From: a virus | Strand: one strand, 5' to 3' | IMG/VR virus record: IMGVR_UViG_3300045988_067569 | Length of the DNA: 64,000 bases | Shown here: piece after piece, positions 1-64,000 of the stretch | Layout of the letters: the number at the start of each line of letters is the position of its first letter | Numbering within the stretch: the first letter of the stretch is position 1 | Translations under genes and position numbers: made by a program | The notes under the pieces: model-generated | Told to the model about the DNA's origin: nothing | Database searches by the model: none | Seen by the model: the letters and a program-made list of their open reading frames with translations, nothing else

Positions 1-55
1 CTAGTGCAGCTACGTTCAGGATGTTTGTAGTGAAAACCATCTTTGTCCTTAAACA

Positions 56-430
56 TTACTTCAGTAATAGGCATAATAATATTAATACACATGAACCAGC
101 AGCGCCATATTTAATGACATTCTGCTTCTTTTTTAAAGACTTATTAAGACCTTCAATAGATCTATTTTTATCTTCAATTATGTTTCCATAATACAGTAAC
201 TGAACTCTACGAAGAGAATCCGTTTTTTCCCAACTCTTATTTATTAGTTCTAGATTAGTTATTCGCTTATTCAATAACGGAACAGTTTCAGACAACTTCT
301 GATGCTCGGCAAATATCAGATTAGTTGTTTTTAGTTGCTCGCTGGTTATTGTAACGGTCGATGTATTCTGAGAAAAAGCACAAATTGATGCTATCAGAAC
401 TAGACATAATAGTAGATACTTTCTCATCAT
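56..430 (-). CDS. hypothetical secreted protein (N-terminal signal peptide)
   Basis: ORF track; hydrophobic N-terminus MMRKYLLLCLVLIASICAFSQ. Confidence 0.4.
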   Translation of the reverse strand: MMRKYLLLCLVLIASICAFSQNTSTVTITSEQLKTTNLIFAEHQKLSETVPLLNKRITNLELINKSWEKTDSLRRVQLLYYGNIIEDKNRSIEGLNKSLKKKQNVIKYGAAGSCVLILLCLLLK

Positions 431-626
431 ACTCTTTGTCTATATACTTAATTTTCTCCACGATGGAATCGTTAACTATATAGATGCTATCTCTAATTAT
501 AGAATCCCTTACTATTTCCTGCACATTAGGCGGAGAAACTGCGGTTTCCTTCTTAGGTATTAGCAAATAAATAATTAGCAATCCCATCAAGGCTATTAAG
601 ATATAGCAAAACTTAGTCCTGTTCAT
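321..626 (-). CDS. hypothetical membrane-anchored protein (overlaps previous ORF, one may be spurious)
   Basis: ORF track; N-terminal TM segment. Confidence 0.25.
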   Translation of the reverse strand: MNRTKFCYILIALMGLLIIYLLIPKKETAVSPPNVQEIVRDSIIRDSIYIVNDSIVEKIKYIDKEYDEKVSTIMSSSDSINLCFFSEYIDRYNNQRATKNN

Positions 627-1197
627 TTAGCTCAACGCCTATTGCCTTGGCTTTAGTTACCAGTTCAGCGCATTTAACTACATCTATACCTTCTTTAGCT
701 AGATTCAAAGCTTGCTTCTCTTTATCAGAGAGATTTTTGATTTCGTTCTTGAGGGCTTCTTTTCTTTCGAATCGAGCTTTCATTTGGTTATACCCCTTAA
801 TGATACGCTCTGGATTTTCTTTCAAGAAAGTAAGCTCCTGTTCCAAGAATGCTTTTACCAGCACTTTACCTGCTACACCTCTAGATGTAGTATAAATAGC
901 TGGACACTTTGGATCATGAAGAGCCTTATCGTAAGCCTTCTTCTGTCCCTTAGCCAAATCGAAGGTATCACTAGGATTACATACTGCAATACCAACGGTT
1001 ACTACTCTACAGATTCTAGCATAGTCCGGATCATTTGTGCATATGTATTCATCGGGAGCTACCCAACCTACTGCTAAGACACAATCATCCTCACTTACTT
1101 CAGCAGCCTGACTTAAAGCACAAGCTACAATTTTACGTTCTTCACCCTTAAAGTCTACAAATGAGTCTACCATGTACTCAATCACATCCTGTTTCAT
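613..1197 (-). CDS. hypothetical protein
   Basis: 194-aa ORF on the strand shared with its neighbours. Confidence 0.5.
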   Translation of the reverse strand: MKQDVIEYMVDSFVDFKGEERKIVACALSQAAEVSEDDCVLAVGWVAPDEYICTNDPDYARICRVVTVGIAVCNPSDTFDLAKGQKKAYDKALHDPKCPAIYTTSRGVAGKVLVKAFLEQELTFLKENPERIIKGYNQMKARFERKEALKNEIKNLSDKEKQALNLAKEGIDVVKCAELVTKAKAIGVELNEQD

Positions 1198-1427
1198 TTT
1201 CTACAATTTTAAAACCGTTATTAATTAAATATTCTTCGGGAGCAAATTGTAATTCAAAGAATCTATGCAAAGAGTACTTCTTCCTCTTACAACATAGTTG
1301 ATTCTTTTTCAATACAATAGGTTTATTAGAAGAGTAGTATTTTTCTTCCATTAGAGCAGCTCCCCAGCTCCATATTTGATATACTGAACTACAGTAGATA
1401 AACTTATCGTGCGTATGCACAATTTGT

Positions 1428-1901
1428 TTATCCTTCTCGTAAGTCCTCCGTGAGGTCGTCATAAAACACCTTTATAGTCTTAAAAATGAATTGATTCTTT
1501 TGAGTATTATAACAGTCATTCCAGCTACATTTCTGATAGTGAGATAGTAGTTCGGAAGCTTTTACGCCAGTATACACATTTCTGCAAAAGCTATCGTCAT
1601 CATCACAATCTGCTGCGTTTATGGTGTACTTTCCAATAGAAATCGCATAATGATAATGACTTCTCGCTACTTCGCTAAACTTTTCTTCTAGTTCATAATC
1701 CTCGTAAATAATGACTTTGAACTTGAATTTATCTCTACTTAGTAGCCTAGCTAGACAGTATGCTATATAGCAACACCCTCCACAATTAACGTCATATTCC
1801 TCATCTAAGAATCTACAAAGCTTATTCAGCCTCTCCGCTAGAATCTCCTGAATCTCCTGAGACTTCGAGTTTAATTTCCTCCTTTGCCTTTTTAAACTCA
1901 T
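1428..1901 (-). CDS. hypothetical Cys-rich protein
   Basis: ORF track. Confidence 0.45.
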   Translation of the reverse strand: MSLKRQRRKLNSKSQEIQEILAERLNKLCRFLDEEYDVNCGGCCYIAYCLARLLSRDKFKFKVIIYEDYELEEKFSEVARSHYHYAISIGKYTINAADCDDDDSFCRNVYTGVKASELLSHYQKCSWNDCYNTQKNQFIFKTIKVFYDDLTEDLREG

Positions 1902-2124
1902 CTAAGTACCTACCTAAAGTTATAACTTCATCTTTTCCGAACTTTTTTCTTACTGCATAATGGCGACATCGCTCTATAGCAGCTTCTAGGGGATAGCCAT
2001 AGCCTTCCACTTTAAATTCTTTTCTCGGATTTTTCCCACCAATATCATACAACAATTCCAAGTCAAACCTCGGAGAAGATTCACTAATGGGAGTAAGTCT
2101 GTAAAAAGGACCTTCAATTACCAT
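1822..2124 (-). CDS. hypothetical protein
   Basis: ORF track. Confidence 0.35.
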   Translation of the reverse strand: MVIEGPFYRLTPISESSPRFDLELLYDIGGKNPRKEFKVEGYGYPLEAAIERCRHYAVRKKFGKDEVITLGRYLDEFKKAKEEIKLEVSGDSGDSSGEAE

Positions 2125-2134
2125 TTTTATTTTG

Positions 2135-2944
2135 TTATTTACAAACGTCTATTACAGTTAAGTTCTCGTTGCTGGGACGATAATTAATATCCCTATGAGA
2201 ATTAGATACAATAACCTGGTCAAAATTATTACACATATTAATCAGACCTTTATCATTAACTGCGTGACATACGATTATGATAAACTTGCTATTTGGATAT
2301 CTCTCTTTGAGAACCTTAAGCTCTCCTAGGAAAGTTCCTCCGGCATCACACAAGTCATCAATGAACACAAATGTAGAATAGTAGCAATTCTTAGACTCCT
2401 CTATTTCAAAGGACTCAATTCTTCCAGTCTCTAGATTTCTTTCCTTTTTGAAGACTAAATAACCATAGTGAGAATAGTTACTTCCATATCTGTCCTTCGC
2501 CCCATGGTCTGGGAACACGATATTACTTTGGGCTGGAATCCAAGAGTGGTGTCCAAATTCCCAAGGTAAACATCTGTCACCAAGAAGATGAAAAGTTCTA
2601 CTAGAATGTGCCTCAAGAACATATATGTTTCTATAGCCTAAGCTATTTAACATATTACATACTACTTTCAAGGAGAATGGACGATTAAAACTCATTACTC
2701 TATCCATACGCATAGACATTAAATAAGTAATGTGTAAATCCCATTCTACTTCTTGTCTATCTAAAATATCTCCTACTTGCACTAAGAGGAATAAATCCTC
2801 AGTATTAGATATTCTACAAATGACATCAATAGATTCCTTTCTGTTTAATTCCTCAGTAAGGAAAAACTGAGGCTCTCCATCAGGAAATCTAGTAACATCG
2901 TACTTAATTTCACTGATTTCCTTGTTGATTAAGTTTAATTTCAT
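2135..2944 (-). CDS. phosphoribosyltransferase-fold protein, PRPP-synthetase-like (candidate ADP-ribose pyrophosphate synthetase, Adps)
   Basis: PRPP-binding-type motif FVFIDDLCDAGGTF in the C-terminal half; FPDHGAKDRY motif; lies beside the NAMPT-like gene. Confidence 0.55.
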   Translation of the reverse strand: MKLNLINKEISEIKYDVTRFPDGEPQFFLTEELNRKESIDVICRISNTEDLFLLVQVGDILDRQEVEWDLHITYLMSMRMDRVMSFNRPFSLKVVCNMLNSLGYRNIYVLEAHSSRTFHLLGDRCLPWEFGHHSWIPAQSNIVFPDHGAKDRYGSNYSHYGYLVFKKERNLETGRIESFEIEESKNCYYSTFVFIDDLCDAGGTFLGELKVLKERYPNSKFIIIVCHAVNDKGLINMCNNFDQVIVSNSHRDINYRPSNENLTVIDVCK

Positions 2945-3374
2945 CTACTACATATTTTAAGATTTCATAACTTTCTTCCAGACCTGCCCTATCATCTAGG
3001 AGGATATTGTAATAAGGTTTCTTAGATTTAGAGAATATAGAACTACTAATGTTTGGAGCAGATAAAGTATTAGAAGTAATATTTGCTATTCCTAATCGCA
3101 TACAAATTGTCTGCTTTGCCATAATTTTATAATCATCTTCATCAGTGGTGAATAAAATCATTTCAAAACCTAGAAGTGAGCATTCTTTAAGTAGTTCTAT
3201 AACGCAACTATAATCTCCGCCAGTATTATGGTAATCGAAAATAGTATTATCAAAATCGAAAGCGACTATTAGCTTTCCGTATTTATGATACTCTTCTAAT
3301 AGTCGTTTCTTGCAAGCTTCTTTCCCAAAAGGATGATTAAAGTCCATGGTCAATTCTTTGTCTGATTTCTTCAA
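2910..3374 (-). CDS. HAD-superfamily phosphatase-like protein
   Basis: DxDxT motif (FDFDNTIFD) near N-terminus. Confidence 0.5.
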   Translation of the reverse strand: MKKSDKELTMDFNHPFGKEACKKRLLEEYHKYGKLIVAFDFDNTIFDYHNTGGDYSCVIELLKECSLLGFEMILFTTDEDDYKIMAKQTICMRLGIANITSNTLSAPNISSSIFSKSKKPYYNILLDDRAGLEESYEILKYVVDEIKLNQQGNQ

Positions 3375-4887
3375 GAGAATATTCTTTCTTCAAGATACCA
3401 TCTTCAAAGACAGTCTCTAAGCATCCCTCTTTTTCCTCCTCGATTGAGACCTGGTCGGTAGCAGTATACTTCCCATCCAGACATTTATAGACAGCAATCA
3501 AACCTTTCAAAGAGTTCTTAGTACCATCATCAGTTTTAGGATGTTTGAAGATTTCTTTCAATTCGCCATTTACTACGCAAGCAGTAGCCTTAATAGCAAA
3601 CCCAAGACTATCTCTACTTGCATACTGATAGGAATATGAACCTACTCCCAGAACGAGATTACAAGCCGCCATATGAGCGTTTTCTAATCTCAAGTAGATT
3701 TGCTTTTGACGTTCCAGAGTAATAGAATCTCCATAAAGCAGACCAACCTTAGTGCTAGGATAACGGTAATCCTTTGAAGTAGTATTCCATCCGAAGATTT
3801 TACCAAGCATATAATATGCCCCATAATATTGACCTTCGGACACTTCAACATACTCTGCATCGTCGTTAAACGGAGCATAGCAGCAATAATACTTACCTTC
3901 TTTCATTCTGGTATTGAAGTGAGGATTAGTTCTCAACCCGCAGATTATATCTACTGGGTCTCCACTATCAGGACGGATTACTACTCTACCATCACGAGCC
4001 ATAATGTCTTTCTTCAGCTTGGGCAAGAAATTTTCAATTACATTCCAGAAATCCCAAGTATCAGATACAATAGAAACAAACCCAGAAGGATACAAATCAT
4101 TAATTAGACGTTTGAAAGTGCCCAGCTCATCTTCCTCCCCTCCAGCACACATTACAGAGTGTTCTGTTGCTGGAACTGTAGCAGCAATCAATTCCTCGTC
4201 TGAATTAGCTCCATAATATTCTTCCAAAGCAGCAATAGCTGGAATAGTTTCACTTCCCACAAAAGAAGTCATATGCGCCATACCAGATATAATTGCGGCT
4301 TCCATTCCCGCCATACCTCGCATTGAGAAATCATGACAACAAAAACCAAGATTTACATCTGTTGGAAAACCAGTCTTGCAAGCATGACGATGTAGCTCTT
4401 TCTTATAAAGCCTAGCTCTAGTAGCAGATGTGCATGGCATCCACAAGGTACAGCTGATAATAGTCTCTAAGTAGTTAGTTAACCAAAAGAACTCGGGTAG
4501 AGTATTTGTAATGGTCATCATGGGAACCCGAATAGGGCACACAGAACCTTCAGGAAGAGCCTTTATGCGAATTGGTAGATACCCAAGGTCATATAAAGCT
4601 TCAATATGTCTGTACCCAACGGATTCAATACCAACAAAGTTGTTTACTCTACGATAGAACATCTCCACAGCTTCCTTCTTTGGTAGATTAAAGAAGTTTT
4701 TCTCAAACTGTTTAATGAGATATTCTTTGATTAGGTATTGAATACCAAATACTACTGAACCTTCGGTTGCTTCTGGGAAGTATTTATTACTTCTAGGAGT
4801 CCAGTTACTATAAACTTGTTCAGTACCTTCGGGGTACATTCTGTGATGGCCCAACTTGTAACCATCTGTAGCATTAATTATTTCCAT
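3337..4887 (-). CDS. nicotinamide phosphoribosyltransferase family protein (NadV/Namat-like)
   Basis: 516 aa; N-terminal ATDGYKLGHHRMYPEGTEQVYS matches the NAMPT signature ATDSYKVTHYKQYP. Confidence 0.8.
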   Translation of the reverse strand: MEIINATDGYKLGHHRMYPEGTEQVYSNWTPRSNKYFPEATEGSVVFGIQYLIKEYLIKQFEKNFFNLPKKEAVEMFYRRVNNFVGIESVGYRHIEALYDLGYLPIRIKALPEGSVCPIRVPMMTITNTLPEFFWLTNYLETIISCTLWMPCTSATRARLYKKELHRHACKTGFPTDVNLGFCCHDFSMRGMAGMEAAIISGMAHMTSFVGSETIPAIAALEEYYGANSDEELIAATVPATEHSVMCAGGEEDELGTFKRLINDLYPSGFVSIVSDTWDFWNVIENFLPKLKKDIMARDGRVVIRPDSGDPVDIICGLRTNPHFNTRMKEGKYYCCYAPFNDDAEYVEVSEGQYYGAYYMLGKIFGWNTTSKDYRYPSTKVGLLYGDSITLERQKQIYLRLENAHMAACNLVLGVGSYSYQYASRDSLGFAIKATACVVNGELKEIFKHPKTDDGTKNSLKGLIAVYKCLDGKYTATDQVSIEEEKEGCLETVFEDGILKKEYSLEEIRQRIDHGL

Positions 4888-4900
4888 TCTAAAAATTATT

Positions 4901-5425
4901 TTAATAACTAATTGTTAATAAACTTTTCATGCCTTTACCACTAGCTAAATTCTTAAAACACTGAGTGATAAATTCCTTCGTTTCTGGATGGATAGCCCTA
5001 GGAGAATTTATATACTTAATCCACCAGTTATATTCTCCTTGAAAACTATTACCGTTGTATACTTTACCAGCAGCCAGATAATCGCATACCAATTCTAGAG
5101 CATACTCTTTAGGCATCTTCACTGGAACACCGCCAATGTCTAGCTTAGTTACCCAGTATTCATAATGGTGTGGATTTCTTCCTCTGTGATGTAAATAAGA
5201 CCTAGAATATCCTAGAATTTCTTTTTCCTTGTTTAAGGGAGATGTGTCATCATCGTAAAATTTTACAGAACGAGAGAACTCATACCATCCGAATTTAGAT
5301 AAGTCGTGCAAGATGCCCTGTTTGTATAAACCTAACTGAAAACAGTAATAAGCTACCCAAAACTTATGTCTAAGTATTCGCCTAAGATGTTTCAGTGTTA
5401 TACACATACATTTAAGAATTTCCAT
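4901..5425 (-). CDS. hypothetical protein (His-rich)
   Basis: ORF track. Confidence 0.45.
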   Translation of the reverse strand: MEILKCMCITLKHLRRILRHKFWVAYYCFQLGLYKQGILHDLSKFGWYEFSRSVKFYDDDTSPLNKEKEILGYSRSYLHHRGRNPHHYEYWVTKLDIGGVPVKMPKEYALELVCDYLAAGKVYNGNSFQGEYNWWIKYINSPRAIHPETKEFITQCFKNLASGKGMKSLLTISY

Positions 5426-5745
5426 ATCTTCTTCACTATTCTAGTTAGAAAATTATTTCCTCTTAGATTGAACTTATGTGTATATCCAGACAACTTATCT
5501 GGATTCCACACAGCATGAACTATATAGAATAAATATCCTACTGTGTATAGCATAATGTTCAGTACTGGGATAAATCCTAGGATTAGTATTACTAAAACTA
5601 GCCACACTGGAACTTTAAGGTCATAGTCTTCTTCTATAAGTGCCACACTTCTGCTATACCCATTGTAATAAACGGTTACATGGGTATCTTTCAAGATAAG
5701 CACCGTGATGATTACCATCACAGTGCATATTACTAGATACATCAT
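5398..5745 (-). CDS. hypothetical membrane protein
   Basis: ORF track; multiple hydrophobic segments. Confidence 0.4.
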   Translation of the reverse strand: MMYLVICTVMVIITVLILKDTHVTVYYNGYSRSVALIEEDYDLKVPVWLVLVILILGFIPVLNIMLYTVGYLFYIVHAVWNPDKLSGYTHKFNLRGNNFLTRIVKKIWKFLNVCV

Positions 5746-6569
5746 TTGTTATTAGCTACATCTTTAAATAAGGTGGGAACCTGACCATAAGTAGGAAGTT
5801 TTCCATCCCACTTCTTAATCATATCCTGCTGAACTATGAGAACTGACAAAGATGCTGAAATCTTTCTATTATATTCAGCTTCTGCATCACCCTTAATCTT
5901 AAGAGCTTCTGCCTCTCCTTGTGCAGCTGCTACTTTCTTTTTAGCTTCTGCCTCAATAGTCTTAACTTCATTCTCTGCCTTCAAAGCCTGTTGAATTGCA
6001 GCATTCTTAGCATCAATAGAATTGACTAGCGTCTGTGGATATTGAAGACCAGAAGTCATTTGTTCAAGCTGAAAATTCTCAGCCAAGAGTTCCTTTGACA
6101 GTCTATCTTCTATAGACTTCTCAAACTCCTCACGTTTACTTACTAGTTCATCAGTAGTATAGTTATTCAGCTGAATGCGAAAAGCATTCTTTACGTAATT
6201 ATACAAAGTAGTGTTAATTACCTCTACAATATCTTCCTTTCTATACTTCTTAAATACTTCTGGTGATTTCCCGTCAACAATCTTCAAAGAAATTGTAGGG
6301 TCTACAGTAAATGATGATCCATCTTTAGCATTAATACTGAAAGGAGGATAGTCCACAGTCTGTACGAATGTAGGATATTCATATACAGCCGTAGTAACAG
6401 GATTGTACCATACCGCACCAGTAACAAGAGACACATCGTCTACTCCTTTACCATCTCCGTATAGATTTACCTTGATGCCTTCATAACCAGCATCAATTCT
6501 CTCATAGCCACAACTAGATAAGCCAAACACTAAAGTTAATACGCACAAAATCTTAATAATTGTCTTCAT
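5742..6569 (-). CDS. SPFH/band-7 (prohibitin/HflC-like) lipoprotein
   Basis: lipobox LSSCG; SPFH-like core followed by an Ala/Glu/Lys coiled-coil tail. Confidence 0.6.
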   Translation of the reverse strand: MKTIIKILCVLTLVFGLSSCGYERIDAGYEGIKVNLYGDGKGVDDVSLVTGAVWYNPVTTAVYEYPTFVQTVDYPPFSINAKDGSSFTVDPTISLKIVDGKSPEVFKKYRKEDIVEVINTTLYNYVKNAFRIQLNNYTTDELVSKREEFEKSIEDRLSKELLAENFQLEQMTSGLQYPQTLVNSIDAKNAAIQQALKAENEVKTIEAEAKKKVAAAQGEAEALKIKGDAEAEYNRKISASLSVLIVQQDMIKKWDGKLPTYGQVPTLFKDVANNK

Positions 6570-6765
6570 TTTCCTTATTTAAGTAATGTTTCTTAATATA
6601 TTTGAATATCCTATAAACTAAACTTGGGATTGCCACTAGTAATAGTAACAACCCCAAGATATTTGCAGCATACAATGATTCGGATAATAACCATAAGCTG
6701 ATGTTGTAAATTACAACGATTAATAGAACGGCAACAAATGCCTTAATTAAGTTTTTCTCGACCAT
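6553..6765 (-). CDS. small membrane protein
   Basis: ORF track; two hydrophobic helices. Confidence 0.35.
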   Translation of the reverse strand: MVEKNLIKAFVAVLLIVVIYNISLWLLSESLYAANILGLLLLLVAIPSLVYRIFKYIKKHYLNKENEDNY

Positions 6766-7006
6766 AGAATAATATATTCTCTATTGCCGCTTTTATTATA
6801 CCATAGTAGTACATTATCCTCTGTAATATCTACATACGGGTCATAATAAATATACGCGGCAAACATTATGCACACAATTATAAACGCAATCATGATTTAT
6901 CGAGTTTTAATAGACCCAGGTCTGGTAGTTGCAGCCTGAAAGTCTTTTCCTTGTTTATCCCACTATGCTTGCTTTGCTTTTAACCAAGCTACTTTTTTCT
7001 TATACT

Positions 7007-8023
7007 TCATTGTTCGGAAATTATTACGATACGATTAAATTCATTATCTCCAAATTCAGTGGTAATTCCACATCCCTTAACAACCAATTTATCCTCTGGA
7101 GCACCATAGCTAATCAGAGCCTTCTTCATAGATTCTGCCCTAGCTACAGCAAGGTTATTATTAAACTCTTCTGGACCTTCTTCCGAAGCATATCCCTCAA
7201 TCACATAAGTTTTTCCACTATTAGAAATATAGGAAGCTAGTTCTGAGACAGCCACATTGGAAGTTTTAGAAATCTCTGAAGAATTTTGAAGGAATTGAAT
7301 TTTTGGAGTCAAAAGCTCTACTTTAGTAATTTCGATTGTGTCCGTCTTAACAATTTCTATTGGTTTACGAGCCATAAGTTCCTCATTCTTGGCTCTCAAC
7401 TCATTAATAGAAGCGTTTAGGCTTTCAACCTCGGCATCACTATACAACTTCATAATTGGAAAGTCCCCCTTGCTAGACTTAAAGCGATAGGTAGCACCAA
7501 TATAGACGTTAAACTCATGATTCAGAGGAGAAGTCTTGGGAAGTAACATATACTCAGGAGTAACATTTAATGCCCAACTATCAGTAATATTAAAGTTGCA
7601 TCTAATTGCACCTCTTGCAGATACATTATTATAAACATCACCATAAGTATGATACCAACCAGCACCTATCAGTAATACAGGCTCAAATAAACGTCTAGAG
7701 CCTTCGTATCCACAAATAAGATTAGTTAGATTAGTAGTTACATTAGCTGTAAGGTTATGGGAATCGAAGAACGTTTCACTGCCTTGATTCATACCTGCCA
7801 TCATATCTAACTCTAGTCCAAAGATAGGAGTAATTTCTTTACCCACCGCAATATTTACTAATACATCACGAGGTTCAGCCCAACTTCTTGAGTTGTCCCA
7901 AATTGTAGTACCTACATTACCAGAAACATACCAGTTATCTTTCAAACTTCCAGTTTCAACAACTTGTGCGCTAGCAAACACGCACATTAAACACAAACAA
8001 ATAATACTAAAAATTTTCTTCAT
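7007..8023 (-). CDS. OmpA-family outer-membrane-protein-like protein
   Basis: signal peptide; C-terminal OmpA-like segment YVIEGYASEEGPEEFNNNLAVARAESMKKAL. Confidence 0.65.
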   Translation of the reverse strand: MKKIFSIICLCLMCVFASAQVVETGSLKDNWYVSGNVGTTIWDNSRSWAEPRDVLVNIAVGKEITPIFGLELDMMAGMNQGSETFFDSHNLTANVTTNLTNLICGYEGSRRLFEPVLLIGAGWYHTYGDVYNNVSARGAIRCNFNITDSWALNVTPEYMLLPKTSPLNHEFNVYIGATYRFKSSKGDFPIMKLYSDAEVESLNASINELRAKNEELMARKPIEIVKTDTIEITKVELLTPKIQFLQNSSEISKTSNVAVSELASYISNSGKTYVIEGYASEEGPEEFNNNLAVARAESMKKALISYGAPEDKLVVKGCGITTEFGDNEFNRIVIISEQ

Positions 8024-8039
8024 AATTCTATTAATTAAA

Positions 8040-8474
8040 TTAATCCCACCAAGACCTCATACGTTCAAACTTTAGTTTGTTGTATAAGTACCAGGCTTTT
8101 TCTCTTCTCAGATAATCTTTAAGGATTGGGGTATTCCAATCGAGATCAGCAGCCTTAGAGTGGAATCGATTCCAATTTTTAGTATTTATGTGTCTATCTA
8201 CAAATCCCTTTGACCCAGGTCTAAAGTCATGGTGATACGCAGAATCTATTTCTAGCACAATATCTAATAGCTTTAGTGCTAGATTTAGCTCTTTTTCGAC
8301 ACGTTCATTGCCTTCCGCAATTCTAGATACCTTAAAGTATTCATACATTCTAATTAGGGCTTGTTTCTCTAAAGAGAGAACAAATCCATAATCGAATGGA
8401 TAAAACTTCATAGCTTCTTTGATAAGTTTCTTATTCTTATTCTTTCTTAGTTTCATATTCCTGACTTGCTTCAA
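8040..8474 (-). CDS. hypothetical protein
   Basis: ORF track. Confidence 0.4.
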   Translation of the reverse strand: MKQVRNMKLRKNKNKKLIKEAMKFYPFDYGFVLSLEKQALIRMYEYFKVSRIAEGNERVEKELNLALKLLDIVLEIDSAYHHDFRPGSKGFVDRHINTKNWNRFHSKAADLDWNTPILKDYLRREKAWYLYNKLKFERMRSWWD

Positions 8475-8880
8475 CTGCTAATTTATCTGCGAGATTATTC
8501 ATCTGAGAAAAGAAGTCTGAACTTGAAGTATGTCCTTTCACCCAACAAAAGTCTATATTAGGACAAAATTGCTTTGCCTTATTTAAGACCTTGTCGTATA
8601 AATTCCATAACTCTACATTCTTCTTTCTTTTCCATCCTTTAGTAGCACATCCTATGACGTACTGAGAATCTGAGTAAATAGTCAGAGATTCGATTTTACG
8701 ACTTACTGCATTTAGAGCATAAATTACTGCTAACAACTCACATTTATTATTAGTAGTATTAGGAATCATCTTACTAAATTCATAGGCTTTTTCCCCATCA
8801 ATTACGAATACAACTCCTACTCCTCCTGTGTCTCTAGACGAGCTAAAAGCTCCATCAGTGAACACTTCTAGCCTGCTCAT
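8437..8880 (-). CDS. rnhA: ribonuclease H
   Basis: RNase H layout: FTDGAF near the N-terminus, internal CELLAV block, C-terminal WVKGHT motif. Confidence 0.8.
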   Translation of the reverse strand: MSRLEVFTDGAFSSSRDTGGVGVVFVIDGEKAYEFSKMIPNTTNNKCELLAVIYALNAVSRKIESLTIYSDSQYVIGCATKGWKRKKNVELWNLYDKVLNKAKQFCPNIDFCWVKGHTSSSDFFSQMNNLADKLAVEASQEYETKKE

Positions 8881-9268
8881 CAGCAGTATTTACTCTCATG
8901 TTAGTTCCGAGTAATATTGCTATCTTTAGCAAATCGTCTTGATTGTCACAAAATATATTATCTAAAATATAGTTTGCATAATCAACAATTCTAACTCTCT
9001 TTCCTATAGCACCATATTTTTCGTTAAGCCATTTAAGCTGAGGAGCAAAATCTTCTAGGTCGTCTCCTAAATGCCGTAAAGCCTTCCTAATAGGAACAGG
9101 AAACCACATTTTCTCCTTTATCCAGTCTAAATGACAATAACCAAACGCAAATGCTCTACTTAAATCCTTCTGAATAAACTCGTCTAACTCGAAATTTCTC
9201 TCATGCCTACCAGCTTCCTCGAAATCATCTTTCAAATCCTCACAAAAAATCTGATTAAATTCAATCAT
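8855..9268 (-). CDS. hypothetical protein
   Basis: ORF track. Confidence 0.4.
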   Translation of the reverse strand: MIEFNQIFCEDLKDDFEEAGRHERNFELDEFIQKDLSRAFAFGYCHLDWIKEKMWFPVPIRKALRHLGDDLEDFAPQLKWLNEKYGAIGKRVRIVDYANYILDNIFCDNQDDLLKIAILLGTNMRVNTADEQARSVH

Positions 9269-9659
9269 AACTCCAAGTTTCTAGGCAAGCTATAAGTTCC
9301 AGCATCCCATATCTGCAAATAACCTTGAATGGTCCAGTAGCTATAGAAAGATAAGGACTTTTGTTGTCATTGTACAGCTTCATTACTTCTCTTAGTAGTA
9401 CGCTAGCATTTCTGGATAGTTCGTAAAGAGTGGGAACTCTGTGTTCGTTCGGACCTACATACATTTTCCATGTACTTTTGCCTATACAGCGACCCTCGTC
9501 ATCATATTCTCTATGACTCTTGTCCCACTGCATATACTCCAGAACCTTATCAAAATCAAAGTTCTCCATAATGCTTTTGTATTGTTCCTCCAATGGGGGA
9601 CAATCATCCCTTGTCAGGACTGTTCTCTTTGTTTTGCTCATTTTTGTAACAATTAACAA
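9261..9659 (-). CDS. hypothetical protein
   Basis: ORF track. Confidence 0.4.
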   Translation of the reverse strand: MLIVTKMSKTKRTVLTRDDCPPLEEQYKSIMENFDFDKVLEYMQWDKSHREYDDEGRCIGKSTWKMYVGPNEHRVPTLYELSRNASVLLREVMKLYNDNKSPYLSIATGPFKVICRYGMLELIACLETWSYD

Positions 9660-9945
9660 GATTCTGTAAGTTGGACAACTTATCAGTTCTTACACTGACC
9701 AGTAGCCCACCCTTACGTAAGTTGTAACTAAGTTTAATTCCGCAATGATTTAGAATTTCGATAAACTCTCTCAATGCGCTTCCCTTTAACACATTTCTGT
9801 AGACTAGTTTCTGACCATCTTGATATCCTGCTCGATAGTATTCATTCGCAACATCAGAAATAAGCCATCGCTTAATAGGAGATACCCTACTTAAGAGTTC
9901 ATTGACTCTGGTTGCGATAAAATCCATATTACTGAATACTATCAA
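9604..9945 (-). CDS. hypothetical protein
   Basis: ORF track. Confidence 0.4.
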   Translation of the reverse strand: MIVFSNMDFIATRVNELLSRVSPIKRWLISDVANEYYRAGYQDGQKLVYRNVLKGSALREFIEILNHCGIKLSYNLRKGGLLVSVRTDKLSNLQNLVNCYKNEQNKENSPDKG

Positions 9946-10102
9946 TTACAAGACTATCCACACCTAGAGTGTCTACACTCATTGTGTCAGCAACTTCTTT
10001 AACGATTGCGATAGAATCGTTTTCTGGAGCCTGAGTCTTTGTATTACCTGCACAAGCAGACATCAGTGCAACCATTCCGAAAAGCAATAGTACTTTCTTC
10101 AT
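9946..10102 (-). CDS. small putative lipoprotein (not in ORF track, under 60 aa)
   Basis: ATG at 10102; reads MKKVLLLFGMVALMSACAGNTKTQ..., a signal peptide with lipobox. Confidence 0.3.
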
Positions 10103-10576
10103 TTTTCTTAATTTAAATTAGTTAATAATCATTTTATCTATCAAAAAAAAGAGTGGTTCCAGTATCTGTGCTTCACCAGATACTTTCCCCACTCCTATCA
10201 CTCCGAAGAGCTTGTACCATTATTAGGTTGGTCAACCTCCCTCTTCATCTTGTTGAGAATTTGGGATAATAGTCACCAAGTTTAAAGATTACTTGTAACT
10301 GAAGCAAAAGGCTAGAATCCCGAAGGGATTCCGTAACTCCTTCAACACGTGGTTGACGAGCTATGTAGGAAGCTAACGCGCAGGCAAAGATGAAGCCGTA
10401 GTCAAAGACCTAGCTACACTAACAAAGACTAAGACAAAGACTCTCAATTAGAGAGTAGGTTGTAAATTTTTGTGTAGCCAGCGAATAAAGATTAAATCCA
10501 TGCGGATTTAAGAATATACTGTTCATAATTATTCCTGTTAAGTATGTTATGTTAGCTTCCTACGGAAGTCCTCTAA

Positions 10577-11488
10577 TTACTTAGAGGAAGAGTCGCCTTG
10601 TCTCCTAATCTCTTCGAAAATATCTAAAAGATTCTTAGGCAAAGCGATTTTTAGTTTGGAAATACGTTCCATTTCAGAAGTTTTCCAACTATTGAAACGA
10701 CTTCTCAACTCTCCTAATTCGGAGGTATATTTGTCGTATTTTGCTTTAAATTCAGCCATTTTCTCACGATACTCTTGTTCTTGAGTGTTAGAAAGTTTAT
10801 TAACCTCCTCCTTAAGCTCAGCTTTAAGAGCATTTAACTCCTTCTCGTAAGAACGATAGGTGTCTTGAAGAGACATGAACATATTGTCCACTTTTTCTAC
10901 TTCGATGGTAGGGTCTTGGTAGTAGAGAATTAAATCTCTTCCAGAGCCTTCCTTATAGATAGGACAATTCTCAGCTGCATGAACTTCTTTTCGTGCTTTA
11001 CTAAAGGCTCCTTTTGGATGAATATACTTTCCATAGGTAGAAGCAAACGCCTCTAATCTTAGGAATTTATTTCTCTTGTTAATATCCCACGACTTTATGA
11101 TAGTCTCTTCAGTCGGAGAAGGTAGAGCTTCTGGATACTTAGGCTGCTCTGGCAGTCCTATTCCCTGACTTTCTGCCCAATCATCAAGCATAGTAGCAGA
11201 TACTTTGCCAATCATTCCTTCTTTCTCTTTAATAGCTTCTCGTACCCAAGCACAAAAACTATTCATGGCAGCGACCTTTTCCAAATCATCTTTTATAAAG
11301 TCAAGGGACTTTTGTCCTACTGTCATTAACTGCTTTTCTCCTCCACCGATAGAGGCTACAGATACTTGAAAGAATTTCACATTATTCAAGCGTTCCTGTG
11401 CTGCTTGAATCATTTCTTGTGCGATGTTCGCATAGAAGTTTGCTGACGTAGAAGTCAACCCTTCATTTCCAAAAAATACACTGTTCAT
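10577..11488 (-). CDS. hypothetical protein
   Basis: 303-aa ORF. Confidence 0.5.
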   Translation of the reverse strand: MNSVFFGNEGLTSTSANFYANIAQEMIQAAQERLNNVKFFQVSVASIGGGEKQLMTVGQKSLDFIKDDLEKVAAMNSFCAWVREAIKEKEGMIGKVSATMLDDWAESQGIGLPEQPKYPEALPSPTEETIIKSWDINKRNKFLRLEAFASTYGKYIHPKGAFSKARKEVHAAENCPIYKEGSGRDLILYYQDPTIEVEKVDNMFMSLQDTYRSYEKELNALKAELKEEVNKLSNTQEQEYREKMAEFKAKYDKYTSELGELRSRFNSWKTSEMERISKLKIALPKNLLDIFEEIRRQGDSSSK

Positions 11489-11679
11489 ATTAGTTACGTT
11501 TTGTTAGTTTATCCACAACATTAATTATTGATTCTTCTCCTGCTATAAATCCATCACGATGAACATTTCTAAGTAAACTCTTCAGAGATTCTAATTCTTC
11601 ATCTGACTTTAGAGTATTTTTTCTATATATTTCAATAAGTTCTTCTATATATCTTTCCATATTATTGATATTAAATTAG

Positions 11680-11765
11680 TACCCGAAGTGGGACTCGAAC
11701 CCACACGCCCATTACTGGGCATCAGAGCTTAAATCTGACGTGTCTACCAATTCCACCATTCGGGC
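11680..11765 (-). tRNA. tRNA-Leu(TAA), long variable arm
   Basis: hand fold: acceptor GCCCGAA/TTCGGGT, anticodon loop TTTAAGC, long variable arm, T-loop TTCGAGT. Confidence 0.8.
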
Positions 11766-11851
11766 ATAGTAATTAGCTATACTCACGTACCGCTAATCAA
11801 CTTACTATAATAACAGTACAAGTGTTAAATTCAAAGTTAAAAACCGTTAAC

Positions 11852-12166
11852 TTATTTAAACTGCAAACAAATGTTAATAAATTTATCGACATCAGTTCCG
11901 CAATCTACATAATTCGGAGTGTTAGCTTCGAAGTATTTGAGAACAGCCTCTGTTCCAAAAAGTCCTATCTCTTCGAAATCATACCCCTCACCGTGAATAT
12001 CCGATGTAGGCATATTTGGTCTGAATACTAACCAGGCTGTACCAGGAAATTCACAACACGTACAAACAGTCAATCCACTTTCCCTTAGTTTATCTAAGAT
12101 TTGTGGACTAACTGTTTTCAATACGACACAATTATCCGAGTTCTGCAAGTCGTTGTCTGATTTCAT
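11852..12166 (-). CDS. hypothetical protein
   Basis: ORF track. Confidence 0.4.
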   Translation of the reverse strand: MKSDNDLQNSDNCVVLKTVSPQILDKLRESGLTVCTCCEFPGTAWLVFRPNMPTSDIHGEGYDFEEIGLFGTEAVLKYFEANTPNYVDCGTDVDKFINICLQFK

Positions 12167-12506
12167 CTTCGGACATACTTTCCATTTTCTCAGACTGTTT
12201 CTTAGCCAGCAGTTCAGTCAGGCGTGCCTTCTCAGCTGCCTTATCTTTAGCTGCTTCTCTAGCGGCCTTGTCTTTCAGCTTATCAGTGATAACATCTTTC
12301 ACAATGTTGAACTTTAACTCCAGTTCGCTATTGCTAGGAGTATCATTAGTTATGAAAGATTTTCTAGGACTCTTGGCTAATTCTTCGTCATAGGACACTG
12401 CCAGTCTGTCCAATGCAGGCAGACTTAAGTCCCACAAATCTTCCACACTCAAATTACCTTTACTAGTTGCAAAGCGCAACTTCATTTTAGACGCTTGTTT
12501 GTACAT
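12132..12506 (-). CDS. hypothetical protein
   Basis: ORF track. Confidence 0.4.
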   Translation of the reverse strand: MYKQASKMKLRFATSKGNLSVEDLWDLSLPALDRLAVSYDEELAKSPRKSFITNDTPSNSELELKFNIVKDVITDKLKDKAAREAAKDKAAEKARLTELLAKKQSEKMESMSEDEIRQRLAELG

Positions 12507-12508
12507 AA

Positions 12509-14533
12509 TTAGAATTTAATTTTAAATGGTTTATTATCAACTTTAACTACAACCTCGTCGTGAGACGTACTAGAGAATCCTAGTCCACTCAACTGGTTAT
12601 CGTTGTATTCTGCTTTAGCTCTAGAGCCAATAGCTTCGAATACTCTCTTATGATCTTTTTCGAGATCGGGTCTCAGATATTCATTGAAGAATCCCCGAAC
12701 TGGGTCAGGATTTTTACATCCATCAATCATGAAGAATAGGTGCTTGTTTCCTATTTCATTACCTTCCCAATAATTTGGAGAATACATGATGCAAGAAACA
12801 GTTTGGAAACGCATAGTATCAATGCCCCACTCGTTCATAGACTTATATGAGGTTGCACCTTCGGCAATTACCGGACTTAGGGTTATATTACCAATAGAAT
12901 CTACCTTGATAGTTGCTACCGTAATATATTCTCTGTCTGGCACCATCTTATCATAGTTGAACTTATGAAGCTCTCCATTGATTTCGATTTCTACCTCGAA
13001 TCCAAAGTCTATATGCTCTCTTTTGCAGAAGTTATGCACTCTCACTACATATTGACCTGCTCTGAGTTTAGATTGGTCAGTCCAGATAATATTCTCGACT
13101 GCATCTCTGGTTTTACCAGAACCAGCGTTCATATCTACATCTAGTGTACCACCAGTTAATCCTCTCTTATACCCGTAATAGATTTCATTACCACCAGGTT
13201 CTGTTACATGGAGGTCAAGGTCATCATAGTTAAACCAGTGTAGAGAACATCTTAGGAATCCATTTACGTTACCACCTGCTGCTTTTACTTTCTCCTTGAA
13301 TGAATCCGCCATAGAGCCATTATACACCCAAGCGAAGTTATTCTTCCATTTGAACAGCTGACCTGCATCAGGGTTCTCTGGAGCAGTTAGGGTAACAAAA
13401 TTAGGAATATGCTTATTCTCAACAAGAATTTGCACATCCTTAGAGTGTGGCAATACATTAGTTACAAACTCCGAAATTGAAATTTCAGTAGCTTTGGTAT
13501 ACTCTTTAGGATTAACCGTTGAGGTCTCTTTTAAAGAGTCAAATATACCTCCTTTCATACGTGCACGAGTGTCTCTATTTACGAACAGAACGTCGTTTAC
13601 AGAAATATCTTCTACACGAGCATGACGGCGAGGAAGGGCATCAGTTAACCCAAGTTCTTCAACCTTCTTCTGAGCAGCCTCAATTTGTTTCTTAGTAATA
13701 AGAGCAGTAGGTCTCTTATAGTTAGATGGAGCCATAATGTTCTCATAAGACTTAACAGCTCTTTCCAGGTCTACACCATTACTTAAGTCAATCAGTAGAG
13801 TTCCCATAGCCGTATTTCTAATTTTAGCTATTGGAGATTTGAAGTTAAACCAACAATAGTTAGTGCGAACCTCTGGTGAGAGATTATCGGCCTCAAGCAT
13901 AGTTCTTCTGAACTCTTGCAGAGTCTTTAGGAACTCTTCTCCGCGATAGAGATTATTATCCTCTATCAACTCAATTACGGTTTCTACCGCACTTAGTTTA
14001 AGCTCGGAAAGAGAGCGTTCAAAGACACCAGCTCTAGCTCTAACATCTCCGCGATAACCTGCGGCAGAATCGAAATGATGTACTCTCTTGTTGAATTTAA
14101 ACTTGTTAGGAATAGTCACGTACAAGTGAGTCCAAGTTCTAGTAGTTCCATCAGGAAGAAGTTGCACATTATGGTCACAACCGTGAAACTCATTAACATC
14201 CTGAATGAATATATCTCCTATTCCAGCTTCCTTAACGAGCTTAGCTAAATCAGATGCGGTCTTTTCATAGCCAGGAGTGTGAACATCATCCCAGAAGGTT
14301 TTCACCTTGTAGGTTTGAGGGTCTATAGCGACTACCTTACCATAGTGACGTATGAAAGACTTACAAGCATTACAATTGTGATCTTGCCGAATTGTTTCGT
14401 CCTCAAAGGAGAGAAGATAACTCATCCACAAAAGGTCTTTGTCTACATTAACTACAAATAAATTATCTGCAATCATAGCATTGAAAGCAGACTCTACATC
14501 TTTCTTGAAATCTTTAAAATCTTTAAAATTCAT
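12509..14533 (-). CDS. large hypothetical protein (674 aa)
   Basis: long uninterrupted ORF. Confidence 0.55.
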   Translation of the reverse strand: MNFKDFKDFKKDVESAFNAMIADNLFVVNVDKDLLWMSYLLSFEDETIRQDHNCNACKSFIRHYGKVVAIDPQTYKVKTFWDDVHTPGYEKTASDLAKLVKEAGIGDIFIQDVNEFHGCDHNVQLLPDGTTRTWTHLYVTIPNKFKFNKRVHHFDSAAGYRGDVRARAGVFERSLSELKLSAVETVIELIEDNNLYRGEEFLKTLQEFRRTMLEADNLSPEVRTNYCWFNFKSPIAKIRNTAMGTLLIDLSNGVDLERAVKSYENIMAPSNYKRPTALITKKQIEAAQKKVEELGLTDALPRRHARVEDISVNDVLFVNRDTRARMKGGIFDSLKETSTVNPKEYTKATEISISEFVTNVLPHSKDVQILVENKHIPNFVTLTAPENPDAGQLFKWKNNFAWVYNGSMADSFKEKVKAAGGNVNGFLRCSLHWFNYDDLDLHVTEPGGNEIYYGYKRGLTGGTLDVDMNAGSGKTRDAVENIIWTDQSKLRAGQYVVRVHNFCKREHIDFGFEVEIEINGELHKFNYDKMVPDREYITVATIKVDSIGNITLSPVIAEGATSYKSMNEWGIDTMRFQTVSCIMYSPNYWEGNEIGNKHLFFMIDGCKNPDPVRGFFNEYLRPDLEKDHKRVFEAIGSRAKAEYNDNQLSGLGFSSTSHDEVVVKVDNKPFKIKF

Positions 14534-14614
14534 AATCTTTATTCGTTAAATATTTGATTGCATAATATAATAGTTAGACCAGTCATAACTGCGGTCTCAA
14601 AACCCGTTACTTCC

Positions 14615-14881
14615 CTAGTTACTAATAGTATTGTTCCCATCAGAACTATTACTAGTAATCTTACTAATTCCTTTTTCCACCATTTCATGCTCTAGCTTCT
14701 TCAAAGTTTCTACACTCTCCTCATTGAACTTATCCACTCCCAGTTCACTAACCTTATATATCATAAGAATTTGGTGAAATCTTAGATAAGGATATTGGTC
14801 AATGATTTGACTTAATCTAGTTAATATCTTGAAATTAGCTTTCTTTCTAAATTTGATAGCTTCTTCAATTTGAGCTTCCAT
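14615..14881 (-). CDS. hypothetical protein
   Basis: ORF track. Confidence 0.35.
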   Translation of the reverse strand: MEAQIEEAIKFRKKANFKILTRLSQIIDQYPYLRFHQILMIYKVSELGVDKFNEESVETLKKLEHEMVEKGISKITSNSSDGNNTISN

Positions 14882-15359
14882 ATTTATTAAGTATATCTAA
14901 TTCCAATTCCTTAACTTTACTTTCATACAAGGAATCCTCAGCGTAGCCAATTCTGTCTAGGAATTTGTAATAATCCTCTTCTGGGTTATACTTACTAAGG
15001 ATAAATTGCTTATAAGCGAACACGCAGCTTATCCAACTATCGAACTTGAAGTAAGACATTGTTCTGGAGTTATACAACCCGAACAGATTGTTATTATCCT
15101 TACAAAGTTTCGATTTAAAATTGCCAGATTCCAGAACAGCCTGAGCTGTTATAATTGCTGGATTTGGAAAATCGTAATGCTTCAAAGTATTGTACAATAC
15201 TTCTTCGTTTACTTCATCCAATAAGTAGAATGGATGCTCTGGCAGCAATACCATTTCCTCCTGTTTCTGATTGAAATGTATCAGATGATGCAAAGAATAA
15301 CCAGTTGCAAATCCGAATACAATACTAATCATAAGGATAATTAAAACTTTCTTTTTCAT
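14865..15359 (-). CDS. glucosaminidase/muramidase-like peptidoglycan hydrolase with N-terminal membrane anchor
   Basis: motif AQAVLESGNF...NNLFGL resembles mannosyl-glycoprotein endo-beta-N-acetylglucosaminidase (FlgJ-type) domains. Confidence 0.55.
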   Translation of the reverse strand: MKKKVLIILMISIVFGFATGYSLHHLIHFNQKQEEMVLLPEHPFYLLDEVNEEVLYNTLKHYDFPNPAIITAQAVLESGNFKSKLCKDNNNLFGLYNSRTMSYFKFDSWISCVFAYKQFILSKYNPEEDYYKFLDRIGYAEDSLYESKVKELELDILNKYGSSN

Positions 15360-15513
15360 AAAACTTCTTCTTCTATTAATCTAATATCCCAGTAATTTTG
15401 AGTTACCGCCCATTCTATAGCGTCTTTCTTCTCTAGAAAAAGAGGAGAGATCTTCTCATAGTTTATAGGGACTTGCCCGTCATATGCCGTGGGAATTGAA
15501 ATATAATATACTT

Positions 15514-15816
15514 TCATATCTCAATTGAATTAATAAATCTCGCATCATTAGCTAATTGATACACAGTAGTATTTAGCTCTGGCACATAGACTATATAGTA
15601 GTAATCAAAGAATTGATTATTATCCTCAAATCCTATGATTACTCCTTTTCGTCCTCCATCTACAATGCAGTCTCTATACATATATTTTGCAATATCTTGA
15701 CGGATTCCGTCATGATTTATTACAGCCTGCAATGCAGAAAGTCCGTAGTAAGATGTATTTACACCCCTTATCTCATGTCCAAGCAAATCTTTATCAAAAG
15801 GAGAACTTACTATCAT
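15514..15816 (-). CDS. hypothetical protein
   Basis: ORF track. Confidence 0.4.
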   Translation of the reverse strand: MIVSSPFDKDLLGHEIRGVNTSYYGLSALQAVINHDGIRQDIAKYMYRDCIVDGGRKGVIIGFEDNNQFFDYYYIVYVPELNTTVYQLANDARFINSIEI

Positions 15817-16136
15817 AACAATACTTTAGTTAGGTCCTCTACAGTTAGATTAGCTATCTTCGATAATTCACAGATTTGGTTTGAGAAATCTAGCCTTGTT
15901 TTAAGTTCTAAATCCCTCCATTGCCGTACCTCCTCTCGACTCTTTCTAAGTTCTTCTTGTAAGTAGGATATAGCCGCCCTTGCTGACTTTAATTGCTCCG
16001 TAGAACAAACGACAAAGTGCTTAGCTCCCTTCTTATTTGTAGAAGGAAGAGCGGCCTCAGCCTCTTCAATACTATCGAACTGTCCTAAGATAAAAGGAAT
16101 ATTATTACATTCCTTAATTAAATAGTACTTACTCAT
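15813..16136 (-). CDS. hypothetical protein
   Basis: ORF track. Confidence 0.4.
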   Translation of the reverse strand: MSKYYLIKECNNIPFILGQFDSIEEAEAALPSTNKKGAKHFVVCSTEQLKSARAAISYLQEELRKSREEVRQWRDLELKTRLDFSNQICELSKIANLTVEDLTKVLL

Positions 16137-16353
16137 CTTTAATTCCTAGATAATCCTTTAATAATTGAATGTTTCCTTCTCTCAAATGCCGAATAAAAGC
16201 CTCCCTTTCTCTCTCAAATAGCAGAATTTTACTCTCTAACAGGTCTATTCGTCTTTGTTGATTTTCCTCGTATTCTTCAATAGCGTCAGAAATTGCTTTA
16301 AGTATAGAAGATTCCTTCATAGCGCTACTCATTGTAGAACTCTTCGTCCCCAT
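16129..16353 (-). CDS. hypothetical protein
   Basis: ORF track. Confidence 0.35.
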   Translation of the reverse strand: MGTKSSTMSSAMKESSILKAISDAIEEYEENQQRRIDLLESKILLFEREREAFIRHLREGNIQLLKDYLGIKDE

Positions 16354-16750
16354 TATCGTCGCCTATAGGATTCTCCCATCCATACTTTACAGCAGTAGCC
16401 TTAAACAAAGGCAACCCATACATAGCATAATTCTCTTCAGGATAATTCTCTAAGCCCTCTTCTAGAACTTGATTCCACCTTAGTACCACGTAGAACATTA
16501 GGCTAGCTGAAATGCCTCTCTGGTCTAGAGCCTTCTCAAAACCAAACTCCACGTCAGACTTAAGTTGCTCTAGGATATTCTCTCTAGTCCATTCCTTAGG
16601 CTCTGGATAAGGCTCATCACCATCGTACTTGAAGCCTATTTTTTCTAACTGCTCTTCTGTTAAAAACTTTGCTAATCTAGAACCGAAACGGTCATCGAGA
16701 ACTACGGCATAGTCTTTGTAATTGTCTAAAATCTCATTTAACGTTTTCAT
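16325..16750 (-). CDS. hypothetical acidic protein
   Basis: ORF track. Confidence 0.4.
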   Translation of the reverse strand: MKTLNEILDNYKDYAVVLDDRFGSRLAKFLTEEQLEKIGFKYDGDEPYPEPKEWTRENILEQLKSDVEFGFEKALDQRGISASLMFYVVLRWNQVLEEGLENYPEENYAMYGLPLFKATAVKYGWENPIGDDNGDEEFYNE

Positions 16751-16753
16751 TTT

Positions 16754-17074
16754 TTACATATCTTTTAGGTAAATATTTTGAGGATATTCCCCGAATACTG
16801 ATAGAGTTACAGCACAAATCCATACCCTGTCATTGTAATTCTTACTTTTGCATAAGTAAGTTGCTCCACATTCATCCTCCTCAATTTTAGACAACGTTAT
16901 CTTAGCTGCAGCTGGGTCAACCATCTGCAATCTAACAAACTTATTATCTAGAGAATCAAGAAGTTCATCTGCACCACCAACCATTGCTAGTTCCTCTGGT
17001 GTTCCGTCATAATCTGGCCACCAATAGAACCAGACTCCTCCAACCTTTACAAACTCAAATGTTTTTCTCATCAA
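16754..17074 (-). CDS. hypothetical protein
   Basis: ORF track. Confidence 0.4.
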   Translation of the reverse strand: MMRKTFEFVKVGGVWFYWWPDYDGTPEELAMVGGADELLDSLDNKFVRLQMVDPAAAKITLSKIEEDECGATYLCKSKNYNDRVWICAVTLSVFGEYPQNIYLKDM

Positions 17075-17131
17075 TTATTAATTATATTAAACAAAAAATA
17101 CCCCAACAACTTCCGCTGCTGGGGTACATAG

Positions 17132-17203
17132 TAACGCCAACGGGATTCGAACCCGTATGGCAGGCGTGAAAAGCCTGAATCCTAACCATTAGATGATGGC
17201 GCT
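17132..17203 (-). tRNA. tRNA-Glu(TTC)
   Basis: hand fold: anticodon stem CAGGC/GCCTG, loop TTTTCAC, T-loop TTCGAAT. Confidence 0.7.
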
Positions 17204-17206
17204 ATC

Positions 17207-17881
17207 CTACTGCACAATTAAGCTATAAGCTTCTTGCAACAGTTTAATAGTTGGAACCATATGGTTATCAACAACTATTATTTTATAAATGTTCAGAATT
17301 TCTTTGTAGGTTAAAGATGTACAAGTTAGAAATATCTGCACATCTTCGTTTACAGAACCATTTGACAATCCCAAATCTACTTTAATCATACTGGGTAATG
17401 TTCCAATCTGAGAAATATCCCAAGTAGATTTAGTTCTCCTGAAAACTTCCCGCTGTTTAGAGGTAAGTTGCTTTTCTTTCAATCTAGACTCGATAATAGT
17501 ACCATCGAACGTTAACGAACCTCCATCGGTATTACTATTATTTAATGCTAGCTGAATCTTCTGAACTGCAGAGTCTTTAGGTTTTGGCTTAAGTTGTACT
17601 CCTTCCTTCAAGCCCTTAATAATCTGCAATGAAGGAATAAAGTCTTTTATTTGAGTTGCATTCCATACAAGAAATTTTCCAGGACTATCCTTAACAGTAA
17701 CTATATACTTAGTCCCTCCGTTCAATGGAATAATCACTTGTAAGTCTGCATCACTCATTTTACTTAAATGGTCTGATACTCTAACTTTGACGTTTCCAAT
17801 GACAAAGTAGCGAGAAACAGTTGTTTCCGCTTCGATAATCTCAGTAGCAGTTGCTACTAAATACTTTTCTAATCTAGTCAT
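17207..17881 (-). CDS. hypothetical protein
   Basis: 224-aa ORF. Confidence 0.45.
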   Translation of the reverse strand: MTRLEKYLVATATEIIEAETTVSRYFVIGNVKVRVSDHLSKMSDADLQVIIPLNGGTKYIVTVKDSPGKFLVWNATQIKDFIPSLQIIKGLKEGVQLKPKPKDSAVQKIQLALNNSNTDGGSLTFDGTIIESRLKEKQLTSKQREVFRRTKSTWDISQIGTLPSMIKVDLGLSNGSVNEDVQIFLTCTSLTYKEILNIYKIIVVDNHMVPTIKLLQEAYSLIVQ

Positions 17882-17908
17882 AAAAATTAATCTAATTTAA
17901 TGGTTAAG

Positions 17909-17981
17909 ATCCCCCACTCGGATTCGAACCGAGGTCTCGAGATTACAAATCACGTGTTCTAACCAACTAAACTACAGGGGA
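17909..17981 (-). tRNA. tRNA-Thr(TGT)
   Basis: hand fold: anticodon loop TTTGTAA (one T-T mismatch in the anticodon stem), T-arm CTCGG/TTCGAAT/CCGAG. Confidence 0.6.
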
Positions 17982-17986
17982 ATAAA

Positions 17987-18025
17987 TGCCGAGACTGGGG
18001 GATTCGAACCCCAACCTTCACAGTG
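17987..18025 (-). pseudogene. partial tRNA copy (variable region, T-arm and 3' acceptor strand only)
   Basis: GGCACTGTGAAGGTTGGGGTTCGAATCCCCCAGTCTCGGCA resembles the 3' half of the adjacent tRNA at 18026-18097. Confidence 0.45.
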
Positions 18026-18097
18026 CCGAGAGTACCAGACTCGAACTGGTGACCTTCGCATAGACAGTGCACTATTCTACCACTGAACTAACCCTCG
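18026..18097 (-). tRNA. tRNA, probably Asp(GTC); anticodon assignment uncertain
   Basis: acceptor CGAGGGT/ACTCTCG, D-arm GTTC/AGTGGTA/GAAT, T-arm ACCAG/TTCGAGT/CTGGT; the anticodon stem has a mismatch and the loop reads CTGTCTA. Confidence 0.45.
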
Positions 18098-18108
18098 GTG
18101 TAACTGGA

Positions 18109-18660
18109 TTACTCCAGACTAATTAAACCCTTCTCTAACATAATATGGTGATTCGGACATAACCATACTAAATTATTCTCGTTGTTAATCTCCTTAATAA
18201 GAGTGTCTTCGTCAAATTCTAATATTCCTTTAAGATGATGTACTTCAAGTATTGCATCAAATTCATGATTATGACAATATTGACATACTTTCTCACGTTC
18301 GGAACTTTCTAATACTCTACGAGCATTAGTCCTTATTTCTTGACATTTAGATGATAAGTACTTCTGCCCAGATGTATAATAACCTAATGTTTTGTTACCA
18401 ATTCCATTAAGTTCTTCCCAGCAACTACGACACATTTCTGAATCTTTATGCTTAGGTTTACCACATCTAGGACATATCTTGTTTTCATCGTGCTTTATCC
18501 TACCTCTATTATTGTAAGAAGCAGCACACGAATGACTACAAAACTGTTTCTTCCTCACATCTGCGACCCTCTGATTATCTAGTACTTCGATTACCTTACC
18601 ACATTCCTTACAGTGGTTAGGATTCTCATAATACAATTTAAGAGATTGTTCTCGATTCAC
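18109..18660 (-). CDS. HNH endonuclease with zinc-ribbon motifs
   Basis: C-terminal EVHHLKG...NLVWLCPNHH HNH motif; several CxxC pairs. Confidence 0.7.
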   Translation of the reverse strand: MNREQSLKLYYENPNHCKECGKVIEVLDNQRVADVRKKQFCSHSCAASYNNRGRIKHDENKICPRCGKPKHKDSEMCRSCWEELNGIGNKTLGYYTSGQKYLSSKCQEIRTNARRVLESSEREKVCQYCHNHEFDAILEVHHLKGILEFDEDTLIKEINNENNLVWLCPNHHIMLEKGLISLE

Positions 18661-18797
18661 AGATAAGTTTAATTAATTTTAATGACAGTGTGATATGCAA
18701 GCCATTACACCACAGCCTCGAAAATGCAGGTATTTATCTCGTTACACCTGCGAGTCCGGCAATCCTTTCTTATATACCGCGTGAGCTGGCGGTTTTG

Positions 18798-18871
18798 TAG
18801 GGCTAATCAGACTTGAACTGATAACCTCCACATTATCAGTGTGGTGCTCTAACCAGTTGAGCTATAGCCCT
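18798..18871 (-). tRNA. tRNA-Ile(GAT)
   Basis: acceptor AGGGCTA/TAGCCCT, D-arm TAGCTCAACTGGTTAGAGCA, anticodon stem CCACA/TGTGG with loop CTGATAA. Confidence 0.8.
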
Positions 18872-18875
18872 ATTA

Positions 18876-18960
18876 TGTGGACCTAACGGGAGTCGAACCC
18901 GTGTCCAAACAACCCTCGTTACAAGGATAACGTGCGTCTCATTTTTATTATATCAGCTAG
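18876..18960 (-). ncRNA. tRNA-like 3' element (hairpin CCTT-GTAACG-AGGG, T-arm ACGGG/TTCGACT/CCCGT, acceptor 3' strand TAGGTCC-A)
   Basis: no adjacent 5' half; a GGGCCTA that could pair with it lies about 520 nt upstream at 19428-19434; homologous to the element at 29395-29471. Confidence 0.4.
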
Positions 18961-19479
18961 GGAGTTCTAGCATTTAGGTAGTTTTATAAGTCTTACAAGA
19001 GTCCATACTAAGTATTTCTCTAGATGCTTATCTACAAGCTACCAAACTATAGGGCTGACCGAAGTCAACGTTCCACCACTCCATTTACGTTGGAGAACGG
19101 GATGATACTTTAGAGATTCGTCACATCTCACGGAACACATCTTCCATCTGTTTTATGACGTAGGAGATTCAGTCTTACTAACTCTTAGAGTGTTCTGATT
19201 AAGAGCATATTACTAGGATTAGAGCCTAGCTCTCCATTATATCAATATACTCAACCTCTTCTGTTTCTAGGTCTCTCCCGTAACCCGACTTAGTTAATAG
19301 TGTTTACCAACAAGCCAGCAGCTTAGGCTGCCATTCTTACTTCGCTATAAGTAGCATTTATTGTTTTTTCTTCGTTTAAAGAGATTGCGCTCTACACGTC
19401 CTTATAATTTGTAATCGCCTGTCAAATCCAAGTAGGCCCATACCCAGTTTATCTTTAATTAGAAAACTGGAAAAAGAAA

Positions 19480-19731
19480 TTATAACATTATAGTTGTACC
19501 CTCAGGTAGTGTCCGTAACTTAGTATTAGTATAGTCTCTAGCACCCTTACTAAATATCTCAGGATAGTAAGAACAACTTCCTAATATAAATAGTGCAAGT
19601 CCACATCTTTGAATTATATCTCCGTTAGATACTGTTCCATCCTCAAACCATTCTATCACTTCTGCAAATTCCCCATCCTTTAGGTCTTTAAGTTGGATTA
19701 TATCAGAGGCCCTATTTACTACTTTTGCCAT
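19480..19731 (-). CDS. hypothetical protein
   Basis: ORF track. Confidence 0.4.
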   Translation of the reverse strand: MAKVVNRASDIIQLKDLKDGEFAEVIEWFEDGTVSNGDIIQRCGLALFILGSCSYYPEIFSKGARDYTNTKLRTLPEGTTIML

Positions 19732-20293
19732 AAATACATTGTTTGATTATGTCTTTAGTAATTATTCCACTATCACGAGTAAGAGAATCTAGTTTCTCTA
19801 TATCAAACTCGTCTTTATGAAATTTGAATTGAATCCACGTTGGTTCACTTGGTCTGAAATCTAGATAAGTCTTACACTTGTCAGTTCCTAACACTTCATG
19901 CACCATAGCTAGAATACGCTCACCAGCAGCTTTGGTCTTTACAAAGCCAGAAACATCTGGATAGCCAGGACCACGAGAGTTCCAATATTCTCCTTCTTCT
20001 GGACGTTCGTCAACTGGTTCCCAATTCCATGCAGGAATACCTTTTCTAGGATGTTCAATTCTGATTGCGCTTTCCATAACCCATTTAGATTTCGGGTCTG
20101 AGGGATTTTCTGGATGGCAGCCATATTTGACTATTCCCATTGGATTTTCGCTTCTAACTTCAAATTTTAACTTGCAATGTCTACAAGTTCCAGATGTTAG
20201 ACCTCCTCCAGAAACTCCACTACTTATAACGGAATCGCACCCACAATTAGGACAACCCCACAGCTCATATTCGCTATATAATACTGATAACAT
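19712..20293 (-). CDS. hypothetical Cys-rich protein
   Basis: ORF track. Confidence 0.45.
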   Translation of the reverse strand: MLSVLYSEYELWGCPNCGCDSVISSGVSGGGLTSGTCRHCKLKFEVRSENPMGIVKYGCHPENPSDPKSKWVMESAIRIEHPRKGIPAWNWEPVDERPEEGEYWNSRGPGYPDVSGFVKTKAAGERILAMVHEVLGTDKCKTYLDFRPSEPTWIQFKFHKDEFDIEKLDSLTRDSGIITKDIIKQCIYGKSSK

Positions 20294-20589
20294 TAGTTAT
20301 TCAATTTAAATTCTACTTCTCTTAAAACAACATACGACTTGCCATCTTCTCCTTCTTGAACACATCCGTTAGCCTGCAAGAAGCTAATAATGAACTCCAT
20401 AGGGATATGATAACTATCTGTAACAAGCATACCGTTACTTATATGGTAACGTTCTTTTCTCTCTAATCTAGTGGGATTACCGTTTAGAGTAATCTCACCA
20501 GAATATTCATTCTCTTTATCAGGTTTAATCCCCTTTATGTAAATAGAACTGCCTGATTCAGCTAAGTAGACCTGTTGTATTACGCTCAT
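20293..20589 (-). CDS. hypothetical protein
   Basis: ORF track. Confidence 0.4.
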   Translation of the reverse strand: MSVIQQVYLAESGSSIYIKGIKPDKENEYSGEITLNGNPTRLERKERYHISNGMLVTDSYHIPMEFIISFLQANGCVQEGEDGKSYVVLREVEFKLNN

Positions 20590-21011
20590 AGTTCTGGAAC
20601 ATCTGAACGGTCATCATAATAGCCTTCATCCCCAACGAGCTGAGCCAAGCATCCGTGCATATACGGAACTAATTCCGGTCTTTCTCGATAAGTTCGGAAT
20701 AAAAGCCAACTCATGCTCATAGAGTTTCCAGTATGTCCGTTATCAAAGAACTGAAGTTTGTCCTTAATAGCATCAACTAAGTCGTATAAGCTCTCATATT
20801 GCTTCAAGAAGTCTTGATACTGTTCATCACCGAAATCTTGGAAAAATTCCGAGAATGAAAGAGCCTGCTTTATACATAACATTTCATACTCAAACAAGTC
20901 ATCCTCTTCAAAGGAATGGTCGGTTGCAGCTGAGAATAGACGATTAAATCGTTCGATTCTGTTTTGAAACTCTACGGGGAGAGTTTCTTTAGTAAGATTT
21001 TTGTAATTCAT
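20586..21011 (-). CDS. hypothetical protein
   Basis: ORF track. Confidence 0.4.
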   Translation of the reverse strand: MNYKNLTKETLPVEFQNRIERFNRLFSAATDHSFEEDDLFEYEMLCIKQALSFSEFFQDFGDEQYQDFLKQYESLYDLVDAIKDKLQFFDNGHTGNSMSMSWLLFRTYRERPELVPYMHGCLAQLVGDEGYYDDRSDVPEL

Positions 21012-21045
21012 AATCTAAAAATTAAGTATCTAATTAATTACTAGT

Positions 21046-21117
21046 AGCGGGAGAGGGACTCGAACCCTCGACCTTCAGGTTATGAGCCTGACTAGCTACC
21101 TCTGCTAACACCCCGCG
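21046..21117 (-). tRNA. tRNA-Met(CAT), elongator type (or Ile2)
   Basis: anticodon stem TCAGG/CCTGA with loop CTCATAA; T-arm GAGGG/TTCGAGT/CCCTC; the acceptor register is slightly ambiguous. Confidence 0.6.
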
Positions 21118-21120
21118 ATA

Positions 21121-21306
21121 TTACAAATGCTTTTTAAATATTTCACAATGATTGTATTCACCTCCCCAACGTATGGGATATTCTTCTTCCTTGGCTTTCT
21201 TATAGCCTTCGGCTTCCTTTTTATCCAGAAATATCTGACACTCAGTTTTATAGTTCTGAGGCGCATTAGCTGGATGATGGTTCACTACGACTACGTATAC
21301 TTTCAT
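21121..21306 (-). CDS. small hypothetical protein
   Basis: ORF track; lies on the same strand as its neighbours. Confidence 0.3.
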   Translation of the reverse strand: MKVYVVVVNHHPANAPQNYKTECQIFLDKKEAEGYKKAKEEEYPIRWGGEYNHCEIFKKHL

Positions 21307-21324
21307 AATTATTTAATTTTGTTG

Positions 21325-21397
21325 TGGACACGCAGGGACTCGAACCCTATCTTCCGGTGTGCAAAACCAGCGCTCTAGCCATTTGAGCTAACGGCCC
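21325..21397 (-). tRNA. tRNA-Ala(TGC) with a non-complementary acceptor stem (possible pseudogene or chimera)
   Basis: D-arm TAGCTCAAATGGCTAGAGCG, anticodon loop TTTGCAC and the T-arm are fine, but 5' GGGCCGT does not pair with 3' CGTGTCC. Confidence 0.45.
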
Positions 21398-22055
21398 ATG
21401 TTTGAGATTTTCTTTTTAATTGGTGACATAACTCATAAATTTCCACTGTTAGGATTCCATAACCTAACATCACCAGATAAGTTTTTTTTGTTTAAATCAT
21501 GTTCTAGTAGCATAAGTCCGCAACCATACTACTCTCTCAGTTCATCGACTATCGTATCAGAAAAGGTCTTTATGATTCCGCAGGGACTGGCTTCAACTTA
21601 AACCCCGAATGGATTTTTACCTTGCCAGGTCAGGATATTATTACGTTTCTAGCACTCTGAATTGATTTAGCCTGTTTAATCTTATAATCACGAACTACTT
21701 CTTTCATATAAGAGTTAAATTCCTTCATGTCTTTCCATGAAATCTCATTAGCTGGTTTCGGAGTTTGAAACATTTTGTACTTTTCTAATAGGTCTTTCAT
21801 TTCTCTCTTTAGTTTTCAAAGCGTTTTCACACGCTTGTTTCTTCATTACATATGGACAATCGCAATTTCCATTGTAATACCAACAACAATAATCACACTG
21901 ATGCATAATCTAGTATTTAAAAGTTAAAGTGGGTGCTAGCCGTTTCTATCCCACTATTGCGTACTACAGTGCTAGCTACCGTCCAAGTTACTCTCTTCCT
22001 CACATCGACTTGGAATTTGCTGGATTAATATTACTAGGAGGATTCAGCAAAAAGG

Positions 22056-22140
22056 CGTATGGTGCAGGATTCGAACCTGCGATGGGATTTCTCACGGTGG
22101 GTTAACAGCCCACTGCCGTCGGCCACTTGGCTAACCATAC
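22056..22140 (-). tRNA. type II (long variable arm) tRNA with anticodon GTT (Asn anticodon on a Ser/Tyr-type body)
   Basis: acceptor GTATGGT/ACCATAC, discriminator G, 3-bp D-stem, perfect anticodon stem GTGGG/CCCAC with loop CTGTTAA, 16-nt variable arm, T-loop TTCGAAT. Confidence 0.55.
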
Positions 22141-22456
22141 AATTAATTTTCTCCACAGGTGTAGATAAGTACCCCTTTGGTACTTACCTTTTAGTAGTAT
22201 CTTTACTCTAGACCTCTGTAGGGAGGTGGAATAGTTCCAGAAACTAACCATGTATAGCTCTTAGAACTCTGTTCAAAATACCACTTAGCAGCTTTCTTCA
22301 CAACATTAATTACTTTCTTCATAACATCAAAGTTTAAAATTGTTAATAATTAATCTAATTCAGAGCCACAAAAGGAGTTTCGTTGCGGAGGTAGGATTAT
22401 TTCCAAATAAATTTATATGCAGTTTTCAATTTCCCTTTTACACATAAACTAATCTT

Positions 22457-23032
22457 CTAGCGAACACCTCCATTATAAGTTTTAGCATAACCATTGTCTA
22501 CTAACCAGTGTGCAGCATCGGCTATACTGTTCCAAGTCCTGATAAAATTATTATTTAAATCATACTGAGATATTGATACAGGTTGCTTGCAACTTCCCAA
22601 ATAAAATTTGTTCTTTGGTATATTGTTTATATTTATTACTTTAGAAACTGTATCAACAGAACATTGCATTTTGGCGGAAACTTCAATCATTGTCATTCCG
22701 CTAGTATATAAAGATATTATTTCTTTATAATCGAATAAGATAGCTCCATCGCCTCCCATAGTAGCATTATAGCCATTTGAGTATGTGTCTAGCTTATCTA
22801 TAAATTGAATTTCATAAGAAGCTAATTCCTCATCATCACATTCATACAGCTACTCAACTATAAAGTTCTCGATCCCATACTTGTTCATAGCATCATATAG
22901 CGGCCTCTTTTCACATCTTTCCTTCTTGCAATCATTACAATGTTCTTTAAATCTCTTAGTTACAGAATAAGTAGTTTTTCCAACATACTATTTTCCATTA
23001 ATTAAATTTGTAATACAATAAATATATCCCAT
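22457..23032 (-). CDS. GIY-YIG homing endonuclease, full length only if two in-frame TAG codons are read as sense
   Basis: MGYIYCITNLINGK-TAG-YVGKTT...RPLYDAMNKYGIENF...-TAG-...GYNATMGGDG; the downstream part is ORF 22457..22759. Confidence 0.65.
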
Positions 23033-23116
23033 GTTCTATTCTTATTTAAAATTAAACATATTAGTAAGATTAGCGTTATCCAACTCACACCACGTGGAGG
23101 TTCTTACTTGTGAGTC

Positions 23117-23195
23117 TTGCGGAGGTAGGATTCGAACCGTTTATGACGATTTCTAGGTTATGAGCCTAGCGAGATGACCACTTCTCTACTCCACG
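23117..23195 (-). tRNA. tRNA-Met-like (CAT), initiator-like C1/A72 end but disrupted T-stem; possibly degenerate
   Basis: D-arm GAGA/AGTGGTCA/TCTC, anticodon stem CTAGG/CCTAG with loop CTCATAA, T-loop TTCGAAT, but T-stem halves AACGG/CCTAC do not pair and there is an extra CGTCATAAA segment. Confidence 0.35.
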
Positions 23196-23341
23196 ATATT
23201 GGCAGCTACTTTACATCCGCTACCCAGGGATGCCTCTATCACCAGTGAGGCACGGACTATTCTAACCGTATAGCACGACTGGTTGGTAACGTCTCCAGAC
23301 ACGGCATTTAGACTGAAAATGTCGAAACAGTGATTTAAAGA

Positions 23342-23977
23342 TTAAATAGGCTCTGGAAGATATTTCCAAATATAGCCATACTATGATTTGGTTTTATTCT
23401 TACAGCATCCTATAATATGACTCTATGCAGATTTATTGTCAGTAATTCCGTTATTAATTAACCATTCCTAAGCTTCTCTGGAACCAAAGAATACCTGTAT
23501 AAAATTACCTGCTAAGTCATACTAAGCAATTAACTTTGCGTTACTTTTTCTAATTTTTATATTATTTGCCTTCAAAACTTTGTAAATAGTGTCTTTACAG
23601 CACCCTATTTTTTCTTGTATCTAAGAACTAGTATATCCCAATCTAGCTAATTCTACAATTTCACTATGATTGTATAGAATAGTGCCATCTCCTCCTTTAG
23701 AGGCATTGTACCCATTAGAACCATAAGTTCCTAGCTCTTTTATCCAATAGATTTCTCTTTCAGATAATTCAGAGTTACTATCTACATATTCCAATTCCTC
23801 TATCATAAAGTTCTCAACACCATACTTATTCATGGCATCATATAAAGGTCTTTTGTTGCATCTTTCTTTCTAAAAGTCATAACAATGTTCCTTCCAGCGC
23901 TCTTCTATAGAAGTAGTAGTTTTTCCTACGTATCGCTTGCTATTAATTAAATTTGTAATGCAATAAATATATGCCAT
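23342..23977 (-). CDS. GIY-YIG homing endonuclease paralog requiring read-through of about six in-frame TAG codons
   Basis: MAYIYCITNLINSKRYVGKTT...RWKEHCYDF-TAG-KERCNKRPLYDAMNKYGVENF...; C-terminal half is homologous to the 22457-23032 paralog; ends TAA at 23342. Confidence 0.6.
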
Positions 23978-23997
23978 ATTTTTAAATTTAAAATTAG

Positions 23998-24082
23998 AAT
24001 CCGTGGAGGGATTCGAACCCTCATTAAAGATTTCTCTTTTCAGTTTTGCAGACTGATGGCTAAACCATTCACCCACACGGAT
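23998..24082 (-). tRNA. type II (long variable arm) tRNA with anticodon GCA (Cys anticodon)
   Basis: acceptor ATCCGTG/CACGGAT, anticodon stem TCAGT/ACTGA with loop CTGCAAA, 17-nt variable arm with internal stem AAAGA/TCTTT, T-arm GAGGG/TTCGAAT/CCCTC. Confidence 0.5.
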
Positions 24083-24160
24083 ATTAAGATTTAAAGTACT
24101 TCTCTCTAAATGGGATATTAAATAATGAATCATTAATATCCTTATCAGTTATTTCCCTAC

Positions 24161-24385
24161 CTAGAGCCTTCTCCGCACATTCGCTACAGATAAACACATG
24201 GTGGTCTGGATAATAATCTTTACCTCCCCTTTGTAATAAGAGGAGAATTTCTTTGCAGCTTCTTTTTCAAAATTGGTTAGCTTAAAGTAATTTATTATCT
24301 TGTTCCAAACCTCATCAATAAACATTGGAGAGTTATGGTCTCCATAATAAAATTCTTTATTACATACTGTACACTTTATTTTCAT
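24161..24385 (-). CDS. small zinc-ribbon protein
   Basis: CxxC near N-terminus. Confidence 0.35.
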   Translation of the reverse strand: MKIKCTVCNKEFYYGDHNSPMFIDEVWNKIINYFKLTNFEKEAAKKFSSYYKGEVKIIIQTTMCLSVANVRRRL

Positions 24386-24400
24386 AAAACTTAAATTTTG

Positions 24401-24472
24401 AGTAGGTAATGAGAATCGAACTCACATCCTCGGCATGGCAAGCCGATGCACTAACCGTTGTGCTATACCTAC
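24401..24472 (-). tRNA. tRNA-Gly(GCC)
   Basis: acceptor GTAGGTA/TACCTAC, anticodon stem TCGGC/GCCGA with loop TTGCCAT, discriminator U. Confidence 0.8.
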
Positions 24473-24477
24473 AAATG

Positions 24478-24552
24478 TGCAGATAGAGAGACTCGAACTC
24501 TCCCCTTCAGATTGGAAGTCTGACGTGCTCAAACCATTAACACCACATCTGC
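24478..24552 (-). tRNA. tRNA-Gly(TCC)
   Basis: anticodon stem TCAGA/TCTGA with loop CTTCCAA; T-loop TTCGAGT. Confidence 0.75.
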
Positions 24553-24586
24553 ATAAGGAGAGTTATACGATACTCTCCTAAACGAA

Positions 24587-24931
24587 TTACTCAGATAACA
24601 GCTCCTGCATATCAATCTCGCCAGCTACCTTAGTAATAGCGATTTTGAACGGATTCCCCTTGATTTTGTCAAACAAGTGAGCATCACGAGTTTCTTTCAC
24701 CTCGTCAGGGACGTTAAATTTCTTCTTGCCTTTCTCTATGGTTTTCCATGTAACCACCTCGCAGCGAGTTATCTCGTAAACGCTGTCGTTTCGGTCAACG
24801 TAAACCTTGAAAAAGTTCTTTTTGTAGTTGAACTTCTCAACCCTTTTGAAATTCTTGGGATGAGCGTGGAACTTCAAGTCGCATTTTCCATTAGCTAAGA
24901 AAATCAATTCTGCCATAATAATACTCCGCAT
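24587..24931 (-). CDS. hypothetical protein
   Basis: ORF track. Confidence 0.4.
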   Translation of the reverse strand: MRSIIMAELIFLANGKCDLKFHAHPKNFKRVEKFNYKKNFFKVYVDRNDSVYEITRCEVVTWKTIEKGKKKFNVPDEVKETRDAHLFDKIKGNPFKIAITKVAGEIDMQELLSE

Positions 24932-25052
24932 AGTCGGAGATTCAAAGTTAAACTATGTTAATTCCAGTCTTTCGTCTGGCACTCCACCTCGTTTTAACCA
25001 ATAGCTACTATTATTCACTATTTGAGCTAAGCTCTAAACTGGGATAAAGGTA

Positions 25053-25412
25053 TTAGTCTATGTAAATAAACGGTTTTCCAAATTCTTCCATGAAGGACTC
25101 GAACCATCCCTCCATTTCTTCGTCACTATCAAAATAGATAGATTCATCATGTCTTTTAGAGAACTCTAAAATGATATGAGGTTTCTGATATACTATTCCA
25201 TCCTTGTAGAAGGCATATCTCTTCTCTAAAGATGAAATCATTTTTTCTTCCGTATAAGTTCCAAAACATGGGTCCCAATAATACCAATAATCTCGATGTA
25301 TTTTCCAAAACAAGAATCGGTAATCGTCCACATAATGTACCCAATCAGGATGCTTTCTAGTTTTAAAAACTAAAACTCTCTTTACTAAACTTCCATTAAT
25401 ATACTTGTCCAT
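25053..25412 (-). CDS. hypothetical protein
   Basis: ORF track. Confidence 0.4.
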   Translation of the reverse strand: MDKYINGSLVKRVLVFKTRKHPDWVHYVDDYRFLFWKIHRDYWYYWDPCFGTYTEEKMISSLEKRYAFYKDGIVYQKPHIILEFSKRHDESIYFDSDEEMEGWFESFMEEFGKPFIYID

Positions 25413-25415
25413 ACT

Positions 25416-26051
25416 TTAATCCCAATATTCTGGGCAGTTTTCAGTCATTAATAATCCCTTTTCGCAAAAGCCTTTATCATAGAAAATGCAGGATGAACAC
25501 GAAAGATTGTCCCTAGATTCATATTCTTGAATACCTTCTTGAATATCTCTTTTTGCTTTATATCTGTCCTTTCTATTCTCTTTCTTGTATTCATATTGCA
25601 TCATTCTGCTTCTATAAGGAGAAGTACAATTCTTAAGCATCTTTGCGTATTTAGAACTATCAAGGAAATCCGTAATTGACTCACAGACCTTCAACGCCTT
25701 ATTCCTTATTATAGGAACATTATACCTTACATTGGCTTTAATCCCGGCAACAGGTACGTAAAATTTACCGCAAGCGTTGTAAACCTTTTTAGCTCTCGAA
25801 ATCCACTTTCTTTTAGAAAGTTCTCTTCTCAATTCTCTATCCATAAGCAATAAGATTAGTGTAGAATCTAGAGTGGGATTCGAACCCACGAAACACGGTT
25901 TTGCAGACCGTTCCCTTAGACCGCTCGGGCATCTAGACATAAAGGGGAGACTAGCTCCCCAAGTTTTATAGTACCAAAGAGTTGTAAGTACCTCTACGAT
26001 ACAGAGACGGTTTACTATTTGGATCTTTAACCCAGTAGTAGTTAACCTCAT
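25416..26051 (-). CDS. hypothetical Cys-rich protein
   Basis: ORF track. Confidence 0.4.
   Translation of the reverse strand: MRLTTTGLKIQIVNRLCIVEVLTTLWYYKTWGASLPFMSRCPSGLRERSAKPCFVGSNPTLDSTLILLLMDRELRRELSKRKWISRAKKVYNACGKFYVPVAGIKANVRYNVPIIRNKALKVCESITDFLDSSKYAKMLKNCTSPYRSRMMQYEYKKENRKDRYKAKRDIQEGIQEYESRDNLSCSSCIFYDKGFCEKGLLMTENCPEYWD
25864..25937 (-). tRNA. tRNA-Cys(GCA)
   Basis: acceptor GTCTAGA/TCTAGAT, discriminator U73, anticodon stem ACGGT/ACCGT with loop CTGCAAA, short variable loop; lies within the 3' end of ORF 25416..26051, so that ORF's extent is doubtful. Confidence 0.7.
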
Positions 26052-27378
26052 TATTTTCCTTAGTAACTACGATTCCCAACTTTTTGTCAATCGCAATGAT
26101 TTCCTCATCATAGAAGTCGTCTCCAACTGACAGATTTGCGAACTTAATATCCGAGGATACATAGAAATATGACAGACTGTGGAAATTGTGGCGACGATAT
26201 TCATAATACTCGTTAAGAGCTTTTCTTTCCTCAACAGTGCAGTTATCCTCATCGTCTACAATAGGCTTCGGTATCGGATTGTTGAATCTCTCAACAGCTT
26301 TATAGAACTCCTCAATAGAGAATTTACTCTTATCGGCAGAAATCTCATAAGCATATGCATAACCTCTGACGCAGGAATAGTCATACTCATTAGTTACTAC
26401 ATTGAAGAAGCTCTTAGCTCTTCTCAATCCTTCTATACCGTGAATATTGACCTCATTAACTATAGTTTTGAGAATATCAATAGTAGATATAGTCAAAGAA
26501 TCAATGAAATCAAGCAAATCTTGACGAGCTTCCGGCACTTGAAGTGCGTCGTCCAGATATTCGTTCACAACCTTCAAATCCAAGTTGCCAAATTCCTTGA
26601 CATAACGGATTCTAGACGGACGTCCTACCATATTCTCATTGATGGTCATGGCATTAGTAGTAAGCAGGAAAACCTTGCGATACTTAGAGTTGTAAACACC
26701 GTCCATGATTTGCAAGATAGTAGAATCCGATTCACTGAAATTCTTTTCAAATTCATCCAAGAACAGAATGCAATCTCCTTCAATACCAGAAAGGAACTCA
26801 ATCATAGATTGATTATGGTCTCCCATATCCTTTACGATAATGATGGGCAGATTTAGCTTGTTAGCTAGTTCCTTAGCGGTAACAGTCTTTCCAGTGCCCT
26901 TTGTACCAGTAAGCATAATTCCGAGATTGCCTTCTGTAGCGTGATACGTCTTAATTACATGGTCAATAAACTCGTTCTGCAAACCATACATTTTGTACGG
27001 GAATACAAACTTATCCGCATATCTGTCTAGGTGATAACCTGTCATTGTCAGACAAATACTGTAGATTCCAACTGGGAGAGACTGCTCAACGCTATAGCCT
27101 GAGCTTACCTGGGTATATGTAGACCCAGAACACATCCAAACTTTGTTCATTTTTTCTTTTTCTAGGTTACTTAAAACAGATGCCTGTTTGAGACATCCTA
27201 CTAATTGATTAGCTATAGATTCTATAGCTTCTTTGTTATCAGTTTCCTCTGAGAGTCTTTTTACAAACCACTCTTTAGAACGGGCAACTATTTGCTCATC
27301 AGTCTCATTTTCAGAGATTGTTTCAGCAAATTCATGGTAGATATTAGTCAGCTTACCTTCTAATTCTTCTACGGTCAT
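25966..27378 (-). CDS. AAA+ ATPase
   Basis: Walker A GTKGTGKT and Walker B ILFLDEFE motifs. Confidence 0.7.
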   Translation of the reverse strand: MTVEELEGKLTNIYHEFAETISENETDEQIVARSKEWFVKRLSEETDNKEAIESIANQLVGCLKQASVLSNLEKEKMNKVWMCSGSTYTQVSSGYSVEQSLPVGIYSICLTMTGYHLDRYADKFVFPYKMYGLQNEFIDHVIKTYHATEGNLGIMLTGTKGTGKTVTAKELANKLNLPIIIVKDMGDHNQSMIEFLSGIEGDCILFLDEFEKNFSESDSTILQIMDGVYNSKYRKVFLLTTNAMTINENMVGRPSRIRYVKEFGNLDLKVVNEYLDDALQVPEARQDLLDFIDSLTISTIDILKTIVNEVNIHGIEGLRRAKSFFNVVTNEYDYSCVRGYAYAYEISADKSKFSIEEFYKAVERFNNPIPKPIVDDEDNCTVEERKALNEYYEYRRHNFHSLSYFYVSSDIKFANLSVGDDFYDEEIIAIDKKLGIVVTKENNEVNYYWVKDPNSKPSLYRRGTYNSLVL

Positions 27379-27564
27379 TAGTAATCCTCCTCGTTATGTT
27401 CATTAGTTATGAGAGAACGAGCCTTTTCCATACCAGATTCGTAAGCCTCTGTAACAAACACTATGGCAGTTTTTAGGTCCATTTGACCCATGGAATTGCC
27501 ATTGTCTACCATCTCCTGAATAATTTCACTTAACTCTTTCATATTACTTAATAAATAAAAGTTG

Positions 27565-27646
27565 TAGGGTAGGAGGGACTCGAACCCTCACGCCTTGCGG
27601 CACTAGATCCTAAGTCTAGCGCGTCTACCAATTCCGCCACTACCCC
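27565..27646 (-). tRNA. tRNA-Leu(TAG), long variable arm
   Basis: D-arm GTGGCGGAATTGGTAGACGC, anticodon stem CTAGA/TCTAG with loop CTTAGGA, variable arm GCCGCAAGGCGT. Confidence 0.8.
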
Positions 27647-27651
27647 AACTG

Positions 27652-28113
27652 TTAGGTTGCTTTTATTTCTTTAGCAACCTTAACCATTTCGTTATATTTC
27701 TCTACTACTTTATTAAAGTCTTCTTCAGATATTTGAAAAACTTTGTGAGAGTTTCCATACCACTCTTCTTGACCAGGAAGCCACATTACATTAATATATC
27801 TCTTCTTTTCTAATTCCATATGTACCTTAGATGAATCAATATAAACTGAATAGGCATCCTCTTCGATTCTACTACTTCGTGGATCTGTTGGGTCGGATGT
27901 AAGTCTGAAAAACATTGTTGACATACCATTGAAGTCTATCTTGAAACACTTTCCTATATAGCTTTTAAGTAGTGCTTTATGTCTATTATCGCTATCTACC
28001 TTCTCTTGGTGTCTCTTCCGTTCTTCTTCCTTAACATATTCATTATACTCTCTTAGAGAGCTATCTGGATGCTTGTCCAGATATTCTTCTATAGGACTCT
28101 TTCTTCCCCACAT
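27652..28113 (-). CDS. hypothetical protein
   Basis: ORF track. Confidence 0.4.
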   Translation of the reverse strand: MWGRKSPIEEYLDKHPDSSLREYNEYVKEEERKRHQEKVDSDNRHKALLKSYIGKCFKIDFNGMSTMFFRLTSDPTDPRSSRIEEDAYSVYIDSSKVHMELEKKRYINVMWLPGQEEWYGNSHKVFQISEEDFNKVVEKYNEMVKVAKEIKAT

Positions 28114-28114
28114 A

Positions 28115-28525
28115 TTATACTACTTTAAGATGGCAATAAATACTAAATTCTGGAATTGGAATCCAAGTTGCAATACCATTGCTATCTACTGGTTTACCCT
28201 TGTTGATTGTACAAATAGTGATATGAGGTTTAGCATTTGCACAAGGCAGATATTGGTCTCCCAATTCTACTCCAAAAGCTATTGCTTTCTCAGAAATCCC
28301 TATTTTGTTTACAATTAATCGAAAATTACCATCTATACGATATTGTAGGTCATTAGCCATCTTTTCTTCATGTTGATTTTTATGGAGAAGAGTGCAATGA
28401 TCTAAATAAATAGTACTTCCTCTTTGGAACACCAGATTGCAAATAATGGGATTTCCAATGATAACTTGCATAAGTTTGTTTCTAGTTGGTTCATCTAAGA
28501 ACAATCCAAAATACTGATAATTCAT
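28115..28525 (-). CDS. hypothetical protein
   Basis: ORF track. Confidence 0.4.
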   Translation of the reverse strand: MNYQYFGLFLDEPTRNKLMQVIIGNPIICNLVFQRGSTIYLDHCTLLHKNQHEEKMANDLQYRIDGNFRLIVNKIGISEKAIAFGVELGDQYLPCANAKPHITICTINKGKPVDSNGIATWIPIPEFSIYCHLKVV

Positions 28526-28663
28526 AAGTTTTATTTTTTAATTATTTGAAATCAGACCTCATACCCGTTCCATGGAGCGCAATATAAGCCGACTATACTC
28601 GTGGCAACCTATATTACTTGATATGTCTTTTCGGTTGTACTACTTTCTCCGTATCTGATTATG

Positions 28664-28732
28664 TGAACCTATTGGGACTTGAACCCAAATCTAGCCAACG
28701 CGTCTAGACCTTTATTCCAATTAGGTAGGCTC
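28664..28732 (-). tRNA. tRNA-like gene with aberrant anticodon arm (5-bp stem TCTAG/CTAGA closing a 9-nt loop ACGCGTTGG); isotype undetermined
   Basis: acceptor GAGCCTA/TAGGTTC, D-region with GG, T-arm TTGGG/TTCAAGT/CCCAA; no 7-nt anticodon loop can be drawn. Confidence 0.35.
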
Positions 28733-28737
28733 AAGTG

Positions 28738-28781
28738 TGGACCTAGAGGGCTTTGAACCCCCGACCTTCTGATTATGAGTC
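28738..28781 (-). tRNA. 3' half of an interrupted tRNA-Met-like gene (anticodon loop CTCATAA, TCAGA, variable AGGTC, T-arm, acceptor TAGGTCC-A)
   Basis: no adjacent 5' stem strand; its acceptor strand is the exact complement of GGACCTA at 29511-29517; the HNH ORF stop codon overlaps the anticodon loop (GAC TCA TAA). Confidence 0.55.
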
Positions 28782-29429
28782 TTTCTTTCTTATTCCTTGA
28801 ATAACTCTGCGAGTTAATCCAAAATGCTGAGCAACTTTCTCCCAATTCTTAAGTATTTCGTACTGCTCATTTACTTCTTCTAGAGAAGGATAATGTTTAT
28901 CAGCATCTCTGCATTCCTTAGAACAGTATATCTTACCCTTAGATTTAGGAAATCTTTTGCCGCATACTGGGCATACAGACCCAGTCATATTTTCAAAAGA
29001 CGTCTTATCTTTAGCTTCAGTATTAACTAAATCTTCAACTTCGTCCATTCCCAAGTGAGGGTTATGTACTTCTCTATGACAATTAGCGCATAGAAGTTGA
29101 CATTTATCTGCTTCCTCTTTAAGCCTTTCTAGACTTGTATTAGATAAATGTCTCATATCTAACTGAAACTCTTTCTCATCTGGATTAATATGGTGAAATT
29201 CTAGAACAGCTATGTTTCTATCATAGCCGCATAGTTCACATTTACCACCACGAGATTTTACTAGCTCTAATTTGCGCTTTAAACCTCTTAACTTCTGTGT
29301 ATTATAATCATTGTAATTCATATACAAATATATATGAAAATAATCATAATACCAAATGTTTTGGTGCAAAATTAAAAATTCAATCCAGAAGTTGTAGGGA
29401 CGGTGGGGTTTGAACCCACGTGCGACCAA
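28773..29429 (-). CDS. HNH homing endonuclease (zinc-binding), located between the two halves of the split tRNA
   Basis: CELCGY...LEFHHINP...LLCANCHREVH HNH motif; C-terminal CPVCG...CSKEC zinc ribbon. Confidence 0.75.
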   Translation of the reverse strand: MVARGFKPHRPYNFWIEFLILHQNIWYYDYFHIYLYMNYNDYNTQKLRGLKRKLELVKSRGGKCELCGYDRNIAVLEFHHINPDEKEFQLDMRHLSNTSLERLKEEADKCQLLCANCHREVHNPHLGMDEVEDLVNTEAKDKTSFENMTGSVCPVCGKRFPKSKGKIYCSKECRDADKHYPSLEEVNEQYEILKNWEKVAQHFGLTRRVIQGIRKKDS

Positions 29430-29471
29430 CTACCCTTTCTACAAGGTATAAGCTTGAGGGGATACGTCCCT
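29395..29471 (-). ncRNA. tRNA-like element without a canonical D-arm (acceptor AGGGACG/CGTCCCT, hairpin CCTT-GTAGAA-AGGG, T-arm GTGGG/TTCAAAC/CCCAC)
   Basis: hand fold; homologous to the 18876-18960 element. Confidence 0.4.
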
Positions 29472-29473
29472 AT

Positions 29474-29517
29474 CTGACTCATAATTAGCTGCTCTGACCT
29501 GGCTGAGCTATAGGTCC
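29474..29517 (-). tRNA. 5' half of the interrupted tRNA (acceptor GGACCTA, D-arm GCTC/AGCCAGGTCA/GAGC, then AGCTAATTATGAGTCAG)
   Basis: acceptor is the exact complement of the 3' half at 28739-28745; its 3' end carries ATTATGAGTC, the complement of GACTCATAAT in the 3' half. Confidence 0.5.
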
Positions 29518-29595
29518 GATTTAGTCTCACTATCGTAGGACTATAAGCTCCCAACGTCCGACTGGCTACGGAAGGTTATTTACCGGTCTAATAAC

Positions 29596-29868
29596 CTATT
29601 CTACTGTTAGTTCCTGTTCGCAGACATATTCAACTAGCAATTCATCATTACCAAATACCATAATCTGCAATACCACAATTTCCGGCCCATCCTTACTTAG
29701 TCTTGGTCTACTAGAGAATGCATATTCTGACATAGGAGACCTAGAATGAAATCTTACGAATTTACTTCTAGGATGAGACCTCTGGATTATTCCGCTACTG
29801 GGAGTATTTAGAGATACTTTACTAGTTATCTCCCCAATATTGAAAGAAGTTACGTTAAGCATAAGCAC
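29596..29868 (-). CDS. hypothetical protein
   Basis: ORF track. Confidence 0.3.
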   Translation of the reverse strand: MLMLNVTSFNIGEITSKVSLNTPSSGIIQRSHPRSKFVRFHSRSPMSEYAFSSRPRLSKDGPEIVVLQIMVFGNDELLVEYVCEQELTVE

Positions 29869-30064
29869 TTATTGATTGACATTTAAATATTATAGTTTTA
29901 CCAATAATATCATCAGGCTTTATATTAAACTTAGAAAACTCCTCAACCAGCTCATTCATATCTTCTACAGAATATGTCTCTCCAATAACTCTCATATTAT
30001 CTAGAGAAGTTTGGAAGTTCTTCAGTAGCTCTGTAAGTAAACAGCTATTAATTATTACTTTCAT
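29855..30064 (-). CDS. hypothetical protein
   Basis: ORF track. Confidence 0.3.
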   Translation of the reverse strand: MKVIINSCLLTELLKNFQTSLDNMRVIGETYSVEDMNELVEEFSKFNIKPDDIIGKTIIFKCQSISAYA

Positions 30065-30383
30065 TTTACTATGATTTGCTCTTCAGGTTTTAACTTAGCT
30101 GGAGCATCAGAATGTAATTTACCACATCTTACACACCAACAAACTCCAAATGAATTTTCTCTCACTTTACATCTGCCTTTCTCACAGATTTTAACTACTT
30201 TTCTATAATTCTTCTTATCCATAATTATATAATTTAGAAATACAGCCTTACTACCCTTATGTTCCTAGTTATTCTTTAGCTAGCTTTAGATTATTACTAG
30301 GTAATACCGCAACGGATTTATTCAGCTGACTTTACCGCCTCTTGGTATGCAAGGCTAGGTCTCCCTAGCGAAGCTGTATTTAG

Positions 30384-30455
30384 TTGGGCTACCAGGACTC
30401 GAACCTGGACTCTCAGAACCAAAATCTGATGTGACTACCATTACACCATAGCCCA
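30384..30455 (-). tRNA. tRNA-Gln(TTG)
   Basis: acceptor TGGGCTA/TAGCCCA, D-arm ATGGTGTAATGGTAGTCACA, anticodon stem TCAGA/TCTGA with loop TTTTGGT. Confidence 0.8.
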
Positions 30456-30518
30456 GTTTAGCTTAACTATTCTCTCGAACCGTTAAGCCCATATTTACCA
30501 TGAAAAACACACAATGCG

Positions 30519-30595
30519 TGGGACGAGGCAGGATCGAACTGCCGCTATCGTCCTGGATTTTCAGTCCAGCGCTCTACCTACTGAGCTATCGTCCC
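30519..30595 (-). tRNA. tRNA-Phe(GAA) with an unusual 9-nt variable loop
   Basis: acceptor GGGACGA/TCGTCCC, D-arm TAGCTCAGTAGGTAGAGCG, anticodon stem CTGGA/TCCAG with loop CTGAAAA; variable loop GACGATAGC repeats the 5' acceptor region. Confidence 0.7.
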
Positions 30596-30601
30596 ATGTA
30601 A

Positions 30602-30841
30602 TTAGATACTCAAATCTAATACTTTTTTGTTCCACCAGTTAGTTAAATCTTGTAAAGAAAACTTAAATTCTTCCTCAAATTTTTCTACCGGAACAGTTTC
30701 ATCTCCTAATTCTATTGCCCATCTCCAGCAAGCTTCTGTTTCAGCTACGTCAATAGGCTCTTCCATTAACCAAGTATCATCCATAAGCATATCAAGAAAT
30801 GACTTATGAAGAGACTTAAAGATTTCAATTCTTTCTTCCAT
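30602..30841 (-). CDS. hypothetical acidic protein
   Basis: ORF track. Confidence 0.35.
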   Translation of the reverse strand: MEERIEIFKSLHKSFLDMLMDDTWLMEEPIDVAETEACWRWAIELGDETVPVEKFEEEFKFSLQDLTNWWNKKVLDLSI

Positions 30842-30857
30842 AACAAATTTTATTAAG

Positions 30858-30942
30858 CGGAGGCAGCTGGATTCGAACCAGCGGGACCCGAAGGCCCTCC
30901 GTCTTAGCAGGACGGTGGTTTAAGCCACTCACCCATACCTCC
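30858..30942 (-). tRNA. tRNA-Ser(GCT), type II
   Basis: anticodon stem CCGTC/GACGG with loop CTGCTAA, long variable arm, discriminator G. Confidence 0.8.
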
Positions 30943-31004
30943 AAATTGCGAAGGGGCTTTTGTTATACTTTACTATTGAAATTGTAAAGCCCCTTCGCTG
31001 TGAA

Positions 31005-32978
31005 TTACTTCACTTCTTCAAACTCAGTTGTTTCAGCTTTCTTCTCCTCCAACTCTTTCTTGCCGAGAACACTTTTCAGTGTATCAGCGAAAGGTATAGA
31101 GCGAAGCAAGTCGAACGCAGGATTCAAGTTCTCAGCAGTTTTAGCCATGAAGTTACCAGCGGTATTCTCGTTACCATAAACAGTAACCTGTCCAAGGTGA
31201 ACGTGTTCAAACATCTGAGCAGATGCTTCTGCAATACCTGTCAACTGGTCAACTGTCTTGTACTGAACCACCATTTCAGGAGTCAAGCCAGATTCAATCA
31301 TCTTCTCAACTGCCAAGGCTGGAGCCATTTCGATAGCTTGAACCTTATCAGCTTCTGCCATCAATGATGCTCTCTTACCTTCAGCTTCAGCAAGCAATTT
31401 CTTGCGAGTACCTTCTGCCTCTGCTTCTAACTGCAGTTTAGTAGCGTCAGCTTTCGCTTCTGCTTCTTTCAAAATCTTTGCAGCTTCTGCTTCTGCTTCC
31501 AATACCGCTTTGGCTTTAATTGCTTCTGCTTCAATAGTTACTCTCTCTTTTTGTTTCTGAGCAGGAACAATCATTTCAGCTTGAAGTTTTGCTTCCTCTG
31601 CCTTAGCAGCAGCTTCGTTAACCTCAATCTGGCGTTCTTGTTCTGTTTTGGCTACAGCCATTCTTGCTTCTACTTTAGAAGTACCAGCTACCTTTTCTGC
31701 TTCAGCTTGTGCCTGTGCAGCTTCTCCTTTTGCCTTTGATACTTCAATAGTTGCTTTCTGCTCAGCTACTCCAGCTTGCTTGTCAGCTTCTGCAGCCTTA
31801 ATTCTCTTCTGAGACTCATACTCTGCAGTAGCAGCTTCTTGCTCATTAATTGCTTTCTGAGTGTCTGCTTCCTGCTTTTGCTTAGCTTGAGCAATACGAG
31901 TTTGCTTCAGAGCTTCAGCTTCAGCTTTCTTAGAATCTGCTTCTGCCTTAGCTTTAGCTACATTAGCTTCTGCTTCTGCGTCAGCAGCAGCTTTCTTAGA
32001 AGCAGCCTCTGAAGCGGATTTCGCTACATTAGCTATTCTCTGAGATTCAGCTTCAGCTTTAGCTGATTCTGCTTGAGTGTTTGCACGAGCAATACTAGCT
32101 TCTTGTTCCGCCTTCTGTTCAGCGATACCAGCTTGTTTGTTCTTTTCTGCTTCTGCCAAGCGAATAGCTTTCTCCTGATTAATCTCAGCAACCTTTACTT
32201 CCTGTTCTTGCTTAGTTTGAGCAACTGTAGTTTCTCTTTCCTTTTCAGCATCGGCTACGGCAATCTCACGCTGTTTGTTGGTTTCTGCAATCTGAATATC
32301 TCCTTTCTTCTTCTCTTCTGCAATGTCAGCCTGTGCCTGAGCAAGAGCTTTAGTTGCAGCTTTCTGACCAAGATTCTTGATATAGTTTGCATCGTCCGAG
32401 ATATCAGCGTTGTTAATATTGATAATACTGAAACCTACCTTGTTCAACTCAGTTTCAATATTCTCTTTTGCCTTGCCGATAAATTTGATTCTATCAGCAT
32501 TTATTTCCTCAATCGTCATTGTTGCCATCAAGCTTCTCACTTCACCAATGAGAATATCCTTGATTTGGTCTGAGATTTCAGAAGTTTTAGCTGTTAAGAA
32601 TCTGCTTGCAGCGTTTTGCATTAGTACTTGATCGGTTCCTATACCAGTAGTTAATGTCACAGGAATCCTAACCTTAATCATTTGGCTGGATACTCCCTCT
32701 ACCATTACCTGAATCTGAATAGGTTTCAAGGACATTTTAGCCCAGTCTTGAATGACAGGCATTACGAATGTACCTCCGCCGTGGATGATTTTAGACGGCA
32801 GTATAACTTCCTCCGTTTTACCAGTCTTCTCGTTAACTACCTTCTTCTTTCCTGCCTTACCAAATACTACCAGGATTTCATCACTAGCACACTTACGATA
32901 CCGAGACAAAAGTCCGATAAAAGTTACAACTACTAAGAGTACAATAACACCCGCTACAATAAGAGTTTCTGTTGTCAT
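31005..32978 (-). CDS. flotillin-like SPFH-domain protein with long Ala/Glu/Lys-rich coiled-coil repeat region
   Basis: N-terminal TM helix, SPFH/flotillin-like core, about 350 aa of AEAEAK-type repeats. Confidence 0.65.
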   Translation of the reverse strand: MTTETLIVAGVIVLLVVVTFIGLLSRYRKCASDEILVVFGKAGKKKVVNEKTGKTEEVILPSKIIHGGGTFVMPVIQDWAKMSLKPIQIQVMVEGVSSQMIKVRIPVTLTTGIGTDQVLMQNAASRFLTAKTSEISDQIKDILIGEVRSLMATMTIEEINADRIKFIGKAKENIETELNKVGFSIININNADISDDANYIKNLGQKAATKALAQAQADIAEEKKKGDIQIAETNKQREIAVADAEKERETTVAQTKQEQEVKVAEINQEKAIRLAEAEKNKQAGIAEQKAEQEASIARANTQAESAKAEAESQRIANVAKSASEAASKKAAADAEAEANVAKAKAEADSKKAEAEALKQTRIAQAKQKQEADTQKAINEQEAATAEYESQKRIKAAEADKQAGVAEQKATIEVSKAKGEAAQAQAEAEKVAGTSKVEARMAVAKTEQERQIEVNEAAAKAEEAKLQAEMIVPAQKQKERVTIEAEAIKAKAVLEAEAEAAKILKEAEAKADATKLQLEAEAEGTRKKLLAEAEGKRASLMAEADKVQAIEMAPALAVEKMIESGLTPEMVVQYKTVDQLTGIAEASAQMFEHVHLGQVTVYGNENTAGNFMAKTAENLNPAFDLLRSIPFADTLKSVLGKKELEEKKAETTEFEEVK

Positions 32979-32993
32979 CTTTAAAAATTCTTT

Positions 32994-33521
32994 TTAGTTA
33001 AAATAATACTTTCCATTCTCAAATTTTGAAATTCTCACTTTGTCCCCGTTTTTATACGTCTTATGCTCTTCTTCAGCATAAGCTGACAATTCTTGAAGCA
33101 TTCCATTTATCTCAACTAAGATAACAGAACTACCACCAGAAATATCATTAGGGATAGTGATTGTTCCAATTCTCCCAACTAAGGCTTCACCCTTTTCAGG
33201 AATAACTTGATGTTGGAGTTTTAAACAAAGTTTATATAAGTAGTAAAGTATAACCACAAAAAGAATACCGCATATTAATGCGATTAAATAATCGTACCAT
33301 TCTATAGAATGAGAAACGGAATGCTTAATACAAAGCCATCCACTTGCTCCCATTACAAAATGTACTAGTCCTTTAAAAGAGACAATATCACTCACATCCA
33401 TGTCCAATTCTCCATCTAAATCTACATCTAAGTCAGTGTCGCCACCAAACCAAGAGAGTATGAACTGAACAATAAAAATGCCATACGAAATGGCTGCTAA
33501 GAGATAATAAGTTTCGCTCAT
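32994..33521 (-). CDS. NfeD-like membrane protein (typical operon partner of SPFH/flotillin proteins)
   Basis: N-terminal TM helices plus a C-terminal soluble domain; sits immediately downstream of the flotillin-like gene. Confidence 0.55.
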   Translation of the reverse strand: MSETYYLLAAISYGIFIVQFILSWFGGDTDLDVDLDGELDMDVSDIVSFKGLVHFVMGASGWLCIKHSVSHSIEWYDYLIALICGILFVVILYYLYKLCLKLQHQVIPEKGEALVGRIGTITIPNDISGGSSVILVEINGMLQELSAYAEEEHKTYKNGDKVRISKFENGKYYFN

Positions 33522-33736
33522 TGTAATTTACATAACCCTCCTTGAGTCGTATTATGAAGTACGTAATACACTCTCCCAGGAACGGAGACTCTATAGACAT
33601 TCATGTGACTATTAGGGTCGGTATATACCTTTATAACCGAAAAATGATTTCGGTCTTCCCTAGAAGTAAACGAACAACAGACTGCCGTAACTATTGCTAC
33701 AACAGCCATCATACAAATTAATCTAATTCTCTTCAT
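33518..33736 (-). CDS. small secreted hypothetical protein
   Basis: ORF track; signal-like N-terminus. Confidence 0.3.
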   Translation of the reverse strand: MKRIRLICMMAVVAIVTAVCCSFTSREDRNHFSVIKVYTDPNSHMNVYRVSVPGRVYYVLHNTTQGGLCKLQ

Positions 33737-33759
33737 AAGTTTTTAGTTATTGATATTTG

Positions 33760-33832
33760 CATAGGATAAAGGATTCGAACCCTTACCTTCGATTTTGGAG
33801 ACCGACGTGCTAACCGTTAACACCAATCCTAT
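33760..33832 (-). tRNA. tRNA-Trp(CCA)
   Basis: anticodon stem TCGGT/ATCGA with loop CTCCAAA; D-arm GTGT/TAACGGTTA/GCAC. Confidence 0.75.
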
Positions 33833-33841
33833 AGTTAATTG

Positions 33842-33930
33842 CGGAAGGACAGGGATTCGAACCCTGGGGACGTTTTACCGCCCGACGGTTTTCAAGACCG
33901 TTGCATTAAACCTGACTCTGCCACCCTTCC
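33842..33930 (-). tRNA. tRNA-Ser(TGA), type II
   Basis: anticodon stem ACGGT/ACCGT with loop CTTGAAA, long variable arm, discriminator G. Confidence 0.8.
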
Positions 33931-34026
33931 AAAGGGCTAACCAATTAGTTAGCCTAACATACATCCAAGAAGCAATAATACACAGAATATAGCTAGAATA
34001 CACCAGCCTATAGCCTGGACTGCTCC

Positions 34027-34287
34027 TCAGCCAAATACACAAATCATAGAAGAAATAAAGAATACTGCGCCACCGACTACACTTATCCATCCGCCAGCAT
34101 CTTCATCGTCTTTAGATAGTTTTCCTCTTCCAGTTATTAGTAAAAATAGAGATATTCCTAGCAGTAGTATACCTATTACGACTCCAGCTATCTCCTTATA
34201 TAGTAATTTCCATACTACAATAGTTATCGCTGTTTGTCCTAGATTAGATTCAGATATTCTTATAGCCGAATCTTCAACTGCCTTCAA
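34027..34287 (-). CDS. small membrane protein
   Basis: ORF track. Confidence 0.3.
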   Translation of the reverse strand: MKAVEDSAIRISESNLGQTAITIVVWKLLYKEIAGVVIGILLLGISLFLLITGRGKLSKDDEDAGGWISVVGGAVFFISSMICVFG

Positions 34288-34506
34288 AGTTTCATTAACG
34301 GCTACTCCAATCTCCTTACCGAGATTTGCATACTCAGAAACTTCCTTGATTTCACCCTTTATAGCCTTCTCTGTTGTTATCTTCTCAATTTGAGTTCTAG
34401 TCTCATTGGGTAACTTATCATAATCTTCCTGAGATATAGTTATCTGAGAAAATGCTTGCTACGCTCATCCAGAGCATAGCAAGCATAATTACAAGGAACT
34501 TTTTCA

Positions 34507-35067
34507 TTAGTCAAGCCATTCAAATTCTTCACCCTTGAAATGTCTTGCAAAACAAGCATCGAACACTAGCTTTCCAAACTGGGTTGATACGTATTTGGCA
34601 ATCTCTTCAGATTTGCACGCAAGCATCCCGACAAGGGAATAGGCAAAGCCGACGCCAGAGTCAGAATCGAAAGAGCCGAGACCCGCACCGCCGCCAGTAG
34701 CCGCGGGGCCGCCCACCAACGCGAATTTCTCGCCCTGATAACGGAAGTGACCAATGACTTCTGCATCCTTCGGAACTGATTTCATTCTAAAGAAGCGAAC
34801 CCAGGGATACCATATAGTACCAGTTAACAGATTGAACTTGTGACCTTCATTTAGCGCATCCAAGACTGTCTGCAACTTAGCTAGAGAATTTACAGATCTA
34901 TTGTAGTAAATAGTATCTCTAGTAACACACCCTAGATAGTTTACAGCATCCTCATAGGTTCTTATCCGTCCCATAATGTTTTCTGGAACGATTTCAACAT
35001 TGCCAGTTTCGGCATTATAGATGGGTTTATAACCATCTGGACATTCAATTTCAATTGTCTTTTTCAT
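34507..35067 (-). CDS. remote DGR target protein (C-terminal variable region)
   Basis: the C-terminal FALVGGPAATGGGAGLGSFDSDSGVGFAYSLVG region is encoded by a GC-rich segment that matches the template repeat except at template adenines. Confidence 0.6.
   Translation of the reverse strand: MKKTIEIECPDGYKPIYNAETGNVEIVPENIMGRIRTYEDAVNYLGCVTRDTIYYNRSVNSLAKLQTVLDALNEGHKFNLLTGTIWYPWVRFFRMKSVPKDAEVIGHFRYQGEKFALVGGPAATGGGAGLGSFDSDSGVGFAYSLVGMLACKSEEIAKYVSTQFGKLVFDACFARHFKGEEFEWLD
34627..34722 (-). repeat. DGR variable repeat VR2 (remote, opposite strand to the template repeat)
   Basis: about 95-bp match to the template repeat at 62391-62490; every mismatch sits at a template adenine. Confidence 0.7.
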
Positions 35068-35096
35068 TCGTTATAATATTTAATAAAACATGATTA

Positions 35097-35171
35097 GGGT
35101 GTTATAGCGGACTCGAACCGCTGACCTCTACAGCCACAATGTAGCGTTCTGCCAACTGAACTAATAACACC
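35097..35171 (-). tRNA. tRNA-His(GTG)
   Basis: anticodon stem CTACA/TGTAG with loop TTGTGGC; discriminator C73. Confidence 0.8.
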
Positions 35172-35177
35172 ATCAAA

Positions 35178-35642
35178 TTATTCGAATAGCGGCAGCAACT
35201 TCTTTCCTAGTATCTTCACCGCTTTCTGTACATCAGCTACAGTTCTAAAATAAACAACACCTGGATATTTTACGTTTTGATGCATAACGACGTACACTCC
35301 TTTTATATCAGTTTCCGTCTTTCCAGATAGAGAAGAACCCCTTCCAAGAAAATAGCCAGTATTACCTTCTGTTTTGATCCATCCTTTATTTAGATAGTTA
35401 GCAACTATTTGTAAACTAGCTAGAGAACTGAGTTGTTCTGTCATGCTTGGAGGACATACTAATGTATTCCAAAAACCATAATCTTCTTCAGACTCTACTA
35501 TCTCTTTAAAGGAAGGAATTAGCATTTCCTCACTAAATGCAGTAAGAGCTAATTTCTTCAAGTCTTCATTACCGCTTTCATACCATTCGCGTGCCTGCTC
35601 TAAAGTTACCTCAAGATAGGCTTTTGTCTTAATTCTATTCAT
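35178..35642 (-). CDS. hypothetical protein
   Basis: ORF track. Confidence 0.4.
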   Translation of the reverse strand: MNRIKTKAYLEVTLEQAREWYESGNEDLKKLALTAFSEEMLIPSFKEIVESEEDYGFWNTLVCPPSMTEQLSSLASLQIVANYLNKGWIKTEGNTGYFLGRGSSLSGKTETDIKGVYVVMHQNVKYPGVVYFRTVADVQKAVKILGKKLLPLFE

Positions 35643-35890
35643 TTTTGTTTATTAGTTTTTAATGGACACCAATCCGGAATTAATACCCTTTCGTAAGGTC
35701 TTAACATTCCTTCAATTAGTTTATTCTCAGACTCCTTACAGAGCGCTTTCTCGTCGTCATCATTGAACCAGTCATTAGGATCTGGGTCAGGAACAATTAA
35801 GCAGTGCGGACATTCTCTACACTGCTTAATTTCTTTTTGAAATACTACACTAGTACCAGATTTCTGGTAAGTATCCTTCTCCGTACTCAT
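35639..35890 (-). CDS. small zinc-ribbon protein
   Basis: CRECPHC...DWCPL motifs. Confidence 0.4.
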   Translation of the reverse strand: MSTEKDTYQKSGTSVVFQKEIKQCRECPHCLIVPDPDPNDWFNDDDEKALCKESENKLIEGMLRPYERVLIPDWCPLKTNKQK

Positions 35891-35896
35891 AATTTG

Positions 35897-36112
35897 TCAT
35901 TTTGTAATTTCTTTAAATTCGTTTATAACTGTTTTTATAAATGGTTTAATATCAAATAATAGTATTACAATAACAAATATAGTATTTATTACTGGTAATG
36001 CCATTATTGCGAGTCTTCTAACTGTAACAAATCGTTCATTTACTGCCATATAAAGGCCAACTATGTACGTGCTTATTACGTATATAAATGCTGAATATAC
36101 AAATATCATCAT
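35897..36112 (-). CDS. small membrane protein
   Basis: ORF track. Confidence 0.3.
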   Translation of the reverse strand: MMIFVYSAFIYVISTYIVGLYMAVNERFVTVRRLAIMALPVINTIFVIVILLFDIKPFIKTVINEFKEITK

Positions 36113-36130
36113 AATATATTGAAATTAGTG

Positions 36131-36214
36131 TGGGATTGGGAGGACTCGAACCTCCAGTCTCAAAAGAGAGCAGATTTACAGTCTGCGCGGCTACCAATTA
36201 CCGGTTACAATCCC
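36131..36214 (-). tRNA. tRNA-Tyr(GTA), type II
   Basis: anticodon stem GCAGA/TCTGC with loop CTGTAAA, long variable arm, discriminator A. Confidence 0.8.
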
Positions 36215-36427
36215 GAATCGACCTAGTAGAGAACCCTGGTTTCCTCATTTAAATATGACTAACCTATATGCAGTGGGTATACATATTTCTAAAATCCATA
36301 TCCTAGGTCTCGCTAATAGGGTTTTATTCATAGATAGATTGATAATAATCTATCCAATAGTCTGCCTGCATATCTTCGAAGATTTCTTTGAGTTCTTCAT
36401 CAGATAGCCCTTCATATTTGTCTTCCA

Positions 36428-36799
36428 TTATATCTTTCTCCTATTAAATAGTCTAAAATATTCGTCAGAATATACGCTGCATAAGTCCTTATACTTTTTT
36501 GGCATAGGATAATCAAAGTCATCAAATGCAGACTCTTTAATAAATCCATCATGTAGAGCCATATTTGCTGTGGTAACAGCAATATTACAATTACGCTCCT
36601 TTCCCCAGTCAACAATGTTACTCATAACACTATTAAAGTATTCTGTATCATTATCTACTTGGAGATAGATTTCCACTCTGCAAATTGCAGGATTTTTGAA
36701 TCCTTGTCTACCTTGTCTAAGAGTTATCTTAGATACGAAATTCAAGTCTAGCAAATCTGCTATTCTATCCTTAGCTACAATTCTAGAAATTCTTATCAT
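36428..36799 (-). CDS. hypothetical protein
   Basis: ORF track. Confidence 0.4.
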   Translation of the reverse strand: MIRISRIVAKDRIADLLDLNFVSKITLRQGRQGFKNPAICRVEIYLQVDNDTEYFNSVMSNIVDWGKERNCNIAVTTANMALHDGFIKESAFDDFDYPMPKKYKDLCSVYSDEYFRLFNRRKI

Positions 36800-36826
36800 C
36801 TTTTGGTAAGTTATTTTACATAATTG

Positions 36827-36910
36827 TGGGATAGGTAGGATTCGAACCTACTAAGCCTAAAGGCAACGGATTTACAGTCAGTCCCAACTCTCCATCGTTG
36901 GCGCTATCCC
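36827..36910 (-). tRNA. second tRNA-Tyr(GTA)-like type II tRNA (one mismatch in the anticodon stem)
   Basis: acceptor GGGATAG/CTATCCC, D-arm CCAA/CGATGGAGAG/TTGG, loop CTGTAAA, T-arm GTAGG/TTCGAAT/CCTAC. Confidence 0.5.
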
Positions 36911-37122
36911 ATAAAGCAATTAACAGATTTGTTCTAATTAACATAGCTACTACAATTCTTCCTCTTGGCACCCCAAGTCCTCTAGTAGCTAATAGCCGCA
37001 CTAGTGCGTGGTAACAATTTTAAGGGAACTCACCTCTGTTAATTGGAGTAATCAGGGATTCATCTAAAAGGCACCCTACAGTCCTAATTGCTGTACTAAT
37101 AGTGAATGTTGATTACTTCTTG

Positions 37123-37195
37123 TCTGGATAGCAGGACTCGAACCTGCGGTCTCTACATCCCAAATGTAGCATCTTACCAACTCGACTATACCCAG
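37123..37195 (-). tRNA. tRNA-Pro(TGG)
   Basis: anticodon stem CTACA/TGTAG with loop TTTGGGA. Confidence 0.75.
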
Positions 37196-37750
37196 ATGCA
37201 AACACGTGTTTCACAACAAATGTTTACTAGCGGAATAAAAGAAAAAGACTTCCCTATTAATAGGGAATTATTTCTCTATCTTAGAGAAAGTATAATTTAA
37301 TCTTTCTATAGATATGATGCAATCTTTTGCAAAGTTTATACCTTTTGTCTAATTATTAGCTGGAGGTTCCTCCCTAATAGTAATAGAATTTCTATTAGCA
37401 ACATCACATTCTGGAAATATATAGATGTTATGAAGGTCGCAACATATCATAATATCTATTTCATCCTCGTTGTATTTGTGAACGGTCCCTTTGTTATAAT
37501 TATTACTTGTTAAACTAAAGTTCAACGAGTTATTTACAGTTTTACTCGCAGTAGTTTTCACCTAAGTTCTGTAAAACTTGTTATTATAATATATAACAAA
37601 ATCAAATGGTAGATTGTCAGACATTGGTAATAAAATATCTAATCCATATTTTGATAATTCACCAATGGCTATACGCTCTCCTATTTCTCCGAGCTACTTT
37701 TTGTTTCTTAATTCGTCTACATTTATCATAGCTTAATTATTTAAAGTTGG

Positions 37751-37821
37751 TTCTCCCTAAGAGAGTCGAACTCTTGTCTTTCGATTAAAAGTCGAAAGCT
37801 CTACCGTTGAGCTAAGGGAGA
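37751..37821 (-). tRNA. tRNA-Lys(TTT)
   Basis: acceptor TCTCCCT/AGGGAGA, anticodon stem TTCGA/TCGAA with loop CTTTTAA. Confidence 0.75.
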
Positions 37822-37828
37822 ATAATAG

Positions 37829-37900
37829 TCTTTCCTTCCAGATTCGAACTGGAATTATCTGTTTAGAAGACAGAGGTTCTATCCATTGAACTAAGGAAAG
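37829..37900 (-). tRNA. tRNA-Arg(TCT)
   Basis: anticodon stem TCTGT/ACAGA with loop CTTCTAA. Confidence 0.75.
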
Positions 37901-37962
37901 GATAACTAAGAGTTTGCCTACTATTATATAGTATAATCTAGATTTCTCTTAGTTAAGAATTG

Positions 37963-48594: not shown

Positions 48595-49908
48595 ATGGCT
48601 AAAGTGTAGTTTGACCCTGAATTGATGCGTAATATCAAAATTATTTACGGAGATGCGGACTTAGATGAGAGAACCTTGAGGTAGTTGCATTAGACTTGGG
48701 CAACTAATCCAGACATTATTAGAAGAACCGCACAATAGAAAATGCCTAAGTTACAAGAGGCATATTTTGATGCTCCAGAAATGCCTTCATTACCCACAAG
48801 ATTAGAACCTCTTCCTACTGCTGAAATAGCTTAGGATGATTTAAGAGGTGTTAAAGATTTTAAGACAGCTTTTAGGGCTGCTAGAGAGAGAGGACTAAAA
48901 CAGTTTATGTGGGGAAATTCTGTATATACTACAGACTTAGGACAGCCTTCAAGTAAGCCTAAACAACCTTCTACCATTCAGATTCCTTAGTCAGATACTT
49001 AGATTAGTATAGAAGCTCCAGACCTAATTGCTACAACAAAAGGAACTACTTGGGGTAGAGGAATACCAACTATTACAGGAGGCAGTTAGCCAGCTAGTGA
49101 ATAGACAAGAGCCGAGTAGCCTTCAAGTAAGCCTAAAGTAAATCCTGTACAGGCCACTACCAGTAGATATACTATGGGAGATACAGTACAAGGAGGAGAT
49201 TTTGGGATACATAGGGGGTTATAGAGATTATTTAATTATCTTGGAGATGTATGGAATTCTAGAAAATCAGAAGCTAAACCATTAACATTATCTCCGGGAC
49301 ATACAACTAAATTTCAACAAGGAGGAACAATGAATAATCAACAAGAATTACAAAAAGCGTTTGTGGCATATTTAATATAGGATGCGCAGTCATAGGGAGT
49401 TCAGATATAGTCTGAACAGGATTTACAAGCTTATGCTGAACAATTAGGTGAAGACGGCATTAAAGCTAAGTATCAGGAATTTATGCAGAAAATGCAAGGA
49501 GGAGTAATGGCTAGGCTTGGAGCTAAGCTTGAGTATTATAAGAAGCTAAAAGGAGTATGTCCAGAAGGAGAAGAGCTTGTATATTTTAAGCAAGGCGGTA
49601 GAATCTGTAAAGCTTGCCAGAAAGCACAAAAAGGAACTAAAGTTACTAAGAAAGCTAATGAAGTTGATAAATTTAAGGCAGGAAGAGCTTAGTATAAGAA
49701 AGATATGAAATCTGCTAGAGACGAAGCCTCAAGAGATTCTATATCAATCAATAAATACAATGATTAGGAAACTATGGCCAATAAAGGACATAAGGGTAAT
49801 TTCCAGGGAGGAAAATGGGTTCCTGACAGAAAACAATATGCTAAGAAAGACGCTTGTGGCTCAAAAATGAAAGTCAATAAGTGCGGTTCCAAAATGAAAA
49901 AGAAATAA
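48595..49908 (+). CDS. late protein (about 437 aa) translated only if TAG is read as sense; ends with tandem TAA TAA
   Basis: single frame carrying multiple in-frame TAG and no TAA/TGA from ATG 48595 to 49906-49911; contains ORF 49483..49692. Confidence 0.5.
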
Positions 49909-49945
49909 TAAGATTATCTAATGTGTATGATAATGATTAATGATT

Positions 49946-50506
49946 ATGAATGTATTTAACTATAACACTTTAACTAAATAGCTAGAAATAAATGAACCAG
50001 AGATATTACTAGTTAAGGAATTTAAGGCTTTAATCTAGAGGGATAAATCTGCAGAAAAGGATAGAGCTACTAGAGAACTATCTTACATTTATTTAGCTAT
50101 AGACTGGAAAAGTCCGTACAGTTAGTATTCGGAACATGAACGACATGACGAAGCTATTAGTGATTCTGGATTGACAGAGTCAGAATTTAATGACCCTATA
50201 TTTAGAGAAGCTTGTAGGAAATACAGAGCGTTACAAGATTCAAACAAGTCAATAAAATTACTGGAAGCAGCTAAAAGAGCTGCAGACTAGTTTATTGATT
50301 ATTTTGAAACTATTGTAGATTTAAATGAGCGTGATAATAACGGCAAGCCGGTATTCCAGGCTGAAAAAGTAATGAAGGAAATGGCTACCCTTCACAAAGT
50401 TCATGAAGAACTCATAACACTAGAAGACTAGGTTAAGAAAGAACTTACTGAACAATCTACTGTTAGAGCTGGAGCTGTGGATGGTTTTGACCCAGGAGAC
50501 TTTTAA
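49946..50506 (+). CDS. TAG-containing late protein; terminase small subunit by position only
   Basis: frame with five in-frame TAG codons immediately upstream of the terminase large subunit gene. Confidence 0.35.
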
Positions 50507-50508
50507 TT

Positions 50509-52872
50509 ATGCCAAGAAAAAAGATATTACCTGAAGAAATATAGAATATTGTAGATTAGGTAAGAGAAAAAGAATAGAAAGAGGATGCTAAAGAAGCTAG
50601 AGAATTAGTATAGAAAATAAGAGAGGAAAGGGTCAGAAATTCTGACTATTGGGATGTTAAAATAGGAGATAAAATAGAAGTATTTGACCCTACCTTATCT
50701 TATGAAATAACTGGATACAGACCTATTGACGAAACTCATGGATTGGACTTTAATCCAGATTGGTTTACCGAGACTAGGGAAGTATATAAACGAACTAGTC
50801 AATACTGTCCCTACCTTAGAGATAGTAAGCGGTACAACGAATTTTGGAAAGAGCAATATAGAAGATGTAAGTATGGAATGACAGTTAATGGATACACCAT
50901 TACTGGAGATAATTACTTCTTCTTAAATTTCTATTAGTTACCTACTATTGACTAGCAGAAAGCCTCTGGTGAGGGTACTGATAATGACTTCCCAATATTC
51001 TTTGCATCACATTATATGTTCTTTCATTATCTATAGATGGCTAGAGTGCTACACAAGCACGCAGCTTTAATGAAAGCTCGTTCTATTGGATTCTCTGAAA
51101 TAAATGCCTCTCTTTCTGCTCGTATGTACTCTGTTATTAGAAGAAGTAGGGTTATGATTACTTGCTTTAATGATACCTTCCTTAAGGGTACCTTTAGTAA
51201 GTTTGACAATGCTCTTACATTCTTAAATACCTGTACTGGAGGAGGATTTTTTAAATTGCGACTTATTGACCAGGATTTGAGAAAGAAATCAGGTAAACAA
51301 ATCAAAATAAATGGTTAGTTTGAAGACGTAGGATTTAAATCTGAGGTTGTAGCAATTAACGGAGCTAAACCATCTAACATTCGTGGAGACCGTGTAGATT
51401 TATTAATATATGATGAAGCTGGTTCCTGGCCTGGACTTGATACCGCTGTGGTACAAGGTCAAGAACTTTGTGAAGTTCAAGGTATGCCTCGTGGAACAAT
51501 GTTGTTTGGAGGTACTGGCGGTGATATGGGTGCTCCTCTAGAGGGCTTAAAAAAGATTTACTATAATCCAAGAGCATATAAGATTCTTCCATTTAGACAT
51601 AATTGGACTTAGGATGGGACTACTATAGAGAGTGGATTCTTTATTCCATACTTTATACAATCTTTGAATCCAGAATTTATGGACCACAGAGGAGTATGTA
51701 ATACTGTGGAATATAAGAAATTCTTATAGGAGGAGCGAGATAATCTGTTAGCTGTACCAGAAGACTACCTAAAGAAATGTGCTGAACGTTGTTGGAATGC
51801 AGAAGAAGCATTTAATCTAGAAGGTGTTAATAAGTTTAATAAAATTTTAGTTGCCGAATAGATAGCTAATATAAGACTTAAACAAATTGGTCCAAGACCC
51901 GAATGTGGTTATATTGATTATTTTTACAAAAATAATAAACATACTTAGGATAACATTGATGGTTTTAAATGGATTCCTAACAGCAATGGTAAAGTAAAAA
52001 TTCTAGAGCATCCAATATGGTCTGACTTATATAAAGAACAAATGGAAAAGCTTAGATAGGAGGCAGAAGATAATGGCTAGGATTTTGAAGTTCCAGTTTA
52101 TAAAGAGATGCGAGACTTATACGTAGCAGGTATAGACGGTATTGATATTGGAGCGAATTAGACTTCTAAGGAAACCAGAGACCCGTCTGATTTCTGCATA
52201 ACGATTAAGAAACGTGCATTTGGTATGAATGACCCTCAGTATGTTGCTATGTACAAGGATAGACCTGGAGACATCAGAGAAGCCTATAAAATAGCTATGT
52301 GTTTAGCTCGCTATTATAATTGTAAAATAAATATAGAAGCTACTCGTATGGGTATGGTTACTTGGGCTAGAGAAAAAGGATGCCTTAACTATTTTATGAA
52401 GCGCCCAAGAGCTACTCTAACTGACGTTAGAAATGGAACTACTAAATAGTATGGAACTCCTGCTACAAAAACTATAATCGAATAGCATACTGATTTAACA
52501 GCCGCCTTTATAGAAGACTATTGCCATACTATATGGTTCGAAGAAATGCTAGAATAGTTCACTGCATATAATGATGAAAATAAGGGTAAGTATGATATTG
52601 TAGCCGCTGTAGGTATGACTGAGTTAGCAGACCAAGAGCTATCAGGAAGACAGCCCGTACTTGTGGAGAAAGAAGTTGAATAGTTCCAAGATTTTGGTTA
52701 CTATTACGACGAGAGAGGAATTAAAAGATTTGGAGTTATTCCAACTAAGAAAACTCCTGAACTTAATATGCAAAGAAACGAATATGATGACCCATACAGA
52801 GTTGAAACAAGTGATCCTAGAATATATGAGGGACTTGTACAAAATGGAGTATATAGGCGGACTAGATATTGA
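50509..52872 (+). CDS. terL: terminase large subunit (about 787 aa, many in-frame TAG codons)
   Basis: ATPase motifs KARSIGFSE (Walker A-like) and DLLIYDEAG (Walker B); nuclease-domain motifs DPSDFCITIKKR and DIVAAVGMTE; ends TGA at 52870. Confidence 0.8.
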
Positions 52873-53063
52873 GAGTTTAGACCCAGTTGGGTATAAAGTC
52901 TCTTTTAACTTTGATAGGTCAGAAATGCCATTAGTAATAATAGCAGATTTACCAGACGAAGAATTTCTGCCATTTATTAAGGAAGAATTAAGAAGTAGGA
53001 AGTTGCAAAGAGTTAAGTATTATAACGCTACTAAACTTCCTCCAGAACAACATAATTTATGTT

Positions 53064-55235
53064 ATGAAAGAGAAGGAATTAATAGACAAGACAAACGAGG
53101 CTATTGCGGAACTTGTATATGATAAGTATGAGTTACAGAAAGCTTATAATTATTATAATGGTAAAAGAGATCCTGAATAGTTCCGTTATCTGGAAGAAAA
53201 CTTCGGAATAGGTAGCCCCACTTCGGTAGAGTTTACGCCTTTATTAAAGAAACACGTAGATGCTCTAGTTGGAGAATATTTAGGAACTCCTATACTTCCG
53301 AAAATTTCTTGCAAAGATTCAGATACTATCAGTAATATAACAAGAGAAAAATAGCTAGAAATAACCAAGGGAATAGTAAAGTTTTTGAAAGACCATTTAA
53401 GTAATTCAATTCTTAAGTTTATTGATGGCAAGGATATTACTGATAAAGCTGTAAAGACTTAGTTAGATAAAATTATATAGGATATTGACCAATCCTTTAT
53501 TTCTCAATATGAAATTGCAGCTTAGAATATAGTACATTATATTATGCAATCCAGAGAAACCGATTTAATTACTAAGTTACGTTAGTTACTAACAGACTTA
53601 TTAATTACTGGTTATACATTCTTTAGAGTGAAATCATCGGCTTCTGGAACTAATATTGAAATAGAGGTATTAAACCCACTTAATACATTTGTTGATAGAA
53701 ATCCAGAATCTCCATATGTAAGGAACTCATATAGAGTTGTAGTAAGAAAGTGGATGAGTAAGAGTTAGATTTTAGCTAAATATGGCAAAGAAATATCTAG
53801 AGAAGATTTAAGAAGACTAAAAGATGAATGGCGAGCTGATGATTCAGCTGCTGTTTATAGAAGAGTATATGGAGATACTTGTACAGTAGTAAATGAAGAT
53901 TAGAATCATGAAACCATTCCCGGCTATCCAGACAATGAATATAGTGCTCATAGGTTCTAGTTAATCCCAGTCTATGATGTTGAATGGATTGAAACAGATG
54001 ATGATTTTGTGATGTAGAGATACAATACTATTAGAATAGGAGAAGAGATATATATTCTTAGAGGATTAGACAAGACTGTTATGAGATCTAAAGATAATCC
54101 CAACTTCTGTTCTTTATCGGTAAATGGAGTATATTTCTTAAATCGCTCTTAGTAGCCTTATTCTCTTATATTAAAATGTGCACATCTGTAGGATAGATAC
54201 GACTTATTAAACTATTATAGAGATAATCTAATAGCTAATAGTGGTACTGCCGGAGTTATTATGGATATGTCTCTGTTGCCTACCAACTTAGGAGTTAAAT
54301 GGCCAGAACGAGTACAAAAATGGTTAGCCTATAAAAAAGGTGGTATCATGTGGATAGACTCAAGCCAAGAAGGTAGGAATGATGGACAGCAAGCTCCAAA
54401 CTAGATATATAACGGATTTGATGATACCTTAAAAGCATAGGCTGTATAGGCTATTGAATTAGCTATTCAATCAGTAGAACAAACTACATCATCAATAACT
54501 GGAGTATTTAGGGAACGACTTAACGGTATAGAAACTAGAGATGCAGTTACTAATATTAAGTAGGGAGTAGCTAACTCGTATATAGTAACTAAGCACTATT
54601 TTTAGCAGATGGATTTAATAACCTGCGAGATACTACTAGATAGTCTTAATTAGGCTAAAGTTACTTATAAGAAAGGATTAACTGGAACTATTATACTTGG
54701 GGATAAATATCAACAGATATTCACCGCACTTCCTGAGTATTTTACTGTTACTGACTACGATATTCATATTACTGCTAGTTCAGAAGTGATGGAAGATCTA
54801 TAGACTATAAAAGCAATCATTCCAGAGTTCGTAAAAAGTCAACAGATGGATCCAGATATTATTTTTGAGGCTCTTACATCTAAGAGTCTGACAGACCTTA
54901 AATATAAGGTTAAGAAAGCTGTTCAAGTTCGCAAAGAGGAAAATAATCAGCTTCAGCAACTACAAGAAAAATTAGAAGAAACTTCTCAATAGGCTCAGTA
55001 GTTATAGCAAGAATTATAGAAAGCTCAGCAAAAGATTGAAAGCTTAGATGAATAGAGACTGGGATTAGAATAGTAGAAGATGCAGTTAGAATATAAAGTT
55101 AACTGGCTTAAAGCTCAGTCTGATTCTACTTATAAAGATAGACAAATGGATATTGAAGAAAAAAGAACTGAAATAGAGTTGGCTTAGCTTCATGATGGAA
55201 ATCCATATAATGACAAAATAAGACAAATACATTAA
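53064..55235 (+). CDS. portal protein (about 723 aa, many in-frame TAG codons)
   Basis: N-terminal YELQKAYNYYNGKRDPE-TAG-FRYLEENFGIGSPTSVEFTPLLKKHVDALVGEYLG; follows terL; ends TAA at 55233. Confidence 0.7.
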
Positions 55236-55236
55236 T

Positions 55237-55965
55237 ATGGCAACTGGAACAATTGTATACAACAAAGATTAGTAGTAGATTTATCCTATCTCTGATGGGA
55301 CAGTAATTATAAGTAATGCTTCCGGTTCTAAATCAAATGTAGAAGACGACTTAAAAAAATTATTTAAGTAGGTATCAGATTTATCCGGTTCAAGTGAAGC
55401 AGTTAATAGTATTATTATTAAAATACATTATCTCCCTGCTAATACTGCCGATGAATCTGAAATAAAACTATCAAGTAAGTAGTGGTCTGATACTTTTGAG
55501 CTTCCAACAGAAGAGAATCCATATATATGGAAAAGAACTAAATTTACTTTTTAGGGAGCTGATGAATCATAGGGAACTACTATCTATGAAATAGTAGCGA
55601 GTGATGTCTCTACTATTATATAGACTATATATACTAGAACCGAGGGAATAACACCAGTTATAGAGTATAAACAAAAAACGAATGAAAAAGGAGATCCTCT
55701 CTATATAGATTCTGACGGGAGAGAAACCACAGAAGTAACCTCTATTAAAGCCTATGACTATAACTACTACTGGAATGGACAGCCCTCCTCTGGGATTGAT
55801 AAATTACCTCCTACTCCAGATGGATAGTCTTATACCTGGACTGACTATCCACAAGATATTAGTTTATCTTTTACTTCTGTTTTTATGTCTAGACGTATAA
55901 AGCAATCTGGAAAGTGGGGACCTTTTTCTACACCAGCTCAATACGGTCAATGGCCTAACACTTAA
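55237..55965 (+). CDS. TAG-containing late protein (about 242 aa)
   Basis: hand-traced frame beginning ATGGCAACTGGA with three consecutive TAG codons near the start; ends TAA. Confidence 0.4.
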
Positions 55966-55977
55966 TATTATTGCAAT

Positions 55978-56709
55978 ATGGAATTTAGTATTGATATACA
56001 TACCCAAATTAATGGGGAAATACTGATAGAAGATTTCTCAAAAGAATATGGCTAGTATATTGATGAAGATGTAGAGGTAGTAACTTCTTACGACTCCTAT
56101 AAGTATAGTGAGAGTGCTACCTTGAATACTATCATCAAAGTTAGTATAAGCGATGCTACTCTGATAGATGTCCTACTTAATGACCATACAGAAGACTTAG
56201 ACTCGTGTATGTTTAAGGTCAAGGATGATGGTTATTACGTAGTAGACCATATCATTATTCCTAATATGAAATGGTATGAAAATTCATCGGACGAATACAA
56301 GGAATACTATGAGACTATCTATGTTACTGATGGAGAAAAATTATATAAAGAAGTAGAAGGTAAGCTAGAAGAGTGTACAGTTAAAGAAGTTCTTGAACGA
56401 AACATAGAAGGAACTACTATAAAAAAATGTAAGGTAGATGTTTTCTTTACAGGAAACTTGTAGTAGTGTTACATTAATTATTGTAAGAAACTCTTTGATG
56501 CTTTACTAAATAAGTGTCTAACTAGAGATTAGGAAGCAGATATATTTGCTCGAGATTTCATATGGATGACTCTTAACATTATAGATTATTTAATATGCTT
56601 TAAACAATTCATGGAGGCTGAAAGATTACTAGCGATGTTCCGTACCTGTGGAGGATTCTGTGACAATCACCACCATGGACATAAACGTATAGGTTGTGGA
56701 TGCTCTTAA
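55978..56709 (+). CDS. TAG-containing late protein (about 243 aa)
   Basis: frame contains ORF 56122..56463; ends TAA. Confidence 0.4.
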
Positions 56710-56864
56710 GAGAAAGGCTATTAAAAGGTATGAGGATTTTCTAAGAAAACTCAAAAAGGGATATAAACCAGATTATCAAGATATTCTTAATCTAATTTGT
56801 TTTATTAACCTACCTGTAAGACTAGATAATCACGAATTTATTAAATAGCAATTATTAAACTAGA

Positions 56865-58439
56865 ATGATACAGTCTATTTACACTTCGGTAAGTAACGCA
56901 GATATAGTGCCTTGTGGTAAAAAGGGTAAGCCTATAAAATGTGAGCCTATACCTCTCTTAAGAAATAACTATTTAGGAGAATATAGGACAGAACTAGAAA
57001 AAGCTAAAGTAAGAAAGAACTTAGGTATTGCTGATGAGTAGAGTCTATTGTGGGGAAACATTAGTGGAACCATAGAACTGCAAAAAGACCTAGTATAGTA
57101 TATAGAACAAAAATGGACCTATACTAGTGACGTTGCAGAAGGCATTAATACTGTGAAGGATGCCCTAGACTATGCCCTATACTTTATTAGCGAATATGAA
57201 TCTAATACAGAAGCAATAGAAGAACTGAAAGTCGATATAAGCAATATTAGAACTTCTATATCTGTATTGAAGGAGGATTTACAGCGAGAAATTGATACTA
57301 ATAGAAAAGGAATTAATAATCTATCTGAAGAAATAGTAAAAATCAATGAAGCTATAGTTGAGTTGAACAATGCTATTGAGAATATAGATGTTGATAAAAA
57401 CATTCTTAATTGGATTAAGAATAGTCTCCAAAATTCCAAAACTATAGAACTAAAGGAAAATAATTCCTTAGAGGTGATTTTATCTACTTAGGAAGATAAT
57501 GCTATTCATTTAATAGAATAGGAGATTGGAGAGGAAACCTCTTCTATTATCCTTCCAGGTATCTATGTTAAGAATCTTGAACCTGCTCTAGAAGAAACAA
57601 AGAAAGAAGTATAGAAAACTTAGGAAGCACAACAAGAGACAAATACTAAAGTAGAAGCTAATACTGAAAGTATTACTAATATACAAACTAACTTAGAAAC
57701 TATAGCTACTTATTAGACGGAACTCCCAGATGATACTACTTCAACAGTAATTGAAGGGACTACAGTAGAGAAACTTAAGGGCAAGCCCTTTAATGAAATT
57801 ATTGATACTTTACTGTTTCCAACAGTAGTTAGAGATTTAGTATACCCATAGCTTTATTATAGTTTTACTTCTCAAATAGTAGAAGTGGGAACTGCTTTAT
57901 TAACTCCTACACTTACATTTATAAAGAATGATGCTGGAGAAGAAACTGACAGACGAGAAACTATTACTTATAACAGTTCTCCTGTAGAGTCTGATACATA
58001 TAATTCTATTGGTACTTATACTCACTCTGGTACAGTGAGTTATGCCGCTGGAGAATATTTGATAAATAATAAAGGAGAAGTTACAGATAAGAGAGTAGAA
58101 GCTGGTTCTATTTCCGCTACCGCTTAGGTAGTAGCCACATATCCTTGGTATTCTGGTAATACTGATGGTGTGATTAAATAGGCGCTAGTTCCTTTTGGAC
58201 AATCGTCTGGAACTATCACATTTTCACTAAGTGGTAAGGCTATTATAAAATTGCCAGGAAGTAACACATAGTTAAATTCATTTACCGTAGATGGAGGACT
58301 TGGATATTTAAATGTAGACCTAAGTGGTTGGGAAACGTCTACCGAGTAGATAAATGGATTTACTTACAAGGTATGGACTAAGAAAGATACTTACTCCTCA
58401 GCATTGCCACATCAAATTAACTTTATTCTATCACAATAA
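56865..58439 (+). CDS. TAG-containing structural protein (about 524 aa)
   Basis: frame contains ORF 57153..57491; TAA at 58437. Confidence 0.45.
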
Positions 58440-60277
58440 TGGCATTTAAATATACAGGTGATGCTACCTTAGGTGTCGCTTTAACCGTAGAAACTCCGAA
58501 GCCTCTCGATAATAGAACAGTCGTTAATAACTTAGACGAACTTTATTCTATTCCAGAGAAGTATGCTTATCAAGGTATGACCGTTGCTAACATAGATAAC
58601 GGAAATATTTATATGCTGATTGATAAGTCTAAGATTAAATACAAGGAAGGATGGAAAGCATCCTATGAATCTATCTAGATAATCACCTGTACAGAGGCTG
58701 AATATAAAGAATGGTCTGAGAATACTACAGACGATTTTAGGCCCATAGATGAAAGTAAACCATATCTTCATGCTGAGACATATTATTATATATATGAGGA
58801 TAGCTTAGACGATAACTAGTTTTACCTATCCGCGGAATGGGGGAAAAAGATAGAAGAGCAATTAAAATAGAAGGCTCTTAATACTACTGTAGTATAGATT
58901 AGAACAGACTTAGATAACACTATTGCTAGCCTATCAGATTATGCTACACTGGAAGAATTAACTACTAATTATGTCTCTAACGATTCTTTAGCTCTATCAC
59001 TGACTAAGTATTATACTAAGGAAGAAACAAACGATATTTTCGTTACTAAAGAAAGCCTTAGAGGAGAGGGAATGGAAGGAGATGATTTTGTCTTCGTTAC
59101 AAAGAAAGAATATGAGGAAGATTAGTAGGCCATCCAAGACGAGTTAGATAAAACTCTTAAGGTAGATGGAGATGGTTCCTTAGAAAGCATCACTGTTGGA
59201 TAGATAAAATCTCCTGTAGTAGAGGGAGAGAGCTAGCTAGTAGTAGACGTTAGGTCTGAAGGATTATTTATAGGTGAAGATTAGATTGCTACTGAATCGG
59301 ATATTCCGAACTTAGTAACATTAACTGAAGAAGAGTATCTAAAGTTAGTAGAGGAAGGGACGGTAGAGCCTGATACATATTACTATGTATATGACGTCAC
59401 AAATGATGCAAAGGTTTATATTACTAAGGAATATTTGGATTAGAATTATCATACTACCAATCAATATCAGTCCTGGGTTGCTACAAATTATTACTCCAAG
59501 AAGTAGATTGATGAAATAGTTCAAGGTTTGCAAAAACTTGGAAACTACGTTACTACAGAAGATATTAAGGCTTATTATACTATTTAGCAGGTTGATGACA
59601 AATTTCTTACTAAGGAAAATGCTCAGTCTACTTATGCTACTCAATAGTCATTATCTGATTTATCAGATTAGATAGCCGAAGATTACGTAACAAAAGAAAG
59701 TTTAAGGGGAGACTCTCCTGAAACCGGAGATGATGATTTCATATTTGTTACCTAGAAAAAATATCAGGATGATTAGGCTGCTGCTGCTAAAGAATTTAGC
59801 ACTGAGCTTTTGAAATCTACATCAGTAGAAACTTCTGATATTACTATTTAGAAAATTGGAGAAAAAGAAGTACAATAGGGAACAACTGGAGAACCTTCTG
59901 AGGAAACAGGAACTGAGCAAGTTATTGAGAGTTCTGTTAAACTTACCACAGAAGATAACAGGCTATTTGCTGGAGGCAAGCAAGTTGCTATTACTGAAGA
60001 AGTACCAAAACTTGTATGCTTACCACAAGCTGATTATGATGACCTAGTTGAGAATAGTAAGACTGAAGAAGATACTTATTATTGCACCTATGGAGAAAAA
60101 GATTTACAAGATACTGGATATGTTAGGAGCGAATATCTTATAGAGAGATACTACACCAAAGCTGAGGTAGAAGAACTAATTAGCTAGGCCGTAGCCGAAT
60201 TGTAGAAAAAGATAGACGCTTTATAGCCAGGTTCTAGTGTAGAGGTAGATGGAGAAAATGAACAATTAATATTTTAA
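58439..60277 (+). CDS. TAG-containing structural (fiber-like) protein (about 612 aa)
   Basis: ATG overlaps the preceding stop (TAATG); contains ORF 58439..58678; TAA at 60275. Confidence 0.45.
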
Positions 60278-60496
60278 ACAATATGGGAACAATTTATATT
60301 GAAGGACAGTTTAAGAGTTCTGCCAAACCAGTAAAAGTTGTTGGAGGAAGTATAGGAGGAGGCTCTGGAGTAGACTAGGAAGTTCTCAAGAACTATGCTA
60401 CTAAAGCAGAATTGTAGAAGGCTGTTGAGGACCTAACTGCTTCCATAGAGAGAATAGATCACGATGTAGTTGATGAAACTTTAATAATACAATGAT

Positions 60497-62314
60497 ATGG
60501 CAGCAATCAAATCTATAAAGGTTGGGGAAACCACATACGATTTAAAAGCTACTTACGATGGTGCTGGAAATGTTATAGATACGACATATGCCAAGGCTAA
60601 TGCAATTCCAACTAAAACTTCTTAGTTACAGAATGATAGTGGATATTTAACTGAGCATTAGGATATTAGTGAATTAGCTACTAAGGGTGAGCTTGAAGGC
60701 AAAGTAGATAAGGAGTTAGGAAAGGGACTTTCTGAAGCCAATTATACTGAAACTGAGAAGGAAAAGTTAAGTACTATAGCTAATAATGCTAATAATTATG
60801 TACATCCAACTACTTCTGGAAATAAACATATTCCATCTGGAGGAGCATCTGGATAGATGCTAGTTTTCTCAGCAGATGGTACTGCTGAATGGGCAGATTC
60901 AAGTTCTAAGCTAGAAGAGCAATTTACAGCGCTAAATGAGGCTTGGGAAGAATTGTAGAAGGCACAACAAAAGCTTGATAAGTAGATTACTGAGCTAAAT
61001 AGTAATATGGATTTATATTCCTATGGAGTAGAATGGGATGTTACAGTAGCATCTCCGGAACTTACTAGAATAGGTAATCCTTTGCTGCATAAATCTCTTC
61101 CTATTCAATCAGCGTATAGAGGTTGTGTAGCAAACAATGATGTAGTAAATTACTATCTGTTTCCAGATGACTGGTCTTATAAAGAAGACGGAGAAACTCC
61201 ATCTGTCTTAGATGGAACTGATGGAACAGTAAGAGTTAATACTCCTAAATTTTATGGAAAATCTGGCAGCGATGGAAACAAAAGATGGGTTAGAACTTCT
61301 ACTGTCAAAATTGATGATTCATGGGTAGAAATTCCTGAACTATTAATAGATGCATACAGAAGTACAGTTGATACCACAGTCTCCGCAACTCCAAAAGCTG
61401 TATCAGTAGTTAATACTACTACTGCATTTAGAGGTGGAGGAAATAGAGCTAACTACGATGATTATCTAACTACAGAATTAGAAACTAAGGATATATTCAG
61501 AAGTGATTTAGGAAAGCCTAGAACTAATATTTCTAGAGCTACTATGAGAACATATGCAACAAATGCTGGTTCAGAATTGCTATGCTATGAATATTACAAA
61601 TGGATATTCTACTGGAATTATGTCATTGAATATGCTAATTTTAATTCTTAGGCTGCCTATAATGCAGAGTTAACTGCGGATGGATATCATCAAGGGGGTT
61701 TGGGACCTGGAGTTACAGATTGGGCTAACGCAGCTACAAGTTGGTCAGGATATAATGCAACATATCCACTTACGCCTTGTGGTTACTGCAATGAATTTGG
61801 TAACTTCACTGGAGTAAAAGATTTAGTTATTCCAGAATGTACAGTTCAAGATGGCACAAATACAGTAGCAACTCATACATTTAAAGTACCTCGCTGGAGA
61901 GGGTTCGATAATCCGTTTGGAGACATTTGGACTAACCTGGACGGAGTAGTTATAGTGAGAGCAGCTGCTAATGAGATTAGCACTGTCTATACAACTACTA
62001 ACGTATCGGAATTTACCGACGTAGTTGGAGAGAAAACCGTTGCAGGATACGAAGTAGCATCTGATGGTTATATTAAGGCATTTGACTTAGGTGAAACCGC
62101 TGAAATAATTCCATCCGCTGTTGGAGGAAGTGCTACTACTTATATTTGCGATTACCATTACTGCAACGCAAGCAGCACAGCGCTTCGCACGCTGCTGGTG
62201 GGCGGCAGCGCGCCTGATGGCGGCGGTGCGGGTCTCGGCTGTTTCAATTCTGCCTTTGACGTCGGCGGTGCCGTTTCCGTTGTCGGGTTCAGGACTCTGA
62301 ATAGAGTATCTTAA
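60497..62314 (+). CDS. tail fiber protein, DGR target (variable region at its C-terminus)
   Basis: N-terminal fiber-like sequence HIPSGGASG-TAG-MLVFSADGTAEWADS; contains ORFs 61007..61651 and 61700..62314 joined by a TAG; C-terminus LLVGGSAPDGGGAGLGCFNSAFDVGGAVSVVGFR lies in the variable repeat. Confidence 0.65.
62189..62288 (+). repeat. DGR variable repeat VR1 (GC-rich island)
   Basis: about 100 bp at the 3' end of the target gene; matches the template repeat except at template adenines. Confidence 0.8.
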
Positions 62315-62390
62315 GATATACAATATAAAAATCGATTTAGATGATAAATCGTAGGATATTACTTCTAAAAACCGTTGATTGGCAAAAAAA

Positions 62391-62490
62391 GTACTGCTGG
62401 TGGGCAGCAACGCGAATAATGGCAGCAATGCAGGTCTCAGCTATTTCAATTCTAACAATGACGTCAGCAATGCCAATTCCAATGTCGAGT
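62391..62490 (+). repeat. DGR template repeat (TR), A-rich with many AAT/AAC/AGC codon-like triplets
   Basis: about 23 mismatches to VR1 by hand alignment; each falls where TR has A and VR1 has G, C or T. Confidence 0.8.
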
Positions 62491-62632
62491 TATTATATAT
62501 TTAGAAACATTTTATTATTTTTTTTTAGTTTGCTAAGTAATATCCTTGCCTCTAGGCAAAAGATAACGTAGTGTTGAATGAAGGGTGTTAGTAGGTTAAT
62601 TCTCGAACGCTTCCGATGAAATATATAAAAAA

Positions 62633-63906
62633 TTGAAACGTGTAGGATATTTGCACGAGAAAGTATACGCTGAAGATAACATCGAACTAGCTGACGATAA
62701 AGCTAGAAGAAATAAGTCTATTAGATGTGGAATCAAGCAGCATGATAAGAATAGATTAAAAGAAAATAAGGAATTATCCGATAAGTTAAGGGATTTGATT
62801 TATCAAACCTCTGAATATAGTACCTTTATAATATACGAACCTAAAGAAAGATTAATCTTTAGACTTCCATACTATCCAGATAGAATAACTCACCATGCTA
62901 TAATGAATATTATGGAGCCTATTTGGACTAGTATATTTATAGACCAAACATATTCCTCTATACGAAATAGAGGTATTCATAAAGTAGAGTATGATTTGTT
63001 TAAGGTGTTATAGAAACATCCAGAAGAAACAAAGTATTGCTTGAAAATGGATATAAAAAAATTCTATCCTTCTATAACTCACGACATTTTATACGAAATG
63101 TTATAGAGAAAGATAAAGGATAAAAAACTATTAAAACTGTTGAAAGAAATAATTTATTCAGCGAAGGGAGTTCCTATTGGAAATTATCTATCACAATTCT
63201 TTGCAAATTTATATCTGACATATTTTGACCACTGGGTAAAAGAGGAGTTAAAATGTAAGTACTACTTTCGATATGCTGACGATATTGTGATTCTTGGTAA
63301 TGACAAGAATTATTTGAGAAATGTATTAGTATCTATAAAACTATATTTGAAACAGGTTCTTAACCTAGAGTTGAAGCCTAATTATCAAATATTCCCTGTA
63401 GAAAGCAGAGGTATTGATTTCGTAGGCTATAAATTCTATCATACTCATGTTCTACTGAGAAAATCTATAAAAATGAGGATGTTTAGGCTTATAAATCTAT
63501 ATAAATAGAATAAGATTGATAAAGATGAATTGAATAGAAGAATGAGGTCTTATTTTGGATGGATGAAATTTTGCAACTCTAAGAACTTGCTGAGAAAGGT
63601 AGAGGAGTTAACTGGATTGAAATTCTCTAACTGGAATGGAAAAGAAGTTAACATATCTAAGTTTTATAATAAATATATTCACATTGTAGAGGTTGTTGAT
63701 TATGACAATCATTTTCGAGTGCATTTCATGTATAACAATAAACCCTACTATTTTAAAAGTAAGAATAGGAGATTACACTATTCTTTGCTTAGATACAAAT
63801 TTCCTATAAATTTTAAAATAACACCTTATGTTAGAGCCGAATAGAATACAAATGGACGTTTATCCTTAGACAATCCAAAAACTTGGGAACGGTACTTATT
63901 ACTATA
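62633..63906 (+). CDS. DGR reverse transcriptase (TAG-interrupted reading frame)
   Basis: RT motifs RLPYYPDRITHHAI, LKMDIKKFYPSI, GVPIGNYLSQFFANLYL and YADDIVILG (motif C), then GIDFVGYKF; about four in-frame TAG codons; TAA near 63904. Confidence 0.8.
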
Positions 63907-64000
63907 ACTATGATATAAAAGAAATTAGTGTTGAAGTACTTGATTTAGACAATACCATAAAAGAAAAAACTTACTATAGTTTTATCTAGGTATTATTAAA

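Follow-up and report, generated by a model that had tools for sequence, protein, structure and literature searches.

Phage tRNA-Asn and tRNA-Cys genes with a long variable arm probably keep the identity of their anticodons

In bacteria, textbooks restrict the long variable arm to the tRNAs for Ser, Leu, Tyr, and Sec. The window analyzed here, a 64,000-nucleotide stretch of the IMG/VR virus record IMGVR_UViG_3300045988_067569, contains two long-arm tRNA genes whose anticodons, GUU and GCA, are those of Asn and Cys. Which amino acids would such tRNAs carry? A sequence-only reading of the locus had proposed that seryl-tRNA synthetase (SerRS), which recognizes the long arm and G73 rather than the anticodon, might charge them and so insert Ser at Asn or Cys codons, or else that they were misfolded or of unusual identity. 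We consider it probable that both genes encode functional tRNAs that join a class-II-like scaffold to the identity, Asn or Cys, that matches their anticodon.

Both genes proved to be real. ARAGORN called a tRNA-Asn(gtt) at 22054-22140(-) and a tRNA-Cys(gca) at 23997-24082(-), and both gave full-length matches to the Rfam model RF00005 that lie well above its gathering score of 29 bits (56.0 bits and E = 2.2e-9 for the whole window at 22056-22140(-); 56.3 bits and E = 1.8e-9 at 23998-24082(-)). With ARAGORN and Rfam combined, each gene spans 85 nt on the minus strand, the long-arm tRNA-Asn(GUU) at 22056..22140 and the long-arm tRNA-Cys(GCA) at 23998..24082. The covariance model upheld the loops first read, CTGTTAA and CTGCAAA on 5-bp anticodon stems, and rejected the alternative register. 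In the Rfam alignment, the tRNA-Asn loop CUGUUAA (22102-22108) sits on the stem GUGGG/CCCAC, with the anticodon GUU at 22104..22106 (-) by direct reading of the sequence and by the Rfam register; the tRNA-Cys loop CUGCAAA sits on the stem UCAGU/ACUGA, with GCA at 24047..24049 (-) by sequence and alignment. Both tRNAs have a branch of a 7-bp acceptor stem plus a 5-bp T stem, a 3-bp D stem, and no encoded CCA. The acceptor pairs of tRNA-Asn are G1-C72, U2-A71, A3-U70, and U4-A69, followed by the discriminator G73 at 22056, and its D stem and anticodon stem include C11-G24 and G30-C40, respectively. Those of tRNA-Cys are A1-U72, U2-A71, C3-G70, and C4-G69, with U73 at 23998.

Defining class II architecture as a variable region of >10 nt that forms a stem-loop, plus a 3-bp D stem, we found it in both tRNAs, and the Rfam alignment treats 13 to 14 nt between their anticodon and T arms as an insertion. 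The variable region of tRNA-Cys (24023..24039 (-), 17 nt, AAAGA(GAAA)UCUUU-AAU) forms a 5-bp stem with a GAAA tetraloop and a 3-nt 3' spacer, and this tRNA adopts a five-arm cloverleaf from thermodynamics alone (minimum-free-energy fold, z = -2.8). The variable region of tRNA-Asn (22081..22096 (-), 16 nt, C-GUGA(GAAA)UCCC-AUC) has a GNRA tetraloop on a 4-bp stem, one position of which is a U.C mismatch, and then a 3-nt 3' spacer. This arm is missing from the minimum-free-energy fold, being thermodynamically marginal or too weak, but it is nonetheless backed by covariation in its family, and homologous arms occur in phage GAP31 (GGGA/GCAA/UCCC), in L029 (GGGA/GAAA/UCCC), and in L057.

The two genes belong to an array in which ARAGORN also found two Tyr(GUA) genes, Ser(GCU), Ser(UGA), and an ordinary 75-nt tRNA-Cys(GCA) at 25864..25938 (-), so the canonical Tyr(GUA), Ser(GCU), and type I Cys genes noted in the first reading were correctly recognized. 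The ordinary and long-arm tRNA-Cys have U73, U2-A71, C3-G70, U8-G9, and a 3-bp D stem in common. A third unusual member of the array, also found in relatives, is a Met-like tRNA with a CAU anticodon at 23117..23196 (-) (ARAGORN; Rfam, 39.2 bits), which has a 14-nt variable region, a type-II-like D arm, and a weak or degenerate T stem. Between this gene and the long-arm tRNA-Asn lies a free-standing GIY-YIG homing-endonuclease gene at 22397..23032 (-), an open reading frame (ORF) with TAG read as sense at three in-frame codons (PF01541, E = 6.8e-10, plus NUMOD1); it is missing in the relatives L004, L045, L104, L009, and L012. A second GIY-YIG gene with in-frame TAG codons, at 23342..23977 (-) (PF01541, E = 6.2e-13), begins 20 nt downstream of the long-arm tRNA-Cys. 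A Pfam scan of eight larger ORFs found the products NAMPT, an AAA ATPase, the two GIY-YIG enzymes, a weak radical-SAM match, and a PD-(D/E)XK nuclease, and no aminoacyl-tRNA synthetase or tRNA-modifying gene among these ORFs.

The Asn gene occupies an exchangeable slot. By blastn against L001, L009, and L012, the long-arm tRNA-Asn and its 137-nt 3' trailer form a cassette at 21917..22142 (-), which sister genomes replace with an 87-nt segment carrying an ordinary 73-nt tRNA-Asn(GUU); the ordinary gene stands in the exact slot of the long-arm gene in these three genomes and in other relatives. The breakpoint lies no more than 3 nt from the 5' end of tRNA-Asn. The trailer showed no significant structure, Rfam match, or ribozyme. 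Linkage between the GIY-YIG gene and the extra-arm allele was considered and found unsupported, as relatives show all four pairings of endonuclease presence or absence with the long-arm or the ordinary Asn gene.

Identical or near-identical copies of the genes are present in ~20 independent assemblies. The long-arm tRNA-Cys sequence is identical in 17 related genomes and in the GTDB contig DXLM01000001.1. In L045, L047, L104, and others, the Asn gene differs from the window copy solely by compensatory anticodon-stem substitutions, U28-A42 to C28-G42 and G27-C43 to G27.U43. A divergent 82-nt Asn homologue in MT835492 keeps GTT and G73, and its acceptor, anticodon, and T stems all contain compensatory substitutions. 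A search pattern with NNN at the anticodon recovered GCA in 16 of 16 IMG/VR contigs with the Cys gene and GTT in 2 of 2 contigs with the Asn gene; the Cys genes of the GenBank fragment MT837398 and of a separately found GTDB contig also have GCA. None of these orthologs carries the canonical GUA or GCU that the sequence-only reading had allowed for. As judged from this conservation, the anticodons of both long-arm tRNAs are under selection.

Both genes also have many phage homologues, with at least 114 distinct sequences in the long-arm tRNA-Asn family and at least 75 in the long-arm tRNA-Cys family; a long-arm Asn model (R1) scores the window gene at 94.6 bits. The family scans demanded CTGTTAA or CTGCAAA plus GGTTCGAATCC, so loop conservation within the families arises by construction. 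All five helices covary in both families, with paired cells reaching 96.5% and 98.7%, relative to 33 to 47% in slid controls, and the variable-arm helix itself is 95.6% paired in long-arm Asn and 97.8% paired in long-arm Cys. By BLAST, Proteus phage Stubb, Cronobacter phage GAP31, Escherichia phage 4MG, and Xanthomonas phage XacN1 carry full-length long tRNA-Asn(GTT) genes, and G73 is present in every one of them. An 80- to 83-nt version is found in 291 T5-like GenBank records, and the 89-nt gene of GAP31 is the sole tRNA-Asn in an annotated cluster of 26 tRNA features. The genes of these cultured phages (T5-like Demerecviridae, the Vequintavirinae GAP31 and 4MG, and XacN1) belong to the same family as the window gene, with GUU, G73, a GNRA-capped variable arm, and a length of 80 to 89 nt; they were deposited plainly as "tRNA-Asn," whereas the gut phage behind the window copy is uncultured and TAG-recoded. 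Many phage arrays, including otherwise complete sets, have no Asn tRNA other than the long-arm gene. Phage tRNAs for Thr, Met, Ile, Lys, and Trp also show the extra-arm architecture, and extra arms on Asn, Cys, Thr, and Met recur within the same arrays. For the long-arm Cys gene L193, BLAST returned no match in GenBank phages; in a GTDB scan of bacterial genomes, 14 of 119 pattern matches were real long tRNA-Cys genes, most of them in phage-like tRNA arrays. In the openly searchable full-text literature, as opposed to subscription-only work such as that on T5 tRNAs in the 1980s, we found no paper that describes long-arm tRNAs for Asn or Cys in phages or remarks on the extra arm of the deposited tRNA-Asn genes, and both families are apparently undescribed.

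For amino acid identity, we used the identity sets of Giege & Eriani 2023 (PMC9976931). The bacterial AsnRS set consists of G34, U35, U36, A37, and G73 (PMC9976931), all of which are present in the window tRNA-Asn (loop CUGUUAA plus G73). The bacterial CysRS set has U73 with G34, C35, and A36 as main determinants, together with the acceptor pairs G2-C71 and C3-G70 and core tertiary interactions (PMC9976931); the long-arm tRNA-Cys has U73, GCA, and C3-G70, with U2-A71 instead of G2-C71, as does the ordinary tRNA-Cys of this phage. The GatCAB route for tRNA-Asn needs a U1-A72 pair (PMC9976931), in whose place the window tRNA-Asn has G1-C72, which matters only if the host lacks AsnRS. The ordinary Asn gene of the window's clade carries U1-A72, as do 56% of long-arm Asn, 46% of ordinary Asn, 1% of Ser, and 8% of Tyr tRNAs.

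At the family level, discriminator and acceptor-stem signatures follow those of ordinary phage Asn and Cys tRNAs. U73 was found in 72/75 (96%) long-arm Cys tRNAs versus 38/39 ordinary ones, and G73 in 101/119 long-arm Asn tRNAs versus 58/64 ordinary ones (~85 to 90% in long-arm Asn, depending on the subset counted). G2-C71 and R4-Y69, the SerRS acceptor signature, occur in 96% and 91% of phage tRNA-Ser, respectively. The corresponding values are 46% and 32% for long-arm Asn versus 34% and 31% for ordinary Asn, and 19% and 44% for long-arm Cys versus 18% and 32% for ordinary Cys. Both window tRNAs have U2-A71 and Y4-R69 at these positions.

In the variable arm, mean stem length and 3' spacer are 5.2 bp and 1 nt in phage tRNA-Ser, 3.1 bp and 3 nt in tRNA-Tyr, 3.5 bp and 3 to 4 nt in long-arm Asn, and 3.4 bp and 3 nt in long-arm Cys; the window arms (4 to 5 bp, GAAA loop, 3-nt spacer) are Tyr-like and not Ser-like in geometry. 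A crude classifier of the tRNA body, blind to both the anticodon and position 73 (74% cross-validated accuracy), called 61/75 long-arm Cys tRNAs Cys and 5/75 Ser, and it called 35/108 long-arm Asn tRNAs Tyr and 0/108 Ser. Applied to the window genes, this crude tool gave a Trp/Cys tie for the Cys gene and the order Cys > Tyr > Ser > Asn for the Asn gene. The ancestry signals of the Asn gene differ: BLAST points to Ser(GCU), its top non-Asn neighbor being a phage tRNA-Ser(GCU) at 75.9% identity, while the arm geometry and part of the classifier result point to Tyr. The long-arm Cys gene is equidistant from ordinary Cys and Ser (~70% of structural positions). The first reading had placed the two loops one base, at position 36, from those of Tyr(GUA) and Ser(GCU); GUU is indeed one step from Tyr-GUA at position 36, but it is also one step from Ser-GCU at position 35 (C35U).

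Could SerRS ignore the anticodons and charge these tRNAs through the long arm and discriminator, making them missense tRNAs that insert Ser at AAY and/or UGY codons, as allo-tRNAs or Candida tRNA-Ser(CAG) do? The tRNA-Asn has G73, G1-C72, C11-G24, G30-C40, and a 16-nt variable region, and tRNA-Ser(GCU), from which GUU is a single substitution away, is its nearest non-Asn neighbor. The D arm of the long-arm tRNA-Cys also resembles that of the window Ser-GCU tRNA. Of the elements proposed to be recognized, tRNA-Asn has G73, a base common to Asn and Ser tRNAs, whereas the first reading left out that tRNA-Cys has U73. U73 is no strict bar to SerRS, as it is found in a minority (~18%) of phage tRNA-Ser, and Ser insertion is described for allo-tRNAs that carry a variable arm and either G73 or U73 (PMC5389517). 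Against Ser insertion stand the missing G2-C71 and R4-Y69 pairs, the short arm with its 3-nt 3' spacer, a family discriminator that follows the anticodon, and the rarity of Ser calls by the body classifier; in addition, the long-arm gene serves as the sole Asn tRNA in otherwise complete sets and interchanges with the ordinary Asn gene at one locus. The codons themselves also bear on this reading. AAY makes up 5.3 to 5.9% of phage codons, and in the phage NAMPT gene, AAY codons fall at conserved Asn positions (8 N:N, 1 N:S) and UGY codons at conserved Cys positions (2 C:C, 0 C:S). By this comparison, AAY and UGY keep their standard meaning in the phage genes. Since AAY codons amount to 5 to 6% of the total and lie at conserved Asn positions, efficient Ser insertion would harm the phage's own proteins. 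Ser insertion is therefore disfavored, and we regard it as unlikely.

A milder version, which we hold to be unlikely and offer as speculation, is that tRNA-Asn is truly dual in identity, charged by AsnRS via GUU and G73 and by SerRS via the long arm, G73, C11-G24, and G30-C40. Phages carrying it instead of an ordinary tRNA-Asn would then have a programmed, low-level Asn-to-Ser ambiguity at AAY, and, more broadly, the change of Asn, Cys, Thr, and Met tRNAs from class I to class II in phages would have created a functional handle and not been an accident.

Similarly improbable is a mainly nontranslational role, in which the tRNAs would be decoys, inhibitors, or substrates for phage enzymes or for host defense nucleases that target tRNAs, or else the arm would shield the gene from the adjacent GIY-YIG endonucleases, with decoding secondary. 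The preferred site of the T4 enzyme SegB spans 27 bp within a tRNA-Asn gene and contains GGTTCRANTCC (PMC2330249), the clade retains a second, redundant tRNA-Cys, and the recurrence of extra arms on the same isotypes within arrays fits this idea. However, the full Asn and Cys identity sets are kept, which a pure decoy would not need, and in many arrays no other Asn tRNA is present. The occurrence of all four endonuclease/Asn-type combinations among relatives leaves no visible link to endonuclease immunity, and the literature searched yielded no defense system aimed at tRNA-Asn or tRNA-Cys bodies.

An ambiguous identity shared with TyrRS, in which tRNA-Asn would be a tRNA-Tyr derivative (A36U, A73G) that takes some Tyr through G34, U35, and its Tyr-like arm, is very doubtful. 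The arm geometry, the Tyr calls for about a third of long-arm Asn bodies, and a D loop, AAGUGG(Y)C(R)A, similar to that of tRNA-Tyr in MT835492 are consistent with such a derivation, and G34 and U35 are bacterial Tyr determinants (PMC9976931), present in the window in tRNA-Asn but not tRNA-Cys. The TyrRS set also includes A73, which neither window tRNA has; A73 is found in 73/76 phage tRNA-Tyr and in essentially no long-arm Asn, where G73 predominates, and G73 is an antideterminant against TyrRS (PMC9976931). The high frequency of U1-A72 in long-arm Asn relative to Tyr likewise argues against it. Finally, that the genes are nonfunctional relics (pseudogenes, assembly or sequencing errors, or freshly mutated Ser or Tyr genes in neutral drift) is hardly credible despite the U.C mismatch in the Asn arm, the degenerate T stem of the neighboring Met-like tRNA, and a region churned by homing endonucleases, given the copies in independent assemblies, the stems maintained by compensatory substitutions, the hundreds of divergent family members with every helix covarying, and Rfam scores of ~56 bits.

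Taken together, these results favor functional Asn and Cys tRNAs, and the suggestion of unusual-identity tRNAs comes closest to the truth if taken to mean normal identity on an unusual scaffold. This assignment relies on sequence rules established mainly in E. coli, from which aminoacylation is predicted. G34, U35, U36, A37, and G73 would mark the first as tRNA-Asn, and G34, C35, and A36 with U73 and C3-G70 would mark the other as a second tRNA-Cys. Host AsnRS and CysRS most likely charge the long-arm tRNAs, which during infection would decode AAY as Asn and UGY as Cys, as part of a near-complete phage tRNA set serving translation of the TAG-recoded genome. The extra arm may, speculatively, be a relic of descent from class II tRNAs or else a handle that marks phage versus host tRNAs, allowing, for example, escape from tRNA-targeting defense nucleases.

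Among known systems, bacterial class II tRNAs (Ser, Leu, Tyr) resemble the window tRNAs in their 7/5 branch, in a D arm that joins a 3-bp stem to a long loop, and in a variable-region stem-loop, and tRNA-Tyr has the closest arm geometry (3 to 4 bp, 3-nt 3' spacer); the window tRNAs differ in their GUU and GCA anticodons, in having G73 or U73 instead of the A73 of Tyr and Leu, and in lacking the Ser pairs G2-C71 and R4-Y69. The nematode nev-tRNAs and eukaryotic noncanonical V-arm tRNAs (Hamashima et al., PMC3333845) likewise combine class II bodies with anticodons of class I amino acids. However, nev-tRNAs keep Leu identity and take Leu, so that identity and anticodon disagree (PMC3333845), whereas in the window genes, which are phage and not eukaryotic, discriminator and acceptor features agree with the anticodon, which argues against misdecoding of the nev-tRNA kind. 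In allo-tRNAs and selC* tRNA-Cys, the acceptor/T branch is 8/4 or 9/3 and the stems are long, like those of tRNA-Sec (Mukai et al. 2017, PMC5389517; review, PMC7609411), and selC* works with a dedicated SelB*/CysRS* (PMC5389517; PMC7609411); the window tRNAs are plain 7/5. Charging by AsnRS and CysRS has a precedent in one synthetase that serves short- and long-arm versions of one isoacceptor, although that case runs in the opposite direction (a class II isotype minus its arm), comes from a cellular genome, and was shown experimentally. SegB-type GIY-YIG endonucleases in phage tRNA clusters (PMC2330249, PMC13096335) are likewise free-standing genes between tRNA genes, and in both settings tRNA segments are swapped between related phages with an exchange boundary at a tRNA gene. 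In contrast to those systems, the presence of the endonuclease gene here is uncorrelated with tRNA-Asn type, and the cleavage specificity of the window enzymes is putative.

The published exceptions to the arm rule (nev-tRNAs, allo-tRNAs, and selC* tRNA-Cys) each drew attention. The exception here is a large, diverse phage population of tRNA-Asn and tRNA-Cys that add an extra arm to a canonical 7/5 branch and have identity elements matching the anticodon; it has members in T5-like and rV5-like phages of E. coli and Salmonella, which are easily cultured. For annotation, it warns that arm length in phage genomes is no basis for assigning a Ser, Leu, or Tyr isotype. If these tRNAs are charged as predicted, AsnRS and CysRS would tolerate a class II body, which would be useful for tRNA engineering and orthogonal-pair design; serylation of tRNA-Asn, were it to occur as well, would make it a natural example of codon ambiguity encoded by a virus. 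The finding also raises the question of why certain isotypes have retained an extra arm again and again in phages; candidate reasons include evasion of immune systems that target tRNAs and recognition of the arm by phage factors.

ARAGORN called 26 tRNA genes in the window, among them a tRNA-Asn(gtt) at 22054-22140 (-) (87 nt as called, 85 nt up to the discriminator) and a tRNA-Cys(gca) at 23997-24082 (-) (86 nt as called, 85 nt up to the discriminator). Against the Rfam tRNA model, whose gathering score is 29, the Asn gene (22056-22140) scored 56.0 bits and the Cys gene (23998-24082) 56.3 bits (E about 2e-9 for the window in each case). The Rfam alignment placed 7-nt loops, CUGUUAA (Asn) and CUGCAAA (Cys), on 5-bp stems, and therefore the anticodon-loop register proposed by the sequence-only reading is the one that the covariance model supports. 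The 13 to 14 nt ahead of the T arm were aligned as an insertion in both genes. Read directly, the Asn gene comprises the acceptor 5' strand GUAUGGU, UA at positions 8-9, the D arm GCC-AAGUGGCCGAC-GGC, A26, the anticodon arm GUGGG-CUGUUAA-CCCAC, the variable region C-GUGA(GAAA)UCCC-AUC, the T arm GCAGG-UUCGAAU-CCUGC, the acceptor 3' strand ACCAUAC, and G73. The corresponding elements of the Cys gene are AUCCGUG, UG, GGU-GAAUGGUUUA-GCC, A26, UCAGU-CUGCAAA-ACUGA, AAAGA(GAAA)UCUUU-AAU, GAGGG-UUCGAAU-CCCUC, CACGGAU, and U73, the last of which the sequence-only reading did not mention.

The Cys gene folded into a five-arm cloverleaf from energy alone (z = -2.8); the Asn gene has a U.C mismatch in its variable arm, and its minimum-free-energy fold lacks that arm. 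The Asn gene scored 94.6 bits against a covariance model trained on seven long-arm Asn genes. In an alignment of 130 distinct long-arm Asn sequences, 96.5% of cells paired, versus 37 to 47% with slid partners, with double changes in all five helices and a variable arm that was 95.6% paired, while the long-arm Cys model (33 distinct sequences) was 98.7% paired with a covarying variable arm, although these percentages lean towards structure because the alignments were fitted to models. Even so, structure is supported by the slid controls and by how many pair types occur. U73 was present in 40 of 42 matches to the Cys model. Arm geometry also told tRNA classes apart: the mean stem and 3' spacer were 5.2 bp and 1 nt in tRNA-Ser, 4.0 bp and 1 nt in tRNA-Leu, 3.1 bp and 3 nt in tRNA-Tyr, 3.5 bp and 3 to 4 nt in long-arm Asn, and 3.4 bp and 3 nt in long-arm Cys genes, and both window arms have 3-nt spacers.

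We searched for orthologues using IMG/VR patterns that left the anticodon unconstrained. The Cys gene was found in 16 IMG/VR contigs, with GCA in 16/16, as well as in MT837398 (GenBank) and a 186-kb contig submitted as a Bacteroides sp. MAG. The latter (DXLM01000001.1, 186,052 bp; our locus L354) carries a long-arm tRNA-Cys identical to that of the window and has 8 tRNAs within 8 kb; probably, an entire genome of the window's phage clade was binned here as a bacterium, and its label is a weak hint to the host. The Asn gene was found in two IMG/VR contigs, with GTT in both, and close copies in five fetched loci (L045, L047, L104, L107, and L108) differ by compensatory anticodon-stem changes only. 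An 82-nt homologue in MT835492, a different 121-kb gut phage, keeps GTT, G73, and the same D arm and has compensatory changes in three stems. Since GUA or GCU was present in none of the orthologues found, the canonical anticodons that the sequence-only reading had named as grounds for suspecting a sequencing error or pseudogene did not appear.

An ordinary 73-nt tRNA-Asn(GUU) fills the slot of the Asn gene in most sister genomes (L001, L006, L008, L009, L012, and others), and homology between the window and its sisters stops at 21916 and restarts at 22143, 3 nt from the Asn gene's 5' end. Thus, long-arm and ordinary tRNA-Asn are alternative cassettes at one locus. More generally, tRNA cassettes such as this one are swapped among sister genomes, with breakpoints at tRNA ends. 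The long-arm gene is the sole Asn tRNA in the near-complete set of the window. A tRNA-like gene beside tRNA-Gly(GCC) in sister phages (L004:3658-3739 [-] and L045:6753-6835 [+]), called Ser(act) or Tyr(ata) by ARAGORN, has normal acceptor, D, and T arms and a ~15-nt "anticodon loop"; either an expanded loop or a small insertion into the tRNA could account for this.

Along the minus strand, the genes run as follows: long-arm tRNA-Cys, a GIY-YIG gene (23342-23977 [-]; Pfam E 6e-13), a Met-like tRNA, a second GIY-YIG gene (22397-23032 [-]; Pfam E 7e-10), and long-arm tRNA-Asn, with TAG translated as Gln in both GIY-YIG genes. These are free-standing paralogues of the homing-endonuclease type (~76% DNA identity across ~190-bp segments), and they are interspersed among the tRNA genes and vary in presence across sister genomes. 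An arms-race role for the extra arm is plausible given published findings that include the preferred site of the GIY-YIG enzyme SegB of T4, which lies inside a tRNA-Asn gene (PMC2330249), but relatives show every one of the four combinations of endonuclease presence or absence with long-arm or ordinary tRNA-Asn. The Met-like tRNA (23117-23196 [-]; Met anticodon, 39.2 bits), conserved in relatives, has a type-II-like D arm, a 14-nt variable region, and a T stem of just 2 bp. Directly after it lies a match to an HDV-like ribozyme that falls below threshold (23052-23116 [-]; 25.2 bits, E 0.057), an arrangement like that of the tRNA-associated theta ribozymes of recoded gut phages (PMC10879173).

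The window phage is itself TAG-recoded. ORF coverage rose from 54% to 79% with TAG as sense; 10 large plus-strand ORFs at 48595-63907 (+) each contain 4 to 28 in-frame TAGs (25.9 per 1000 codons), versus 0 to 6 in minus-strand ORFs, a late-gene bias, and a tRNA(CUA) suppressor (43832-43904 [+]) lies just upstream of them. Related contigs, 100 to 192 kb long, derive from human gut samples. A RAGATH-14 RNA (40674-40880 [-]; 156.6 bits) has, directly downstream, a 71-nt tRNA (40577-40647 [-]) whose UUA anticodon would read ochre; the orthologue of this tRNA at L010:11530-11600 has the anticodon CUG (Gln), and therefore a change of anticodon has taken place inside the clade. ARAGORN missed a phage-encoded tmRNA adjoining tRNA-Ile(GAU) (18875-19439 [-]; Rfam, 62.6 bits) and two Rfam tRNA matches, one that reads as tRNA-Ala(UGC) (21325-21397 [-]; 39.5 bits) and one barely over threshold with an odd anticodon region (29395-29471 [-]; 31.7 bits).

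Long-arm tRNAs extend well beyond this clade. BLAST with the Asn gene against GenBank phages returned full-length matches, all annotated tRNA-Asn, of 85 nt in Proteus phage Stubb and 89 nt in Cronobacter GAP31, Escherichia 4MG, Klebsiella VIK251, Enterobacter EC152, and Xanthomonas XacN1, all with GUU, G73, and a GNRA-capped arm. In the annotated GAP31 cluster (26 tRNA features), the 89-nt gene is the sole tRNA-Asn. T5-like records (n = 291) have an 80- to 83-nt version with the arm GUC(GAAA)GAC-AAC. IMG/VR pattern scans (anticodon loop, 19 to 27 nt, then GGTTCGAATCC), with fetched loci run through ARAGORN, yielded at least 114 distinct long-arm tRNA-Asn from the first scan alone and at least 119 from both, and at least 75 distinct long-arm tRNA-Cys. 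Long arms also occurred on isotypes outside the scan selection, namely, among the matches listed, Met (22), Thr(UGU) (21), Ile (14), Asp (9), Lys, Pro, and Val (6 each), and Trp (5), and genes of different isotypes often share one array. The converse anomaly, phage tRNA-Leu with a short arm (variable region of <10 nt), was common among fetched IMG/VR loci (for example, 24 Leu[UAG], 14 Leu[UAA], and 14 Leu[CAA] among the matches listed), and GAP31 (L026) has annotated tRNA-Leu genes of 77 to 78 nt at 3564-3641 and 6340-6416. In GTDB genomes, just 14 of 119 pattern matches were real long tRNA-Cys, most of them in dense phage-like tRNA arrays. Three Armatimonas sp. assemblies (L347, L362, and L367) share a long-arm tRNA-Cys(GCA) with U73 and few tRNAs nearby, within a 1.25-Mb contig in L347; this may be a native bacterial class-II-like gene rather than a phage gene.

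We compared identity elements (determinant sets, PMC9976931) using only features left free by the scan patterns. Among the matches listed, U73 was found in 72/75 long-arm and 38/39 ordinary Cys genes, G73 in 101/119 long-arm and 58/64 ordinary Asn genes, A73 in 73/76 Tyr genes, U73 in 19/21 long-arm Thr genes, and G73 in 5/5 long-arm Trp genes, such that the dominant base was that of the anticodon's isotype in every group compared. In the acceptor stem, phage tRNA-Ser had G2-C71 in 96%, R4-Y69 in 91%, and U1-A72 in 1%; these values were 46, 32, and 56% in long-arm Asn and 19, 44, and 0% in long-arm Cys genes (both among the matches listed), and 34, 31, and 46% in ordinary Asn and 18, 32, and 0% in ordinary Cys genes. 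The Asn gene has U2-A71 and U4-A69, and the Cys gene has the U2-A71 and C3-G70 of the window's ordinary tRNA-Cys. A position-weight classifier that ignored the anticodon and position 73 (74% cross-validated accuracy) assigned 61/75 of the long-arm Cys genes listed to Cys and 5/75 to Ser; of the long-arm Asn genes listed, none went to Ser, 35 to Tyr, 27 to Asn, 21 to Cys, and 16 to Gln. Applied to the window's own two genes, it gave no clear assignment: Trp and Cys tied for the Cys gene, and the ranking was Cys > Tyr > Ser > Asn for the Asn gene.

Precedents exist for class II tRNAs that bear "wrong" anticodons, including nev-tRNAs (PMC3333845), allo-tRNAs, and selC* tRNA-Cys (PMC5389517), but these involve mischarging or 8/4 or 9/3 branches, whereas the phage genes have a 7/5 branch. 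Hundreds of long-arm genes in GenBank are already annotated plainly as tRNA-Asn; the literature searched contained no description of widespread phage tRNAs in which a 7/5 branch and an extra arm go together with identity elements that agree with each other and with the anticodon.

The evidence best fits two working genes, for tRNA-Asn and tRNA-Cys, on a class-II-like scaffold, whose products would be charged by AsnRS and CysRS, respectively. Insertion of Ser at Asn or Cys codons through SerRS, as the sequence-only reading had proposed, is unlikely. For the Asn tRNA, it retains some credibility: this tRNA has G73, G1-C72, C11-G24, and G30-C40, and its nearest non-Asn neighbour is a tRNA-Ser(GCU). 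U73 taken alone is compatible with SerRS charging. As for the origin of the scaffold, tRNA-Tyr and tRNA-Ser are both candidates: GUU and GCA are each one step from Tyr-GUA and from Ser-GCU. The phage genome uses AAY and UGY in their standard sense: in an alignment of the phage nicotinamide phosphoribosyltransferase (NAMPT) with solved NAMPTs (E 2e-145), AAY codons at conserved Asn gave 8 N:N versus 1 N:S, and UGY codons at conserved Cys gave 2 C:C and 0 C:S. This full-length auxiliary NAD-salvage gene lies at 3337-4887 (-). Given that AAY makes up 5.3 to 5.9% of codons, efficient Ser insertion there would affect one residue in 18; cultured phages of the T5-like or rV5-like kind offer a way to test for Ser at either set of codons.

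Follow-up and report, generated by a model that had tools for sequence, protein, structure and literature searches.

Predicted GIY-YIG homing endonuclease genes interrupted only by TAG codons in the tRNA array of a code-switching phage

The T4 endonuclease SegB recognises a site with the tRNA T-psi-C motif and drives the inheritance of the tRNA region (PMC2330249), and SegB homologs are enriched beside tRNAs (PMC13096335). Stop-codon reassignment has also been met within homing endonucleases. In Agate phages, a TGA-recoded group I intron endonuclease lies in an early gene, and the authors proposed that its production is blocked until late in infection (Borges et al., bioRxiv 10.1101/2021.08.26.457843). 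For crAss-like phages, the published reassignment is that of TAG to glutamine (PMC7886860, PMC9523058), and the insertion of Gln at TAG has been directly shown in other crAss-like phages (PMC9523058).

The window analysed here comprises 64,000 nt of the IMG/VR virus record IMGVR_UViG_3300045988_067569, which derives from a ~185-190 kb gut phage that is distant kin of crAss-like phages. Its tRNA array carries two paralogous genes, HEG1 and HEG2, predicted to encode GIY-YIG homing endonucleases. T4 SegB resembles them in having a GIY-YIG domain, in being encoded by a free-standing gene between same-strand tRNA genes (T4 layout) and in its variable presence among related phages. However, T4 segB is annotated as a complete CDS in a standard-code phage, whereas the HEGs need TAG as a sense codon. 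The similarity between the proteins (27% identity, 19% gaps, E 8e-11) is convincing in the N-terminal domain only, and the C-terminal DNA-binding regions are not demonstrably homologous. Orthology with SegB was rejected on account of this N-terminal restriction, and SegB is retained as an analogy of behaviour.

HEG1 and HEG2 are intact genes broken only by TAG

Three predicted endonuclease genes of the tRNA array contain in-frame TAG codons:

22397 to 23032, minus strand: HEG1, predicted free-standing GIY-YIG homing endonuclease gene, 211 codons, TAA at 22397-22399
22988-22990 (codon 15), 22850-22852 (codon 61) and 22457-22459, minus strand: the three in-frame TAGs of HEG1
23342 to 23977, minus strand: HEG2, GIY-YIG paralog of HEG1 and predicted homing endonuclease gene, 211 codons from ATG to TAA
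23870-72, 23621-23, 23522-24, 23468-70, 23423-25 and 23381-83, minus strand: the six in-frame TAGs of HEG2 (codons 36, 119, 152, 170, 185 and 199)
37268 to 37729, minus strand: PD-(D/E)XK endonuclease gene (PDDEXK_5), third predicted endonuclease of the tRNA array, 153 codons
37694-96, 37562-64 and 37349-51, minus strand: the three in-frame TAGs of the PDDEXK_5 gene

An earlier, sequence-only reading of this DNA had held that the two GIY-YIG paralogs require TAG to be read as sense. On recomputation, both minus-strand frames indeed stay open and are interrupted by TAG only; translation of 23342-23977 meets zero in-frame TAA or TGA before the terminal TAA. As that reading also stated, standard-code annotation breaks up both loci, leaving fragments of 100, 70 and 87 aa, and one TAG falls within the GIY-YIG motif: codon 15 of HEG1 lies between the GIY element (YIY, residues 3-5) and the YIG element (YVG, residues 16-18), directly before YVG. 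The second copy was thought to hold about six TAGs, and exactly six were counted. The first copy had been drawn as 22457-23032 with two TAGs; the two internal ones (codons 15 and 61) stand, but the end was placed 60 nt short at the 3' end, and 22457 itself belongs to a third TAG. Past this TAG at 22457-59, aligned to the HEG2 TAG at codon 185, come 19 further codons (KISLCVKGKLKTAYKFIWK) and then TAA at 22397-99. Because the KISLCVKGKLKTAYKFIWK tail aligns with the C-terminus of HEG2 (SHIIGCCKNKTKSqYGYIWK), HEG1 is delimited as 22397-23032, with 211 codons and three TAGs. Aligned from end to end, the products of HEG1 and HEG2 share 50% identity (E 3e-67), as the alignment of paralogs called for by the sequence-only reading now documents. 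The first TAG, at codon 15 in HEG1 and codon 36 in HEG2, precedes the catalytic Glu in both. Examples of predicted peptides crossing TAG positions of the endonucleases are LIAQYDLAGNFIQVFFGSR and SNAKLIAQYDLAGNFIQ.

Chance is excluded as the origin of this pattern, since TAG makes up only 28% of the stop trinucleotides on the minus strand and yet accounts for 9/9 internal stops in HEG1 and HEG2 (p ~1e-5), or 12/12 when the PDDEXK_5 gene is added (p ~2e-7). The remaining two frames of each HEG locus contain 17-27 stops of all three kinds. Another 12 independent IMG/VR contigs from this phage species have the TAGs unchanged (13 contigs including the window), and every one of the 12 same-species loci with an intact HEG2 (L001-L012), like the window, carries the identical six. 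Codon 36 is TAG in HEG2, in a third family copy of L001 and in L020. Between close TAG-bearing variants, dN/dS downstream of the TAGs is 0.06-0.24; in one pair the first TAG stands at codon 19.

TAG is a sense codon in the HEGs, with glutamine as its most likely meaning. At codon 152 of HEG2, 20 of 29 family members have CAA or CAG and 3 more have TAG; across 32 sequences Q152 is invariant and Q119 at least 90% conserved, and in alignment columns that contain a TAG no residue is more enriched than Gln (3.3-fold). Two tRNAs of the window are candidate decoders:

43832 to 43904, plus strand: Gln-like amber suppressor tRNA with a CUA anticodon, heading the plus-strand block (found by ARAGORN and by Rfam, 66 bits)
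40577 to 40647, minus strand, the same as the HEGs: second suppressor-type tRNA, anticodon UUA (57 bits)

The tRNA(CUA) has the U1-A72 pair and the D-arm in common with the phage tRNA-Gln(UUG). The UUA anticodon is kept in 7 contigs, and the ortholog at the syntenic position of L020 carries CUA. Through U34 wobble, tRNA(UUA) could read UAG at any time of array transcription, which would weaken a strict early/late gate.

Homing endonuclease genes commonly decay once fixed. Some copies of the present families do so as well, since HEG2 of L017 is frameshifted and the PD-(D/E)XK gene of L084 has in-frame deletions. Together with the fragments obtained under the standard code at both loci, the frameshifted L017 copy could be taken to mean that the genes are decaying and their TAGs are ordinary nonsense mutations of dead endonuclease genes. 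For the window this is hardly credible and was rejected: its three genes show 12/12 internal stops as TAG and no frameshift, the TAGs occupy conserved Gln positions and recur in paralogs that are 50-70% identical, dN/dS stays low past them, and TAG is demonstrably a sense codon elsewhere in the same genome.

Family membership and predicted architecture

Profile searches were run on HEG translations with TAG read as Q. Against Pfam GIY-YIG PF01541 (cut-off 22.6 bits), HEG1 scored 39.6 bits (E 6.8e-10) and HEG2 49.3 bits (E 6e-13), both over profile positions 1-78/78, so the match runs across the TAGs in both copies and past the N-terminal fragments. The sequence-only reading had proposed a search for GIY-YIG plus NUMOD; the former is matched in full, while NUMOD1 reached 20.7 and 16.6 bits, below its cut-off of 22.8. 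PHROG 314 ('homing endonuclease') aligned to residues 1-206 of HEG2. A homolog search gave 1003 relatives at E <=0.001, and among the 120 matches listed nearly all are 208-214 aa long.

Among 32 family members, Y5, Y16, R27, H31, E75 and N91 are invariant and align to residues of I-TevI, the endonuclease of the T4 td intron: its GIY/YIG tyrosines, Arg27, His31, catalytic Glu and Asn match these columns. I-TevI is also the best PDB match of HEG2 by sequence (E 1.4e-9, residues 4-93). P0001, a protein with 99% identity to HEG2 and a spurious 52-residue N-terminal extension that modelled at low confidence, served as the input for an AlphaFold model. In Foldseek, the predicted N-terminal domain of this model matches I-TevI structures 1mk0 and 1ln0 with probability 1.0 and TM 0.80-0.83 (target-normalised), so that I-TevI comes first by fold as well. 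Profile, catalytic residues and predicted fold agree in assigning the HEGs to the GIY-YIG nuclease superfamily.

The other half of the protein is modelled as a three-helix HTH followed by a beta-beta-alpha-alpha-beta C-terminal module. The C-terminal domain has pLDDT 95-97, four of the TAGs of HEG2 fall there, and Foldseek returned a partial match of I-HmuI to part of the model (probability 0.99). No zinc finger was detected in the DNA-binding half of the HEGs, and profile matches to HTH families were all below cut-off. Judging from the model, each HEG would combine an I-TevI-type catalytic domain, an HTH and a C-terminal predicted DNA-binding module like that of I-HmuI. The HEGs thus differ from I-TevI in their DNA-binding half, and also in that I-TevI is intron-encoded. 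An intron-encoded endonuclease was considered and rejected, as no intron family matched and the flanking tRNAs are complete: an Rfam search at E <=0.1 over positions 10000-46000 of the window found tRNAs, tmRNA and RAGATH-14, and no group I or group II introns.

The third gene belongs to another nuclease fold. It matches Pfam PF11645 (E 2.2e-23) essentially full length, over profile positions 2-134/138 with all TAGs spanned, and this family presumably includes I-Ssp6803I. The PDDEXK_5 gene adjoins tRNA genes, its start lying 18 nt past tRNA-Lys; it differs from endonucleases of the I-Ssp6803I type in that no intron was detected around the predicted gene.

Insertion sites and mobility in the tRNA array

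The surroundings of the two HEGs contain the following features:

23997 to 24082, minus strand: unusual tRNA-Cys (GCA), 86 nt, separated by 19 nt from the start codon of HEG2 downstream
23116 to 23196, minus strand: tRNA-Met (CAU), 81 nt, with a long variable region, between HEG1 and HEG2
23117 to 23132, minus strand: left 16-nt direct repeat AATCCTACCTCCGCAA, formed by the T-arm and acceptor 3' strand of tRNA-Met, bounding the HEG1 insertion
23083 to 23115, minus strand: conserved hairpin in the HEG1 leader (CCACGTGG hairpin), stem ACTCACA/TGTGAGT, loop holding AACCTCCACGTGGT
22383 to 22398, minus strand: right copy of the 16-nt direct repeat AATCCTACCTCCGCAA, overlapping the HEG1 stop codon
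22054 to 22140, minus strand: unusual tRNA-Asn (GUU), 87 nt, downstream of HEG1

From empty sites and differing insertion sites among relatives, the HEGs look mobile. In place of HEG1, L001 has a clean empty site (empty allele at L001 6818-6900) where the 16-nt repeat is single, and L002 has the gene. The third family copy of L001 lies in the 6-nt spacer between tmRNA and tRNA-Ile, for which the window has the empty allele at 18840-18910; L013 (empty allele at 9600-9820) and L016 are without HEG2 and carry a family copy after tRNA-Leu instead, and in L020 a copy follows tRNA-Pro. Additional copies thus occupy three other inter-tRNA sites in relatives, always just 3' of a tRNA-like gene. Insertion at this position and the start of the repeat within the T-arm fit the T-psi-C recognition of SegB. 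The tRNA genes themselves vary too. Genomes L018 and L019, which have a hybrid HEG, have lost the tRNA-Met (CAU), the 86-nt tRNA-Cys lies within a segment that replaces the ordinary 75-nt tRNA-Cys of L013 and L016, and relatives have an unrelated 73-nt tRNA-Asn at the tRNA-Asn site. The PDDEXK_5 gene is missing between tRNA-Lys and tRNA-Pro in L020.

Such variation among near-identical genomes, in presence as well as in insertion site, would also be expected of recent arrivals that still show the codon usage of their donor, be it the recoded part of the same phage or another TAG-recoded phage; the TAGs would then be uninformative on expression here. Family members with 2-9 TAGs do occur in several unrelated TAG-using contigs, some beside tRNA(CUA) (L028, L048). 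Nevertheless, HEG2 with its six TAGs is fixed in L001-L012 and the window, close relatives all keep the family in the tRNA array and not in the structural block, and resident copies are under purifying selection. Recent arrival is therefore judged improbable, and it would in any case be compatible with suppressor dependence rather than exclusive of it.

The leader hairpin of HEG1 is conserved within the family. The 12-mer of the hairpin loop occurs once in the window against 0.02 expected, and it is found upstream of family members also in L001, L002, L013-16, L020 and L022. By inspection of single-sequence folds, the stems vary in sequence yet remain complementary. RNAalifold recovered only the inner palindrome of the leader hairpin because loop lengths vary and the outer stems were misaligned. 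A second shared leader motif, TAATTTTAAAT, was dropped, as its 9 matches against 10.4 expected showed no enrichment. Promoter-like sites of the sigma-70 type in 21000-25000 showed no excess over shuffles (18 versus 14.2 +/- 3.6), in a tool whose model does not cover Bacteroidota or phage promoters.

TAG usage and suppressor-dependent expression

In the plus-strand structural block, TAG serves as a sense codon: its ORF coverage rises from 30% under code 11 to 98.5% with TAG as sense, and its late genes contain 124 TAGs in 4695 codons (26.4 per 1000). The minus-strand tRNA/auxiliary block avoids internal TAG and at times terminates with it. Its 37 neighbouring genes have 0 TAGs in 7628 codons, whereas the 575 codons of the three endonucleases include 12 (Fisher p = 1e-14), a comparison that is partly circular in that the zero-TAG set was picked from ORFs delimited by TAA or TGA; the ORF-coverage analysis is independent of this choice. 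Six other minus-strand genes use TAG as their terminator, and each is followed by a backup stop 2-22 codons on. The proposal that recoding extends to selfish-type genes inside an otherwise TAG-free block is thus borne out, and widened by the PDDEXK_5 gene with its three TAGs. The two HNH-type genes of the block have no TAG, and recoding is therefore no general property of its nuclease genes. Codon usage and the literature suggest that the minus-strand block is 'early' and the suppressor late.

As an explanation of the whole, it is likely that intact TAG-bearing HEGs, read with TAG as Gln, yield a suppressor-dependent nuclease that has spread into the tRNA array in the manner of SegB. The Gln-like phage tRNA(CUA) would decode TAG as glutamine. 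Because a standard-code host would terminate at the first TAG, leaving a peptide of 14 (HEG1) or 35 residues (HEG2), active nuclease would require the phage suppressor tRNA and would scale with its supply. Judging by other recoded phages, the nuclease would appear later in infection, and TAG may delay its production. Like T4 SegB, the enzymes would attack a co-infecting relative that lacks the endonuclease, cutting at or close to the T-arm and acceptor region of a tRNA gene, and recombinational repair would copy in the endonuclease gene along with flanking tRNA DNA.

The TAGs need not have been selected as a gate. If the endonucleases are translated where the suppressor is already abundant, whether all through infection or with the help of the same-strand tRNA(UUA), changes from CAG/CAA to TAG would be neutral and TAG could be a by-product of codon drift. 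The density of TAG in the endonucleases, 20.9 per 1000 codons, equals that of the late genes and does not exceed it (p = 0.49), and is as compatible with passive drift as with an adaptive lock. TAG positions vary between paralogs, the conserved tRNA(UUA) lies upstream on the same strand, and with 3-9 TAGs per gene chance alone would place the first of them early; given these numbers, the N-terminal bias of the first TAG was not significant and was discarded as a sign of an adaptive lock. However, the 37 same-strand neighbours without internal TAG and the six that end in TAG indicate that translation without efficient suppression must matter for the block, and TAGs at codons 12-36 make the product suppressor-dependent whatever their origin. 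Drift as the sole account is possible, though on the unlikely side.

Somewhat more doubtful still is a 'code lock' on the tRNA-targeting HEG family, by which the nuclease would be made only in suppressor-active cells and the cassette would bring its own regulatory hairpin (AACCTCCACGTGGT) and immune or defence-resistant tRNA alleles. If true, such a lock would curb self-damage as well as expression independent of the host, couple homing to the late phase, rich in recombination, and let the element spread among TAG-recoded phages only; the tRNAs with long variable arms (Cys of 86 nt, Asn of 87 nt) would be alleles immune to cleavage or resistant to defence.

Under the preferred reading of suppressor-dependent HEGs, one genome puts TAG to two uses, as a terminator in some neighbours and as Gln in selfish nuclease genes a few hundred bases off. 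Standard-code pipelines fragment the HEGs and overlook a mobile family of endonucleases by which phage tRNA arrays are reshaped; one of the two genes had also been ended wrongly at a TAG. The loci tie in with recent evidence for remodelling and amplification of tRNA loci by SegB-type enzymes as an escape from tRNA-targeting defences. Should suppressor dependence truly delay the nuclease, the loci would offer a natural system for the timing of gene expression by code switching, and would show mobile elements adapting to, or confined by, an alternative genetic code.

TerL similarity (22-28% to crAss-like phages) and the ~185-190 kb genome suggest membership of the zeta group. With the zeta crAss-like phages (PMC12386605) and the crAss-like phages with late-gene TAG reassignment (PMC7886860), this phage has in common large crAss-related genomes, ~26 tRNAs, suppressor tRNAs and a DGR reverse transcriptase, homing endonuclease genes that vary between close relatives, a reassignment that mostly concerns late genes and TAG stops followed by a nearby second stop. 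In the passages of both reports that were consulted, recoded stops are not described for endonuclease genes lying in the non-recoded block. Both the TGA-recoded endonuclease of an early gene and the linkage of SegB with tRNAs are already published, and the present loci are a genuine further example in code-switching phages. The Agate case likewise combines a recoded stop with a homing endonuclease in the standard-code part of a code-switching phage. There, however, TGA encodes Trp in an intron-borne gene of a different phage lineage, whereas here TAG most likely encodes Gln in free-standing genes between tRNAs, and the present phage adds three genes of two nuclease folds together with direct empty-site evidence of mobility.

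Reading frames and domains of the endonuclease genes

The two paralogous GIY-YIG homing endonuclease genes of the tRNA array (HEG1 and HEG2) are intact and need TAG as a sense codon.

22397-23032, minus strand: HEG1, 211 codons, three TAGs, TAA stop at 22397-99
23342-23977, minus strand: HEG2, 211 codons from ATG to TAA, six in-frame TAGs

The sequence-only reading, which proposed two paralogs kept open only through TAG, is borne out, as both frames are interrupted by TAG alone. Its estimate of about six TAGs in HEG2 becomes exactly six, and translation and stop typing over 23342-23977 gave no in-frame TAA or TGA. Copy 1 had been placed at 22457-23032; the two internal TAGs are indeed there, but the 3' end was set 60 nt short. 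The apparent stop at 22457-59 is also TAG and is followed by 19 further codons (KISLCVKGKLKTAYKFIWK) before the TAA. Because these codons align with the HEG2 C-terminus (SHIIGCCKNKTKSqYGYIWK), HEG1 spans 22397-23032 and holds three TAGs, the one at 22457 being the aligned partner of the HEG2 TAG at codon 185. All nine internal stops (9/9) are TAG (p ~1e-5, given a TAG share of 28% among minus-strand stop trinucleotides), while in the remaining two frames of either locus TAA, TAG and TGA all occur, with 17-27 stops. Standard-code translation shows the two loci as fragments of 100, 70 and 87 aa. The paralogy suggested earlier holds over the full length, with 50% protein identity end to end (E 3e-67).

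With TAG translated as Gln, the Pfam GIY-YIG profile is matched completely (1-78 of 78) across the TAGs in HEG1 (E 6.8e-10) and HEG2 (E 6.2e-13); in the C-terminal half of both, NUMOD1 and HTH families match below threshold (Pfam). PHROG 314 ('homing endonuclease') aligns to HEG2 residues 1-206, and among solved structures the I-TevI catalytic domain comes closest (1mk0/1ln0, E 1.4e-9, residues 4-93). The GIY and YIG tyrosines, Arg27, His31, Glu75 and Asn91 are invariant in 32 family members. At E ≤ 0.001 a protein search found 1003 relatives, and of the best 120 of these nearly all are 208-214 aa long. The AlphaFold model of P0001, a database entry sharing 99% identity with HEG2, predicts a domain like that of I-TevI (Foldseek probability 1.0, TM 0.80-0.83), a three-helix HTH and a C-terminal beta-beta-alpha-alpha-beta module (pLDDT 95-97), within which four HEG2 TAG codons would fall; part of the model partially matches I-HmuI (probability 0.99).

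Further nuclease genes lie in the same minus-strand block.

37268-37729, minus strand: third endonuclease, a PD-(D/E)XK gene; PDDEXK_5 (PF11645), E 2e-23, profile 2-134 of 138
18109-18435, minus strand: HNH-type gene
28773-29321, minus strand: HNH-type gene

The PF11645 match spans three TAGs (codons 12, 56 and 127). One HNH-type gene matches HNH_2 (23 bits, cut-off 21) and the other HNH at 20.7 bits, just under the cut-off. Since neither has an in-frame TAG, recoding is not universal among the nuclease genes of the block.

Distribution and decoding of TAG

Of the 27 tRNA genes identified by ARAGORN and Rfam, nearly all are minus-strand genes within the 11.7-40.6 kb stretch; from 48.6 kb on, the plus strand carries the genes for terminase, portal and tail proteins. 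With TAG as sense, ORF coverage rises from 30% (code 11) to 98.5% on the plus strand from 48.6 kb, and from 75% to 81% in the minus-strand block. The same-strand neighbours of the HEG genes avoid TAG.

TAG content by gene group (group; TAG/codons; TAG per 1000 codons)
Ten late genes; 124/4695; 26.4 (half of all Gln-type codons)
37 minus-strand genes, picked from TAG-free ORFs; 0/7628; 0
Two GIY-YIG genes and third endonuclease; 12/575; 20.9

The endonucleases differ from the 37 neighbours (Fisher p = 1e-14), a comparison that is partly circular given how this set was picked, the coverage figures being independent of that choice. They do not differ from the late genes (p = 0.49). Because the endonucleases are thus no richer in TAG than late genes, passive drift explains their TAGs as well as an adaptive lock does.

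Six minus-strand genes appear to end in TAG (14615-14881, 16325-16750, 17207-17881, 19712-20293, 29596-29862 and 42521-42967), with TAA or TGA following 2-22 codons downstream. A TAG stop with a nearby second stop has also been described in zeta crAss-like phages (PMC12386605). TAG is therefore a terminator in these genes, yet sense in the plus-strand block and the endonuclease genes. The TerL protein is 22-28% identical to crAss-like terminases and related contigs measure 185-192 kb, from which the phage is probably of the zeta crAss-like type.

In the HEG genes, sequence comparison indicates that TAG is very probably read as Gln. Aligning 30 family members codon by codon from their DNA shows HEG2 codon 152 as CAA/CAG in 20/29 other members and TAG in three, codon 119 as Gln in six others and TAG in two, and Gln as the most enriched residue in TAG-containing columns (3.3-fold). 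Q152 is invariant and Q119 at least 90% conserved in the family. Codon 36 is TAG in HEG2 and in family members of two related contigs (the third paralog of L001, and L020) and CAG in another (L013); the six HEG2 TAGs recur in 12 further contigs of the species. Between close variants that carry TAGs, most differences are synonymous (dN/dS 0.06-0.24), and in one such pair the first TAG comes already at codon 19; sequence that is never translated would not show such ratios. TAG to Gln is an established reassignment in late genes of crAss-like phages (PMC7886860), validated by metaproteomics (PMC9523058). Two tRNAs are relevant (ARAGORN, Rfam).

43832-43904, plus strand: tRNA(CUA), sharing the U1-A72 pair and D-arm with the phage tRNA-Gln(UUG)
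40577-40647, minus strand: tRNA(UUA), ochre type

The UUA anticodon is kept in seven same-species contigs (L080-L086), and the syntenic ortholog in L020 (266-336) has a CUA anticodon with compensatory stem changes. No sign of TAA reassignment was found in this genome, where TAA is the main stop codon. Directly upstream of tRNA(UUA), as also in L020, stands a RAGATH-14 RNA (40674-40880, minus; full-length model, 156.6 bits, gathering score 149.1).

Other genes of the two blocks may be mentioned here.

62903-63907, plus strand, after the tail genes: reverse transcriptase (RVT_1, PHROG 1423, E 6e-90), four in-frame TAGs, probably part of a diversity-generating retroelement
28115-28525, minus strand, TAG-free block: 2H-phosphoesterase-like, matching the tRNA ligase CPD domain (E 2e-7)
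3337-4887, minus strand, TAG-free block: nicotinamide/nicotinate phosphoribosyltransferase (E 3e-32)

Mobility and surroundings in the tRNA array

HEG presence and position vary among relatives. The same-species contig L001 lacks HEG1, and its tRNA-Met directly adjoins the sequence that in the window follows HEG1. The insert (23115-22399) has a 16-nt direct repeat, AATCCTACCTCCGCAA, at both ends, which corresponds to the tRNA-Met T-arm and acceptor 3' strand and whose right copy overlaps the HEG1 stop codon. L001 carries a third paralog with four TAGs in the 6-nt spacer between tmRNA and tRNA-Ile, a site that is empty in the window. HEG2 is absent from L013 and L016: window 24398-23334, in which a split small ORF and an unusual tRNA-Cys of 86 nt precede HEG2, stands in place of a short stretch with an ordinary 75-nt tRNA-Cys. 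Their own family copy follows tRNA-Leu(UAG), that of L020 follows tRNA-Pro, and all insertions compared lie directly 3' of a tRNA-like gene. The third endonuclease starts 18 nt past tRNA-Lys; in L020 the interval from tRNA-Lys to tRNA-Pro lacks it. L018 and L019 (6001-6636) have one hybrid gene, N-terminally HEG2 and C-terminally HEG1; the crossover falls within the common KRPLYDAMNKYG region, and the intervening tRNA-Met is deleted. In L017 (6001-6608) HEG2 is frameshifted. An Rfam search found no intron in the tRNA array. Judged from these sequence comparisons, the HEG genes are mobile and free-standing.

Several RNAs and small elements occur nearby.

22054-22140, minus strand: tRNA-Asn, 87 nt
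23116-23196, minus strand: tRNA-Met, 81 nt
23997-24082, minus strand: tRNA-Cys, 86 nt
18875-19439, minus strand: tmRNA-like gene (RF00023, 62.6 bits, gathering score 47)
23083-23115, minus strand: hairpin; copies in L001 10884-10940, L013-L016 about 5918-5978, L020 about 5924-5984, L022 about 5916-5976
24084-24385, minus strand: small zinc-ribbon-like ORF (MKIKCTVCNKEF... then ...HHVFICSECAEKALGR...), frameshift at AAAGGGGAGG

The three long tRNAs flanking the HEGs share AGAAATC in extended variable regions, and relatives have unrelated ordinary tRNAs at the Asn (73 nt) and Cys (75 nt) positions; the long forms could be cleavage-immune or defence-resistant alleles travelling with the endonuclease cassettes. 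The tmRNA-like gene spans ~565 nt against 374 in the model and abuts tRNA-Ile, its 3' end being an insertion site of the third GIY-YIG gene in L001. Most family members, even one with as little as 42% identity, have the hairpin 45-50 nt ahead of the start codon. The stem (6-7 bp) covaries, keeping complementarity while the sequence changes, and the loop is an invariant AACCTCCACGTGGT with the palindrome CCACGTGG. No Rfam family matched this leader hairpin, which may be an operator, processing site or target mimic. The split in the zinc-ribbon-like ORF is identical in L001 and may reflect programmed frameshifting, pseudogene status or an error common to both sequences.

Proposed timing of nuclease production, and known systems

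In a standard-code host, translation would end at codon 15 (HEG1), 36 (HEG2) or 12 (PD-(D/E)XK gene). Because these first TAGs all precede the catalytic residues, we infer that nuclease would be made only while the phage suppressor tRNA is available and, by analogy with other recoded phages, perhaps later in infection. It would then cut endonuclease-free co-infecting genomes near tRNA genes, the gene being copied in by repair. The timing claim is tempered by the same-strand tRNA(UUA), since like ochre suppressors it could decode UAG through wobble, and by a TAG density in the endonuclease genes no higher than in late genes.

T4 SegB is located in the T4 tRNA cluster, and the HEG insertions 3' of tRNA-like genes mirror this placement. 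SegB drives the inheritance of its own tRNA region, its recognition site including the conserved T-psi-C motif (PMC2330249), and its homologs are significantly associated with tRNAs (PMC13096335). Because sequence similarity to the HEG protein is only 27% and mostly N-terminal, similar behaviour is claimed and SegB orthology is not. Homing endonuclease content varies among zeta crAss-like phages (PMC12386605). In Agate phages, an early gene holds an intron endonuclease recoded at TGA, explicitly interpreted as blocked in production until late (bioRxiv 10.1101/2021.08.26.457843). Every component of the HEG finding is thus already published; added here are a free-standing TAG/Gln example in a tRNA array, comprising three genes and two nuclease folds, a corrected HEG1 boundary and direct empty-site evidence.

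What the first reader, a model, noticed from the sequence alone, without database searches (positions are those of the whole stretch)
28664..29517. tRNA(CAU) gene apparently split by an HNH endonuclease ORF, with a nested tRNA-like element
At 29474-29517 (minus) there is a canonical tRNA 5' half: acceptor GGACCTA, D-arm GCTC/AGCCAGGTCA/GAGC. At 28738-28781 there is a tRNA 3' half: anticodon loop CTCATAA, TCAGA, T-arm, acceptor TAGGTCC-A. The two acceptor strands are exact complements. Between them lie a 218-aa HNH endonuclease gene, whose TAA stop is embedded in the CAU anticodon loop, and a 77-nt tRNA-like element (29395-29471) that lacks a D-arm. A 10-bp inverted repeat ATTATGAGTC/GACTCATAAT (28772-28781 and 29476-29485) brackets the insertion. 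This looks like an intron-interrupted, possibly group I, tRNA-Met/fMet gene with a homing endonuclease. It could also be a decayed remnant.
Basis: partly seen in the sequence, partly recalled or inferred. Interest (0 to 1): 0.8.

Follow-up and report, generated by a model that had tools for sequence, protein, structure and literature searches.

The report
Homing-endonuclease cassette splitting a phage tRNA gene
A tRNA gene of a very common human-gut phage is cut cleanly in two by a 705-bp mobile insert that carries an HNH nuclease gene and an odd, D-arm-less isoleucine-type tRNA; it looks like a selfish cassette that brings a substitute tRNA, not a self-splicing intron.

Summary
On the minus strand, a tRNA(CAU) gene is interrupted exactly between nt 29 and 30. 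The 5' part is 29517-29487, the 705-bp insert is 29486-28782, and the 3' part is 28781-28738. A relative with about 99% identical flanks carries the same gene uninterrupted.

The insert has four parts:
- a 15-nt linker, 12 nt of which are the reverse complement of tRNA nt 28-39;
- a 77-nt tRNA-like RNA;
- an AT-rich spacer;
- a 182-aa HNH gene whose stop codon is U36-A37-A38 of the split tRNA.

No group I or group II intron signature was found, and the insert ends in A, not G.

The tRNA-like RNA belongs to a phage-wide family with strong covariation. Its anticodon is always UAU or GAU (Ile).

HNH homologues down to about 55% identity recur as "cargo tRNA (UAU or CAU) + HNH + 3' fragment of a tRNA(CAU)". 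Many of these have missing nucleotides, mismatched halves or no 5' half.

Best reading: a homing-endonuclease cassette that disrupts a tRNA-Ile2-like gene and carries a replacement AUA decoder. Splicing is not excluded for this precise variant, but nothing supports it.

The parts
29487..29517 (-). 5' fragment of tRNA(CAU): acceptor 5' strand, D arm, nt 26-29 (GGACCTATAGCTCAGCCAGGTCAGAGCAGCT)
   Evidence: Read directly. Collinear with the intact gene in L001:2383-2413. Its acceptor strand pairs with 28739-28745 (I11).
29472..29486 (-). 15-nt linker AATTATGAGTCAGAT. Positions 29485-29474 (ATTATGAGTCAG) are the exact reverse complement of tRNA nt 28-39.
   Evidence: I4. Predicted to pair with the start of the 3' fragment in the fold of the whole precursor. 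Variants keep the pairing: L020 has A>G and C>U, giving G.U pairs; L023 has AA>GG. L139 and L142 have TTATGAA opposite a TTCATAA loop. The repeat is degenerate in L138 and in the P0008 type.
29395..29471 (-). Nested D-arm-less tRNA-Ile-like RNA: acceptor AGGGACG/CGTCCCT, 3-bp helix CCC/GGG enclosing the hairpin CAAG-CTTATAC-CTTG (anticodon UAU at 29450-29448), D-loop-like AGTTGGT segment, T arm GTGGG-TTCAAAC-CCCAC, discriminator A.
   Evidence: Not called by ARAGORN. Only a sub-threshold tmRNA-like Rfam hit. Family alignment A2: 99.3% of cells paired, 15 of 21 pairs with double changes, covariation score 0.724 against 0.178 in shuffles. The model R1 scores members above 80 bits and ordinary tRNAs at 33 bits or less.
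29322..29394 (-). AT-rich spacer with two TAnnTTTG boxes (TAATTTTG 29374-29367; TATATTTG 29332-29325), a candidate Bacteroidota-type promoter for the HNH gene.
   Evidence: Sequence. The match to the TAnnTTTG -7 consensus is from my own knowledge, not a tool test. Similar boxes lie upstream of the HNH ATG in L047, L048, L053 and L056.
28773..29321 (-). HNH endonuclease gene, 182 aa. Its last two codons and stop (TCA TAA, with GAC before) are nt 30-38 of the split tRNA.
   Evidence: The exact protein is on record in 1392 assembly blocks. PHROG phrog_2255 'HNH endonuclease', E 7e-26. Pfam HNH is marginal at 20.9 bits. Invariant C28, C31, C78, C81, H43, H44, N61, N80, H82 and H86 across 14 homologues.
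28738..28781 (-). 3' fragment of tRNA(CAU): nt 30-76 (GACTCATAATCAGAAGGTCGGGGGTTCAAAGCCCTCTAGGTCC) plus discriminator A.
   Evidence: Collinear with L001:2414-2458.

Best explanation
The 705-bp insert is a free-standing homing-endonuclease cassette, not a self-splicing intron. It consists of a cargo RNA gene (a D-arm-less tRNA-Ile(UAU)-like RNA), its own promoter, and an HNH endonuclease gene whose reading frame ends in the anticodon loop of the target tRNA.

Proposed steps, with their status:
1. In mixed infections the HNH enzyme cuts or nicks the uninterrupted tRNA(CAU) gene of cassette-free relatives near the anticodon arm (inferred).
2. Repair from the cassette-bearing genome copies in the cassette plus a few flanking exon nucleotides. 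The resulting presence/absence polymorphism and chimeric exons are shown.
3. The target gene is left split and, most likely, non-functional. This is inferred for the window copy. It is shown for sister copies that lack nucleotides or have mismatched halves.
4. The split gene looks like a tRNA-Ile2 (CAU, lysidine-dependent AUA decoder). The cargo carries a UAU anticodon, so the cassette probably supplies a cleavage-immune, TilS-independent substitute for the function it destroys (inferred).

The 12-nt inverted copy of the anticodon arm at the left junction is either a scar of the insertion, such as a loop inversion at the palindromic anticodon stem, or an RNA pairing element. This remains unresolved.
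For: 1. Precise presence/absence. An intact allele is in L001. L001 and L050 have flanks 98.5-99.3% identical and differ by the insert.

2. Recent spread.
- The identical 182-aa HNH is in 1392 assembly blocks, and all 10 loci read show the same architecture, including diverged relatives (L005, L007, L013) with different neighbouring genes.
- The same cassette sits in different tRNA(CAU) backgrounds (GGACCTA, GGGCCTG, GGGCCTA, GGGCCTC, GGACCCA), with chimeric exons.
- In L052, L146 and L153 the 5' anticodon-stem strand ACTGA cannot pair with the 3' strand TGTCA. L159 has a T-T mismatch.

3. Intron signatures absent.
- No group I or II model at E<=10.
- The insert runs from A to A.
- No RNA ligase, kinase or splicing endonuclease was found among the 48 larger window ORFs scanned.

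4. Sister elements cannot yield a tRNA.
- The P0008 type (HNH 80% identical) sits in the same tRNA and the same phage lineages but lacks nt 25-34.
- L053 lacks nt 28-32.
- L003, L042 and L134 keep the 5' half and cargo but have lost the 3' half.
- L013 has a decayed acceptor end.
- L043, L054, L135 and L141 have cargo plus HNH without a 5' half.

5. The HNH family lives in tRNA arrays. In about 24 of 80 loci the ORF stop lies inside the next tRNA gene.

6. The cargo is always an AUA or AUG-type tRNA.
- D-arm-less Ile-like (UAU) in the window type and in L043, L054, L077, L120, L135, L141 and L142.
- Canonical tRNA-Ile(UAU) in L047.
- tRNA(CAU) in L048, L053 and L056.
- In L138 the Ile-like element is fused to a canonical tRNA-Ile(UAU) at their identical anticodon loops.

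7. Identity of the split gene.
- It has C4-G69 and C5-G68, the E. coli TilS determinants.
- The window has no other candidate AUA decoder among its 26 tRNAs.
- ATA makes up 24% of Ile codons.

8. The cargo RNA is a real structured family. It is essentially phage-restricted, with 2 hits in 185,579 species genomes.
Against: - The window-type split loses and gains no nucleotide. L047 and L139 are also precise, at position 31/32. That would be a lucky outcome for an illegitimate insertion.
- The left junction carries a 12-nt sequence complementary to the exon-exon junction region (2 nt of exon 1, 10 nt of exon 2). This resembles an internal guide sequence.
- The few variants seen keep the pairing through G.U or improve it (L020, L023). 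Diverged cassettes have TTATGAA opposite a TTCATAA loop where the window has TTATGAG opposite CTCATAA (L139, L142).
- The predicted fold of the whole precursor closes into a tRNA-like frame.
- A 2H phosphoesterase of the tRNA-ligase CPD type lies next door, although it is also next to the intact allele in L001.
- No cleavage assay, expression data or charging data exist for any component.
- The tRNA-Ile2 assignment rests on E. coli determinants that may not hold in the (probably Bacteroidota) host.
Confidence: 0.65

Rival explanations
1. It is a genuine tRNA intron of a new, non-group-I kind. The guide-like 12-nt segment aligns the two exon ends, cellular or phage enzymes cut at 29|+1 and -1|30, and an RNA ligase joins the exons into a working tRNA(CAU). 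The imprecise sister elements would then be decayed descendants.
For: The split is precise. The 12-nt segment is complementary to the junction. Substitutions preserve pairing in L020 and L023, and loop and repeat covary in L139 and L142. The whole precursor folds into a closed tRNA-like frame. A 2H/CPD phosphoesterase gene is adjacent, and an RNA ligase gene lies next to the homologous module in L048. A perfect repeat co-occurs with perfect exons, whereas degenerate repeats co-occur with damaged exons.
Against: - No ribozyme or intron model matches.
- The boundaries fit neither group I (no terminal G, no U.G) nor group II.
- There is no bulge-helix-bulge: the two cut sites are 11 bp apart on one continuous helix.
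- No ligase, kinase or splicing endonuclease was found in the window ORFs scanned.
- 99%-identical copies sit in exons that cannot form an anticodon stem (L052, L146, L153).
- Other copies have lost the 3' half (L003, L042, L134).
- The same tRNA in the same phage lineages tolerates an insert that deletes 10 nt.
- All pairing-preserving changes are transitions, and they also fit a local pseudo-anticodon hairpin.
Confidence: 0.12
2. The halves are not joined but are used as RNA. By pairing with each other (acceptor stem plus the 12-bp helix), they enclose the cargo and HNH transcript in a tRNA-shaped frame. This frame directs RNase P/Z processing and protects the HNH mRNA 3' end, like a natural 'tRNA scaffold'.
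For: The minimum-free-energy fold of the 780-nt precursor forms exactly this frame. A tRNA 3' fragment with an intact T arm follows the HNH stop in almost every relative, down to about 50% identity, even where no 5' half exists (L048, L053, L056, L077, L120, L135). The ORF-anticodon-loop overlap is conserved.
Against: Many relatives lack the 5' half, so no frame can form there. The recurrent fresh 3' fragment is equally explained by repeated homing into new intact targets. There are no expression data. The idea of stabilisation by a tRNA scaffold comes from engineered systems (my own knowledge).
Confidence: 0.1
3. It is the remnant of a former group I intron in the anticodon loop of a tRNA. 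The ribozyme core has been lost and replaced by the tRNA-like gene.
For: Group I introns with homing endonuclease ORFs in bacterial tRNA anticodon loops are known (my own knowledge). All HNH relatives share the fusion of the ORF end to the anticodon loop. The ancestral insertion point appears to be 31/32, in the loop region.
Against: No trace of a group I core was found in any of the roughly 10 junction types examined. More distant members of the HNH family are free-standing between tRNA genes.
Confidence: 0.05

Closest known systems
Free-standing homing endonucleases in phage tRNA gene clusters (T4 SegB, GIY-YIG, PMC2330249; T5 HNH enzymes of the tRNA region, from memory)
   Same: An endonuclease gene sits inside a phage tRNA array. 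It shows presence/absence polymorphism between relatives and co-conversion of flanking tRNA-region markers. It is not embedded in a self-splicing intron.
   Different: Here the gene sits inside a tRNA gene and splits it. Its ORF uses the target's anticodon loop as its last codons and stop. It also carries its own tRNA-like cargo.
Group I introns with homing endonuclease ORFs in bacterial tRNA anticodon loops (cyanobacterial tRNA-Leu(UAA) and tRNA-fMet, Azoarcus tRNA-Ile; from memory)
   Same: A tRNA gene is interrupted in the anticodon arm, a nuclease ORF lies inside, and a short intron segment is complementary to exon sequence.
   Different: There is no ribozyme core, no terminal G and no U.G at the 5' site. 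The non-coding part is an independent tRNA-like gene.
Genes split by intron-less endonuclease insertion (phage Aeh1 nrdA split by mobE, from memory) and trans-homing of T4 mobE/I-TevIII (PMC2790892, abstract seen)
   Same: A free-standing HNH gene is inserted within a host gene, leaves two pieces, and is mobilised together with flanking DNA.
   Different: The target here is an RNA gene whose pieces cannot reassemble as protein subunits do. The lost function is apparently supplied by the cargo instead.
Split tRNA genes of Nanoarchaeum equitans and archaeal non-canonical tRNA introns (PMC4090602, abstract seen)
   Same: The halves share complementary acceptor strands, and an extra helix brings them together.
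   Different: The archaeal halves are joined through a bulge-helix-bulge motif cut by a splicing endonuclease. Neither the motif nor the enzyme is present here, and the host is bacterial.
D-arm-lacking mitochondrial tRNAs (PMC4394434, abstract seen) and bacterial tRNA-Ile(UAU) of Mycoplasma mobile (PMC3575796)
   Same: The cargo RNA keeps the acceptor stem, T arm and a 7-nt anticodon loop but has no D hairpin. UAU decodes AUA without TilS.
   Different: This is a phage family with its own topology: a 3-bp helix encloses the anticodon hairpin, and a D-loop-like AGTTGGT segment lies after it. I found no description of it in the literature searches.

Membership tests
Group I intron | Conserved catalytic core (P3-P9) detectable by a covariance model | tested here: not met
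   Rfam 15 cmscan of 28300-29900, both strands, E<=10: no group I hit.
Group I intron | 5' exon ends in U paired to G in P1, and the intron ends in G | tested here: not met
   The exon ends in T (29487), but the complementary position is A (29475). The last insert base is A (28782). The boundaries are unambiguous by comparison with L001.
Group I intron | Self-splicing of the transcript | not testable with these tools
   Needs an in vitro transcription and splicing assay.
Group II intron | Domain V/VI structure, GUGYG...AY ends, reverse-transcriptase ORF | tested here: not met
   No Rfam hit. The ends are AAUUA...GAAA. The ORF is an HNH nuclease without a reverse-transcriptase domain.
Archaeal/eukaryal protein-spliced tRNA intron | Bulge-helix-bulge motif (two 3-nt bulges 4 bp apart) at the splice sites | tested here: not met
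   In the predicted fold and by inspection, the two junctions lie 11 bp apart on one continuous helix with no 3-nt bulges.
Archaeal/eukaryal protein-spliced tRNA intron | Splicing endonuclease and RNA ligase available | tested here: inconclusive
   None found among 48 window ORFs scanned with Pfam; only a 2H/CPD phosphoesterase. The rest of the phage genome and the host were not examined.
Free-standing HNH homing endonuclease cassette | HNH catalytic residues and zinc-binding cysteines conserved | tested here: met
   phrog_2255, E 7e-26. Invariant H43, H44, N61, N80, H82, H86 and C28, C31, C78, C81 in 14 homologues. Pfam HNH falls just below its cut-off.
Free-standing HNH homing endonuclease cassette | Presence/absence at one site between near-identical genomes | tested here: met
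   L001 against L050: flanks 98.5-99.3% identical, ~708-bp insert.
Free-standing HNH homing endonuclease cassette | Spread into diverged targets with co-conversion of flanks | tested here: met
   A 99-100% identical cassette sits in five tRNA(CAU) backgrounds, with chimeric exons in L004, L052, L153 and L159.
Free-standing HNH homing endonuclease cassette | Enzyme cleaves the cassette-free allele | not testable with these tools
   Needs a cleavage assay on the L001-type sequence.
Canonical tRNA (nested element) | Cloverleaf with D arm, detected by tRNA finders | tested here: not met
   Not called by ARAGORN. The best Rfam clan hit is 23.8 bits, to tmRNA, below threshold. Covariation supports a different topology.
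Canonical tRNA (nested element) | 7-bp acceptor stem, T arm with TTCAA loop, 7-nt anticodon loop with T33 and A37, discriminator base | tested here: met
   Alignment A2: 21 pairs, 99.3% of cells paired, 15 pairs with double changes. The loop is always CT(T/G)ATA(A/C), and A is invariant after the acceptor stem.
Canonical tRNA (nested element) | Processed, CCA-tailed, aminoacylated, used in translation | not testable with these tools
   CCA is not encoded (ACA follows the stem). Needs tRNA-seq or charging assays.
tmRNA | tRNA-like domain with G3.U70 plus a tag reading frame | tested here: not met
   23.8 bits against a gathering score of 47. Pair 3-70 is G-C. The element is only 77 nt with no tag ORF. 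ARAGORN finds no tmRNA.
tRNA-Ile2 (CAU, TilS substrate), for the split gene | CAU anticodon, C4-G69 and C5-G68, non-initiator features | tested here: met
   Sequence. The determinants are those stated for E. coli in PMC2500205. All split variants (GGACCTA, GGGCCTN, GCTCCTA, GGTCCCG) have C4 and C5. G1-C72 is present, and there is no GGG/CCC in the anticodon stem.
tRNA-Ile2 (CAU, TilS substrate), for the split gene | C34 converted to lysidine and charged with Ile | not testable with these tools
   Elongator tRNA-Met cannot be excluded from sequence alone.

The most novel reading that the evidence does not exclude
The window-type element is a working tRNA intron of a new class in a bacterial virus. 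A 12-nt guide next to the 5' splice site holds the exon ends together, a nested tRNA-like RNA recruits RNase P/Z to open the intron, and protein enzymes trim and ligate the halves. One transcript would then yield two tRNAs and a nuclease mRNA.
Probability: 0.1. Interest if true: 0.9.

Novelty: new variant of a known kind. Interest (0 to 1): 0.62.

Why it matters
**A new route for homing endonucleases.** If the main reading holds, a homing endonuclease can invade an essential-type RNA gene without an intron by carrying a functional, cleavage-immune substitute for its target. This is a gene-swap strategy for selfish DNA, in one of the most abundant large phages of the human gut.

**An undescribed tRNA-like family.** The cargo RNA has a rearranged core and no D hairpin, its anticodon is restricted to isoleucine, and its covariation is strong. 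The family occurs from gut phages to Streptomyces phages. It bears on how far the tRNA fold can be altered and still serve translation, and on how phages decode AUA independently of host TilS.

**Annotation.** Standard tRNA finders miss both the split gene and the cargo.

**The minority reading.** If the element is spliced after all, it would be a new kind of bacterial tRNA intron.

Tried and rejected
- **Known RNA families.** An Rfam scan at E<=10 for group I/II introns and small ribozymes over 28300-29900 found nothing relevant.
- **RNA repair or splicing enzymes.** I looked among 48 window ORFs and found only a 2H/CPD phosphoesterase. That gene also sits beside the intact allele, so it does not argue for splicing.
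- **Uninterrupted version of the L052-type tRNA.** I wanted it to prove co-conversion of the 5' stem strand. The 3' exon pattern found only the split copy, and the guessed intact arm TGACACTCATAATGTCAAGG found nothing.
- **Literature.** Searches for D-arm-less phage tRNAs or HNH-split tRNA genes returned nothing specific.
- **tmRNA-like reading of the nested element.** Rejected: sub-threshold score, no G3.U70, no tag.
- **Inverted repeat as a chance match.** Ten-nucleotide repeats are common in this AT-rich stretch. Chance is unlikely all the same, because the repeat lies at the junction and recurs with a matching base change in L139 and L142.
- **L009.** The short deletions in both T arms of L009 were not pursued; they may be an assembly artefact.
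Full report
**What is in the sequence**

Everything below is read on the minus strand.

| Window coordinates | Content |
|---|---|
| 29517-29487 | First 31 bases of a tRNA: acceptor GGACCTA, D arm GCTC/AGCCAGGTCA/GAGC, A26, G27-C28-T29 |
| 29486-28782 | 705-bp insert |
| 28781-28738 | Rest of the tRNA: G30-A31, loop CTCATAA, TCAGA, AGGTC, T arm GGGGG/TTCAAAG/CCCTC, acceptor TAGGTCC, discriminator A |

- ARAGORN other tRNAs in the window but not this one.
- A 5.7-kb phage record from human faeces, MT838061.1, holds the same gene uninterrupted (L001:2383-2458). This fixes the insertion point between nt 29 and 30, with no base lost or gained.
- A viral contig (L050) whose flanks are 98.5-99.3% identical to L001 carries the insert. 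The two states therefore coexist in nearly the same genome.

**Anatomy of the insert**

1. A 15-nt linker, AATTATGAGTCAGAT. Twelve of its bases are the exact reverse complement of tRNA nt 28-39 (repeat finder I4: 12 of 13).
2. A 77-nt tRNA-like element at 29471-29395.
3. A 73-nt AT-rich spacer with two TAnnTTTG boxes. I recognise these as the Bacteroidota -7 promoter consensus from my own knowledge; this was not tested.
4. A 182-aa ORF from ATG 29321 to TAA 28775-28773.

The 218-aa TTG ORF in the mechanical list is not the gene. The 182-aa protein is on record, residue for residue, in 1392 blocks of public assemblies, mostly human-gut contigs of 110-280 kb.

The protein matches PHROG HNH endonuclease families (E 7e-26). 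It keeps the histidines, asparagines and four cysteines that are invariant in 14 homologues. Its last codons and stop (GAC TCA TAA) are nt 30-38 of the tRNA.

**Not a group I or group II intron**

- An Rfam 15 scan of 28300-29900 at E<=10 gives no intron or ribozyme hit. The only related match is a sub-threshold tmRNA-like hit on the nested element.
- The insert begins and ends with A.
- The U at the end of the 5' part would pair with A rather than G.
- The two junctions lie 11 bp apart on one continuous helix, so there is no bulge-helix-bulge.
- Pfam scans of 48 window ORFs found no RNA ligase, polynucleotide kinase, RtcB or splicing endonuclease.
- The neighbouring ORF at 28525-28115 is a 2H phosphoesterase of the tRNA-ligase CPD type (E 2e-7). 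It is also present beside the intact allele in L001.

**The nested element is a real RNA family**

- A degenerate pattern found the element in 30 viral contigs. These include Streptomyces phages, where one record annotates it as tRNA-Leu, and several environmental phages. It often sits inside ordinary tRNA arrays.
- Fourteen distinct sequences align without trouble.
- They support five helices: a 7-bp acceptor stem, a 3-bp helix (NCC/GGN'), a 4-bp hairpin inside that helix, a 2-bp helix and a T arm.
- 99.3% of cells are paired, and 15 of 21 pairs show changes on both sides. The covariation score is 0.724, against 0.178 for shuffles (0 of 500 reach it) and 0.07-0.14 for slid partners.
- The hairpin loop is always CT(T/G)ATA(A/C), so the anticodon is UAU or GAU, both isoleucine. 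T33, A37 and an A discriminator are also present.
- There is no D hairpin. A D-loop-like AGTTGGT segment follows the 3-bp helix instead.
- A covariance model built from the alignment scores members above 80 bits and ordinary tRNAs at 33 bits or less.
- Only two contigs in 185,579 species genomes match the core pattern, so the family is essentially confined to phages.
- I found no description of it in the literature.

**The HNH family and its contexts**

There are 852 homologues at E<=1e-3. Across 80 viral loci, the N-terminal HNH core is overwhelmingly found in tRNA arrays. In about 24 of them the ORF stop lies within the first bases of the next tRNA gene.

For the long-form relatives closest to the window protein I read the junctions of about ten types.

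| Type or locus | HNH identity to window | Cargo | State of the tRNA(CAU) halves |
|---|---|---|---|
| L047 | 70% | Canonical tRNA-Ile(UAU) | Precise split at 31/32 |
| L139 | 72% | Odd tRNA(UAU) | Precise split at 31/32 |
| L138 | 89% | Ile-like element fused, at the identical anticodon loop, to a canonical tRNA-Ile(UAU) | 5' part lacks nt 30-31 |
| P0008 type | 80% | Ile-like | Same tRNA and same phage lineages as the window; nt 25-34 missing |
| L053 | 65% | Full tRNA(CAU) | Halves have matching acceptor strands; nt 28-32 missing |
| L056 | 57% (N-terminal HNH core only) | Full tRNA(CAU) | 5' fragment stops after the D arm; 3' fragment starts in the anticodon loop |
| L048 | 57% | Full tRNA(CAU) | 3' fragment only; no adjacent 5' half |
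| L135 | 64% | Ile-like | 3' fragment only |
| L141 | 70% | Ile-like | No 5' half; only a remnant of the anticodon loop after the stop |
| L043 | 61% | Ile-like | Free-standing; no tRNA halves |
| L054 | 55% | Ile-like about 300 nt upstream | Free-standing; no tRNA halves |

Wherever a 3' fragment follows the gene, the HNH stop codon is U36-A37-A38 of that fragment. The conserved unit is therefore cargo tRNA (UAU or CAU) plus HNH plus a 3' piece of a tRNA(CAU). The 5' piece is optional.

**Signs of recent spread without regard to tRNA function**

- The 99-100% identical window-type cassette sits in at least five tRNA(CAU) backgrounds: acceptors GGACCTA, GGGCCTG, GGGCCTA, GGGCCTC and GGACCCA.
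- In L052, L146 and L153 the 5' stem strand that travels with the cassette (ACTGA) cannot pair with the resident 3' strand (TGTCA). Joining the halves there would not give a tRNA.
- L159 has a T-T mismatch in the anticodon stem, and L004 has a chimeric acceptor stem.
- L003, L042 and L134 keep the 5' half and the cargo but have lost the HNH end and the 3' half.
- L013 has a decayed acceptor end.
- The intact anticodon arm AGAGCANCTGACTCATAATCAG occurs in at least 120 viral contigs from many environments. It is therefore a widely available target.
- None of those 120 contigs is among the contigs that carry the cassette or the Ile-like pattern.

**What the split gene probably was**

- It is not an initiator: it has G1-C72 and no GGG/CCC in the anticodon stem.
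- Every split variant has C4-G69 and C5-G68. In E. coli these are the positive determinants for TilS on tRNA-Ile2, and tRNA-Met has the opposite pairs (PMC2500205).
- The window has an initiator-like tRNA(CAU) at 21044-21117 and an odd 81-nt tRNA(CAU) at 23116-23196. It has no other candidate AUA decoder.
- ATA is 16.5 per 1000 codons, 24% of Ile codons, in 30 window ORFs.
- A UAU anticodon reads AUA without lysidine (PMC3575796, abstract).

This is the basis for the inference that the cargo replaces the function of the gene it disrupts. It remains an inference.

**The unresolved part: the inverted repeat**

The 12-nt inverted repeat is complementary to the last two bases of the 5' part and the first ten of the 3' part, as an internal guide would be. 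The fold of the whole 780-nt precursor pairs it that way and also pairs the two acceptor strands.

Variants keep the pairing:
- L020 has A>G and C>U, giving G.U pairs.
- L023 has AA>GG, adding a G-C and a G.U pair.
- L139 and L142 have TTATGAA opposite a TTCATAA loop, where the window has TTATGAG opposite CTCATAA.

Points that weaken this as evidence for splicing:
- All these changes are transitions.
- They also fit a local pseudo-anticodon hairpin in the 5' part.
- The anticodon stem is itself a palindrome. An inverted loop could be a scar of strand switching at the hairpin during the original insertion.
- The linkers of L138 and the P0008 type look homologous but have lost the complementarity.
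- Thirteen inverted repeats of 9 nt or more occur in this 951-nt stretch, so length alone is not significant.

I therefore keep a genuine, protein-dependent splicing route at about 0.12. I keep an RNA-frame role for the unjoined halves at about 0.10.

**Verdict**

The gene is interrupted by an endonuclease-bearing mobile insert, but it is not a group I intron and not fMet.
- The best-supported explanation is an intron-less HNH homing cassette that splits a tRNA-Ile2-like gene and brings a non-canonical tRNA-Ile(UAU)-like RNA as a likely substitute.
- This is a new variant of a known kind, the free-standing homing endonucleases of phage tRNA clusters such as T4 SegB (PMC2330249).
- The cargo RNA family is the most novel component.

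Noticed in passing
window 43900-64000 (+), tRNA(cta) 43832-43904 (+), tRNA(tta) 40577-40647 (-): The late-gene region appears to be TAG-recoded. Stop-free stretches of 150 codons or more rise from 5 (1111 codons) to 13 (5524 codons, longest 793) when TAG is read as sense. TAA or TGA give no such gain. Two suppressor-type tRNAs lie nearby. HNH relatives in L043 and L139 have in-frame TAG where the window protein has Q.
   Followed up: partly
window 23116-24082 (-): A GIY-YIG-type endonuclease ORF (MAYIYCITNLINSKRYVGK...) has six in-frame stops in the standard code. It is flanked by an 86-nt 'tRNA-Cys' call that overlaps its start and by an odd 81-nt tRNA(CAT). Relatives have an intact 263-aa GIY-YIG gene here (L006:10803-11594). 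This may be a second endonuclease-tRNA entanglement.
   Followed up: partly
window 28664-28732 (-): A 69-nt tRNA-like element lies directly 3' of the split tRNA. It has acceptor GAGCCTA/TAGGTTC, T arm TTGGG-TTCAAGT-CCCAA and a hairpin TCTAG/CTAGA with a 9-nt loop ACGCGTTGG. ARAGORN does not call it. It takes the place of the initiator-like tRNA(CAT) of L001 (2520-2593) and is conserved in L010, L011 and L014.
   Followed up: no
window 29518-29595 (-); L005, L007, L013, L051 upstream of the 5' fragment: A conserved ~78-nt non-coding element abuts the tRNA 5' end. Its first hairpin shows compensatory changes between the window (GGTTATT/AATAACC) and L005 (GGTTGTC/GGCAACC). Other relatives carry a different ~130-nt element closed by AAATACGCAAT/ATTGCGTATTT, and some carry none. 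There is no Rfam hit at E<=10. These may be processing elements or ribozyme-like RNAs.
   Followed up: no
window 22054-22140, 23997-24082, 23116-23196 (-): Three tRNA calls (Asn 87 nt, Cys 86 nt, Met 81 nt) have unexpectedly long variable regions that share an AGAAATC motif (extended to GAGAAATC in Asn and Cys). This is reminiscent of the AGAAAGG segment of the Ile-like element.
   Followed up: no
window 28115-28525 (-); L048:2083-2775: A 136-aa 2H phosphoesterase (Pfam tRNA_lig_CPD, E 2e-7, two HxT motifs) lies next to the split tRNA, and also next to the intact allele in L001. A related phage has a PF09414 RNA ligase gene right after its HNH module. Together these suggest a phage tRNA-repair toolkit.
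   Followed up: partly
window 29299-29352: A 25-nt imperfect inverted repeat (76% complementary, arms 4 nt apart) spans the TATATTTG box and the HNH start codon (I1). It may be a regulatory hairpin for HNH expression.
   Followed up: no
L009:5650-6820: One assembly shows ~7-8-nt deletions inside both T arms: GTGGGTTCAAACCCCAC becomes GTGGCCCCAC, and GGTCGGGGGTTCAAAGCCC becomes GGTCAAAGCCC. This is either an assembly artefact or parallel decay.
   Followed up: no
L048:210-283 and 1540-1580: The 5' acceptor strand that matches the orphan 3' tRNA(CAU) fragment (AGGGCCC) is found fused into a tRNA-Lys(ttt) call whose own acceptor stem pairs poorly. This suggests recombination between tRNA genes through their shared D-arm sequence.
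   Followed up: no

Follow-up and report, generated by a model that had tools for sequence, protein, structure and literature searches.

In the DGR mechanism, as it is known from Bordetella phage BPP-1 and from later work, a template repeat (TR) is transcribed, the reverse transcriptase (RT) makes an adenine-mutagenised cDNA from it, and this cDNA replaces a variable repeat (VR) by homing. The BPP-1 DGR (Mtd, Avd, TR, bRT) serves a single adjacent target and comes with an Avd gene, a GC-rich IMH and a downstream hairpin; among DGRs in general, neither the downstream hairpin or cruciform nor avd is universal. In the DGR variable proteins that have a C-type-lectin fold (Mtd, TvpA, TaqVP, AvpA), the VR usually stands at the extreme C-terminus.

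A dual-target arrangement with a distal, opposite-strand, non-structural target is already published for other Bacteroides phages. Benler et al. 2021 (PMC8008677) describe for the 'Quimbyviridae' a DGR whose second target is distal to the structural module and on the opposite strand, with methyltransferases, a nuclease and a tRNA ligase as its neighbours; the role that they propose for it is in phage-host conflict. A Nature paper of 2025 (PMC12629997) reports a distal second VR in four prophage species, near counter-defence genes, and prophage DGRs with non-adjacent targets within 50 kb are in the list of Wu et al. 2018. The survey of Roux et al. 2021 was, by its authors' own account, unable to detect remote targets.

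The DNA that we consider here (the window, by which we mean the whole stretch of 64,000 nt that was analysed) carries one DGR cassette and, far from it, a second repeat of the VR type. The features needed for the argument are these:

34507..35067, minus strand: gene that hosts VR2, an ORF without in-frame stop encoding a 186-aa protein of the phrog_11581 family
34627..34718, minus strand: VR2, the second variable repeat (92-nt core), with adenine-only mismatches to TR
43832..43904, plus strand: suppressor tRNA with anticodon CTA (found by ARAGORN)
60497..62314, plus strand: tail-fibre (tail protein) gene, the cassette-adjacent DGR target (phrog_5302, 1.4e-83), with six in-frame TAG codons
62196..62287, plus strand: VR1, the variable repeat at the 3' end of the tail-fibre gene, with adenine-only mismatches to TR
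62398..62489, plus strand: core of the template repeat TR, with 28 adenines
62633..63907, plus strand: DGR reverse transcriptase (Pfam RVT_1 9e-20, phrog_1423 1e-113)

The cassette runs in the order tail-fibre gene, whose last codons are VR1, then TR, then RT. VR2 lies 27,680 nt from TR on the opposite strand, which agrees with the 27.7 kb given in an earlier note on this DNA. Our reading is that VR2 is a functional second target of the single DGR at 62.2-63.9 kb, and we put the probability of this at about 0.9.

As in the Quimbyviridae (PMC8008677), one RT and one TR serve two VRs, of which one is at the C-terminus of a tail-module protein and the other lies far off on the opposite strand, in the company of non-structural genes, a tRNA ligase gene among them; the variation is adenine-specific in both (in the Quimbyviridae, across near-identical genomes). 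The two systems differ in that the Quimbyviridae are temperate phages of roughly 75 kb, whereas the window phage is crAss-like, of roughly 185 kb, with about 26 tRNAs and amber recoding, and in that the RT and fibre of the window are TAG-recoded while its remote target is not. The second Quimbyviridae target has methyltransferases beside it, and none was found among the ten neighbouring ORFs scanned near VR2, where most neighbours are unannotated. Benler et al. call both of their targets C-type-lectin-containing, whereas the predicted model of the window target gave no lectin match. The two-target cassettes with tentaclins (PMC10743442) likewise have one TR, two unrelated target proteins and VRs that differ within one phage; there, however, both targets are in the cassette, contain clear C-type lectin domains and are presumed receptor binders. 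With BPP-1 the window shares the adenine-specific TR-to-VR transfer, a TR rich in AAY and a C-terminal VR in the tail-fibre protein, but the Avd gene, the GC-rich IMH and the downstream hairpin of BPP-1 were not found in it (Avd having been searched for within the window cassette). No plausible coding ORF for avd lies between the end of the target gene at 62314 and the RT start at 62633, except a frame that reads through TR itself; the window ends 93 nt past the RT.

The phage is a large, amber-recoded crAss-like gut phage of roughly 185 kb. Its terminase shares 26-28% identity with classified Crassvirales and 43% with an unclassified human-gut phage, and the genomes of its relatives measure about 180-190 kb. 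In the late genes (the plus-strand block from about 48 kb, including terminase and portal) there are 124 in-frame TAGs in 4785 codons, and there are none in the large minus-strand genes between 1 and 43 kb. The RT has three in-frame TAG codons up to 63844, and a fourth if translation continues to the TAA at 63907, and its translation with TAG read through presents the GxxxSQ motif as GNYLSQ. Under the standard genetic code the RT appears broken into three ORFs. The VR2 gene has no TAG, against an expectation of 4.8 at the late-gene rate (P 0.008); with the lower rate of the fibre and RT genes, P is 0.16. Thus the CTA suppressor tRNA is needed for translating the RT and the tail fibre, and not for the VR2 gene.

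The window encodes 26 tRNAs, among them suppressors with the anticodons CTA and TTA; these suppressor tRNAs are located at 40577-40647 (-) and 43832-43904 (+). The CTA anticodon suits the many TAGs that stand in frame in the late genes; the TTA (ochre) one is puzzling, since the VR2 gene, the tail-fibre gene and other genes still end in TAA. In the tRNA-rich region there is a 183-nt direct repeat of 76% identity (22853-23035 and 23798-23980), and several tRNAs of that region are unusually long, at 81-90 nt (e.g., Asn, Cys, Met, Tyr). A nicotinamide phosphoribosyltransferase, an NAD-salvage enzyme, is encoded at 3337-4887 (-) (phrog_448, 1e-182).

Judged by description, in the accessible portion of the 'Echekviridae' proposal (PMC12386605), the zeta crAss-like DGRs resemble the window in genome size, tRNA load, suppressor tRNAs and amber codons in the RT, as well as in the GxxxSQ motif of the RT, in having (for most members) no Avd, and in a tail-fibre target that carries a C-terminal lectin domain. 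That portion of the paper describes only tail-fibre targets, with extra TR-VR pairs in two phages, and the phrase 'second target' is absent from its text. Among GenBank phages, megablast with the VR2 region and the cassette returned only tRNA fragments or no match, and tblastn with the VR2 protein returned no match.

An unguided repeat search finds the VR2 and VR1 cores as a 92-nt inverted repeat (34627-34718 and 62196-62287, 84% identity) and VR1 with TR as a direct repeat (62192-62289 and 62394-62491), the homology of TR to VR1 reaching beyond the core to 62394-62491. When the three repeats are aligned over the 92-nt core, which requires no gap, TR differs from VR1 at 23 positions and from VR2 at 24, and every one of these differences (23/23 and 24/24) falls at a TR adenine, with hypergeometric P values of 3.5e-17 and 2.5e-18, respectively. 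Chance similarity is rejected as the source of the VR2/TR match. The codon register of VR2 is that of VR1, and in the frame of either target 27 of the 28 TR core adenines occupy the first or second codon position. It was the earlier note that drew attention to a TR-like segment with adenine-only mismatches in the minus-strand gene 34507..35067, and the alignment bears this out, down to the codon pairs it quoted as examples (AAC/CCC, AAT/GCT, AAT/ACT and GAC/GGC). Mismatches between VR2 and TR at non-adenine positions number zero in the core; four are located outside it, at its two edges. The homology was therefore rightly recognised in the segment then drawn as 34627-34722, but its extent shrinks to the core 34627-34718, as non-A mismatches account for three of the four additional 5' bases. 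The two VRs had also been described as G+C islands in a genome of about 33% G+C; islands they are, each core having 67.4% GC and the two being the only 92-nt windows of at least 60% GC in the 64 kb, and the figure for the window as a whole is 35.7%.

The 3' ends read as had been claimed, ...TGTCGGG in both VRs and ...TGTCGAG in TR, and the sole 3' element common to VR1 and VR2 is the repeat end ...TCCNNTGTCGGG. Past the repeat end, VR1 and VR2 have no homology beyond GTCGGG, and neither a GC-rich 14-nt element nor a conserved IMH was found there. Hairpins downstream of the VRs fold no better than shuffles (z -1.55 and -0.33), and the short palindromes that follow VR1 and VR2 are broken in relatives without compensation, so that there is no conserved hairpin. 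Among the genomes examined, the final GGG is present in 39/39 VRs, against GAG in all TRs. The last TR adenine is thus G in every VR, so it behaves as a fixed difference between donor and recipient and not as a mutagenised site.

To examine the variation of VR2 we use three collections of relatives. A search of 5.8 billion proteins gave 832 homologues of the VR2 protein, the best 120 of which are 85-95% identical to it. When 121 homologous proteins are aligned, the codons that have a TR adenine at position 1 or 2 show a mean column entropy of 2.26 bits, compared with 0.15 bits at the non-A codons of the VR and 0.18 bits elsewhere in the protein. The AAY codons reach 3.0-3.5 bits with 12-16 different residues, and the AGC, TAT and GAC codons show almost only the residues reachable by changing an A (G/S/C, S/Y/C/F and G/D/V, respectively). 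The residues preferred at the variable sites are Tyr, Asp, Asn, Ser and Gly. A first set of 38 loci on large phage contigs was found through the non-adenine skeleton of the repeat and is biased, since the search pattern fixed the non-A bases; the protein alignment and a further DNA sample are unbiased. This sample consists of 36 genes fetched by protein similarity plus that of the window, 37 in all, with 69-95% amino-acid identity, and the DNA entropies in it are the following:

VR2 positions opposite TR adenines: 1.38 bits (82% of these positions carry three or more nucleotides), 37 genes
VR2 non-adenine positions: 0.08 bits, 37 genes
Rest of the gene: 0.32 bits, 37 genes
VR2 non-adenine positions, third codon positions: 0.13 bits, 37 genes
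Rest of the gene, third codon positions: 0.54 bits, 37 genes

At its non-A positions VR2 is thus better conserved than the gene that contains it. The comparison at third codon positions (0.13 against 0.54 bits) indicates homogenisation from TR, and such low non-A variation is what repeated overwriting from a conserved template would be expected to produce.

Thirteen other contigs carry both loci, with TR and VR2 25.0-29.8 kb apart and on opposite strands in all of them; TR is conserved in the relatives and always stands about 200 nt downstream of VR1. Copies of VR2 are unique in 26 of 27 cases and copies of VR1 in 15 of 15. Identity at the hypervariable sites among genomes is 0.33 for VR2 and likewise for VR1, so an invariant VR2 beside a varying VR1, which would have spoken against the proposal of the earlier note, is not what the relatives present. 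Taking the differences between assembled genomes as the record of diversification, VR2 is in all probability an active DGR target.

These data also bear on two ways in which VR2 could resemble TR without being served by it at present. In the first, VR2 would be the relic of a past homing or duplication event whose diversification has ended; degenerate TR-VR pairs with extra non-A substitutions are indeed known in other zeta crAss-like phages, according to the accessible portion of PMC12386605. A relic, however, should not look like VR2, which has no non-A mismatch in its core, has near-uniformly unique copies that differ at A sites only, keeps its non-A sites better than the surrounding gene does and follows the divergence of TR in a sister lineage, as described below; we consider this explanation exceedingly improbable. 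In the second, the variation in VR2 would be copied from VR1 by homologous recombination or gene conversion, with no direct homing of TR cDNA, for which the 84% identity of VR1 and VR2 in the window genome would be enough. At the 21 hypervariable sites, however, VR1 and VR2 of the same genome are 0.30 identical and those of different genomes 0.32 (permutation P 0.81); the two repeats are no more alike within a genome than between genomes and thus have diversified independently. The high overall identity stems from the common non-A bases and from AGC-to-GGC positions that are near-fixed in both VRs, and gene conversion from VR1 is in our view very improbable.

The sister lineage is marked by a family member (P0130) that is only 46% identical to the window protein and whose equivalent segment is likewise hypervariable. 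The large phage contigs of this lineage carry together a diverged TR, a VR1 in the tail-fibre gene and a VR2 in the homologue of the family. Within the repeat, the TRs of the two lineages have 12 differences in which neither base is A, and at 12/12 of these both VR1 and VR2 match the TR of their own lineage. At the level of comparative sequence, this covariation is direct evidence of a flow from TR to the remote repeat that has been kept over considerable divergence. For two other family members the same comparison has no counterpart: P0133 has no relatives on viral contigs, its sole contig being 1.9 kb, and P0148 has no tblastn match among deposited phages.

Some further features of the relatives are recorded here as observations. 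The VR2 proteins of several of them (L055, L064, L066, L074, L077) are 179-187 aa long and not 186, and several of these length differences are small indels within the VR-encoded segment, which are not a product of adenine mutagenesis alone. In most relatives TR starts with TAGTAGGC, giving two extra adenines at silent positions, and in the window (62394-62405) and in L012 (147-238) it starts with the VR-like TGGTGGGC. The TRs of L008 (1213-1304) and L016 keep only 22 and 26 of the 28 core adenines, with VR-like bases at the rest. Such VR-like TR bases could come from VR-to-TR conversion or from assembly chimerism.

Together these observations show that one TR supplies both the fibre-tip VR1 that adjoins it and VR2, 27.7 kb off on the opposite strand. 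Both VRs are continually overwritten, with TR adenines replaced by any base and the other TR bases copied faithfully. By analogy with known DGRs, homing of the cDNA into a VR would be directed by the 3' end of that VR, and the GAG of TR against the GGG of the VRs would tell the donor from the recipients. Since the RT has in-frame TAGs, it can be made only when the amber-suppressor tRNA is available, and mutagenesis is therefore expected late in infection, on replicated genomes. Against this picture stand the lack of a conserved hairpin or a GC-rich IMH after either VR and of an Avd gene in the window cassette.

The next question is what kind of protein is being diversified. The 186-aa VR2 protein matches phrog_11581 (2e-15), a family of unassigned function. 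Pfam gives no match for it and is likewise uninformative for 43 family members, and neither a sequence profile search of the PDB nor the domain fusions in ten longer members inform on the family. By an exhaustive HMMER search the family comprises 225 representative clusters at 50% identity, mostly of 175-220 aa, and across these the segment LVGGxAxxGxxAGLGxFxS..VG...G.L.C..EIA is conserved. VR2 encodes residues 117-147; the VR is thus not at the extreme C-terminus of the protein, and 39 residues remain after it. The AlphaFold (AF2) model has a pLDDT of 90.5 and finds no fold match in the PDB, C-type lectins included. As far as this predicted model goes, the protein is not recognisably a C-type lectin, and the lectin fold that the earlier note had suggested for it is not recovered. 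The same note had called the two targets unrelated, and they do align over the VR alone (32 residues by BLASTP, 40 columns by hhalign). Inspected directly, the sequence has no hydrophobic segment at its N-terminus.

Homologues of this protein exist outside the crAss-like phages. The matches of a distant family member are hypothetical proteins of two Bacteroides phages, BI-TP1 and LoVEphage, together with a protein of phage Versailles, and the LoVEphage records give tblastn matches nearly equal to those of BI-TP1 (accession: PQ571265.1). In BI-TP1 and in Versailles, the family gene is located among recombination, replication, methyltransferase, radical-SAM and tRNA-ligase genes, not structural ones. 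BI-TP1 is a cultured phage of 71.6 kb, in which the RT adjoins a Mtd_N tail protein and TR on the strand opposite to that of gp84, the family member. Over 112 nt, the BI-TP1 TR (6648-6537, -) and gp84 (62600-62711, +) differ at 14 positions, 14/14 of them at TR adenines (P 2e-11); this pattern shows gp84 to be a remote DGR target too. That gp84 is a homologue of the window protein follows from BLASTP (8e-11 over residues 35-170) and hhalign (96.5%), the homology lying outside the VR as well. The two proteins are nonetheless only 30% identical, the TR sequence and the VR scaffold (LVLWGGPANHGAYCGL...) differ, and BI-TP1, unlike the window phage, is temperate and uses the standard code. The accessible portion of the BI-TP1 paper (PMC12694917) describes only tail-related DGR targets and leaves gp84 unmentioned. 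From these cases we infer that the family is a recurrent remote DGR target in unrelated Bacteroidota phages.

The VR2 gene is placed in a standard-code, minus-strand, tRNA-rich, non-structural block. A tRNA-ligase CPD-domain protein is encoded about 6 kb from it, and near it are also a Band_7 protein, an AAA ATPase and a weak radical-SAM match (below the cutoff of Pfam). The position, the strand and the absence of TAG codons would together make the product an early-region protein, as it had been labelled; the absence of TAG codons is a weak sign of a non-structural role if the low rate of the fibre and RT genes is applied (P 0.16).

Several details of this neighbourhood deserve mention. The Band_7 gene encodes a 657-aa SPFH/Band_7 protein with a long Ala/Glu/Lys-rich repeat region (31005-32978, -) and is accompanied by the gene of a membrane protein (32994-33521, -), the two being 1.5-3.5 kb from the VR2 gene; in BI-TP1 a Band-7 protein, gp76 (L102 3639-4430), is about 4.6 kb from gp84. 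Radical-SAM and tRNA-ligase genes also recur close to the VR2-family gene. Just upstream of the VR2 gene, across a tRNA-His, a 154-aa ORF (35178-35642, -) has its N-terminal half in common with some members of the VR2 family (pairwise BLASTP 7e-11 to P0217) and is without the VR-bearing C-terminal half. On the other side, a 29-aa hydrophobic ORF (MKKFLVIMLAMLWMSVASIFSDNYISGRL, 34418-34507, -) begins in a TAATG overlap with the stop of the VR2 gene, an overlap that suggests translational coupling. Promoter and terminator scans around the VR2 gene gave sites no more frequent than in shuffles.

Two roles can be considered for the protein. Tentatively, and at somewhat less than even odds, we favour a soluble, non-virion protein that acts within the infected cell, where its hypervariable patch would bind some variable molecule of the host or of a competitor, as part of phage-host conflict. 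Alternatively, VR2 is active and its product belongs to the virion as a second adhesin or receptor-binding protein, whose gene by chance lies apart from the structural block, so that two host-recognition surfaces are diversified. Tail or receptor-binding proteins make up almost all of the phage DGR targets characterised so far (PMC10743442, PMC12386605), the scaffold encoded by the VR is the same as in the fibre, and Tyr, Asp, Asn, Ser and Gly at the variable sites are typical of binding surfaces. A virion component would, however, be an odd occupant of the opposite strand in a tRNA-rich standard-code block, with no TAG where every late gene has several. The protein is also small, has no recognisable region for fibre attachment or trimerisation and no homology to the fibre outside the VR, and in three unrelated phage groups its homologue has replication, recombination or modification genes as neighbours. 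The Versailles homologue (WAK79127.1, L103 5974-6555), which lies between the NinB and replisome-organiser genes, carries the label 'tail protein', which would favour an adhesin; the label comes from an HHpred match and is probably a mis-annotation driven by the VR-like segment. We regard a second adhesin as unlikely, though worth keeping in mind.

Beyond the intracellular role that we favour for the window protein, a broader and more speculative proposal, which we hold to be rather unlikely at present, is that the phrog_11581-type family constitutes a DGR scaffold of a third kind, besides C-type lectin and Ig, common to unrelated Bacteroidota phages and serving as a programmable intracellular binder made before the virion genes are expressed. 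If this were true, the DGR would be evolving an antibody-like inhibitor or sensor of variable host-defence or competitor proteins, in parallel to the receptor-binding fibre.

The finding extends a second, non-structural DGR target from temperate Bacteroides phages of the Quimby/LoVE type to the large amber-recoded crAss-like lineage, for which the accessible literature had described the tail-fibre target alone. New here are the dependence of RT and fibre, but not of the remote target, on a suppressor tRNA; the homology of remote targets between unrelated Bacteroidota phages (the window protein and BI-TP1 gp84); the co-evolution of the dual-target architecture with its TR; and a target whose confident predicted model is not recognisably a C-type lectin. 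Surveys that look only in the vicinity of the RT (PMC8144416), as well as annotation with the standard code, miss such remote targets. What had been scattered observations become a defined protein family of about 225 clusters (50% identity), for which there are a confident structural model and, in BI-TP1 gp84, at least one cultured representative. With homologous remote targets and a cultured representative in hand, what else phages diversify, apart from their receptor-binding proteins, can therefore be approached by experiment.

Follow-up and report, generated by a model that had tools for sequence, protein, structure and literature searches.

A two-target diversity-generating retroelement without a detectable Avd gene from a TAG-recoded, possibly crAss-like gut phage

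Introduction

The prototype among diversity-generating retroelements (DGRs) is that of Bordetella phage BPP-1, in which the genes and repeats are arranged as mtd-avd-TR-brt. With the Bordetella reverse transcriptase (RT), misincorporation at an adenine depends chiefly on the base 3' of it, and dC is the prevailing wrong base (PMC12875486). The accessory variability determinant, Avd, is present in 74% of DGRs and missing from 26%, and an avd-less "Lineage 3" has been described; on about 20% of DGR RTs there are extensions, as long as 150 aa, in which no motif is recognised, and a second target within 50 kb is common in phage DGRs (Wu et al. 2018, PMC5758913). How cDNA synthesis and integration take place in Avd-less DGRs is a question raised by the same study. 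Two-target DGRs are known from the tentaclins, proteins in which an N-terminal C-lectin domain carrying the variable repeat precedes one or more Ig domains (PMC10743442). For the Zeta crAss-like phages, DGRs that lack Avd and have amber codons within the RT gene have already been published, and tail-fibre targets only were reported for the non-Echekvirus groups (PMC12386605).

The locus described here lies in a 64-kb window (the whole stretch of DNA analysed) that is part of a ~186-kb genome, and it is very probably the DGR of a TAG-recoded gut phage of that size, possibly a crAss-like (Zeta-group-like) one. With the surveyed Zeta crAss-like phages it shares a genome of ~175-190 kb with 25-34 tRNAs and a GC content of ~34-36%, the recoding of amber codons together with a tRNA(CTA), amber codons inside the RT gene, a cassette in which a tail-fibre gene with the variable repeat (VR) is followed by the template repeat (TR) and the RT, and the GxxxSQ motif; most members of that group are also without AVD, and their RT C-termini are long and variable (up to 414 aa). 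In common with BPP-1 are the homology of the RT, the adenine-specific transfer, an AAY-rich TR, a receptor-binding tail-fibre gene that carries a VR at its 3' end and a structured RNA in the TR-RT spacer. As in the two-target tentaclin DGRs, a single TR supplies two phage genes that differ in function.

Results

Genome setting and TAG recoding

The window was compared with ~60 related phage genomes of ~186 kb, the contigs of relatives being 183-193 kb long. Zeta crAss-like phages are characterised by tRNA-rich genomes of ~155-190 kb, block-wise amber or opal recoding, and a TerL and a portal of the crAss-like type. Membership of this group is possible; identity of TerL with its crAss-like counterparts is only 25-28%, and with that of unannotated faecal phage contigs it is 43-44%. 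Megablast against the GenBank phage collection, which lacks the named Zeta genomes, gave no near-identical or annotated relative, and distant blastn against that collection returned only three matches, all of them unannotated faecal contigs.

In-frame TAGs number 16-28 per late gene and zero in long early genes, which marks a code switch. TAG interchanges with Gln codons across the relatives, and in the late block of the phage TAG is read as Gln. The suppressor tRNA(CTA) (Table 1) is nearest in similarity to the phage tRNA-Gln(TTG) and is accompanied by at least 26 other tRNAs. TAG occurs in frame six times in target gene 1 (60623, 60659, 60854, 60956, 60983 and 61649) and four times in the RT gene (63011, 63104, 63506 and 63842). 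Both ORFs are broken under the standard code and are readable only with TAG as Gln, and the suppressor tRNA(CTA) is needed for translating RT and target 1. The initial annotation had called the DGR complete; the elements that it named are all present, but the recoding and a second target gene had escaped it.

Table 1. Features of the DGR and its surroundings (positions in the window)
Feature	Position	Strand	Remarks
Target gene 2, 186-aa acidic protein	34507..35067	-	standard code, without TAG
VR2	34625..34722	-	in frame, aa 117-149 of target 2
Suppressor tRNA(CTA)	43832..43904	+	ARAGORN and Rfam, 66 bits
Target gene 1, tail-fibre/tail protein, 605 aa	60497..62314	+	phrog_5302 match; ORF with TAG = Gln
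VR1	62192..62289	+	98 nt, closes the 3' part of target 1; codes for LLVGGSAPDGGGAGLGCFNSAFDVGGAVSVVG
Candidate hairpin, 5 nt 3' of VR1	62294..62307		ACTCT-GAAT-AGAGT; weak
TR, non-coding template	62394..62491	+	98 nt, 28 adenines
Spacer RNA hairpin 1	62546..62559	+	TTGCC / GGCAA, loop TCTA; alignment and RNAalifold
Spacer RNA helix 2	62583..62614	+	GGG.GT...GG with CT...GC.TCC
RT, 424 aa	62633..63907	+	TTG start 62633, TAA 63905-63907
RT catalytic part, aa 1-326 (fingers, palm, thumb)	62633..63610	+	three in-frame TAGs
RT C-terminal extension, aa 327-424	63611..63907	+	sense TAG 63842, TAA 63905-63907

One template repeat and two variable repeats

TR and VR1 align over a 98-nt core without gaps at an offset of 202 nt. 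The core holds 23 mismatches, and at every one of them TR has an A and VR1 another base (16 G, 4 T and 3 C), which leaves 23 of the 28 adenines changed. The chance that 23 random mismatches would all fall on 28 adenines is P = 6.7e-18. A 100-bp repeat with mismatches at template adenines only had previously been annotated at 62189-62288 and 62391-62490. The repeat is real, and tabulation by template base confines the differences in the core to TR adenines, but these coordinates lie 3 nt too far 5' and take in 26 mismatches, of which two are at non-A positions, both outside the true repeat. VR1 is in frame within the last ~40 codons of a tail-fibre-like gene, as had been proposed; it occupies codons about -41 to -9 of the ORF at 60497-62314 and ends 8 codons before the stop. 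Target 1 matches phrog_5302 "tail protein" over aa 147-601 (E = 3.6e-85), gave no match in the Pfam search, and recurs as a near-identical ORF in the relatives. DGRs display their VR on a C-type-lectin or an Ig fold; the C-type-lectin fold that the initial annotation had put forward for target 1 from a sequence pattern is putative, and for target 2 such a fold is a possibility. TR lies 142 nt upstream of RT and is without a credible ORF; a search between VR1, TR and RT found none. Read in the VR frame, TR contains 10 AAY codons, and mutagenesis of its adenines can reach no stop codon.

VR2 lies 27.7 kb from TR, on the opposite strand and within the standard-code block, and is followed by 39 more codons before the stop of target 2. 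It agrees with TR at 66 of the 70 non-A positions, and over its core (positions 5-96) all 24 mismatches are at TR adenines (P = 2.5e-18). Target 2 matches phrog_11581, a family of unknown function (E = 2.3e-15), and searches of Pfam and NCBIfam were without a match. Distant homology (BLASTP 4e-6, and alignment) connects it with ~156-aa DGR targets of other Bacteroidota phages, where these targets adjoin the RT. The neighbours of target 2 are auxiliary early genes, not structural genes. In the structural model its VR region has a pLDDT below 50, and the model, poor in this region, gave no fold match. Identity with a tentaclin was rejected on architecture, as the VR lies at aa 117-149 and there is no Ig domain.

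Natural variation and the adenine context

Across the ~60 relatives almost all VR1 and VR2 sequences are unique. VR1 had a distinct sequence in 26 of 26 genomes, with an entropy of 1.28 bits at TR-A columns and 0.07 elsewhere. For VR2, 35 distinct sequences were found in 36 genomes (1.30 bits at TR-A columns versus 0.08 elsewhere). TR is almost invariant, with seven variants in 26 genomes and a mean entropy of 0.05 bits. The non-A TR variants T18, T30, T45 and T93 (contigs 061465 and 065173) reappear in the VR1 and VR2 of their own genomes, and so does the variant C8 of contig 059915. Because the VRs differ only at TR-A columns and share the non-A variants of TR, the element is active and one TR feeds both targets. 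Information flows from TR to VR1 and VR2, and both VRs are naturally hypervariable, which answers the call of the initial annotation to look for VR hypervariability across related genomes.

A TR adenine followed by G appeared as G in the VR in 423 of 454 cases among close relatives and in 106 of 115 among divergent relatives, that is ~93%, silent sites included. Since an A before G is nearly always copied as G, the AGC codons of TR become invariant GGC (Gly) codons in the VRs.

Reverse transcriptase and spacer RNA

The RT matches Pfam RVT_1 (1e-19), phrog_1423 (2e-113) and, over aa 43-329, the BPP-1 bRT structure (PDB 8ub7, E = 4.7e-45); the next RT class follows at 1e-15. The motifs IGNYLSQ and YADD are found at aa 182 and aa 214. 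The enzyme is an RT of the DGR class, and these matches bear out the earlier assignment of an RT with canonical motifs to position 62633.

The RNA of the TR-RT spacer has a structure supported by covariation. Hairpin 1 is directly followed by a nearly invariant stretch, AAAAGATAACGTAGT (62559-62572), and its middle pair shows compensatory changes from G-C to A-U and U-A. Helix 2, which ends 19 nt before the RT start codon, has seven pairs, five of them changed on both sides. Pairing over the whole structure is 98.7%, compared with 39-58% with slid partners, and the observed covariation was reached by 0 of 500 shuffles. Rfam matched no family to the spacer between TR and RT or to the surroundings of the VRs. 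Of a BPP-1-type hairpin or cruciform 3' of the VRs, only the weak stem after VR1 was seen, with no counterpart at VR2; this AT-rich 5-bp stem overlaps coding sequence and is kept in close relatives and degraded in divergent ones. Neither a GC-rich IMH-like element nor a common hairpin was found 3' of both VRs. Apart from the stem, the one feature seen was a G/A difference that is fixed at position 95 of the repeat.

Absence of Avd and the C-terminal domain of RT

Neither the window nor any relative examined has an ORF between VR, TR and RT, and no Avd gene was found in them, in agreement with what had been noted for the interval between the repeats and the RT. PF05635 (Avd) was absent among the 25 families listed of the 32 Pfam families matched by the 77 window ORFs, and the ORFs flanking RT have no PDB match. 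An acidic ORF downstream of RT and the ORF of the type seen in the relative L059 were each considered as an analogue of Avd and dismissed, with no Pfam or PDB match for either.

The RT extends ~98 aa beyond the end of bRT. This extension is basic (pI 9.9, the mean for Avd being 9.5) and is modelled with a confidently folded domain of ~77 aa, whose beta-beta-beta-alpha-beta topology weakly suggests an OB-like fold. A separate ORF of ~104 aa follows the shorter RTs in L059, L060, L061, L066, L068 and L077. An origin of the RT tail by fusion with a copy of this ORF is not supported: the BLASTP E value is 0.12, and hhalign places the two in the expected register but with E = 0.21 and a probability of 0.3%. 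A profile of the tail searched against 1.84 billion representatives retrieved RT fragments and deletion remnants only, and no stand-alone family.

Discussion

In the route that we propose, TR and its 3' spacer would be transcribed together as RNA, and RT would be made once the suppressor tRNA(CTA) reads TAG as Gln, presumably late in infection. RT would copy the TR RNA into cDNA with infidelity opposite adenines only, and the cDNA, by priming and integration steps that we infer, would replace the homologous 98-nt tract in VR1, at the tail-fibre tip, and in VR2, in the gene of the 186-aa protein. The 10 AAY codons would allow broad amino-acid variation and never a stop. The basic, possibly OB-fold-like tail of RT may, with the conserved two-helix spacer RNA, take over the nucleic-acid handling of Avd, and target 2 would have a biological role as a diversified protein. 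Taken together, a self-contained and Avd-independent retrohoming, in which Avd is replaced, NAG adenines go to G almost deterministically, a second and non-virion target is served and RT is gated by the code switch, is speculative and on balance rather doubtful. If it is true, the phage would hypermutate, in addition, an interface other than that of adsorption, such as a host-interaction factor that is secreted or acts inside the cell, and the AGC codons of TR would provide an invariant Gly scaffold with the AAY codons randomised.

We give almost no credence to an RT of another class (that of group II introns, of retrons or of defence systems, for example Drt/Abi) that has a repeat nearby by coincidence. 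A weak resemblance to the RTs of group II introns and retrons and to Drt3a does exist, yet the scores against the NCBIfam group II intron, retron and Drt families are far under the cut-offs (113 versus 300, 70 versus 235 and 61 versus 200), and the Bordetella DGR RT is ahead by ~30 orders of magnitude. The motif, moreover, is IGxxxSQ and not QGxxxSP, and no intron RNA, msr/msd or maturase domain was found. The cassette could instead be an inactive relic, an old TR/VR duplication in which the VR differences arose by ordinary divergence or allele recombination. In line with decay, the VR2 of contig 058615 is out of step with TR, 8-18 non-A mismatches occur in L009, L018 and L026, adenines have been lost from some TRs (the TR of the window has G at positions 6 and 9), and RT remnants with internal deletions are present in public data. 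A relic is nonetheless very improbable, because RTs that are 99% identical go with VRs that are all different, and only at TR-A columns, a mask that ordinary divergence would ignore. Both VRs also inherit the non-A TR variants of their own genome, and the RT ORF is unbroken with its catalytic motifs complete.

For an active DGR, the missing Avd might still be supplied, as Avd itself or as another trans-acting accessory, from outside the 64-kb window or by the host, and the RT tail would then be an elaboration of the thumb. This is unlikely, as AVD genes occur in only two Echekvirus members among 43 Zeta crAss-like genomes (PMC12386605), genomes with avd-less DGRs are without avd elsewhere and an avd-less lineage has been described (Wu et al. 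2018, PMC5758913), and the RT tail, which lies past the point where bRT ends, is modelled with confidence as a basic domain of its own. VR2, for its part, might be a decoy or fossil target that is rewritten only through retained TR homology and has no selected function. Target 2 has no assigned function and its VR region models poorly, VR2 is away from the C-terminus, and the gene sits among auxiliary early genes. What makes a decoy improbable is that the target 2 ORF is intact in 36 of 36 relatives despite constant rewriting, that its scaffold is conserved at 69-95% identity, that it belongs to a small-protein family of cassette-adjacent DGR targets in other phages, and that the design of TR keeps stop codons out of the VR2 frame as well. 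As for the near-fixed G at NAG sites, it could partly reflect selection for Gly or a repair bias, not the behaviour of RT.

Read as an active two-target DGR, the cassette is a clean example of a naturally working DGR without Avd. Its natural variants, ~60 for each target, provide a read-out, and the TR polymorphisms trace the flow into two genes. A 424-aa RT with an extra domain and a TR-spacer RNA of ~240 nt make it a compact candidate for reconstitution, and, should it stem from RT itself, the NAG-to-NGG rule would bear on template design for DGR-based mutagenesis tools. In annotation, gene callers that use the standard code break RT and target 1 at TAG, and a DGR finder whose scan is limited to the surroundings of the RT overlooks the distant second target.

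The locus departs from BPP-1 in that no Avd was found and RT has an extra domain of ~98 aa, in that there is no recognisable 14-bp GC IMH or GC-rich hairpin, and in that it has two targets, one of them distant, and genes that need stop-codon suppression; NAG adenines here go to G almost deterministically. Wu et al. 2018 (PMC5758913) give neither a fold for the RT extensions nor a covariation-supported spacer RNA. Unlike the tentaclins, target 2 is a single-domain protein of 186 aa that is free of Ig domains and carries the VR in its C-terminal half. Compared with the surveyed Zeta crAss-like phages, the RT is 424 aa long, and we read its C-terminus as a separate basic, possibly OB-like domain and not as variation of the thumb; in addition, a further active VR lies 27.7 kb away in a 186-aa non-tail gene.

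Repeat structure and adenine specificity

The largest direct repeat, found by direct reading of 60300-64000 together with a repeat scan, is a pair of 98-nt copies. The recomputed alignment of its two copies contains 23 mismatches, and at every one the downstream copy (template repeat, TR) has an A where the upstream copy (variable repeat 1, VR1) has G (16), T (4) or C (3). This means that 23 of the 28 TR adenines are altered in VR1; for 23 random mismatches in a 98-nt repeat, the probability of all falling on its 28 adenines is 6.7e-18. None of the TR codons is able to reach a stop codon. The initial annotation had placed the repeats at 62189-62288 and 62391-62490, with all mismatches at template adenines. 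The repeat itself and the rest of its description proved accurate, but the coordinates lay 3 nt too far 5' and so took in two non-adenine mismatches that fall outside the true repeat.

Features of the retroelement, its two targets and the surrounding window
Feature	Position	Strand	Remarks
Target gene 1	60497-62314	+	605 aa, 6 TAG codons
VR1	62192-62289	+	98-nt core
TR	62394-62491	+	98-nt core, offset 202 nt from VR1
Spacer hairpin	62546-62550 / 62555-62559	+	RNAalifold prediction
Spacer second helix	62583-62595 / 62603-62614	+	RNAalifold prediction
Reverse transcriptase (RT)	62633-63907	+	424 aa, TTG start, 4 TAG codons
phrog_11557 ORF	63853-64000	+	runs off the window
VR2	34625-34722	-	third repeat copy; 66 of 70 non-A TR positions agree
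Target gene 2	34507-35067	-	186 aa, no TAG; VR2 in frame, then 39 codons
ORF adjoining target gene 2	35178-35642	-	154 aa
Early-block auxiliary genes	2135-4887, 8437-8880, 31005-33521, 37963-38922	-	coordinates are our own assignment
Minus-strand block	~1-43 kb	-	long ORFs without TAG
Suppressor tRNA, anticodon CTA	43832-43904		between the two blocks, at the divergence point
Plus-strand block	from ~48.5 kb	+	up to 28 TAGs in frame per gene
tRNA, anticodon TTA	40577-40647	-	Rfam, 57 bits
RAGATH-14 RNA	40674-40880	-	156.6 bits, above gathering score
tmRNA-family match	18875-19439	-	62.6 bits (gathering score 47)
tRNA-Ile	18797-18871		abuts the tmRNA-family match

A small number of template positions have eroded. 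At 62399 and 62402 (TR positions 6 and 9) the window TR has G; of 25 close relatives compared, 24 have an A there. In contigs 059870 and 056908 further TR adenines have given way to bases of the VR type. The pattern points to occasional conversion of the TR by VR sequence, or to mutagenised cDNA homing into the template.

Two targets supplied by one template

Target 1 matches phrog_5302, annotated in PHROG as 'tail protein' (3.6e-85); sequence searches of Pfam and the PDB gave no match. When the entire window was scanned for agreement with the non-adenine positions of the TR, a third copy, VR2, was found 27.7 kb from the TR. Over repeat positions 5-96, all 24 of its mismatches to the TR are at TR adenines (P 2.5e-18). 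Target 2 belongs with a family of small hypothetical proteins of ~156 aa, which serve other Bacteroidota phages as DGR targets next to the cassette; its predicted structure gave no fold assignment, and an identification as tentaclin was rejected. The adjoining 154-aa ORF has an N-terminal motif in common with it (LASLQIVANYLNKGW versus LAKLQTVLDALNEGH) and no VR, and may be a non-diversified paralogue. Elsewhere in the early block, a pooled Pfam scan, which does not pair ORFs with families, named a NAMPT/NAPRTase-like gene, RNase H, an SPFH/Band-7 protein, an OmpA-like protein and a radical-SAM protein, auxiliary functions that are unusual in a phage.

Querying IMG/VR with the RT protein returned 306 related stretches, the closest in 183-193-kb contigs. 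The VR1 comparison took in the window and 25 relatives with a TR identity to it of 90% or more. All 26 VR1 sequences are distinct while the TR has only 7 variants, and VR1 entropy is 1.28 bits at TR-adenine columns versus 0.07 bits at the others. VR2, collected from 37 loci with the target 2 protein as query, is distinct in 35 of 36 sequences under the same mask (1.30 versus 0.08 bits). We paired the two data sets by contig as a tracer for information flow. Two genomes whose TR carries T at positions 18, 30, 45 and 93 have the same bases in their own VR1 and VR2, and the C at position 8 of a third TR likewise recurs in both of its VRs. These recurrences show that a single TR supplies both targets and that the element is active in the lineage; in a few genomes one component has decayed. 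The initial annotation, which called a complete DGR and suggested looking for VR hypervariability among related genomes, is upheld by the adenine-only mismatches, the RT matches and this hypervariation: the DGR is genuine, complete and active.

Adenines followed by G mostly appear as G in the variable repeats

TR adenines followed by G (NAG) show up as G in 423 of 454 VR copies from close relatives; for divergent relatives with different TRs the figure is 106 of 115. AAY adenines, unlike these, yield all four bases. Silent third-codon positions obey the same rule (CTA to CTG, GTA to GTG, GCA to GCG, GGA to GGG), and amino-acid selection is no explanation for them. Misincorporation by the Bordetella RT depends mainly on the base 3' of the adenine, and dC is the nucleotide predominantly misincorporated (PMC12875486). 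Taken with the silent sites, this makes a context-dependent property of the RT, here near-deterministic, the likeliest cause. The consequence is that AGC codons of the TR turn into the Gly codons that stay invariant in the VR scaffold.

Recoding of TAG

Under the standard code the frames of target 1 and the RT fall apart into pieces; with TAG as a sense codon the window separates into two blocks. TAG interchanges with CAA or CAG at six RT columns among close relatives, so it is read as Gln; the suppressor tRNA most closely resembles the phage's own tRNA-Gln. TAG terminates 12 minus-strand genes, so the standard code is in genuine use in that block. The code switch is sharp, from early minus-strand genes with TAG as stop to TAG-rich late plus-strand genes. 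ARAGORN predicted 25 other tRNAs, and a tmRNA-like RNA is also present. One well-scoring tRNA, without likeness to any other in the window, adjoins a RAGATH-14 RNA; with its anticodon TTA it would decode UAA, a stop codon. The tmRNA-family match spans 565 nt against a 374-position model and may be a phage-encoded tmRNA with an insertion.

The reverse transcriptase, its tail and the spacer

The RT matches Pfam RVT_1 (1e-19) and phrog_1423 (2e-113) and carries the DGR-typical IGxxxSQ and YADD motifs, which bears out its initial identification. Its best match among solved structures is the Bordetella phage DGR RT (8ub7, 4.7e-45). Group II intron and retron RTs rank lower (1e-15 or weaker), and it scores well under the NCBIfam cut-offs for the group II intron, retron and Drt families. 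Opposite its last TAG (63842), aligned relatives have Glu or Lys codons in ORFs that continue, which places the end of the RT at the TAA at 63905-63907. Many RT fragments in public protein sets arise because standard-code gene callers halt at TAG.

Compared with the Bordetella RT of 328 aa, the protein runs on at its C-terminus for ~98 aa. This tail is basic (pI 9.9), kept across the clade, and predicted with high confidence (pLDDT 88.8) to fold as a beta-beta-beta-alpha-beta domain. Its profile matched only 73 cluster representatives among 1.84 billion proteins; the 17 short matches inspected were mainly RT fragments or deletion remnants. Some relatives have a shorter RT followed by a separate ~104-aa ORF, of which the tail might be a fused copy. 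Sequence comparison and profile search did not support this, and the 17 inspected matches showed no likeness to the stand-alone ORF. Internally deleted forms also occur in public protein sets (proteins P0383, P0396, P0408, P0413 and P0428); in some, the tail domain is fused straight onto the N-terminal part of the RT or onto a peptide encoded by the TR.

As initially annotated, no Avd gene lies between the repeats and the RT: the stretches separating VR1, TR and RT hold no ORF, either in the window or in the relatives inspected. Nor does an Avd family occur among the matches listed (25 of 32 Pfam families, for 77 standard-code window ORFs). We propose that the tail may replace Avd. The 141-nt TR-RT spacer has a strongly conserved core, in which 6 of 12 predicted pairs show compensatory changes and pairing is 98.7% versus 39-58% with partners slid; none of 500 shuffles reached as high a covariation. 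Judging from its Bordetella counterpart, the spacer RNA probably serves to place the RT and the priming site. A 5-bp hairpin 3' of VR1 is weak and absent at VR2, and no IMH-like element was found 3' of the VRs.

The phrog_11557 ORF (function not annotated; motif LGNGTYYYNYDI; L001:7190-7585 in a related locus) is conserved and shares 55 nt with the 3' end of the RT gene. Its acidic product has no PDB or Pfam match. The ORF comes after the RT in every Zeta-like relative, and also in L077, a small phage that is unrelated. It may be linked to the DGR or may simply be the next structural gene.

Comparison with known systems

The TerL is distant kin of crAss-like terminases, and the phage resembles Zeta crAss-like phages in genome size, tRNA load, GC content and amber recoding. 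In a survey published in 2025, 18 of 43 genomes from this group had DGRs, with amber codons in seven RT genes, a GxxxSQ motif, C-lectin-tipped tail-fibre targets, variable RT C-termini, and AVD genes in two genomes only (PMC12386605). Wu et al. 2018 had already described an avd-less DGR lineage, C-terminal extensions in ~20% of DGR RTs, and phage DGRs with non-adjacent targets within 50 kb (PMC5758913); phage DGRs with two targets are also known (PMC10743442). In small phage contigs of 35-41 kb, a tandem pair of small targets (132-158 aa; L059:4904-5786, L061:4889-5779) lies directly upstream of TR and RT, and a ~104-aa ORF overlapping the RT stop comes next, a layout that differs from that of the window although the RT clade is the same. 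New here are the distant second target, the description of the RT-tail fold, the covariation-supported spacer RNA and the NAG-to-G rule, details of moderate interest, chiefly as a way into Avd-independent retrohoming.
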